32,000 nt of DNA. Origin: Candidatus Methanoperedens sp. GTDB taxonomy: Archaea > Halobacteriota > Methanosarcinia > Methanosarcinales > Methanoperedenaceae. Both the position numbers and the translations under genes were made by a program. The stretch spans positions 90,001-122,000 of the forward strand of contig JBGQBI010000005.1 in assembly GCA_041494705.1 (NCBI GenBank), given 5' to 3'. Below the pieces are notes generated by a model that ran no database searches, had not been told where the DNA came from, and saw only the letters and a program-made list of their open reading frames with translations. Position 1 is the first letter of the stretch; each line of letters begins with the position of its first letter. Positions 1-32,000 of this stretch are shown piece by piece.

Positions 1-1360
1 CATGCTGCGTTATATGCTCAGGCGCGACCTTAAGATGCCCGCTCACATGATGCGCGCAAAGCTCCGGGAGATAACCGGATGAATCCGCCAGTACGAGGTC
101 GTAACGAATACCTGAGCCGATGAATACTTTTTTAACGCCTGGAATCTCGCGAAGGCGCCGCAGAAGTTCAACCTGTTTTTCATGACTCGCATCAAGGCTC
201 TTGCAAAAAGTGCATATTTTATCTGTACATGCGCCCTGCATATCCCAGCGCGCGCAATGCAGCATATACATGTTGGCTGTCGGTCCTCCCACATCCTGCA
301 CGATGCCTTTGAAATCAGGCATCTTTGTCATTCTTTTAACCTCGCGCACAATAGATTCGATACTGCGGCTTTGCACGATTCTTCCCTGATGATGCGTCAG
401 GGCGCAGAAAGAGCACGCTGCAAAGCATCCGCGGTGGCTTACTATCGAAAACTTGACAGGAGCAAGCGCAGGTATGGGTTTTTTATAGGAAGGGTGGGCT
501 TTTCTTGAGTATGGGAGTTCATACACATGATCAAGTTCCGCAGTGGTTAAAGGCATGGCAGGCTTATTCTGGATAATTACTGTTTTCGGGTGCGGCTGCG
601 CTACGGGTCTTCCCTGTACCGGGTCTTGCTCATGGTAATGGAGTTTGAAAGCCGTTGCGTACTGTTCTTTATCCTTTGAGACTTCATCGAATCCGGGTAT
701 CACATCGTAATCCCCCTGTTCAGCCAGGTGCCATTTTTTAATTTCCATCTTGATGGCCGTCCCGGGGATATCGGTGATATCTTTTATGCTATCGCCGCGG
801 GACAACATGCGTGAAATCTCCAACATCTGCCTTTCACCCATCCCGAAAACCAGTATATCCGCTGGCGCATCCGCAAGGATTGACTGGCGCACCGAATCCT
901 GCCAGTAATCATAATGCGCAAACCGCCGCAGGCTTGCCTCGATGCCTCCAAGAACTATCGGGGTTCCAGGGAATATCGAATGAATTTTATCAGAATAGAC
1001 AATCGCAGCGCGGTTTGGTCTAAGTCCTCCTTTTGCTGCTGGCGAATAAACATCATCGCTTCGTACTTTCAGGTTTGGAGTATAATTATTCACCATGGAA
1101 TCCACGTTCCCTGAGGTGACGCCAAAGAATAGGCGCGGTTTTCCGAGTTTCTTAAAATCTATATCGCTCTTCCAGTCAGGCTGGGCTATGATACCCACGG
1201 TGTAGCCTGCATCCCATAGCACCCGCCCGATTATTGCAGCGCCAAATGAGGGATGGTCAACATAGGCGTCGCCTGTTACGAGGATTATGTCAAATTCATG
1301 GATTCCAAGCTCTGCGGCTTCACGCATGGACATGGGAAGGAAAAAAGGTTGGTGTTTCAT
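1..1360 (-). CDS. ygiQ: YgiQ-family (UPF0313) radical SAM protein, partial; the C-terminus lies off the left edge
   Basis: Absent from the ORF track because the frame has no stop in the window. My translation from the ATG at 1360-1358 gives MKHQPFFLPMSMREAAELGIHEFDIILVTGDAYVDHPSFGAAIIGRVLWDAGYTVGIIAQPDW... It stays open to position 1 and contains HRGCFAACSFCAL (a CxxxCxxC radical SAM cluster motif). The N-terminal region is typical of YgiQ proteins. Confidence 0.85.
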   Translation of the reverse strand, partial: MKHQPFFLPMSMREAAELGIHEFDIILVTGDAYVDHPSFGAAIIGRVLWDAGYTVGIIAQPDWKSDIDFKKLGKPRLFFGVTSGNVDSMVNNYTPNLKVRSDDVYSPAAKGGLRPNRAAIVYSDKIHSIFPGTPIVLGGIEASLRRFAHYDYWQDSVRQSILADAPADILVFGMGERQMLEISRMLSRGDSIKDITDIPGTAIKMEIKKWHLAEQGDYDVIPGFDEVSKDKEQYATAFKLHYHEQDPVQGRPVAQPHPKTVIIQNKPAMPLTTAELDHVYELPYSRKAHPSYKKPIPALAPVKFSIVSHRGCFAACSFCALTHHQGRIVQSRSIESIVREVKRMTKMPDFKGIVQDVGGPTANMYMLHCARWDMQGACTDKICTFCKSLDASHEKQVELLRRLREIPGVKKVFIGSGIRYDLVLADSSGYLPELCAHHVSGHLKVAPEHITQH

Positions 1361-1386
1361 GTTTTGGTTTAATTTACATTCAGGAT

Positions 1387-2166
1387 TTAACAATCCCGCT
1401 TCTTACATTCCTGAAGCAGTTCCTCAAACGTATAGTGTTTCGGTATTACCTTAACCTCTATCCCGAACCCTGATAAAGTATCAGCCGTCGGTTTCCCGAT
1501 TGCGGCAACTGTCTTTTCATTCATTATCCTGACAAGCTCATCCTTCACTCCCATTTCATCCGCAAGCGCCATGAAATTCCTTGCCATCATCGAGCTTGTG
1601 AATGCAAATATGTCAATTTCCCCGGCAAGCGCCCGCTCCATAAGCCTTTTGTGCCTTTCATCCCTCGGGCTTATTAACTGGTACACCTGCGTCTCATGAA
1701 CAACCGCGCCCTTTTTCAGGAGCCCATCGACAAGTTCGGGCGCGCCGTGACTGCTCCGGGCAATCTCGATTACCGCCCCTTCAATTCCGCTCATTTGTTC
1801 AACAAGCCCCTGCGAACTGAAAGATTCCGGAACAATACTCACATGTATTCCGTTTTTTTGAAGGGCTATTTTTGTATTCGGGCCAATTGCGACCACATGC
1901 GTCTTATTGAGCTGGTCTATAAATTCATCAGGGTCATCCAGTTTTAAAAGCGTGAACTCAACGCCATTTGCGCTTGTGAATATCACGTAGTCCACTTTTC
2001 CACCTATGACCCTCTCCACAAATCCCTTAAAATTAGCATCTGTCTTATCCACCACATCAATCATGGGCGCGGTAATCGTATCGAATCCCATTGAATTTGC
2101 GAGTTTTACCGACGCTGCCAGATACCCGGCAGGTCTCATAATGGCAATTACTTTCATAGCTATCAT
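1387..2166 (-). CDS. hemD: Uroporphyrinogen-III synthase
   Basis: 259-aa ORF with an ATG start, a HemD-like two-domain pattern, and a position at the end of the hemL-hemC-cobA cluster. Confidence 0.85.
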   Translation of the reverse strand: MIAMKVIAIMRPAGYLAASVKLANSMGFDTITAPMIDVVDKTDANFKGFVERVIGGKVDYVIFTSANGVEFTLLKLDDPDEFIDQLNKTHVVAIGPNTKIALQKNGIHVSIVPESFSSQGLVEQMSGIEGAVIEIARSSHGAPELVDGLLKKGAVVHETQVYQLISPRDERHKRLMERALAGEIDIFAFTSSMMARNFMALADEMGVKDELVRIMNEKTVAAIGKPTADTLSGFGIEVKVIPKHYTFEELLQECKKRDC

Positions 2167-2279
2167 TTTTTAACACATAGGAATTTATAAACGCATTTTC
2201 TTATCCCGCTATTGAATAAATAAGTTGATTACATATTATTTTATTCTGGATTATCAATCCCGGTCAGATAATTAACCAC

Positions 2280-2328
2280 GGAGGACACAGAGAGCACTGA
2301 GATTTGTTATTTTTTTTCTCTGTGTCCT
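2280..2328. repeat. Perfect 13-bp-stem hairpin (GAGGACACAGAGA / TCTCTGTGTCCTC) with a 23-nt loop containing a T8 run, between the cobA stop and the hemD start
   Basis: Arms at 2280-2292 and 2316-2328 are exact reverse complements. The left arm sits in a 9-nt periodic CACNGAGRN tract (CACGGAGGA CACAGAGAG CACTGAGAT). Confidence 0.6.
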
Positions 2329-2347
2329 CTGCGTTGTCTGTGCTTTT

Positions 2348-3085
2348 TCAACGAACCAATTCATGGTGGAGTTTTACCACATCGCCTATAACGGTTATAG
2401 CCGGCGCCTTTACTTTTCGCTGTTTGCAAAGTCCCACGATATCCGCCAGCGTCCCGATAGTGACGCGCTGGTCTGGCCGCGTGCCCCTTTCAATAACAGC
2501 CACAGGCGTATCGATGGATTTCCCGTGTTTTACCAGTTCCTTAACATTGCGCGAAAGCATGCTGACGCCCATAAGGATAACGAGCGTCCCTTTAAACCGC
2601 GCCAGCAGTTCCCAGTCAAGGGCAGTATCTTCTTTTTCAGGGTCTTCATGCCCTGTGATAAAAGTGACCATTGAAGCATAATCGCGATGCGTTATCGGAA
2701 TTCCCGCGTAAGCCGGAACCGCAATAGCCGAGGTGATACCAGGCACAATCTCGACCTCAATACCCTCTTGCGCAAGCGTCTGGGCTTCCTCGCCTCCGCG
2801 CCCGAAAAGATAGGGGTCTCCCCCTTTAAGCCGCACTACTATTTTTCCTTCCTTTGCCCGCTTGACCAGCAATTCATTTATCTGCCACTGTGAAAGCTTG
2901 TGGTCACCCGCATATTTCCCGACATCGATCTTTTCCGCGGATTCTGGCAGCATATTAAGTATCGCCTCTCCCGGAAGCTGGTCGTAAAGGATAACCTCTG
3001 CGCTCTCTATAAGCCTTTTTGCCTTTATTGTCAAAAGCTCGGGGTCACCAGGACCTGAGCCCACAAGATAAACTTTCCCGGTCAT
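2348..3085 (-). CDS. cobA: Uroporphyrinogen-III C-methyltransferase (SUMT)
   Basis: The N-terminus [35 protein letters not shown] is the classic tetrapyrrole methylase signature. 245 aa. Confidence 0.92.
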   Translation of the reverse strand: MTGKVYLVGSGPGDPELLTIKAKRLIESAEVILYDQLPGEAILNMLPESAEKIDVGKYAGDHKLSQWQINELLVKRAKEGKIVVRLKGGDPYLFGRGGEEAQTLAQEGIEVEIVPGITSAIAVPAYAGIPITHRDYASMVTFITGHEDPEKEDTALDWELLARFKGTLVILMGVSMLSRNVKELVKHGKSIDTPVAVIERGTRPDQRVTIGTLADIVGLCKQRKVKAPAITVIGDVVKLHHELVR

Positions 3086-4031
3086 GTTTTCCTCTTTTTG
3101 CTGCGAACATTTTTATTGCTTCTTCAACGAGTTCTCCTCCACCTTTTTGTTTCAACTCGTTCCCGATGCTCAGAGCTTTCTGCTCATATTCGGCAGGGTT
3201 TATAAATTCATCTATTTTTATGCAGCGTTTTCCATCCACTGAGAGAACCTCGCAGCGAACATGAATCTTATCGCCCTCAGTTTGTGCAAATGCCCCAATC
3301 GGCACAAGACAGCCGCCCCCAAGGATACCGATAATGATGCGCTCTATCCTTGTTTCAAGTCGTGTTTTTTCATTATCCAGCGCTTTTGCCGCGCGCTCTG
3401 CTTCCGAATCTTTTTTCGTGACTATGACCACGGTTCCCTGGTTTGCAGATGGGACAAAATCATCAGGATTCAGGCGTTCACCCGGAATATCCCATTTCAT
3501 ACGTTCAAGCCCGGCTTCGGCAAGGAATATACCGTCGTACTGCCCTTCCTTTAGCTTGCGAAGGCGTGTGTCGATGTTACCGCGCAGTTCTTTTATGATA
3601 AGGTCATTGCGGAATCGCAAGAGCTGTGCGCGGCGCCGCAGGCTCGTGGTTCCTATGGTTGCGCCGGCTGGCAGGTCTTTTAATTTGGCGCCGTCGCGCG
3701 TGAGCAGGAAATCATATGGGGAATCACGCTTCATCACAGCCGCAATCGTAAGTTCTGGAGGGCGTTCCGTGGGAACGTCTTTCATGCTGTGCACCGCGAT
3801 ATCGATATCATCTGCCAGCATCGAATCATCTATCTCCCGTACGAATACACCGAATCCCTGCACTTCATGAAGAGGCCTGTCGGTGAAGGTATCGCCGCAC
3901 GTCTTTATGATTTTTATTTCGGTTTTAATGCCGTTTTTTAAAAGAAGTCCTGAAACGAGGTTTGCCTGGGCAAGCGCAAGCTTACTGCCCCTCGTTCCTA
4001 TCCGAAGCGACGTATTCCCGGAAATCTTCAT
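3045..4031 (-). CDS. hemC: Porphobilinogen deaminase (hydroxymethylbilane synthase)
   Basis: [13 protein letters not shown] near the N-terminus, plus TSLRRRAQL and [11 protein letters not shown] motifs. It overlaps hemL by 4 nt and cobA by 41 nt. Confidence 0.93.
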
Positions 4032-5293
4032 TTCAAATTCCTTCGATAAGCCTCTATGGTCTTATCTATATCTTCCTGTGAATGGGCAAGCGATAAGAAG
4101 TTGGTCTCGTATTGCGACGGCGGCAGGAAGATGCCGTCAGCAAGCATTTTCTTAAAGAACACATTGAACTTTTCTTTATCGCATTTTAACGCATCCTGGT
4201 AATTGTACGGCATATCGCCGAAGAACACCTTGAACATGCTACCGATACCGCTTACGCTGTAATCAAGACCGAGGTCGCTGATTACATCCGATAGACCGGC
4301 GCGCATGGAATCCCCGGCTTTGTTCACTTTCTCATGAACTTTTTCATCCCTGAGGGTTTTGATTACCGCAAGCCCGGCGGTCATGGATACCGGGCTGCCG
4401 TTGAAAGTGCCGGCCTGGTAGACCGGTCCTGCGGGAGAGATATTTTCCATGATCTCGCGCTTTCCTCCTATCACGCCAATGTGAAAGCCGCCGCCGAGTA
4501 TTTTCCCAAGCGTGGTCATGTCGGGCGTAACACCGAAATATTCCTGCGCACCGCCCATGGCAAGACGGAAGCCCGTTATGACCTCATCAAAAATCAGCAC
4601 AACATCATTCTCACGCGTTACGGCGCGGACTTCTTTTAAGTAGCCCTCTTTCGGAAGTATTGGCCCGATATTGCCAAGCACAGGTTCGATGATAACCGCA
4701 GCCACATCGTCTTTATACGCATCTATTGCAGCGGTCATTGCCTCGATATCATTAAAAGGCACTTGCAGCGTATTTTTCGTGAAATCCTTTGGAACGCCAG
4801 CTGAATCGGGCATACCGAGCGTAGTTGCGCCAGAACCTGCTTTTACAAGCACCGCTTCATGGGCGCCGTGGAATCCGCCTTCGATTTTGATGAATTTGTT
4901 CTTGCCTGTAAATCCTCTTGCAGCCCGGAGAGCGCCCATCGTAGCCTCTGTCCCCGTGGAAACAAAGCGTACCATATCTATGCTCGGATAAAGTTTGATT
5001 ATCTCTTTTGCAAGCGTTACCTCAAGTTCGGTTGGAGTGCCATACAGCCAGCCGTCAGAGAGCTGTTTTATCACAGCCTCTTTGATAGCTGGATAGTTAT
5101 GGCCAAGAAGAAGAGGCCCATATCCCATGACATAATCGATGTACTCGTTGCCGTCGATATCTGTTATTTTTGAGCCGTTTGCGCGTTTCGTGTAAAAAGG
5201 ATATGGCTTGATTGCCCGGACCGGGCTGCTCACGCCTCCAGGAAGGACTTTTTTTGCCTCTTCGAATAATTTTCTTGATTTCTCAGTATTCAT
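4028..5293 (-). CDS. hemL: Glutamate-1-semialdehyde 2,1-aminomutase
   Basis: 421 aa. The pattern [22 protein letters not shown]...FDEVITGFR...TLGKILGGG is typical of HemL, a class III aminotransferase. Confidence 0.95.
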
Positions 5294-5340
5294 GGATTAC
5301 TAAAATTAGAGGATGAAGTAATATAATTTGTGATTTTCAC

Positions 5341-5356
5341 TTAAAAAATAAAAAAA
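5341..5356 (-). terminator. Oligo-T tract immediately 3' of tRNA-Asp
   Basis: The minus strand reads TTTTTTTATTTTTTAA directly after the tRNA discriminator base. Archaeal RNA polymerase terminates at oligo-T. Confidence 0.45.
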
Positions 5357-5429
5357 CGTCCGGACCGGGATTTGAACCCGGGTCGGAGACTCGACAGGCC
5401 TCCATGATAGGCCGCTACACTATCCGGAC
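5357..5429 (-). tRNA. tRNA-Asp (anticodon GUC), no encoded CCA
   Basis: The reverse complement GTCCGGATAGTGTAGCGGCCTATCATGGAGGCCTGTCGAGTCTCCGACCCGGGTTCAAATCCCGGTCCGGACG folds as a cloverleaf. It has a 7-bp acceptor stem, a GAGGC/GTCTC anticodon stem, a CTGTCGA loop and a CCGGG-TTCAAAT-CCCGG T-arm. Confidence 0.93.
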
Positions 5430-5606
5430 TTTTGGGGATTCGCATAAAGGGTTTTGTTGCATTTAAGCCTTTTGTTAATGTGTTGATGAAATGTCTTTTG
5501 ATTTTAGCCTTGATTTAAATTCTTCTTTTGAAATCCCTTTGAAATCAGAAAGGCGGCGATAATGTTCTTTGATATGTTCCGCAGACGCAGGGCTCAACAA
5601 ATCCTA

Positions 5607-6308
5607 CTACCCCTTCTGATAAGCCACATCCGTAAGAGTTGCCATATCACTAACAGCTCCGGCATAAATGGAGGATATCTTTACGCTGAAAATATTGTTG
5701 TAATTATAGGTCTCACCCTCGGACAGAACTTTATCATCTAATTTAATTCCATTTCTGGAAAGAACAAGCCATATCTGTTTTGGGGTTGCTTTGGCATCTA
5801 TTGCCTGTGCCTGGACCGACCAGCCATCACCGATACTCCATGTTTCACCAACAGCCAGGGTTATTCTCGTTCCCGATGTTCCATCAACAGGTTGAGATGG
5901 TGCTGATGCTAAATTTAAATATATGCTGCCTGTCTTTACCCCGCCATTTGAGGTTACGGTGATAGTTCCTTTATAGTTTCCGGGAACGAGGTCAGCGGTA
6001 TTGATATTAATGGTAACAGTACCGGAACCGGTTCCGCTTTCCGGGTAAACTTTTATCCACCATGGCTGGTCGGCTCTTACATTCCAGGACAATGTCCCGC
6101 CGCCGGTATTGGATATCGAGAAGGCCTGATATCCTGCTGCGCTATCAAAATTAAAGGACGGCGGGTCCGGGGATACGGACAGGAGCGGCGGTCTGGCAAT
6201 CAGGTATGCGATTATGCCAATGATGATAATAACAGCAACGATAATCATATTTCTCATGTTTGAAGGCTTCCCCGTGTCTTCTTTTATTTTATCATCTGCT
6301 TCTGCCAT
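5607..6308 (-). CDS. Membrane-anchored surface protein with a BACON/Ig-like beta domain and a C-terminal S-layer duplication-type domain
   Basis: The track ORF 5607-6320 starts at GTG; the first ATG is at 6308 (MAEADD...). It has an N-terminal TM helix (IIVAVIIIIGIIAYLIA). The C-terminal ~85 aa align by eye with the 14590-15117 protein (G-x-[ST]-[WY]...VWL.L...Y.Y...I.[SV][IV]K...). Confidence 0.6.
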   Translation of the reverse strand: MAEADDKIKEDTGKPSNMRNMIIVAVIIIIGIIAYLIARPPLLSVSPDPPSFNFDSAAGYQAFSISNTGGGTLSWNVRADQPWWIKVYPESGTGSGTVTININTADLVPGNYKGTITVTSNGGVKTGSIYLNLASAPSQPVDGTSGTRITLAVGETWSIGDGWSVQAQAIDAKATPKQIWLVLSRNGIKLDDKVLSEGETYNYNNIFSVKISSIYAGAVSDMATLTDVAYQKG

Positions 6309-6512
6309 ATTTCGACCCACGCATAAATTGATGAGCGAATATAAAGATGCATCGGAAGTTATATCATTTGCCGTGCATCTTATGGTTTTTGTTGGCTAAA
6401 AACTTTTAATGCCATAAATCTTATCAGGTTTATAGCTACTGATTTTAAAACAGATTACGATTCTACAGAGCAATTATAAATAGTTTCATCTTTATTTAGC
6501 CTATTCACAAAC

Positions 6513-7790
6513 ATGAAAGTGACAATCCAGAAATCGGACATAAAAGGAACCGTCAACGCCCCTCCCTCAAAAAGCTACACCCACAGGGCTATTGCAATAG
6601 CTGCGCTCTCAAAAAAAGCAACAATCAATAACCCGCTGATATCCGAAGACACAAAAGCAACGATAAGGGCATCCGAAGCTTTCGGGGCTGAAATCGTATC
6701 AAAAAAAGATTCCCTGGTTATCAAAGGGTTTGACGGGAAATTAAAAATCCCTGACAATGTAATTGATGTCGCGAACTCAGGCACCACGCTTCGCATAATG
6801 ACAGCGGTGGCATCGCTTGTAAACGGCGCCACTGTCTTAACAGGCGATGCAAGCATCAGGACAAGACCCAATACGCCGCTTCTGAATGCGCTAAACGACC
6901 TCGGCGCCGAAGCCTTTTCCACGCGCAATAACGGGAAGGCTCCGATTGTGGTGAGGGGGAAAATGAGGGGAGGGGCTGTTTATATCGACGGCTCTGTAAG
7001 TTCGCAGTTCATTTCCGCGCTCCTCATCGCCTGCCCGTTTGCATCAAACAGGACAAAAGTGATGATAAAAGGCGAATTGAAATCCCGTCCGTATGTGAAT
7101 ATTACAATCGATATGCTAAAAGGCGCAGGCGCAAAAATAACCGCAGATAACCCGAACACTTTTACCATTCCGCCTGAGCAGGAATATGACATGAGTTCCT
7201 ATAATGTCCCGGGCGATTTTTCATCTGCATCGTATATGATGGCCGCAGGCGCGCTGTGCGGTGATATTACTATTAAGAACCTGTATCCTTCAGAGCAGGG
7301 TGATTCGGCATTGATTGAAATTCTCGGGAAAATGGGAGCGCAAATCTCATGGAACGAGAAAAAAGGAGAGGTCAGGGTAAGCAAGAGCGAACTTAATGGC
7401 ATCGAAGTGGATGTCGGGAAGACCCCAGACCTTGTGCCAACGCTGGCTGTGCTTGGCGCGGCCTCGAAGGGAACCATGGTCATCGGGAACGCAGAACATG
7501 TGAGGTATAAGGAAACTGACAGGCTTCATGCAATGACAGTTGAACTTAAGAAAATGGGCGTGGACATCACAGAGGAAAAGGACAGGCTCATAATAAAAGG
7601 CGGCGCGATAAGAGGCGCAGAGGTGCACGGCTGGGATGACCACAGGATTGTCATGGCGCTGGCTGTTGCCGGATTGGTGGCTGGCGATACGACAATCGAC
7701 ACGATTGAATCTGTAAGCATTTCGTATCCGGGGTTTTTTGAGGATTTGAAAAAAGTGGGCGCAGCAGTTGAGATGCCTTCGCAGGATTAA
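6513..7790 (+). CDS. aroA: 3-phosphoshikimate 1-carboxyvinyltransferase (EPSP synthase)
   Basis: 425 aa with PPSKSYTHRA, NSGTTLR, DHRIVMA and ISYPGFFEDL motifs. Confidence 0.95.
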   Translation: MKVTIQKSDIKGTVNAPPSKSYTHRAIAIAALSKKATINNPLISEDTKATIRASEAFGAEIVSKKDSLVIKGFDGKLKIPDNVIDVANSGTTLRIMTAVASLVNGATVLTGDASIRTRPNTPLLNALNDLGAEAFSTRNNGKAPIVVRGKMRGGAVYIDGSVSSQFISALLIACPFASNRTKVMIKGELKSRPYVNITIDMLKGAGAKITADNPNTFTIPPEQEYDMSSYNVPGDFSSASYMMAAGALCGDITIKNLYPSEQGDSALIEILGKMGAQISWNEKKGEVRVSKSELNGIEVDVGKTPDLVPTLAVLGAASKGTMVIGNAEHVRYKETDRLHAMTVELKKMGVDITEEKDRLIIKGGAIRGAEVHGWDDHRIVMALAVAGLVAGDTTIDTIESVSISYPGFFEDLKKVGAAVEMPSQD

Positions 7791-7810
7791 AGTATCGCGC
7801 AGGATTACGA

Positions 7811-7826
7811 TATATTTTAATACACC
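7811..7826 (+). promoter_or_regulatory. Putative TATA box for the tRNA-Met gene
   Basis: TATATTTTAATACACC lies about 25-40 nt upstream of the mature 5' end at 7850. Confidence 0.35.
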
Positions 7827-7849
7827 CTTTGCATGTAGGAAAGGTTTGT

Positions 7850-7959
7850 GCCCAGGTGGCCTAGTTGGTTAGGGCGCCAGACTCATAGGGTAAATTTGAA
7901 GAGGCGCTAAAGCTTCCTGAGAAATCTGGAGGTCACGGGTTCGGATCCCGTCCTGGGCA
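7850..7959 (+). tRNA. tRNA with CAU anticodon (elongator Met most likely; Ile2 not excluded), carrying a 36-nt intron at 7888-7923
   Basis: Acceptor GCCCAGG/CCTGGGC, T-arm ACGGG-TTCGGAT-CCCGT, anticodon stem CCAGA/TCTGG. The loop CTCATA is interrupted at position 37/38. CTCA (7882-7885) pairs with TGAG (7918-7921), flanked by two 3-nt bulges, which is a canonical bulge-helix-bulge. Confidence 0.9.
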
Positions 7960-8091
7960 TGCTAACCTAATTTTCCAAACATATTCTTGTGAATACTTCG
8001 CTTCCTTGGGCACTACGGTGTGCGATTTTATTCACAGAGAGCCGCGAAGGTCGCAAAGATAGTTTTAATTGTTGGTTTTTAACTATAAATA

Positions 8092-9078
8092 TTAACAAAC
8101 CTTTGCATCCACCACCACATGCCACACACCCGGAGAGTATTTCTTTATTCTCCGCACACCGATAATCTCCACATTCCTCCCAATCTTCCCCGAAGCCTCC
8201 ATTATTCTCTCAACAGGGCGGCGCTCAACAGCCTCGGGCACAGCCTCATGATAGTGAATAATCCCGCCCGGCACAAGGGCGCGGATGCCCTGCTCAAGAT
8301 AAAGATGTGCGTCTAAATAACCCATGATTACACGGTTTGCAATCCCGCGCGGAGTTACTATCGAGCAGTCACCGGCTACAGGTTCGATTATGTTTCCGAC
8401 CTTGTTAAGCTTGATATTCTGTTTTAGATAACCAAATGCTTCAGGATTAATCTCTATTGCAAATATCTTTCCTGGCTTTGAATGTACTGCCATAGGTATT
8501 GAAAAATACCCGATACCTGCGAACATATCGACAACAACTTCACTCTTCCCCAGCCTGCTCATTCGCTTTTTTTCAGCGAGGTTGCCCTGGGAAAACATTA
8601 TCCGCATGGCGTCAAGCTTAAAAAAGCAGCCATTCTCCTTGTGTATGGTTTCGGTATTTTCCCCGGCGATTATTTCCCTGACCGGCTGCCTCATCTGACC
8701 TGTGATTCCCCTGTCAAGAAGTACTGTCCTGCATGCCGGATATAAAGAAATTAATGCCTCCCCTATCTCCGCTTTTCGGTGTTCCAGTTCTACCTTGAGC
8801 GTAACTATGACAATATCCCCGAGAACCTGCCATCCCGAAGGTAAAAGTTTTTTTTCGCTATCAGGAATATCAAGAACATCGCCGAGGGTTTTTTTCGGGA
8901 TGTATAACCTTGGAGCTTCCTGCTCAACCAGTGTAAAGCCTTTGATATCAAACTTTATCGGGATTTCAACAAAGCTTTCTTTTCTGACGAGCTTCCTTGT
9001 TTTATCGAGCGCATCCTCTAAAAGCAGTTTTTGCCTTACGTTTTCAGCTTCCTCCACTCTCGCAAGAACAGCCTTCAT
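8092..9078 (-). CDS. trm5: tRNA (guanine37-N1)-methyltransferase, Trm5/Taw22 (Met-10+) family
   Basis: 328 aa. The SAM-binding motif VVDMFAGIGYFSIPMA and ...FAIEINPEAFGYLKQNIKLNKV are typical of archaeal Trm5b. Confidence 0.8.
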   Translation of the reverse strand: MKAVLARVEEAENVRQKLLLEDALDKTRKLVRKESFVEIPIKFDIKGFTLVEQEAPRLYIPKKTLGDVLDIPDSEKKLLPSGWQVLGDIVIVTLKVELEHRKAEIGEALISLYPACRTVLLDRGITGQMRQPVREIIAGENTETIHKENGCFFKLDAMRIMFSQGNLAEKKRMSRLGKSEVVVDMFAGIGYFSIPMAVHSKPGKIFAIEINPEAFGYLKQNIKLNKVGNIIEPVAGDCSIVTPRGIANRVIMGYLDAHLYLEQGIRALVPGGIIHYHEAVPEAVERRPVERIMEASGKIGRNVEIIGVRRIKKYSPGVWHVVVDAKVC

Positions 9079-10073
9079 GGATTTCTTGCAATGTACAGGA
9101 TATCACTCAGGATAGAACTTGCAGTCTCTATCGAACCCGCCCCTTTCCCGCTGATTGTTATCCTTCCTGCAAGGTCTGTCAATATCGACGCCACGTTCAA
9201 TGTCCCGCCCACAGCAAGCGGGTGGCGCTTCGGGACAAGGCGCGGCGCGACGGTAAGCTTTCCCTCGCGAGCCTCGCATACGAGTTTCACCACATAATTA
9301 TTCTTGTTTGCAAGTTCAAGCGCTTCTGGTGTGATTTTCGTGATACCTGTAACATCCACGTCGCTGTAAGTTGCATTTTGCCCGAATATCGAATTTGCGA
9401 TAATGACCAGTTTGATGGCAGAATCGATTCCTTCAACATCATATGTCGGGTCGGTTTCAGCAATCCCAAGTTCCTGCGCCTCTTTCAATACAAGCTCATA
9501 AGGCATGCTTTCTTCCGCCATCCTTGTCAGGATATAATTGCAGGTGCCGTTAAGTATGCCCTCAATCCCGATAATGGAATTTCCGGCCAGAGCCTCATGT
9601 ACGAGGTTGAATATCGGGACAGCACCGCCAACGGTCGCCTCATACCGCAGGTGCAATCCATTATCTTCAGCAGCCTCCTTTAACTCGGTGAAACGCAATG
9701 CAAGCGGGCCTTTATTTGAAGTGACCACATGCCTCCCCGCCTTTAGCGCGGCGCGTATGTTGCCAAGTCCGGGTTCTCCGTTTTTAATATTCGTGGGAGT
9801 TACTTCCACAATAATATCCTGTTCCACATCACGTATGATTTCAAGCGCCGTTTCTGTCCCTGTTGCGACGGTGCCTTTCTCTTTTTTCCTGTTCAAGGCA
9901 TTTTCAAGGTCTATTCCCTTAGTGTTTATTTCACTGCCCTTGGAATCGGATATTCCCACGACGCGGATATCATAACCCTGTTTTTTAAGATATTCCTGTT
10001 TTGAAAGGAGCGAACGGGCGACTCCCTGCCCCACGGCGCCAAACCCGATAATTGAAATCTTAATAGTCTTCAT
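9075..10073 (-). CDS. hom: Homoserine dehydrogenase
   Basis: Rossmann motif ISIIGFGAVGQGV, followed by a GILNGTCNYILT catalytic-domain motif. 4-nt overlap with the upstream ACT gene. Confidence 0.92.
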   Translation of the reverse strand: MKTIKISIIGFGAVGQGVARSLLSKQEYLKKQGYDIRVVGISDSKGSEINTKGIDLENALNRKKEKGTVATGTETALEIIRDVEQDIIVEVTPTNIKNGEPGLGNIRAALKAGRHVVTSNKGPLALRFTELKEAAEDNGLHLRYEATVGGAVPIFNLVHEALAGNSIIGIEGILNGTCNYILTRMAEESMPYELVLKEAQELGIAETDPTYDVEGIDSAIKLVIIANSIFGQNATYSDVDVTGITKITPEALELANKNNYVVKLVCEAREGKLTVAPRLVPKRHPLAVGGTLNVASILTDLAGRITISGKGAGSIETASSILSDILYIARNP

Positions 10074-10582
10074 GCTTCCACCGAATTCATCCGTATTGGT
10101 TCTATCATAAGCAGGTCTTTTTTATTTGCCACATCCCTGAGGATATCCAAAGCCATGCCCAATTCTTTCTCGCCGACGGCATTGATGACAAGGTACGCGG
10201 ACGATGTTTTTTCTATGGCCGGCATTGAGAGCGACATGTCCACAACTTCTGCAAAACCTGTTGAGTCTATCCTGTCGATGGTGTCTCCCATGTCCGAATG
10301 AACGATATGCCCTATAAGAATTACAGAAACCGTGGACCGCAGGCGCTCTTCCCCGACCCTTGCTACCCTGACGCCGCTTTTTTCAAGCCGCTGGATGAGT
10401 TTGTTAAGGACCGTGTGCTCTATCTCGAAAGTGACCTGCACCGGGATTGTTCCTCTTGGTGTCTTCTCGTAATGCTGGTGCACGACACTCATGATATTGC
10501 CATGGAGTTCCGATATTGGCGCGAGCGCCAGAACCAGTTGCCCGGGGATATCCTTGAGTTCAAGGGTCATCGAAATTATCAT
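10070..10582 (-). CDS. ACT-domain (amino-acid-binding) protein, co-transcribed with hom
   Basis: LELKDIPGQLVLALAPISELHGNI is an ACT-like beta-alpha start. The track start at 10591 is GTG; ATG alternatives are at 10582 and 10570. Confidence 0.7.
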   Translation of the reverse strand: MIISMTLELKDIPGQLVLALAPISELHGNIMSVVHQHYEKTPRGTIPVQVTFEIEHTVLNKLIQRLEKSGVRVARVGEERLRSTVSVILIGHIVHSDMGDTIDRIDSTGFAEVVDMSLSMPAIEKTSSAYLVINAVGEKELGMALDILRDVANKKDLLMIEPIRMNSVEA

Positions 10583-10664
10583 GACTCTCACTATGCACAG
10601 GTGAGTAATAAGTTTTTTTGGTGGTTGGGAACTGTTTTAATTAATTGTTATATTGGATTTAACC

Positions 10665-12614
10665 TCATTCCCTCTCCTTCACAAGCACATCAACCACAGA
10701 AGGGTCTGCCAGCGTGGTAATATCGCCGAGATCATGAATAGCCCCTGATGCAATTTTCCTCAATATTCTCCTCATGATTTTCCCCGAGCGCGTCTTGGGA
10801 AGCGCATCCGCGAATTGAAGTTTCTCGGGTTTTGCAATCGGGCCTATGGAATTCCTGACATGAGCTATGAGTTCTGCCTTCAATTCGTTGCTTTTTATTT
10901 TGCCTTCCTTGAGCGTGACAAATGCATAGATAGCTTCACCTTTTATCTCATGCGGATAGCCAACCACTGCTGCCTCGGCAACTGCATTGTGGGATACAAG
11001 AGAACTTTCGATTTCCATAGTTCCGAGCCTGTGTCCTGAAACCTTTATAACATCATCTAATCTTCCCATTATCCAGTAATAACCATCCTCATCTTTCCTT
11101 GCTCCGTCCTCGGTCTGGTATAGTCCAGGGAAAGTGGTGAAATATTTGTCCTTGAAACGCTTGTGGTCGCCGTAAACCGTTCGCATCATCCCGGGCCAGG
11201 GCTTCTTGATAACAAGCTGCCCCCCTTCATTGACATCTGCTTCCTTGCCATCCGCTCTCAAAACCACCGGCTCGATACCCGGGAAAGGAAACGTCGCAGA
11301 GCCCGGCTTAAGCGGCGTTGCGCCCGGAAGAGGAGTTATCAGGATGCCTCCAGTCTCGGTCTGCCACCATGTATCAACTACAGGGCATCTCCCGTTCCCG
11401 ATAATGTTATAATACCAGAGCCATGCTTCCGGGTTTATGGGTTCTCCTACCGTACCAAGAAGCCTGAGGCTTGAAAGGTCTCTTCCTTTTGGCCACTTAT
11501 CTCCGCTTTTTTCCATTGCCCTGATAGCCGTAGGTGCGGTGTAGAAAATCGTAACCTTATATTTTTCAACGAGTTCCCAGAACCTGTCAGGTTTCGGATA
11601 ATCCGGCACCCCTTCGAACATAAGCTCAGTCGCCCCCGCTGCCAGTGGTGCATATACCGTATAGCTGTGACCTGTTACCCATCCGCAGTCCGCGGTGCAC
11701 CAGTAGGTATCCTCATCGCGGTAATCGAATATCCACTTAAAGGTCAGCAATACATATAGCAGGTATCCGCCTGTGGTATGCAGCACGCCTTTTGGCTTGC
11801 CCGTACTCCCGCTTGTGTAAAGGATGAACAGCGGGTCCTCGGCATCCATCGCTTCAGGTTCGCATTCCTCTGAGACTGAAGACATTTCTTCATGCCACCA
11901 GAAATCTCGTCCTTTTTGCATATTTACGCTGGCATCGGCGCGATTATAAACAATCACCGTTTCCACGCTGTTTTCAAGCGCCCTGTCAACATTCTCTTTA
12001 AGCGGCACCATCTTACCGCCCCGCAAGCCCACATTTGCCGTGATTACCATCTTACATGAACTGTCATGAATGCGGTCGCGCAGTGAATCTGCGCTGAAAC
12101 CCGCGAATACCACGTTGTGAATGGCGCCGATTCTTGCACATGCAAGCATCGAAATCACAAGCTGCGGTATCATCGGCAAATAAATTGCCACCCTATCGCC
12201 CTTCTTGATTCCTTTTTTCCTCAGAACGTTTGCGAATTTACATACTTCGGTATGCAATTGTGCGTAGGTATAACTCTCGGTGTCCCCGTTATCGCCTTCC
12301 CAGAATATGGCTATTCTATTCCCGCGTGAAGAAAGATGCCTGTCAAGGCAGTTGTACGATGCATTCAGTTTTCCCCCTTCAAACCATTTGCATATTACGT
12401 TATCAGGCTCCCATGAATAAACACTGTCCCATTTTTTAAACCACGCAAGGTCCTCCGCTTTCTGCGCCCAGAAAGATGCAGGGTCTTTAATGGAAGCGTC
12501 ATAAATTTTTTTATATTCTTCAAAACTTTTTATATATGCTTTTTTGCTGAATTCCGGTGCGGGGTTAAATATACGTTTTTCCTTAAGTAGGGATTCAATA
12601 GTGTATTCGGCCAT
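10665..12614 (-). CDS. acs: Acetyl-CoA synthetase (AMP-forming)
   Basis: 649 aa with [19 protein letters not shown] and [11 protein letters not shown] motifs. Confidence 0.96.
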
Positions 12615-13029
12615 ATTGCTTTACCTGCCTTAGCTTAATTCATTGTCTCCATTAAATAAGTTATCAGGTTCCTGAAGGAATAAATCTGAGGTATCAGAAG
12701 AGTCTATATTAATCAAAGCATTATAAATCTTTATTTTACAAAATAAACTGTAAATAACTGTGTTTAACTTAAAATACACTTACCCCTTTGTTTCAACTGG
12801 AAAAACATATTGGACAATTATGGATATTATTATCACGAAGCGAACACCAGAAGGGATTTATTATTATATTAAGGCTATTTTAAGCTTGATTTTTAAAAAA
12901 TACGTAATTAACCATTGTTTTTTGATTTAAACACTAATTAACCTTTATTTCGATTGAAAAGCTTAAATATTAGGAGTTACATCTATTCACATGTCGTTCA
13001 CAAAATATTTCACCTAAGAAGGAGACATC

Positions 13030-13096
13030 GGAGGGGAAATCCGCATGTCAGGGCTGTCCGCTACGAACGGGCGGACAGCACCTCCAATTTTTTGAG
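13030..13096 (+). promoter_or_regulatory. Leader hairpin, then a T6 run, then a GAGG Shine-Dalgarno directly upstream of the 13102 ATG
   Basis: A 9-bp stem GCTGTCCGC (13053-13061) / GCGGACAGC (13071-13079) is enclosed by GGAGG (13030-13034) / CCTCC (13081-13085). TTTTTT follows at 13088-13093 and GAGG at 13094-13097. Confidence 0.35.
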
Positions 13097-13101
13097 GCAT
13101 C

Positions 13102-13629
13102 ATGAAATTACGGCTCGAAATCGAAGGAAAAAATGCAGGCAGCATAAATTATAAAGGGCCTGACTGCGCCGAACTTGCTGTAACTTATCTCAATTCAATC
13201 GAAGCCGATGAGGTTTTTATCCACCTGGAAAAGGATGACGGGACGAGAGCAAATGCGCAATTCGAAGGCGAATTCCTCGCCATGTCTGCCACTAAATTCA
13301 TCATGACGGCTGCAAAAAGTAAAACCGCTGCCCCGCAGGATACATCCTTTCCAACAGGCATCGACGAGTCCGAGCCACTCACTTTGAAAGAGCGTTTAGA
13401 GATGTTCCTGCGATTTGAATATCCCAGGATATGGTTCTCATCCATCGATGTAAAACGACAGTACGAGAACGTTTACGGGAAAATCAGCCTGAGCACCGTA
13501 TCAACATACCTGGCAAGAATGTACAGGGACAATATACTTTTGCGGAGAGGAAATCGCAACCAGAGGGAGTATCGGTTTAAAGAGGAAACCGCTCTTCTCT
13601 CGAATATGGAATATGCACTGGCAAAATGA
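13102..13629 (+). CDS. Hypothetical protein with a probable C-terminal winged-helix DNA-binding domain
   Basis: 175 aa with a good SD and ATG. The C-terminal half (ISLSTVSTYLARMYRDNILLRRGNRNQREYRF) looks like a wHTH recognition helix plus wing. The N-terminal half is unrecognised. Confidence 0.5.
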   Translation: MKLRLEIEGKNAGSINYKGPDCAELAVTYLNSIEADEVFIHLEKDDGTRANAQFEGEFLAMSATKFIMTAAKSKTAAPQDTSFPTGIDESEPLTLKERLEMFLRFEYPRIWFSSIDVKRQYENVYGKISLSTVSTYLARMYRDNILLRRGNRNQREYRFKEETALLSNMEYALAK

Positions 13630-13651
13630 ATGTGCAAAAATAGTGATGGGT

Positions 13652-13897
13652 TGATGAGCCGACCCTTCAAGGCTAACTTTCAGGGCTTACAGCACCCTCG
13701 CAACACTAAAACTCTGTGTCGGCTTCGCTGTAAATCGCGCTCCATGCGCTTTCTTATAGCACCCCGGACACGGGAGAAATCCCAGTCAAACCACTTCCTT
13801 TCAGACCTTGAACGGTCACGGGGCATTCACGCCCGGGAAACTTGGAATTTACTATATTCCAATATGGTCATTCTGCCGATTTCTTGCTAGCTCATCA
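13652..13897. ncRNA. Candidate structured RNA of unknown class; strand unresolved
   Basis: GC-richer block between AT-rich flanks. TGATGAGC (13652-13659) pairs with GCTCATCA (13890-13897). Internal hairpins include GGGA-GAAA-TCCC (13772-13783), CCCCG/CGGGG (13762-13766/13819-13823), GCTGTAA/TTATAGC around GCGC-TCCAT-GCGC (13727-13760) and TTGGAAT/ATTCCAA (13842-13862). The overlapping 86-aa ORF is R/S/C-rich and unconvincing. Confidence 0.3.
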
Positions 13898-13906
13898 TAG
13901 CGTGCG

Positions 13907-13932
13907 CCTTATTACACACATTTGTAATAAGG
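13907..13932. terminator. 9-bp hairpin CCTTATTAC/GTAATAAGG followed by a T-rich tract
   Basis: Stems at 13907-13915 and 13924-13932 with an 8-nt loop. On the plus strand it is followed by TAAATGATTATTTTATTTTATC. Confidence 0.35.
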
Positions 13933-14005
13933 TAAATGATTATTTTATTTTATCATGATTAATACTTTTCGATAACAAAACTGATAAAAAATAAGGTCAC
14001 ACTAT

Positions 14006-14230
14006 CTAATTAATAGTTTCAAGCTTGAACATCACATTTAAACCCTGCAATGTCATCTGAACTTTATCACCAAAACGCAGAATTTCCTCTACATTCACAT
14101 TTGTCCCCCATTCATAAACGTAATCGTGGGTTCCCTGCATTGGCTTGAACCCCAGGGACATAAGCCGCTGATTAATCTCTGATGGTTTTCCGCCTTCACT
14201 GTTAAACCATACGATTAGATAGCTTTTCAT
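14006..14230 (-). CDS. Small conserved-looking hypothetical protein (74 aa)
   Basis: ATG-started ORF with globular composition (MKSYLIVWFNSEGGKPSEINQRLMSLGF...). No family recognised. Confidence 0.5.
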   Translation of the reverse strand: MKSYLIVWFNSEGGKPSEINQRLMSLGFKPMQGTHDYVYEWGTNVNVEEILRFGDKVQMTLQGLNVMFKLETIN

Positions 14231-14270
14231 TGTTCTATAAGTTATTATTAATATTATATCATGTTTTTGG

Positions 14271-14525
14271 TCAATTCTCTTTATATCCCATCTCAGCTAA
14301 TAGATTCCTTGCTATGTCGAGTGAATCTTCTTTGGTCCCGGCTTTGATAAGCATTCTTCCGCTCGGGTACATCGAGATCTCCACTCCTTTATAATTCAAA
14401 AGCAGTATGTGTTTTGTCGCTACTTTTGTATCGAAAATCCTGCTTGCGCTGATAAGATCAATTTTAATATTGGTGCTCACTTCAAAAGCTGTTCTTCCGG
14501 AACATAATCTTACAGAAATTACCAT
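14271..14525 (-). CDS. Small hypothetical protein (84 aa), possibly with a TBP-like fold
   Basis: The segment VEISMYPSGRMLIKAGTKEDSLDIARNLL resembles the x-[LIV]-F-x-SG-[KR]-x-[LIV]-x-x-G-x-x-x-x-x-[EA] pattern of TBP-like domains. This is inference only. Confidence 0.45.
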   Translation of the reverse strand: MVISVRLCSGRTAFEVSTNIKIDLISASRIFDTKVATKHILLLNYKGVEISMYPSGRMLIKAGTKEDSLDIARNLLAEMGYKEN

Positions 14526-14589
14526 ATTTTAATTCCTGAGAGATGCAACGGAAATATATAAGCATGCGTACGAACTCAATAAAAACAAT

Positions 14590-15117
14590 ATGATGGGACG
14601 AAACGCACCGATTTTATTTTTATTCTTTTTATTTTTCTTTTTTGCATTCACAGGTTCAGGGACAGGCGATATCCTGTTGAACGGGACAGGCATATATCTT
14701 GCTTCAGGCGATTCCTACGGTCTTTACCAGGGATATGTGCTCAGCGTTAAAAGCGTAAGCAGCGATGGTTCTGTCTGGCTCCAATTAACGGAAAACGATA
14801 AGATAGTAAAAAGTGAAATAGTGGCAAGGGATTATTTCATTTACAATAAAAGCAACAGGACGATATTATCCATTAAAGTTGACAATATATATTATGGTTC
14901 ATCAGAACAAACCTTAGTCTCGCTATTCCCTGTTTACCAGTACATTGACCCTGATTTGCCTGTTCCTGATATAACCGAAATGATTCCCAACGATGTCAAC
15001 AATCCTGTTGACAAAAATCCCGCATCGAGAATAGGCACGCCGGGGGAACCTGTAATCTGGGCAGCCGGGGTCGTTTTTATTCTGGTTCTATATTATATCC
15101 TGCGTAAGTTATGGTGA
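14590..15117 (+). CDS. Secreted or anchored protein with an S-layer family duplication-type domain
   Basis: F-rich signal peptide (ILFLFFLFFFFAFTGSG), a beta-rich domain (GYVLSVKSVSSDGSVWLQLTENDKIV...) and a C-terminal TM anchor followed by RKLW. Confidence 0.6.
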   Translation: MMGRNAPILFLFFLFFFFAFTGSGTGDILLNGTGIYLASGDSYGLYQGYVLSVKSVSSDGSVWLQLTENDKIVKSEIVARDYFIYNKSNRTILSIKVDNIYYGSSEQTLVSLFPVYQYIDPDLPVPDITEMIPNDVNNPVDKNPASRIGTPGEPVIWAAGVVFILVLYYILRKLW

Positions 15118-15121
15118 AGTA

Positions 15122-16168
15122 ATGAAGATACTGAAAAAAGACCTCAGGTTTAATGAAGGAGAGATTTCACTTATCACTGAATCGCTGGATGACCTGTGGC
15201 ATCTAAAATATATCCTTGAGCCTCAAGACATCGTATTTGCATTTACCAAACGAAGAATTGAAGGCGCAACCGACAAACTCCGGCCTGAAAAAGCCGATAA
15301 AAAAACTGTGCGCCTAGGTATTCAGGTCGAGAAAGTCGAGTTCCATAAATTCTCAAACCGCCTCCGTGTGCACGGGATTATCGTGGAGGGAATAGATTCC
15401 GGGGCTTATCATACGCTCAACATCGAAGAAGGGACGAATCTTTCAATAATTAAAAAATGGAAGAACGACCAGTTAGAAAGGATAAGAGAAGCTGAAATTG
15501 CATCCCGCCGCCCAAGAGTGATAATAGCGACAATAGAAGAGGGAGAGGCATGTATTGGAATGGTAAGACAGTTCGGGGTAGAGGAATCATCATCGCTTCG
15601 CCAGTCGCTTGGAAAAAGAGAAGGAAATCAACGGAACGAATTTTTTGGCGAGCTGACAGCGCAGTTGAAGTGGGCTGCCGATAAAGTCGATGCTGTTATA
15701 CTTGCTGGTCCCGGATTCACCAAAGAAGATTTTCTTGATTTTGTAAAAACAAGGGAACCGGAACTCGCAAAAAAAATAGTTCTAGAGGACACTTCATCCA
15801 TAGGTGTTTCAGGTTTCCAGGAAGTACTGCGAAGAGGTGCTGTTGACAGGATAATGGAAGAATCAAGGATTGGCAGGGAAGCAATAGTCATCGAAGAATT
15901 GATGAAGGAAATCTCGACAAACGGTAAAGTTGCCTATGGTATGGATGATGTCAGGAATGCACAGAGCCTTGGCGCGATAGAGACTTTGTTGATAACTGAT
16001 GAACTTCTTCGTACCGAACGTGAAGGCAATAATATTGATGGTTTTCTAAAGGCGGTAGAACATTCGCAGGGGAGGATTGTGGTTTTCAGCACTGAATTTG
16101 AACCCGGGAAGAAACTTGAATCCCTGGGCGGTATCGCGGCACTTTTGCGGTTCAGAGTAACAGCATGA
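15122..16168 (+). CDS. pelA: Pelota (Dom34 homolog; ribosome rescue and mRNA surveillance)
   Basis: 348 aa. The N-terminus MKILKKDLRFNEGEISLITESLDDLWHLKYIL and the eRF1-like central and C-terminal domains (ILAGPGFTKEDF) match pelota. Confidence 0.92.
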   Translation: MKILKKDLRFNEGEISLITESLDDLWHLKYILEPQDIVFAFTKRRIEGATDKLRPEKADKKTVRLGIQVEKVEFHKFSNRLRVHGIIVEGIDSGAYHTLNIEEGTNLSIIKKWKNDQLERIREAEIASRRPRVIIATIEEGEACIGMVRQFGVEESSSLRQSLGKREGNQRNEFFGELTAQLKWAADKVDAVILAGPGFTKEDFLDFVKTREPELAKKIVLEDTSSIGVSGFQEVLRRGAVDRIMEESRIGREAIVIEELMKEISTNGKVAYGMDDVRNAQSLGAIETLLITDELLRTEREGNNIDGFLKAVEHSQGRIVVFSTEFEPGKKLESLGGIAALLRFRVTA

Positions 16169-16836
16169 ATCTTGAGAATGCAGCCAATGATATCAGGTAT
16201 CTGCTTGACAGGGGGTATCCTCAGGAAGGTGCCGTAGGATTCGTGTGCGCGCATTACCGGCTGGATAAGGGCTCAAAGCACCTTCTTTCAAGGTCTGTTC
16301 TCTCGAAGGAGGTTTCAGAAAAAAGGCGGAAAAAATTCTTGCCCTGCGAAATGATAAAAGGTAACGCCATAGCGATCGACGGGTATAATATCCTTATTGG
16401 ATTGGAGAGTATTCTTGAAAAAAGGGCTTTTGTTTGTGATGATGGAGTGATAAGAGACATCAAGGGAATTTTTGGGAATTATGAGACTTCAGAAAGCACT
16501 GAAACTGCAATTGAGCTGATATTACAGTTTTTAAAGGAAAAAACCCCTTCTTACGTTTGCTTTCTTTTTGATTCACAGATAAGCAAAAGCGGCATGCTTG
16601 CAGGGAGGCTAAGGAAAAAGCTTGATGAGTCGGGATTAAACGGCGATGCGAGGACTTCAAAGCATGCGGATTATACCTTAAAAAACTCTAAATACATTGT
16701 TGCTTCAAGCGACGGCGTGATAATCGATGAAGCAGAGAGGGTAGTTAATTTCCTGTACTGTCTGGTGTCAAGATTCGGATATTTGGAAGAAGGAGCGGTG
16801 CGCAAGTTGCCAGAAGTCATGATAAATAAATACTGA
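16165..16836 (+). CDS. Conserved archaeal protein: DUF434-like N-terminus plus a PIN/NYN-like predicted nuclease domain
   Basis: ATGA overlap with the pelota stop. The N-terminus has DIRYLLDRGYPQEGAVGFVCAHYRL. The C-terminal half has spaced acidic motifs IAIDGYNIL, CDDGVIRD, LFDSQIS and ASSDGVIID, reminiscent of YacP/NYN-PIN folds. The family assignment is from memory only. Confidence 0.5.
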   Translation: MNLENAANDIRYLLDRGYPQEGAVGFVCAHYRLDKGSKHLLSRSVLSKEVSEKRRKKFLPCEMIKGNAIAIDGYNILIGLESILEKRAFVCDDGVIRDIKGIFGNYETSESTETAIELILQFLKEKTPSYVCFLFDSQISKSGMLAGRLRKKLDESGLNGDARTSKHADYTLKNSKYIVASSDGVIIDEAERVVNFLYCLVSRFGYLEEGAVRKLPEVMINKY

Positions 16837-16901
16837 GTTATTATATGCCGCTTATATGCGTTCATTATCGGTTAATATTTTACTAATTGTCATACAAAAT
16901 A

Positions 16902-19157
16902 CTAATCGTTCTTCCATCTCATTTTAGCTCTCACCATCCTTATTTCCCCATACGAAAAATTATCCCCCAACTTTTCCTTTATCGGTTTCAGGGTATCTCC
17001 CCCCAATTCAATGATCGTCCTCGATATCGCTTCGATCTTTTCTTTCTTAATGAACTTCTCAATCTGGATATTTTCTCCTGAAACCATCAATTTTTCAATG
17101 TGACCATAGATAGTATTCAAAGATAAATTCCTTGTTAATGTGATCTCATCAAGATCCATTCCCTGATCCAGCATTTCCAGGGTCACATACTCACTGGACC
17201 GCTTTTTCACGGGCTGGATAAATGAGCTTTGTTTCTCGCAAAACCTGCGGATCTCGCTTATGAAAATAGCGCCATATCTCTCAAGTTTCTTATCTCCCAC
17301 ACCTGTTATCTTTCGAAAATCCAGAGGAGTGCATGGGCGCAGCGCAGCCATCTGTTTCAGGCTGGCGTCATTAAATATCATATATGGCGGATAATTCTCG
17401 GCGTCAGCCAGTGTTTTTCTTAATGTCCGAAGCGCCTCGAACAATCCACTGTCATCGGAATCCTGCTCTATTATTGCAGGTTTTTCGACAGCCTGGGGTT
17501 TTGCAAGGTATATTTTTTCGTGTGTCACCTCCCCTTTTGTACCAACTAATAAATCCCTGCTCTTCTGGCACAATTTCAGGACAGGATATTCGCCTTCCAA
17601 TTTGAGATAGTCGCGCTGGATGAGTTCTCGAATAAACCCATGCCATATTTTCTTCGGCAGGTTCTTACCCGACCCGTATGATTTCAATATCGTGTGACCG
17701 TTATGCATAACGCGGCTGCTTTTGCTTGCTGTAATCACATCTATGCAATAGTTTATCCCGAACATTTCATCCAGTTCCTGGACACAGGAAATGATAGTCA
17801 ATATCTCACCAGTTGCTTCGATCTCATCCTTTGGCATGAGGCAGTTATCGCAGCCATTGCACTTATTCTCTTTATAGTCCTCGCCAAAATAACCAAGGAG
17901 GAGCTTCCGCCGGCACACGGTTGTTTCACAAAAATTTATGATGTCCATTAATTTATTATGTGATATTTGCCTTTCCTTTTCATTTGCCATCTGGTTTATG
18001 AAATACTCAATCTTCTGCCTGTCGCCGTAGCTGTAGAAAAGCACGCAATCGCTCCTCAGCCCGTCCCTGCCTGCGCGTCCTGTTTCCTGGTAATAGGCTT
18101 CAAGGTTTTTGGGGAGGTCATGATGTATCACAAAACGTATGTTGGGTTTGTCGATGCCCATTCCGAAAGCGACAGTGGCGACAAGTATTTCCACATCATC
18201 TTTTATGAACTTTTCCTGGTTCGTTGACCTTATGCTCGCGGAAAGACCCGCATGATACGGAAGCGCCCGAAACCCTGCAAATTTCAGGTTTTCTGTGAGA
18301 GATTCTACGTTTTTCCTGCTGTAGCAGTAAATTATACCTGATTCACGGGGCTTTGTTTTTAAGAACTCTACTATCTGCCTGAATGCATCCTGCTTGGGTT
18401 TGACATAATAAACAAGGTTCTCCCTGTCAAAGCTTGCAATATATTTTCTGCAATCTTTGAGTTCAAGCTGGTTGACGATATCTTCCCTGACTTTCATGGT
18501 CGCTGTGGCAGTAAGGGCAATTATGGGGACATCAGGAAAAGCCGCGCCGATCAATTTCAACTGCCTGTATTCAGGCCTGAAATCATGTCCCCATTCCGAG
18601 ATGCAGTGAGCTTCGTCAATTGCGAACAGGCTTATTTTTAATCCCTTTAAAAATGAATGGAACGAAGGGATGGTCAGTCTTTCCGGCGCAATATAGAGAA
18701 GCCTGACCCTGTTTTGCATTAGGGCGGATTTTATTTTTATAATTTCTTCGTAATTCAATGAACTGTTGAGATACTCAGCCGGGATGCCATTTGACCTGAG
18801 GCTGTCCACCTGGTTTTTCATCAGGGAAATGAGAGGAGAGACTACGATCGTTAATCCCTTAAAAAGCAGGGATGGATACTGGTAGCACAGGGATTTTCCA
18901 CCGCCGGTGGGCATCAGAACAAGTACATCATTCCCTTTCAGGACGTCAAGTATTATATCCTGCTGGAGCTGCCTGAATTCGGAATAACCAAAATAGCGCC
19001 TGAGTATTTCTTTATCGATAACTGTGGACGTCCCATCTTTCTGCGCCTGGGGTTTTACCGTTTTTTCAACGGTTTTCAATTTTGGGCACAGGTCAAAAAG
19101 CCCTTCATCTTTTAACCCGCACCTATCGCATGCTTCGCATGTACTGCAAACCTGCAT
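16902..19157 (-). CDS. recQ: RecQ-family ATP-dependent DNA helicase with HRDC and C-terminal HTH domains
   Basis: FGYSEFRQLQQDII, MPTGGGKSLCYQ, DEAHCISEWGHDFRPEY, the zinc-binding CRRKLLLGYFGE...CDNC and an HRDC-like LFEALRTLRKTLADAENYPPYMIFNDASL. The track start at 19178 is TTG; the first ATG is at 19157. Confidence 0.9.
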   Translation of the reverse strand: MQVCSTCEACDRCGLKDEGLFDLCPKLKTVEKTVKPQAQKDGTSTVIDKEILRRYFGYSEFRQLQQDIILDVLKGNDVLVLMPTGGGKSLCYQYPSLLFKGLTIVVSPLISLMKNQVDSLRSNGIPAEYLNSSLNYEEIIKIKSALMQNRVRLLYIAPERLTIPSFHSFLKGLKISLFAIDEAHCISEWGHDFRPEYRQLKLIGAAFPDVPIIALTATATMKVREDIVNQLELKDCRKYIASFDRENLVYYVKPKQDAFRQIVEFLKTKPRESGIIYCYSRKNVESLTENLKFAGFRALPYHAGLSASIRSTNQEKFIKDDVEILVATVAFGMGIDKPNIRFVIHHDLPKNLEAYYQETGRAGRDGLRSDCVLFYSYGDRQKIEYFINQMANEKERQISHNKLMDIINFCETTVCRRKLLLGYFGEDYKENKCNGCDNCLMPKDEIEATGEILTIISCVQELDEMFGINYCIDVITASKSSRVMHNGHTILKSYGSGKNLPKKIWHGFIRELIQRDYLKLEGEYPVLKLCQKSRDLLVGTKGEVTHEKIYLAKPQAVEKPAIIEQDSDDSGLFEALRTLRKTLADAENYPPYMIFNDASLKQMAALRPCTPLDFRKITGVGDKKLERYGAIFISEIRRFCEKQSSFIQPVKKRSSEYVTLEMLDQGMDLDEITLTRNLSLNTIYGHIEKLMVSGENIQIEKFIKKEKIEAISRTIIELGGDTLKPIKEKLGDNFSYGEIRMVRAKMRWKND

Positions 19158-19245
19158 GAAAGCTATTGACAATTCCAATCACAATAACGGTTTCTATGAG
19201 TCTGTTGTTGCTGTTGATGCGAATTTCTGGAATTGTCTAAACGAA

Positions 19246-19377
19246 CAGCGCTGCATCGTCGCCAGAGTTGACCAGCTCATGTCCCTCTGCGACGAGCTCG
19301 AAGCCAGGCTTGCGCGCTCGCAGGCGGACAGCGAGAGGTTGATGGAGGCGGTTGTGGGGAGGATGCTGGCGGAGTAA
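19246..19377 (+). pseudogene. hsdS: Orphan 3'-terminal fragment of a type I R-M specificity subunit gene (hsdS), repeat copy 1
   Basis: It translates to QRCIVARVDQLMSLCDELEARLARSQADSERLMEAVVGRMLAE*, the conserved C-terminal coiled-coil region of HsdS proteins. There is no TRD and no plausible start upstream. The track ORF 19024-19377 is otherwise antisense to recQ. Confidence 0.7.
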
Positions 19378-19425
19378 CGGGAAAAGCAAATAAGCAATTA
19401 AAACAATTACTAACTTGAGAAATAC

Positions 19426-19758
19426 ATGGTTAAAGACAAAATAGCAGAAGCCATTAAATTCTTTGAGAATTGTTTGAAAGAAAAAGGATTGAAAGTTTCA
19501 AAGATAATTCTATTCGGGTCGCACAGCACGGGAAAAGCGACTATAGATAGCGATGTGGATATTCTGATTATTTCTCCGGATTTTCAGAACAAAGATATTT
19601 TTGAAAGGGCAAGATTGACGAAGGAAGCAGAGATAAACACCATAAAAAAATTCAGGGTGCCACTTGATATTATCACTCTCACTTCTGAAGAATTTGAAAG
19701 TGGTAATTCTCTTATTACTGACTTTGCAAGAAAAGGCAAAGTAATGTATGCAGCCTGA
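19426..19758 (+). CDS. Minimal nucleotidyltransferase (MNT-type, as in HEPN-MNT modules), with no HEPN partner
   Basis: 110 aa. FGSHSTGKATIDSDVDILIISPDF is the G[SG]-x9-13-D-x-D Pol-beta-type NTase motif. Confidence 0.85.
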   Translation: MVKDKIAEAIKFFENCLKEKGLKVSKIILFGSHSTGKATIDSDVDILIISPDFQNKDIFERARLTKEAEINTIKKFRVPLDIITLTSEEFESGNSLITDFARKGKVMYAA

Positions 19759-19759
19759 T

Positions 19760-19890
19760 AGCGCCGCATCGTCGCCAGAGTTGACCAGCTCATGTCCCTC
19801 TGCGATGAGCTCGAAGCCGCACTCCTGCGCTCGCAGGCGGACAGCGAGAGGTTGATGGAAGCGGTCGTGGGAAGGATGATGACAAGGTAG
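19760..19890 (+). repeat. hsdS 3'-end repeat copy 2
   Basis: It starts 2 nt after the MNT stop and reads RRIVARVDQLMSLCDELEAALLRSQADSERLMEAVVGRMMTR*. It is roughly 86% identical to copy 1 and 91% to copy 3 by hand count. Confidence 0.8.
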
Positions 19891-19950
19891 CACTTTTGCA
19901 ACAGACTGCTTTATCTATTATAAATGAAATAATCAAGTTAAGTGAATTAA

Positions 19951-20124
19951 ATGGTTGTTGACATACAAGAAGCATATAATCTCATGGGGTTCTTGAAGAA
20001 ATTGAAACCAGAAACTGGCGTGAATGTAGCCCAACAAATGGTTGGAAAATTCAAAGGAATAATCCCTGAAGGCAGAAGCAGCGTTGATTTTTTAAAGAAA
20101 GTTCGTGAAAGTCAATATGACTAA
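19951..20124 (+). CDS. Putative VapB-like antitoxin (57 aa; below the track cutoff)
   Basis: My translation: MVVDIQEAYNLMGFLKKLKPETGVNVAQQMVGKFKGIIPEGRSSVDFLKKVRESQYD*. The stop overlaps the PIN ATG by 8 nt. A TTATAAAT motif lies about 30 nt upstream. Confidence 0.5.
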   Translation: MVVDIQEAYNLMGFLKKLKPETGVNVAQQMVGKFKGIIPEGRSSVDFLKKVRESQYD

Positions 20125-20569
20125 AATTTACATTGATACGAATATTTTTTTCAATGTCTGGAATGAGGAGATAGACCCTAAGAGCGGAAAAGAACTCTGG
20201 AGAAGTTCCAGGGATATACTCGAAAAAATCGAAAGAAACGAATTTGAGGCAATAACCTCAATTACTACAATAATGGAAATAGTCCATGTTTTCAGGGTAA
20301 GGGGCAAGGATTATAACGAAGCTATAGAAGATGTCAAGAGACTGAATGTCAGTATTAATGCACCGGACTCCTGGGTTATGATCAAAGCGCTGGAATACCA
20401 GATGGAATATGAATTAGATCCTTATGATTCAATAGCTTTTGCAATTGCCCAAACTGCCGGATGTGAGATTTTCGTTACAAGGGATGAAAAAATAATAAAG
20501 AACATAAGACTGAAAATGCGCGGTGCAAGGCCCGAAGAAATTTTGGAACGAACATCAGATAAATCATAA
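20117..20569 (+). CDS. vapC: PIN-domain ribonuclease toxin (VapC-like)
   Basis: MTKIYIDTNIFF..., with conserved acidic positions (IDTN, MEI, DPYDS, TRDE). The track start at 20105 is GTG; the ATG at 20117 is preferred. Confidence 0.8.
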   Translation: MTKIYIDTNIFFNVWNEEIDPKSGKELWRSSRDILEKIERNEFEAITSITTIMEIVHVFRVRGKDYNEAIEDVKRLNVSINAPDSWVMIKALEYQMEYELDPYDSIAFAIAQTAGCEIFVTRDEKIIKNIRLKMRGARPEEILERTSDKS

Positions 20570-20572
20570 TTA

Positions 20573-20704
20573 CAGCGCCGCATCGTCGCCAGGGTTGATC
20601 ACCTCATGTCCCTCTGCGATTCTCTCGAAGCCGGACTCCTGCGCTCGCAGGCGGACAGCGAGAGATTGATGGAAGCGGTCGTGGGAAGGATGCTGGCGGG
20701 GTAG
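20573..20704 (+). repeat. hsdS 3'-end repeat copy 3
   Basis: It starts 4 nt after the PIN stop and reads QRRIVARVDHLMSLCDSLEAGLLRSQADSERLMEAVVGRMLAG*. Confidence 0.8.
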
Positions 20705-20798
20705 AATTTATCATTTGAATTTTTAGGTGTCGCTTAGGTGTACACGTATCACGACCCGTTCAAAAGGTTTATGTCTTAGAAGTAAGATATAACTTACT

Positions 20799-21077
20799 AT
20801 GAATGCCACAATTGATATGGTAACTATCTCCTCAAAAGGTCAGATAGTAATTCCTAAAAAGATCCTAAAAGCCCTTGGATTGAAAGAGCAAGATAAGTTA
20901 TTGTTATTCAATAAAGGCGAAAATATTATTTTAAAAAAAGTTAAACCTGAGATGTTTGAGAAAAATTTAAGGGACATATTAGCGCCAATTCGTAAGGAAG
21001 CAGAAGCAAAGGGATTGACTGAAAGAGATGTAGAAATTGAGATAAAAGCACATAGAACGCAAAGAATCCAGGCATGA
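20799..21077 (+). CDS. AbrB/SpoVT (MazE-like) family antitoxin
   Basis: VTISSKGQIVIPKKILKALGLKEQDKL is a SpoVT-AbrB swapped-hairpin motif. ATGA overlap with the downstream PIN gene. Confidence 0.8.
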   Translation: MNATIDMVTISSKGQIVIPKKILKALGLKEQDKLLLFNKGENIILKKVKPEMFEKNLRDILAPIRKEAEAKGLTERDVEIEIKAHRTQRIQA

Positions 21078-21484
21078 TACGATTAGTAATTGATACAAAC
21101 GTCTTTGTTTCTGCTTTGATATCAACCAGAAGTATTCCTGCGCTGCTTCTTGATGAAGCGGGGAAAAAATACTCACTTTTTATATCAAAAGAAATACTGG
21201 GCGAAGTGGAGGACGTTATTTCAAGAAAGAAATTCGGGTTTACTAAACAAAAAATAAATTCAGCCATGGAAGCTATCTTGTCATTCTCTGAAATCATAAA
21301 TCCAGAGATAAAAGTAGATGTTATAAAATCAGACCCTGATGATAATAAAATACTGGAATGTGCGATCGCATGCAAGGCGCCATATATTGTTTCAGGCGAT
21401 TCTCACTTGCTTGACCTGAGAGAATATGGTAGTATCAAAATAATAAATCCAAAGACCGCACTTGAATTATTGAATAACTTATAA
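21074..21484 (+). CDS. PIN-family toxin (PIN_3 / TIGR00305-like)
   Basis: MIRLVIDTNVFVSALIS... then DPDDNKILECAIACKAPYIVSGDSHLL, typical of this PIN subfamily. Confidence 0.85.
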   Translation: MIRLVIDTNVFVSALISTRSIPALLLDEAGKKYSLFISKEILGEVEDVISRKKFGFTKQKINSAMEAILSFSEIINPEIKVDVIKSDPDDNKILECAIACKAPYIVSGDSHLLDLREYGSIKIINPKTALELLNNL

Positions 21485-21490
21485 AAATAA

Positions 21491-21515
21491 ACCAACTCAT
21501 GTCCCTCTGCGAGGA
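21491..21515 (+). repeat. hsdS 3'-end repeat copy 4 (25-bp remnant)
   Basis: ACCAACTCATGTCCCTCTGCGAGGA matches ACCAGCTCATGTCCCTCTGCGACGA of copy 1 at 23 of 25 positions. It lies 6 nt after the PIN stop. Confidence 0.55.
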
Positions 21516-21558
21516 ATATTATGTTATCATATAGGTTGAACCAAAGGTCGATATTCTC

Positions 21559-22428
21559 ATGAAAAGAGTAGGGATAGCGGTAACTGATCCTGATGACTGG
21601 ACTGGCCTTGCTTTTCAGAATGCCGTCAGGCAATATGGCATGCATCCGGTCACATTCAGCTTCGATGATGCGACCTCGGATATCTCATCAGGAAAAATAT
21701 ATGCGGGAAAAATAGACCTTGCAGGGCTTGATGCGATTATCGTAAGAGACTTGGGACCTGCGACGCATAACGATGTCTCGTTCAGGTTTGATATACTCTG
21801 CCAGCTAAAAGAACTTGGCGTTGCGGTCATAAATTCACCGGAATCAATAGCTAAAGCGGCAAACAAATATGTTTCAAGTTTTTTGTTCCAGAAAAACGGC
21901 ATACCAACACCCAAAACTATTGTGACAAACAATCTGGATGAGGCTCTTTTTGCATTATCTTCTTTCGGGCGCGCCGTGGTGAAACCTGTGTTCGGGTATA
22001 AAGGAGTAGGAGTGGAGTGTGTCAGGGACAGCGAAAGCGGAGCGTTGAAACTCAAAAAGCTCTTTAAAGAAAAAAGATTGATATATATTCAGGAATTCAT
22101 ACCAAATCCGGGCAGGGACATTCGGGTATTTGTGGTGAACGGGAAAGTTGCGGGCTCGATATACCGGATTGCGCCGGAAGGCGGCTGGATAAATAACCTG
22201 AGCCAGGGCGGCAGCGCAAAACCCTGTGTGTTGACCGACGAACAGGAAAGACTGGCTCTTAAAGCCGCCGGGGTTATCGGGACGGTATATGCAGGCGTGG
22301 ATATTATCGAGGGGGATAGGGATTACGTTATAGAGATAAACGGAACGCCTTCGGGTAAGGGAATATTTGAGGCGTGCGGGGTGGATGTTACAAGGATGAT
22401 TGCTGAATATTTAGAAAGGTTGATTTAA
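21559..22428 (+). CDS. RimK-family ATP-grasp alpha-L-glutamate ligase (MptN/CofF-like)
   Basis: 289 aa with an ATP-grasp pattern (VVKPVFGYKGVGV, IYIQEFI, RVFVVNGKV, GVDIIE...VIEINGTPSG). In methanogen-type archaea this family ligates glutamate to H4MPT or F420. Confidence 0.82.
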   Translation: MKRVGIAVTDPDDWTGLAFQNAVRQYGMHPVTFSFDDATSDISSGKIYAGKIDLAGLDAIIVRDLGPATHNDVSFRFDILCQLKELGVAVINSPESIAKAANKYVSSFLFQKNGIPTPKTIVTNNLDEALFALSSFGRAVVKPVFGYKGVGVECVRDSESGALKLKKLFKEKRLIYIQEFIPNPGRDIRVFVVNGKVAGSIYRIAPEGGWINNLSQGGSAKPCVLTDEQERLALKAAGVIGTVYAGVDIIEGDRDYVIEINGTPSGKGIFEACGVDVTRMIAEYLERLI

Positions 22429-22506
22429 GAATCTTTACCACTATCTGGTCTAAAAACCTTTTTCATAGGTTATTATGTCACCGGAAAAATCCTTCGATGC
22501 CTATTC

Positions 22507-23508
22507 TCATCTCTTTTTCTGTTCTACCATCAATTTTAGACTGTCCTGGATTTCCTGTCCTGACTGGCTGGTTGTTTTCCCGGTTACACTGCTTAAAGCT
22601 TGTTGCCAATTTTGAGTTTGTTTTAAATTCGTTAAAAACTTTTCCAGGGCTCCTTCGCCATAGTTTTCATTGATATACCACACAGTAAAAGTTCCCTGGC
22701 CGCGGCAAAGAAAATTAAGAGTTTCTTCATTAATATACCCATCGCACTTCTGCGCAAGCTCTTCCAAGCTCAAAAGTTTCGGGTTGCCTGTTTCGATACC
22801 ATTAATCAATAGGTCTGAGTGATAAATCTGGTCAAGAGGTTCAAACCCTGGTCCTGCTTTAAAGGTATATTCCAGATAGTGTGCCATGCCCTCGTTCAAA
22901 AATCCCGGGAGATATCGCATCTTGTCCTGTCCAAAAAATTGATAAGCGGCTGCATGAACCCCCTCGTGGATAATCACTCCTCCTGTTTTGCCAGGTATAG
23001 TTTCTCCAAACGGTTTATAAAGATAAATTTTGCCGTTTGGAGCCGAACCATCCCCGATTGCCACATTCTCTTTCCCGCCTGGAAAATCCGCTATCTTAAC
23101 ATACTCATCGACAGCCACAGCCAGATACACCGGAATATCTTTTGGTTCAAATCCAAGATATTTTTTATATAAATTTAAACCGCCCTGTTCCAGTATTGCC
23201 AACACTTTATTTGCATTTGTTTCGTCGCCAGGATGATAGTAAACGACAAAGCTTGAGCCCGTTTTTTTCATTTCAAAACCATTAACATTTGCTGCAGACG
23301 CGGGATATTCATGAGAATAATCAATCTGGGAACTCAGCGGCTGTTGGGCGATAATCGTTTGTTCTGGCAGACCCTTTATTTCGTCGTTGGATGTCACCGG
23401 CTTAGTTGTATTTGGAACTATAGTTGAACCCTTTTCTTGCTGAATACAGCCGCTTGACAGAACAATGCCCAGAGTTAATATCACTAAAATGTAATATATC
23501 ATCTTCAT
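22507..23508 (-). CDS. Secreted lipoprotein, putative zinc metallopeptidase (HExxH)
   Basis: Signal peptide and lipobox-like LSSGC. GGVIIHEGVHAAAYQ contains HExxH. Confidence 0.6.
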   Translation of the reverse strand: MKMIYYILVILTLGIVLSSGCIQQEKGSTIVPNTTKPVTSNDEIKGLPEQTIIAQQPLSSQIDYSHEYPASAANVNGFEMKKTGSSFVVYYHPGDETNANKVLAILEQGGLNLYKKYLGFEPKDIPVYLAVAVDEYVKIADFPGGKENVAIGDGSAPNGKIYLYKPFGETIPGKTGGVIIHEGVHAAAYQFFGQDKMRYLPGFLNEGMAHYLEYTFKAGPGFEPLDQIYHSDLLINGIETGNPKLLSLEELAQKCDGYINEETLNFLCRGQGTFTVWYINENYGEGALEKFLTNLKQTQNWQQALSSVTGKTTSQSGQEIQDSLKLMVEQKKR

Positions 23509-23684
23509 ATTTTATAGATAGTTAAAGGATTATTAAATACTTTCTAATATGCAACTGATATGCTGTTATGATTGGAAAGATGGCAATTCCAGCGCATGGG
23601 TTAACGAATATGATGAAAAAATTATGTAAAAGCAGCAAATTTTATTGGATAACTTAAATTAACTCGTGCATCATATAACCCCCA

Positions 23685-25649
23685 ATGAAACAGGAAATGT
23701 CAAGCGTGGACGTTGCAGCGCTTATCAAGGAACTGCGCCCCCGTCTTCTGGATGCCAAAATTGCAAAAATATACCAGCATTCAGCCGATGAAATCAGGAT
23801 AGGGCTTCACATTTTCAAGGAAGGCAGGACAAATCTTGTTATCGAAGCCGGAAGGCGGCTGCATCTTACAAAAAATCCTGAAACCGCCCCGAAGTTCCCG
23901 CAGTCTTTCCCGATGCTGCTGCGCAAACACCTGACCGGAGGCAGGATAACCGACATTTCGCAATATGATTTTGACAGGATAATCGAGATGCAAATCCAGC
24001 GCGGCGAGGATAAGACGATTCTTCTTATCGAACTTTTCTCAAGAGGCAATATTGTGCTCCTTAATGCTGAAAAAAAGATAATCCTCCCTCTAAAATCCAT
24101 CAGTTTTAGGGACAGGAAAGTAAGAGGCGGTGAACCCTATGAGCTTCCGGCGCCGCAGCTTTCCCCTGTTACTGCCACGGCGGAAGAGCTTGCGGAAATG
24201 TTCTCACATTCGGATTCCGATATTGTCAGGACGCTTGCGACAAGAATGAACATGGGAGGGCAGTATGCTGAGGAACTATGCCAATGCGGCGGTATTGATA
24301 AGAATACGCCTGCAAAGCAATTTAGCGATGTTGCTGAGGTGCAAAAAGCGCTCTCTGAAGTTTTCATGCCGCTTCGTACCGACCTGAAACCCCACATTGT
24401 TTTAAAAGACGGAAAACCGATTGACGTGCTTCCGTTTGAGTTATCGCAATACGGGAAAAACGAAAAGAAATATTTTGGCACTTTTAATGATGCGCTTGAT
24501 GAGTATTTCAGCCCTGAAACCGGGAAAAAAGGTGAAGCAAAAGAGGAAAAAAAGGATGAGGAAAAAGCAGGAAAAACCGGGCTGTATGAGCACCGCATAC
24601 AAAAACAGATGCTTGCGCTTGAAAAGTTCAGGGAAGATGAAGGAAAACTGGTACGCAAAGGCGAACTGGTATATGCGCATTACCAGATGTGCGAGGAGAT
24701 TCTGAAAACGATAAAAGATGCCAGGGATAAGGGATATTCCTGGGACGAGATAAAGGGCAAATTAAAGAATTCGGATAAGCCTGAAGCAAGGGCGATAAAA
24801 TCCATCGATACCGGCAGGGGGATAATCACTGTAACGCTTGATAATGTAGATGTGGACCTGGATATCAGGCTTTCAGTCCCCCAGAATTCCCAGGTCTATT
24901 ACGATAAATCAAAAAAACTGGCCTCGAAGATCAAAGGTGCGCTTACTGCTATTGAAGGGACAAAGAAATTATCCGAAAAGGAAGAGGCGCCCCAAGTCAG
25001 GAAAAAACCTGAAAAACTAAAACAAAAGTGGTACGAGCAATTCAGGTGGTTCATATCCTCCGACGGCTTCCTTGTTATCGGGGGCAGGGATGCCCAGAGT
25101 AACGAGGATATTGTGAAAAAATACCTCCAGAAGCGGGATATTTTCTTCCATGCCCATGTGTCGGGTTCTCCGGCTGTTGTTATAAAAACAGAAGGAAAAG
25201 ATGTTCCTGAAACCACGCTCACCGAGGCTGCGCAGTTCACAGTCTCTTACTCGGGCATCTGGAAATCCGGGCAGGCGAGCGGGGACGCATATTGGGTGCT
25301 ACCGGAGCAGGTCTCAAAGACACCTGAATCGGGTGAATATGTGGCTAAGGGGGCTTTTGTGATACGCGGAAAACGCAACTATTACAAGGATGTTATGCTC
25401 GGGACGGCGCTGGGTCTTGTTCTGAATGAAGAAAAAAGACTGATTGGAGGACCTTTGAGCGCAGTAAAAAGCAGGGCGAAGTTCGTTATGGAGATAGAAC
25501 CGGGAGAGTTTGAGCAGAACGACCTGTCAAAGAAGATTTACAGGATGCTGAATGAAAAATTCAAGGACATGAAACTCATCAAGACGATTGCCTCGCCCGA
25601 TAAGATTGCGATGTTCCTGCCTGCGGGCGGGTCGAGGGTGAGGGAGTGA
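23685..25649 (+). CDS. rqcH: NFACT-family ribosome quality-control protein (Rqc2/RqcH/FbpA homolog)
   Basis: 654 aa with an NFACT-N start (SSVDVAALIKELRPRLLDAKIAKIYQ), a coiled-coil middle and a DUF814/NFACT-R region (WFISSDGFLVIGGRDAQSNEDIV...FHAHVSGSPAVVIK). Confidence 0.88.
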   Translation: MKQEMSSVDVAALIKELRPRLLDAKIAKIYQHSADEIRIGLHIFKEGRTNLVIEAGRRLHLTKNPETAPKFPQSFPMLLRKHLTGGRITDISQYDFDRIIEMQIQRGEDKTILLIELFSRGNIVLLNAEKKIILPLKSISFRDRKVRGGEPYELPAPQLSPVTATAEELAEMFSHSDSDIVRTLATRMNMGGQYAEELCQCGGIDKNTPAKQFSDVAEVQKALSEVFMPLRTDLKPHIVLKDGKPIDVLPFELSQYGKNEKKYFGTFNDALDEYFSPETGKKGEAKEEKKDEEKAGKTGLYEHRIQKQMLALEKFREDEGKLVRKGELVYAHYQMCEEILKTIKDARDKGYSWDEIKGKLKNSDKPEARAIKSIDTGRGIITVTLDNVDVDLDIRLSVPQNSQVYYDKSKKLASKIKGALTAIEGTKKLSEKEEAPQVRKKPEKLKQKWYEQFRWFISSDGFLVIGGRDAQSNEDIVKKYLQKRDIFFHAHVSGSPAVVIKTEGKDVPETTLTEAAQFTVSYSGIWKSGQASGDAYWVLPEQVSKTPESGEYVAKGAFVIRGKRNYYKDVMLGTALGLVLNEEKRLIGGPLSAVKSRAKFVMEIEPGEFEQNDLSKKIYRMLNEKFKDMKLIKTIASPDKIAMFLPAGGSRVRE

Positions 25650-25770
25650 GGATTAATCGGTGTTAGCGCAGTCGTTTTCGTATTTTTTGCCGTCAGACGA
25701 GGGAAATTTCAACTTCGGGACTTAATATTACAGGTATTTTTCCGCAAATGTGGAACTTATATCACTTCAA

Positions 25771-25810
25771 AAATATTAAACTCCCGGCGCCGATATGTTC
25801 CCGAAGCAAC
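25771..25810. repeat. Left 40-bp inverted repeat (IR-L)
   Basis: AAATATTAAACTCCCGGCGCCGATATGTTCCCGAAGCAAC matches the reverse complement of 27945-27984 at 36 of 40 positions by hand alignment. Confidence 0.8.
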
Positions 25811-25955
25811 CTCAGCGTCCAAGAAACATGCGCCTTTATCGGTTTGCGAAGGGCTGCAACCCTGCTTTTAACGGACAGGTGATGAAGGACACGGCGCGGT
25901 TGGGCAGGCGGGCGGCAAAGTAAGTTGAAAGAAGCAGTGCTCCAATTCATGAAAG

Positions 25956-27068
25956 TTAATCCTTCCAATCCTCTCTCGTCATCAACTTCCACGCATTTTT
26001 ATAGGCTATCTTCTCAGCGACATCCTTTCTTACTCCTTGAAGAATAATGGTTCTATAAGTACTCATGACCCTATCGTATTCACCAAATCTTCCTGAATTT
26101 ATATCAGACCCAAGAACAAACCTGTCAGGGAAATCCTCAATTAATTTTTTCCATTCAGGATTAAGGGAAGCGCCAGAAGATGTGACATCATACATAATTC
26201 CCTCCACATACCCTGTCTGATATCTTGAGCCGGGTTTTGATGCAAGGAAGTCAAAATAAAGATTTGGATATTTATTCAAAAACTCCCGAACTGCATCAGG
26301 CCGTCTGAATTTTGCCCAGGTTACGGGATTCCTGTTCCTTCCTGCATGAGCCCAGATAACCTTTGCTTCTGGATATTTTACGAGCATCCTTTCCAGTTCA
26401 GGGAGAAGTTCATCCTCAGCTTCGTGATGAAGTAAAAAAGGAATGCCCGTATCATTTGACGCCCCAAAGACAACCTGCATGGCTTTGGAGTCTACAGGCA
26501 TATGCACATCACGGTTATTTGTGTTCGACGGGTAGTGTCGTGCTTCAAACTCGCCCATTGCAAAATATCTCCCTGACCGAACATCATTCCCCAGTTTTTC
26601 AAGAAAGCCATTATCGCTGCCGTGCCATTTTTGGCCGTCGCCGTGAACTGTTGTCGGAACGAATCTGTCAGGATATAATTTGTTAAGCCTTATTGACTCT
26701 TCACTTCCTTGGTTTTCATTTGGTCCAAGCCATGTTAATGCCACGCCGTTTCTATCCATGTTATATATCAGTTTATCAATGTCCATATCCCCTCCATAAT
26801 GAAACTCTGCATCAATTATAGGAAGGGTGCCATTTTTAAGCATTCCGCGTATCCTTCCCTCAAATATCTTTATCTGTACATTTTCCCCGGTCAAAAGCCG
26901 GGACTCATTAACGACGGCTGGAGTTGGGACTGAAGGTGGAGTGGTAAGCGCAGGACTAATAGTAGGTGTGACATTTTCAGTTCGAGGAGAGGGTGGTGTA
27001 CTTACGCATCCTGAGATTAGACTGACAAACAAGATTAACAATAAAAACATTACATAATTTCTCTGCAT
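25956..27068 (-). CDS. Secreted or lipid-anchored amidohydrolase-2 (TIM-barrel metal hydrolase) family protein
   Basis: Signal peptide and lipobox (LISGCVS), a P/T-rich linker, then IIDAEFHYGG...LLHHEAEDE...VIWAHAGRN...GSDINSG, typical of PF04909-type hydrolases. Confidence 0.75.
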   Translation of the reverse strand: MQRNYVMFLLLILFVSLISGCVSTPPSPRTENVTPTISPALTTPPSVPTPAVVNESRLLTGENVQIKIFEGRIRGMLKNGTLPIIDAEFHYGGDMDIDKLIYNMDRNGVALTWLGPNENQGSEESIRLNKLYPDRFVPTTVHGDGQKWHGSDNGFLEKLGNDVRSGRYFAMGEFEARHYPSNTNNRDVHMPVDSKAMQVVFGASNDTGIPFLLHHEAEDELLPELERMLVKYPEAKVIWAHAGRNRNPVTWAKFRRPDAVREFLNKYPNLYFDFLASKPGSRYQTGYVEGIMYDVTSSGASLNPEWKKLIEDFPDRFVLGSDINSGRFGEYDRVMSTYRTIILQGVRKDVAEKIAYKNAWKLMTREDWKD

Positions 27069-27192
27069 CTCATACCTCTTCCATATCCCGCATAATATTT
27101 ACTTAAAATTATGGTTTAATTGTATTTATAATCTGACAATAGGAATTTAATCCTGTATTTTTGGCTATCCTTGTGAAAGTGATGCGATTATC

Positions 27193-27223
27193 CTCGCGCC
27201 CCGACCGGAAGCGACATGTTTTC
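27193..27223 (+). repeat. Direct repeat DR1 flanking the relBE-like module
   Basis: CTCGCGCCCCGACCGGAAGCGACATGTTTTC compared with CCGCGCCCCCCGACCGGAAGCGGTACGTCTTC at 27847-27877. Confidence 0.6.
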
Positions 27224-27229
27224 ATATTC

Positions 27230-27496
27230 TCAATATTTCCGGTAGATCTTTTTCCTGTGACCTGCTTCTATCACCAGGATAAGCAAACGCTCATTTTCTA
27301 TGTAAAGGATAGCCCGATATTCACCAACACGGTGAGTATATAGAGGATTCTTTTGTGTCCCTTTGATCTTTTTTACATGAGGGGAAGGATCATCTTTAAT
27401 GCTGTTGATTGATCGAATTATGCTCTGTGCAATTTCCAGAGGTAACTTTTTGAGATCCTTTCTTGCTTTTGAAGTATATTCGACCTTATAGCTCAT
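27230..27496 (-). CDS. relE: RelE/ParE-family toxin
   Basis: 88 aa. The pattern YKVEYTSKARKDLKKLPLEIAQSI...HRVGEYRAILYIENERLLILVIEAGHRKKIY is canonical RelE. Confidence 0.88.
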   Translation of the reverse strand: MSYKVEYTSKARKDLKKLPLEIAQSIIRSINSIKDDPSPHVKKIKGTQKNPLYTHRVGEYRAILYIENERLLILVIEAGHRKKIYRKY

Positions 27497-27729
27497 TTCA
27501 GGTCAAATTCTTTCATGATCTCTTCTTCGGAATGCAGGCGTCCGTGCTTTATGTCTTCAAGAGCTTCTTCTATACCTTTTATCGCCTCATCGCTGAGCGG
27601 TTCTTCATCTATTGCCAGATTAGTCAATCTTTCTATAACGGAACTATACGATTCACGGGAATGATATTTTAGAGAGGTAAGTTTATCCTTTACCTTTGGG
27701 TCTAAACATATCGTTGTGGTAGCTGTCAT
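27493..27729 (-). CDS. Cognate antitoxin (RHH/RelB-like)
   Basis: 78 aa with a 4-nt overlap with relE. The N-terminal beta-strand and helix pattern (TTICLDPKVKDKLTSLK...SYSSVIERL) fits a ribbon-helix-helix. Confidence 0.7.
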   Translation of the reverse strand: MTATTTICLDPKVKDKLTSLKYHSRESYSSVIERLTNLAIDEEPLSDEAIKGIEEALEDIKHGRLHSEEEIMKEFDLK

Positions 27730-27738
27730 ATATGTTAC

Positions 27739-27752
27739 TATAGGTACCTATA
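27739..27752. promoter_or_regulatory. Perfect 14-bp palindrome TATAGGTACCTATA, 10-23 bp upstream of the antitoxin ATG; a putative autoregulatory operator or promoter
   Basis: The self-complementary sequence is read directly. Its position fits TA-module autoregulation. Confidence 0.4.
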
Positions 27753-27846
27753 TGTAATATACTCTTCGGTAATTGATCTTCATAACCCCTTCGACAATAT
27801 CCACGATTTCAAGCGCCAGCCCAACTTCTCCCACTGCCACCTCCCG

Positions 27847-27877
27847 CCGCGCCCCCCGACCGGAAGCGGTACGTCTT
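27847..27877 (+). repeat. Direct repeat DR2 flanking the relBE-like module
   Basis: See DR1. The shared core is CGCGCC(CC)CCGACCGGAAGCG. Confidence 0.6.
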
Positions 27878-27944
27878 CAGGTTCGCACGAAAAAAGCCCA
27901 TCCCATCGATGCGAACTTGAGGAGTTCGGGTCTAATGGAATATT

Positions 27945-27984
27945 GTTGCATCGGGAACATATCGGCGCCAGAATTTTAATATTT
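27945..27984. repeat. Right 40-bp inverted repeat (IR-R)
   Basis: GTTGCATCGGGAACATATCGGCGCCAGAATTTTAATATTT is the partner of IR-L. Confidence 0.8.
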
Positions 27985-28107
27985 ATAGGGTTATAAATAT
28001 TTGGCGCAGTAGAAAAATGCTATGAAAACTCTAAATCTGCGTATATTTGCGTTTGTTTTTAAAAAATTTGCTACTTTATTTTTCATCAAGCCCTTACGCT
28101 CGATAAC

Positions 28108-29985
28108 CTACCCGAACTTCACCACAGGACATGACCATGTGCATTTCCCGCATCGGGTGCATTTCTCGCTGATTCTTGCAGTGCCGTTGACACTGATTGC
28201 CCTCGCCGCGCACTGACCAACGCACACCCCGCATCCCGTACACGACAGCGCGCGCCGGATGGTTTTTTCAGCAAGCCCGATTAACTGTCTCGCCTCGTCC
28301 TCGCTGCCGCCTCTTGCCACTACCGCGCCGCTGGCATAAACATGGACATTATTTTCCCCCCGCTGGGCAAGAATCACGCCATCTATCGAATTTGTATTTC
28401 CGATTATCCCCAAAAAGCCAGTCTCTTCAATCAGGGAAAGATTCAACGGCATTCCGAAACTGCCTTCTGCCGTGATGCCTCCGGCTTTGCAGGGCCGGTA
28501 TCCCACGGTCATAGTAAAATGGACTGGTTTTTTCTCGCATATGGGAACCAGGTTTATACCTTTTTTCTCGGCAATCATCCTTATCGACTTTGGCAGAACC
28601 TGCCAGCGCCAGAAACCGTATGTTACCCATTCCTGCGGCAAGCCGTTCCGCGCGGCGTATTCCTTGAGATATACTTCAAGCTTTTCGCTCAATTCAGGAT
28701 GAATTTCTGCTAGCCTCGAAAAATCAGCCATGCTCGCCGAGGGGCAAAGCCAGCACCCTATCCTGTCAAATCCCTGCTCGTAAAGGGGATTGTATTTTGC
28801 CTTTTTCCAGAAAAGGTACAGCCATACATGAAGCGCTGTCCAGTTCTGGATGGGCGTAGCAGCTATCTGGTTTCCTACCGAAGGGTTCTTCCAGATATGC
28901 TCGCTGTTAGCGCGAATCTCACTCTCGTATTTCCGCTGTCCTACAAAAGTCAGGCACTCGTTCTCGTAATTGTTCTCGATGACCTGAGTTATCGCCCCGA
29001 GCTTGCAGACCTTGCAGCACCATCTGGCTTCCACCGTGGGCGGCCCGAAATTATCGATGGACTGCCAGAACGAATCACCTGAGGAATGTATCTTCAAAGG
29101 TAAATTAAGTTCCTCTGCGGTCTGTTTTACGTTATCTACGGTCTCTTTGAACTCAAGTCCCGTATCTGCAAAAATAATATCGAACTCCGGCACGGTATCA
29201 CGCACAAGAAGCAGCGTGGTAAGGCTGTCTTTTCCGCCAGAGTATGAAACAGTGACAGGTCTTCCTGTGGTTTCAGCTACGTTCTTTATGAAGCTGTGCG
29301 CCTTTTCTTCCATCTTTTTCAATATGTGCATGTTCGCCTGCACAGCATCATCCCATGTCCTTTTTTGCTCCGGGCGCGAGCGTTCCGCAGGCTGCGGTTT
29401 CCCGTTCCAGCGCGTTTTCACAGCCATCCCCTTCTCATGCGTGAGCATCCTCTCCGCGTTCATCCGCGCCCTGCCTGTTGCGATTACCTCTTTATCCGGC
29501 GTCAGTATAATAACCTCGTCATCCTCAACAATACCGGCGCTGGCATCGTTCACCCCGGGTGCAAGCACCGACGCGCCTTTTATGATAAAATCCACAGCGC
29601 CTTTATCCACGATTATCCATTTCCTGCCTTCGGCAAGCAGCCTTGCCCCTTCAAGCCTCGGGATAAACACCCATTTCATTTTATCAAGCTCAAAGCGAAG
29701 CGAACCCATCACTGCGCCGTCAAATACCACTTCGTCCATCCTGTCCTCATATGGCGCCTTGTTCAGCACCACGAGCCTGCCCTCGGGAATGAGCCTAACG
29801 CCGAACTGCTTTTCTGTCGTTTTGTTGATAAGGTCTATGTCGTACTGGAAAGCTGGCCTGATGTCGCCCGGCGGGGTTATGTCGATTTTTTTGGTGGCGG
29901 CTGTGCAGGCGCAGGTTTTCCCGAGTACGGGGAGGTTGCAGGATGGACACCAGTATAACAGGAGTTCGCCGAGGTAATAGGGCAT
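28108..29985 (-). CDS. PUA-domain / PAPS-reductase-like PP-loop ATP pyrophosphatase / 2x[4Fe-4S] ferredoxin fusion protein
   Basis: 625 aa with an N-terminal Cys ribbon (CPSCNLPV...CAC), a PUA-like region (KGASVLAPGV...VIATGRARM), a PP-loop (VSYSGGKDS) and C-terminal CTGCGVCVGQC...CTRCGKCTWSCP. Confidence 0.8.
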   Translation of the reverse strand: MPYYLGELLLYWCPSCNLPVLGKTCACTAATKKIDITPPGDIRPAFQYDIDLINKTTEKQFGVRLIPEGRLVVLNKAPYEDRMDEVVFDGAVMGSLRFELDKMKWVFIPRLEGARLLAEGRKWIIVDKGAVDFIIKGASVLAPGVNDASAGIVEDDEVIILTPDKEVIATGRARMNAERMLTHEKGMAVKTRWNGKPQPAERSRPEQKRTWDDAVQANMHILKKMEEKAHSFIKNVAETTGRPVTVSYSGGKDSLTTLLLVRDTVPEFDIIFADTGLEFKETVDNVKQTAEELNLPLKIHSSGDSFWQSIDNFGPPTVEARWCCKVCKLGAITQVIENNYENECLTFVGQRKYESEIRANSEHIWKNPSVGNQIAATPIQNWTALHVWLYLFWKKAKYNPLYEQGFDRIGCWLCPSASMADFSRLAEIHPELSEKLEVYLKEYAARNGLPQEWVTYGFWRWQVLPKSIRMIAEKKGINLVPICEKKPVHFTMTVGYRPCKAGGITAEGSFGMPLNLSLIEETGFLGIIGNTNSIDGVILAQRGENNVHVYASGAVVARGGSEDEARQLIGLAEKTIRRALSCTGCGVCVGQCAARAISVNGTARISEKCTRCGKCTWSCPVVKFG

Positions 29986-30103
29986 GGTTCTTCTGTTGGT
30001 GGAGGGGGTATTTATATGGTGGTGCTGGTGAGTGTGATATTATTTTCGCAGGCTCACCGCAAAGGGCGCGAAGGGCGCAAAGAATCGAAGGAGAGAGAAT
30101 GTG

Positions 30104-32000
30104 TTATTCCCCCTCCGCCTTCTTCTTCAACTCCGCCAGCGCATTCAGCGCCTCCAAGGGCGTCATGGCATCCACATTGAGCTTTTTAAGTTCCTCGACT
30201 ACAGGCGATTCCTTTTTCTCTTCAGAATCAAAAAGCATAAGCTGCGTGTATTTCGCGCTGTCCTTCCCCCTGCCGCCGATAACGCTCCCGTTCTCCACTT
30301 CCTTCAATATCTCCTTAGCCCTCTGCGTCACCTTCAGAGGCACACCAGCAAGCCTTGCCACATGGATGCCGTAGCTCTTATCTGTCGCGCCCGGGATTAT
30401 CTTGCGGAGGAACACAAGGTCGTTGCCTTCTTCTTTGACAGCGACGTGATAATTCTTAACGCGCCGCAGGCTTCCGGTTATGGCTGTAAGCTGGTGGTAA
30501 TGCGTTGCAAAAAGCGACCGCACACCAACGCGGTCTTTGTTATGGATGAATTCAACAACGGCTTTTGCGATGCTGTAACCGTCGTAGGTGCTTGTGCCCC
30601 TGCCGATTTCATCAAGGAGAACGAGGCTTTTCGGGGTTGCATTGTTCAGGATGTTGGCAAGTTCTACCATCTCTATCATGAACGTGCTCTGCCCGCTTGC
30701 AAGGTCGTCAAAAGCCCCGACGCGCGTGAATATCCTGTCCACAAGCCCGACGGATGCGTATGATGCGGGCACAAAACACCCCATCTGCGCCATTATCACT
30801 ATCAGCGCGGTCTGCCTCATGTATGTCGATTTTCCTGCCATGTTAGGACCGGTCAGGAGCAGGAACTGGTTCTCCTGGCAGTCCATGTGGGTATCGTTGG
30901 GGACAAACCCTCCAGGAATCGCAAATTCAACAACAGGGTGCCTCCCGTCGCGGATAAGGATATTGCAGCTATCGTTCACCTCGGGGCGCACATACTTGTT
31001 ATTAACAGCCATCTCGGCGAGGTTTACTATCACATCCAGTTCGGCTATTGCCTGTGCTGTAGCCTGCAATTCCTTTGACCGCCCCGCGATTTGCGAGTTT
31101 ATCTCTGTGAACAGCTCAAACTCAAGCGCAACCCGTTTTTCATCTGCAGTAAGTATCATCACCTCCTTTTCCTTAAGTTCAGGCGTATAGAAGCGTTCCC
31201 CGTTCGCGGTTGTCTGCTTTCTTATATAATCAGAAGGAACCTGCGAAAGATTGGTTTTCGTTACCTCAATGTAATACCCAAACACCGAATTGTATCCGAT
31301 TTTCAGGGATTTTATGCCAGTCCGGTCACGCTCCTTTTGCTGCATCTCCGCAATCCAGTCCTTGCCGTGCAGCGACATTTTCTTAAGCTCGTCCAGCTTT
31401 TCATTGTACCCTTCTTTAATCATCCCGCCTTCGCGAACACTTACAGGAGGTTCGTCCACAAGCGCCCGGGAAAGCAGCGCTACAATATCGGTATAATCAC
31501 CAAGTTTCGTTATTATATCTGCCAGAAGTCCTGATTTGATTTCGCTTTCTTTAAGGGATTTTATCATTTCAGGAAGCTTTTCAAGAGATACCTTGAGCGC
31601 TATGAGGTCCCTGGCATTTGAGTTGCCGTACACGATACGCCCGATTAAGCGCTCGATATCCCTGATACCCAAAAGCGCCGAGCGCAAATCGTATCTCAGC
31701 AATGTCTTTTTAATAATTTCATCCACAGCATCAAGCCGCTCGTTTATTTTATTAACAGAAATCAAAGGCTGCAAAAGCCATTTCCGGAGCATCCGCCCGC
31801 CCATGGGGGTTTTTGTGCGGTCAATAACAGATAAAAGTGAACCTGTTCCCTCGCCGCGAATGCTCTGGATTATCTCAAGATTCCGAAGAGTTATTGAATC
31901 CAGCACCATGAACTCGTTCTCGGAATATGTCCTCATCGCCTGTATGTGATTCAAGTCCCTCATCTGGGTTTTTTGTGCATATTCAAGAGCGGCACCGGAT
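30104..32000 (-). CDS. mutS: DNA mismatch repair protein MutS (bacterial type), partial; the N-terminus lies off the right edge
   Basis: Walker A motif LLTGPNMAGKSTYMRQ, then STFMIEM and DEIGRGTSTYDG. The frame stays open upstream of the track's Met at 31963 (...SGAALEYAQKTQMRDL...) to the window end. Confidence 0.93.
   Translation of the reverse strand, partial: SGAALEYAQKTQMRDLNHIQAMRTYSENEFMVLDSITLRNLEIIQSIRGEGTGSLLSVIDRTKTPMGGRMLRKWLLQPLISVNKINERLDAVDEIIKKTLLRYDLRSALLGIRDIERLIGRIVYGNSNARDLIALKVSLEKLPEMIKSLKESEIKSGLLADIITKLGDYTDIVALLSRALVDEPPVSVREGGMIKEGYNEKLDELKKMSLHGKDWIAEMQQKERDRTGIKSLKIGYNSVFGYYIEVTKTNLSQVPSDYIRKQTTANGERFYTPELKEKEVMILTADEKRVALEFELFTEINSQIAGRSKELQATAQAIAELDVIVNLAEMAVNNKYVRPEVNDSCNILIRDGRHPVVEFAIPGGFVPNDTHMDCQENQFLLLTGPNMAGKSTYMRQTALIVIMAQMGCFVPASYASVGLVDRIFTRVGAFDDLASGQSTFMIEMVELANILNNATPKSLVLLDEIGRGTSTYDGYSIAKAVVEFIHNKDRVGVRSLFATHYHQLTAITGSLRRVKNYHVAVKEEGNDLVFLRKIIPGATDKSYGIHVARLAGVPLKVTQRAKEILKEVENGSVIGGRGKDSAKYTQLMLFDSEEKKESPVVEELKKLNVDAMTPLEALNALAELKKKAEGE

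Follow-up and report, generated by a model that had tools for sequence, protein, structure and literature searches.

Toxin-antitoxin cassette arrays bounded by hsdS-derived repeats in Candidatus Methanoperedens

The shuffling of hsdS, the specificity gene of type I restriction-modification (R-M) systems, is known from lactococcal plasmids. In Helicobacter pylori, hsdS target-recognition domains (TRDs) are exchanged, in a process also described as "domain movement", when conserved parts of the gene undergo homologous recombination (PMC3077401). In the pneumococcal tvr locus, which encodes the phase-variable type I R-M system SpnIV, direct hsdS repeats drive excision of the DNA between them and its reintegration at a different repeat. 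This locus shuffles TRD segments of an active hsdS gene beside hsdM and hsdR, and has its own tyrosine recombinase, TvrR. A recombinase-independent route acts on longer repeats, and the excised segment carries a toxin-antitoxin (TA) pair (PMC6265443). TA genes are also known to lie inside type I R-M operons and within defence islands (PMC5499597).

Here we analyzed a 32,000-nt stretch of a Candidatus Methanoperedens contig (JBGQBI010000005.1, positions 90,001 to 122,000; hereafter the window), in which repeats derived from hsdS alternate with TA-type genes. The region is best explained as a three-cassette member of a widespread array family in Candidatus Methanoperedens. No description of a cassette system of this layout was found in the literature searched.

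The array between recQ and mptN

In the window, the three-cassette array is enclosed by recQ and mptN. The array cargo, the repeats, and mptN are all on the + strand, and recQ alone is on the - strand. The left flank, recQ (16902..19178; annotated ATG start at 19157; gene call in L001 at 7477-9732), encodes a helicase with Pfam domains DEAD, Helicase_C, RecQ_Zn_bind, RQC, HRDC, and HTH_40. The right flank, mptN (21559..22428; NCBIfam MptN_Meth, 348 bits; Pfam RimK), is a core gene for the RimK family tetrahydromethanopterin:alpha-L-glutamate ligase, with orthologues in many Methanoperedens genomes.

A repeat search identified direct copies of 136 nt at 19247-19382, 19760-19895, and 20574-20709 (85-90% identity). 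Up to the stop codon, the unit is about 131 nt long in all three copies, which correspond to hsdS-tail repeats 1 (19247..19377; profile positions 1-130), 2 (19760..19890), and 3 (20574..20704), all on the + strand. Each repeat terminates at its own stop codon (TAA at 19375-19377, TAG at 19888-19890, and TAG at 20702-20704), as reported in the preliminary description of this locus. Repeat 1 is 93% identical to the family consensus. The same search found a four-member 25-nt family that includes a terminal tail remnant at 21491..21515 (+ strand; profile positions about 25-48). The 17-mer CTCATGTCCCTCTGCGA occurs four times on the + strand compared with 0.06 expected, and none of 100 shuffles reached four. 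The proposed arrangement, in which three hsdS-tail repeats and a 25-nt remnant bracket MNT, PIN, and AbrB plus PIN modules, was confirmed by the repeat search, and the identities of the cargo and of the RecQ and RimK-like flanks were upheld by Pfam and NCBIfam matches. The 25-nt remnant was also considered as an att core and was rejected, being the truncated downstream tail of the AbrB/PIN_3 cassette itself. This tail starts at profile position ~25 wherever the cassette occurs and is cut again at 48 in the window. The left edge of the remnant is the type 3 cassette's own junction, and its right edge is the array-to-host junction, common to a related locus (L080).

The three cassettes are all on the + strand. 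The first (type 4; 19378..19759) is an MNT-only variant with a 48-nt leader and a gene for an MNT/MntA-like nucleotidyltransferase (19426-19758; Pfam NTP_transf_2 and Polbeta, with an NCBIfam MntA_antitoxin match below the cut-off). This gene stands alone, without a HEPN partner. The MNT-only 383-nt cassette is also found in L036 and L044, and a HEPN plus MNT version of type 4 is found in L006, L026, and L031. The second cassette (type 7; 19891..20573) carries a 57-aa putative antitoxin gene (19951-20124), which has no family match, and an overlapping PIN toxin gene (20105 or 20117 to 20569; Pfam PIN and PIN_3). It is also present in L009, L021, L032, and L034, behind different neighbours. The third cassette (type 3; 20705..21490) carries an AbrB/MazE-type antitoxin gene (20799-21077) and a PIN_3 toxin gene (21074-21484), with matches to Pfam MazE_antitoxin and PIN_3 and to NCBIfam AbrB and TIGR00305. 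It occurs in six other loci (L003, L020, L030, L033, L045, and L074). The PIN/57-aa and AbrB/PIN_3 pairs each combine a toxin domain with an adjacent small antitoxin gene, and both are putative TA modules of the type II / type VII kind.

Judged by sequence, the repeat derives from the 3' end of a type I hsdS gene, namely the conserved region that encodes a C-terminal coiled-coil. This origin had been proposed before and is supported by L005, in which a 330-aa Methylase_S gene has the repeat as its 3' end. The product matches the solved structures 3okg, 5ybb, and 2y7c across the EQxRIV...coiled-coil helix. Full hsdS genes with this 3' end are also present in L009, L018, L026, and L053, and the tail peptide has homologues that contain PF01420 or are annotated as S subunits. 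The G+C content is 61% in the tails, 60-65% in real hsdS conserved regions, 36% in the cargo, and 43% in the flanks. Upstream of repeat 1, the segment at 19179..19246 (+ strand) is a probable relic of the end of an hsdS TRD. It reads in frame into the repeat (...FWNCLNEQ/RCIVARV, with the slash at the repeat boundary) and retains the E-Q codons directly upstream, as do the full hsdS of L005 and the first tails of other arrays; nothing in Pfam matched this segment. No TRD is present in the same ORF as the window tails: the 65-aa translation through repeat 1 has no Pfam match, and repeats 2 and 3 are each preceded by a stop codon. A domain search of the ORFs and a 20-kb gene table gave no TRD, hsdM, hsdR, or recombinase gene in the window, in agreement with the preliminary description. 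Copies 2 and 3 begin 1 nt past the MNT stop codon and 4 nt past the PIN stop codon, respectively. The suggestion that each repeat begins 2-6 nt after the preceding stop codon does not hold in general, and neither does an in-frame relation to the upstream gene, as the gaps across arrays vary between 0 and 80 nt and every frame occurs.

The synteny comparison proposed earlier revealed one close relative with a shorter array and two with neither recQ nor an array. L080 has recQ, a tail, MNT, a tail remnant, and mptN, with an identical terminal junction, and the two downstream cassettes are missing. By BLASTN, window positions 19770 and 21492 meet at L080 position 3012. The missing segment (19771..21491, + strand; 1721 nt) takes in the remainder of repeat 2 and then cassettes 7 and 3, with repeat 3 between them. 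At this junction, 15 nt of tail are missing and the common homology is only ~24 nt; the difference is not a clean homologous crossover. The L080 tails at this locus are decayed, with 82% identity to the consensus. In the more distant L081 and L082, DUF5616 adjoins mptN.

A family of arrays with permuted cassettes

An nhmmer search found 179 tails in 77 loci, nearly all from Methanoperedens or Methanoperedenaceae, and the tails are co-oriented inside each of the 77 loci with no exception. The 101 inter-tail segments (median ~770 nt) belong to 34 types, 14 of which are recurrent, and mostly contain TA genes. Most cassettes are two-gene TA modules with their own AT-rich leader and probably carry their own promoters. 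In types 5 and 8, some of the cargo is on the opposite strand. Cassette order is permuted between arrays (types 0-1 and 1-0, 0-3 and 3-0, and 2-8 and 8-2). Since the same modules recur in other orders and places in related genomes, the arrays have the look of integrase-less, integron-like cassette swapping. The preliminary description held that its reading would fail if the unit never flanked other cargo and relatives had an ordinary decayed hsdS at this site. The search for other flanked cargo is strongly positive across these segments, types, and loci, and what is present is a genuine cassette array rather than one gene in decay.

The array flanks span 205 Pfam families, and the chromosomal sites are unrelated. 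The tails are 85-95% identical across genomes with unrelated neighbouring DNA. About a quarter of the arrays (~13 of 53) start at an intact hsdS, with the first tail ending a long ORF, and most arrays, including that of the window, have no adjoining hsd genes. L031 and L032 are 99.6% identical as far as a tail, beyond which they diverge. None of the contigs among the loci examined had the terminal overlap that would point to a circular excision intermediate.

Cassette exchange and alternative explanations

Each cassette type retains its own cargo-to-tail junction irrespective of what comes next, so crossovers occur inside the tails. Most types meet the tail within a few nucleotides of one position (profile 1-7). 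Where two cassettes are nearly identical but have different neighbours, the upstream tail has its last mismatch at profile position 20, 96, 100, 100, 116, or 124, and the downstream tail has its first at 5, 12, 12, 27, 60, or 70. Taken together, these pairs (positions 5-124) are incompatible with one shared crossover point. Type 6 tails that lack positions 1-51 still have varied downstream neighbours, and terminal tails are cut at 48, 56, 74, 86, 92, 96, 100, and 107-112. Tail SNPs are weakly associated with neighbouring cassette types, and the association shifts from the upstream to the downstream cassette at around positions 61-91. Crossovers clustered in the central block, where conservation is highest (positions ~62-90), could produce this pattern. 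Two tail blocks, 30-46 and 66-90, are highly conserved, the first of which is inflated by the search pattern used.

We consider it probable that homologous recombination between the hsdS-derived repeats, starting at hsdS 3' ends, brings about the exchange, gain, and loss of cassettes. The repeats would act as DNA rather than protein, providing portable homology. Any two co-oriented repeats could recombine, so that the cassettes they enclose are replaced, deleted, or amplified or further ones are added. This could happen through unequal crossing-over, through circles that pop out and back in, or through double crossover or gene conversion with DNA that is incoming or from the sister chromosome. 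In L064, a tail and its spacer form a 409-nt tandem amplification, as unequal crossing-over would give. An array would originate at the 3' end of a real hsdS, with this end regenerated at every event, and later loss of hsdS would leave an orphan array, as in the window. Addictive TA cargo may counteract loss. Host RadA-type recombination, without a dedicated recombinase, may carry out these events. Several observations fit this explanation less well. The analysis found no enzyme for these events, and a trans-acting recombinase encoded elsewhere would be invisible in loci of 8-20 kb. The junctions at profile 1-7 are tidier than random capture predicts, the window/L080 junction lacks 15 nt of tail and has little homology, and the association between tail SNPs and cassette types is weak. 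In addition, gene conversion is not intense, because tails within a locus are barely more alike than tails of different loci (88.9% and 86.5% identity, respectively).

Alternatively, a dedicated recombinase encoded elsewhere (in the genome, a Methanoperedens plasmid, or a Borg) may recognise a core inside the hsdS tail and excise and insert cassettes as circles, in a site-specific, integron-like manner. This is unlikely, although a number of features would suit it. The arrays are strictly co-oriented, the cassettes are modular and shuffle, most types meet the tail at profile 1-7, and the tail has conserved blocks (with the above caveat for 30-46) and a SNP switch in its central part. Candidate cores are the invariant CTCATGTCCCTCTGCGA and an imperfect 7-9-7 inverted repeat (CGCTCGC-N9-GCGAGAG), and the terminal remnant in the window retains precisely the 17-nt core. 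Moreover, in pneumococci, tyrosine recombinases act on the hsdS repeats of the tvr and ivr loci. However, the breakpoints in near-identical cassette pairs are irreconcilable with one crossover point, and the truncated type 6 tails and the many cut positions of terminal tails (48 to 107-112) also argue against a fixed site. The search for nearby recombinases proposed in the preliminary description found none in the window and none recurring near arrays. There is no recombinase within 10 kb of the arrays in L030-L033, and the Pfam families with matches in at least two of 131 flank proteins include no recombinase, integrase, or transposase (the 25 most-matched of 205 families, from which a recombinase occurring once or twice could escape). 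The tail also lacks a hairpin: folding of the three window copies gave z-scores of -0.83 to +1.01 relative to shuffles on both DNA strands, with no attC-like hairpin, and an Rfam search of the tail matched nothing. Also doubtful is a broader version, an independently evolved archaeal cassette-capture system in which a trans-acting recombinase uses the hsdS 3' segment as an attC-like site and excises, inserts, and reorders defence and TA cassettes chromosome-wide, possibly with plasmids or Borgs.

Ordinary decay of a defence island or of a type I R-M locus with several hsdS genes, where TA genes lay between hsdS genes by chance, with the tails as best-conserved leftovers and no ongoing exchange, is improbable and is largely refuted because cassette orders are permuted. 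In its favour, the presence of TA genes inside type I R-M loci is well established (PMC5499597), truncations or frameshifts affect many tails, copy 1 retains a few codons of upstream hsdS-like sequence, and the L080 tails have diverged from the consensus. Nevertheless, no TRD remnants were seen between tails, where the segments contain TA genes, and most tails start at the same profile position. The same cassettes occur in different orders at unrelated sites, the differences between close genomes are whole cassettes whose breakpoints lie in tails, and tail identity is high even where the neighbouring DNA is unrelated.

Expression of the repeats as mini-proteins is very improbable. Under this hypothesis, free HsdS C-terminal coiled-coil peptides would influence how type I R-M complexes assemble or would work together with the TA modules, and the repeats would therefore be conserved. 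The three window copies have intact frames, copies 2 and 3 have an internal ATG (MSLCD...), 21 of 34 near-full tails are intact, and many tails are called as 40-90-aa genes by annotators. However, the other 13 are frameshifted or stop-bearing while their DNA is still ~85-90% identical, many tails have lost part of one end or the other, and neither a start codon nor a frame relation to the genes upstream is consistently present. Variability is slightly higher at third codon positions, but overall it is nearly flat by codon position (0.087, 0.066, and 0.117), a bias far below the expectation for purifying selection.

Finally, although 130-nt repeats are near short-read length and the data are mostly MAGs and metagenome contigs, an assembly artefact from collapsed or chimeric hsdS paralogues is unlikely in the extreme, given that the window copies differ at 10-15% of positions with unique flanks each, the MNT gene has the same neighbours on four contigs (one of 2.07 Mb), equivalent arrays are found in dozens of independent assemblies, and the L080 variant has the identical terminal junction.

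Implications and comparison with known systems

If homologous recombination between hsdS-derived repeats is the correct explanation, these arrays would represent a second, integrase-free route to an integron-like outcome, in which a gene fragment serves as portable homology and small selfish or defence modules are stockpiled, reordered, and exchanged. This would explain the spread and clustering of TA modules in these environmentally important nitrate-, iron-, and manganese-dependent methane oxidisers. It would also link type I R-M genes to TA mobility and indicate that hsdS conserved regions are exploitable by other genes. The 130-bp unit can serve as a marker for variable defence loci in Methanoperedens metagenomes and is a candidate landing pad for genetic tools.

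In both the tvr locus and the Methanoperedens arrays, direct repeats derived from hsdS are recombination substrates. Unlike tvr, the window array has no expressed hsdS with TRD segments, no hsdM or hsdR, and no recombinase of its own. The Methanoperedens cargo consists of many different TA modules at many chromosomal sites in an archaeal host. As in TRD exchange, hsdS conserved regions provide the homology, and the repeat spacing of ~0.6-1.0 kb is comparable to a TRD of ~0.8 kb, whereas whole foreign genes are swapped in Methanoperedens and the product is not HsdS. Reports of TA genes in R-M loci (PMC5499597) share the linkage of PIN-, HEPN/MNT-, ParE-, PemK-, and Fic-type modules to hsd genes, but describe gene neighbourhood rather than repeat-bounded, shufflable cassettes.

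The preliminary description compared the array with the tandem accretion of integrative elements at the 3' end of a gene, and this analogy holds for the layout. Each unit carries the 3' end of the target (as in L005, L009, and L026) and thus regenerates the tail, and some arrays start at an intact hsdS. Because every inserted unit carries this end, hsdS stays intact and direct repeats accumulate downstream. The analogy does not extend to the mechanism, as the Methanoperedens units are only 0.4-1 kb, have no integrase or fixed att core, and have variable junction positions.

The analogy with integrons that was also drawn likewise holds for the layout. Integrons, including TA-rich sedentary chromosomal integrons and those of archaea (PMC9668308), have co-oriented short cassettes, each followed by a recombination repeat of ~60-150 nt, with order and content that vary between strains and with prominent TA cassettes, and the Methanoperedens arrays share these features. 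As a mechanism, the analogy fails. The Methanoperedens arrays have no neighbouring intI and no attI, and their repeat is a protein-coding gene fragment that forms neither an imperfect palindrome nor an attC-type fold. Their crossovers are spread along the repeat with no fixed site, and their cassettes are mostly two-gene units, probably with their own promoters and, in types 5 and 8, partly on the opposite strand.

The hsdS-tail array in the window

Between recQ on the left (minus strand) and a RimK-family gene on the right, which is mptN according to NCBIfam, the window contains three direct copies of a unit of ~131–136 nt on the plus strand (19247–19382, 19760–19895, and 20574–20709; 85–90% identity among copies). 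Repeat comparison identified an additional 25-nt remnant of the same hsdS-tail unit on this strand (21491–21515). An MNT-type nucleotidyltransferase gene (19426–19758) lies between copies 1 and 2, a 57-aa ORF overlapping a PIN gene (19951–20569) between copies 2 and 3, and an AbrB/MazE gene overlapping a PIN_3 gene (20799–21484) between copy 3 and the remnant. The 17-mer CTCATGTCCCTCTGCGA occurs four times in the window, always on the plus strand, compared with 0.06 occurrences expected by chance. Each copy is closed by a stop codon of its own, and the G+C content is ~60% in the tails versus ~35% in the cargo. The array in the preliminary description, with three copies ending at their own stops and a 25-bp remnant, is real, and all of its repeats, stops, and cargo genes were located. 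The description also held that the window has no hsdM, hsdR, target-recognition domain (TRD), or recombinase; none was found among the large ORFs, the remainder of which are housekeeping genes. The array in the window is an orphan, with only a few hsdS-like codons remaining 5' of copy 1, and the same gene order is present on four contigs, one of them 2.07 Mb in length. The window matches contig JBGPSC010000025.1 of GCA_041489935.1, and orthologues of mptN assign the organism to Candidatus Methanoperedens. A rule that tails are in frame with the preceding gene was rejected: window copies 2 and 3 are in frame but with stop codons between, and gaps elsewhere are 0–80 nt in all three frames. A ParE-toxin/DUF7557 pair is found 6 kb downstream (~27230–27729, minus strand) with no adjoining hsdS tail, and a similar pair (9361–9860) lies directly upstream of the first tail of the array in locus L030.

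The proposed identity of the unit as the 3' end of a type I hsdS gene is supported by locus L005. There, the unit makes up the final 130 nt of a gene that encodes 330 aa with a Methylase_S domain, and the protein aligns with the solved HsdS structures 3okg, 5ybb, and 2y7c. The unit spans the conserved "EQxRIVAxVDxLMxLCDxLE..." helix that comes after each HsdS TRD. Real hsdS genes of these archaea contain the initial ~58 nt of the unit a second time, in the central conserved region ~850 nt before the tail; four bacterial genomes share this part alone. Exact 27-nt matches to the hsdS conserved region (window 19276–19302) occur in L010, L012, L022, and L029, which represent Pseudomonadota MAGs, Pleionea mediterranea, and Rahnella rivi. 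The base composition of the tail is inherited from hsdS: the conserved regions of real hsdS genes have 60–65% G+C versus 42–45% in the TRDs. This contrast and the bacterial matches suggest that conserved-region DNA of hsdS is shared or exchanged across domains, or is pushed toward high G+C by recombination.

Frameshifts or stops are present in 13 of the 34 near-full-length tails, in which DNA identity is still ~85–90%, and the three codon positions differ little in variability. When both strands of the three window copies were folded in search of an attC-like hairpin, the energies were no better than those of shuffles, and the tail had no Rfam match at E ≤ 1 save one chance-level hit. The tails are thus maintained neither as coding sequence nor as structure. 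A tRNA as the target was also rejected, the nearest and sole tRNA being 14 kb away.

Distribution of tails and their cassettes

The tail is a widespread DNA element, more than the end of a gene. When the copy 1 tail was used as a protein query, 82 matches were returned, all of 38–105 aa, many of which are from Methanoperedens and several of which are pairs on one contig. Exact-pattern scanning recovered 24 loci among GTDB species representatives and another 46 in metagenomes, and a nucleotide profile located 179 tails across 77 non-redundant loci. Two to six tails are present in 56 of these loci, and tail orientation is uniform inside every locus. As for viruses or plasmids as carriers, the unit was not found in the viral contigs scanned or in PLSDB. 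Clustering of the segments between tails (n = 101, mostly 0.4–1.05 kb) gave 34 types, of which 14 are recurrent. These results provide a positive answer to whether the unit brackets other cargo elsewhere, and the original observation generalizes strongly. The chromosomal settings of the arrays are unrelated (131 representative flank proteins match 205 Pfam families), and no circular cassettes were found among short metagenome contigs.

The cargo consists mainly of toxin-antitoxin pairs, including DUF2683+ParE, DUF2281+PemK, AbrB+PIN_3, and 57-aa+PIN. Other modules are HEPN+MNT, wHTH-MNT+HEPN, 62-aa+ParE, a 106-aa ORF with TumE, UPF0175+PIN, BrnT, and a Fic/DOC protein. Larger cassettes are few and include those for giant HEAT-repeat proteins. 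The giant proteins of loci L068 and L059 (types 12, 13, and 16) and L057 (type 32) have 590–1235 aa with many HEAT-like repeats (PDKKQAWxDLxRLTSD...), and one ends in a C-terminal SAM-methyltransferase domain; a Pfam scan over part of the L068 type-13 protein found a methyltransferase domain. One cassette is a conserved ~160-nt non-coding element, which lies between tails in six loci (L049:4033–4191 in flipped coordinates, L021, L059, L070, L037, and L064). This element has the motifs CGCGGATGACGCGGAT and ATCTGCGTTCATCTGCGG, and contains a nested G+C-rich palindromic insert in L037 and L070.

All three cassettes in the window are of recurrent types. The AbrB+PIN_3 cassette is also present in L003, L020, L030, L033, L045, and L074, and the 57-aa+PIN cassette in L009, L021, L032, and L034. 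The 383-nt MNT-only cassette (window 19378–19758; also in L036, L044, and L080) lacks the HEPN toxin partner and keeps the leader of its HEPN+MNT parent, which is present in L006, L026, and L031. This variant is an orphan antitoxin and has either spread or persisted across several genomes. Cassette order is permuted among loci, with types 0-1 in L005 versus 1-0 in L056, 0-3 in L030 versus 3-0 in L033, and 2-8 in L070 versus 8-2 in L059.

Gain, loss, and exchange of cassettes

The synteny comparison proposed in the preliminary description yielded both array-poor and array-less relatives. In L081 and L082 (mptN 88 and 79% identical, respectively), there is a 4-nt overlap between the DUF434/DUF5616 gene and mptN, and both recQ and an array are absent from this position. 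Compared with these loci, recQ and the array jointly form one insertion (window 16837–21558 versus L081:6336–7876 and L082:6336–7870). The two junctions were too weakly alike to identify a target-site duplication around the insertion of recQ and the array, and a possible short copy of the end of DUF5616 on the right side was similarly faint. Downstream of mptN, L081 (GCA_041643235.1; 9233–14104) has a dozen tandem DUF2178 paralogues of 123–142 aa each and an HTH_3 gene. In L080, the recQ–mptN locus of a close relative (~87–90% nucleotide identity to the window), the order is DUF5616, recQ, a decayed tail, MNT, a tail fragment, and mptN. The terminal junction ...TGCGAGG|AATAT... is common to L080 and the window. 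Window 19771–21491, comprising the remainder of repeat 2 and both PIN cassettes, is missing from L080. The end points of this difference are position 11 of repeat 2 and the start of the remnant at position 27 (coordinates within the tail); 15 nt are missing at the junction, which therefore does not represent a clean homologous crossover.

Another pair of loci, L031 and L032, shows a similar picture: 10.8 kb are shared at 99.6% identity as far as the beginning of a tail, beyond which the cassettes differ. A type I restriction-modification operon (3717–9362 in both) is divergent from the array, with an apparently split hsdR (157 + 544 aa) and a short hsdS (299 aa). This operon also contains extra small ORFs and an HTH-MNT/HEPN pair beside hsdM; therefore, toxin-antitoxin genes also occur inside the hsd operon proper. 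In L031, ~220 nt past the last tail (14168–14385) are 90% identical to the sequence directly upstream of the first tail (L031/L032:9616–9838), and the motif GCTTCGGGAACATATCGGCGC follows several last tails (L016, L031, and L032). Both may be conserved array-end or flank sequences.

The junction from cargo to tail is constant for each cassette type, regardless of the next cassette. The tail begins at position ~25 after AbrB+PIN_3, ~52 after type 6, and 1–7 after most others. Ahead of a cassette, the tail almost always extends to its natural end (126–130), and a type-specific leader comes next. A tail is thus divided between its neighbors, its 5' part moving with the left-hand cassette and its 3' part with the right-hand one, so that exchange must take place within tails. 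For most types, cassette and tail meet within a few nt of the TRD/conserved-region boundary, which is tidier than random capture predicts. The remnant in the window is explained by the junction that AbrB+PIN_3 keeps at position 25, which forms its left edge; its right edge, position 48, is the boundary between array and host DNA. It was rejected as an att core, being a truncated tail of the kind that always follows AbrB/PIN_3, cut a second time. The last tails of other arrays end variously, at positions 56, 74, 86, 92, 96, 100, and 107–112.

Breakpoints were mapped with pairs of 98–100% identical cassettes that have differing neighbors. The last difference in the upstream tail is at position 20, 96, 100, 100, 116, or 124, and the first difference in the downstream tail is at position 5, 12, 12, 27, 60, or 70; no one crossover point fits all pairs. 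Tails lacking positions 1–51 still have varied downstream neighbors. In L064, a tail and the ~160-nt spacer element are tandemly amplified (period 409 nt, 2.8 copies, 94% identity). No recombinase was found in the window, within 10 kb of the arrays in L030–L033, or among the Pfam families matched by at least two of the 131 flank proteins, a threshold that a family seen once or twice would escape. Given this lack of a recombinase, the scattered breakpoints, the varied neighbors of 5'-less tails, the ragged ends, and the L064 amplification, we lean toward homologous recombination between tails as the route of cassette exchange over a site-specific enzyme. Alternatively, a recombinase encoded elsewhere, outside the 8–20-kb loci examined, may act in trans. 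Such a hidden system seems unlikely, as recombinases are missing from the places searched and a single crossover site is irreconcilable with the mapped breakpoints. A SNP-phase test for a sharp crossover point gave weak and noisy associations and was less informative than the pairwise breakpoint analysis; its result is consistent with crossovers that cluster in the central block, where conservation is highest. Concerted evolution of tails was rejected, because identity within a locus is just marginally above that between loci.

Under homologous recombination, cassettes could be exchanged through double crossover or gene conversion between tails and donor or sister DNA, unequal crossing-over between tails, and pop-out/pop-in of cassettes. 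Arrays probably nucleate at hsdS 3' ends, because the first tail ends a long hsdS-like ORF in about 13 of the 53 arrays with enough upstream sequence; every event would restore the gene end. RadA-type recombination of the host would suffice, each cassette may have its own promoter (AT-rich leaders contain TATA-like boxes), and the toxin-antitoxin cargo may stabilize the arrays.

Comparison with known systems

Linkage between toxin-antitoxin genes and type I restriction-modification systems is known at the neighborhood level (PMC5499597), and swapping of TRDs through hsdS conserved regions has likewise been described (PMC3077401). In a recent paper on extrachromosomal elements of Methanoperedens, type I restriction-modification and toxin-antitoxin genes are mentioned only separately. 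Cassette arrays bounded by hsdS tails were not described in the full-text literature searched, and this absence holds for that body of literature. Integrons share with the tail arrays their layout and wealth of toxin-antitoxin cassettes. However, the integron hallmarks, namely IntI, attC hairpins, and a fixed crossover site, are absent from the tail arrays, and the archaeal integrons reported so far are classical attC/IntI elements (PMC9668308). Of the analogies drawn in the preliminary description, those of layout hold, the closest being accretion of units that carry the 3' end of their target, whereas the integron mechanism fails.

Of the systems described to date, the pneumococcal tvr locus comes closest; in tvr, direct repeats within hsdS direct excision and reintegration of a segment with a toxin-antitoxin pair, with a recombinase-independent route for the longer repeats (PMC6265443). 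Unlike the tail arrays, tvr shuffles the TRDs of an active restriction-modification system and encodes its own recombinase. Repeat-bounded cassette arrays and recombination between hsdS repeats are known kinds of organization, and we rate the hsdS-tail arrays as a variant of these.
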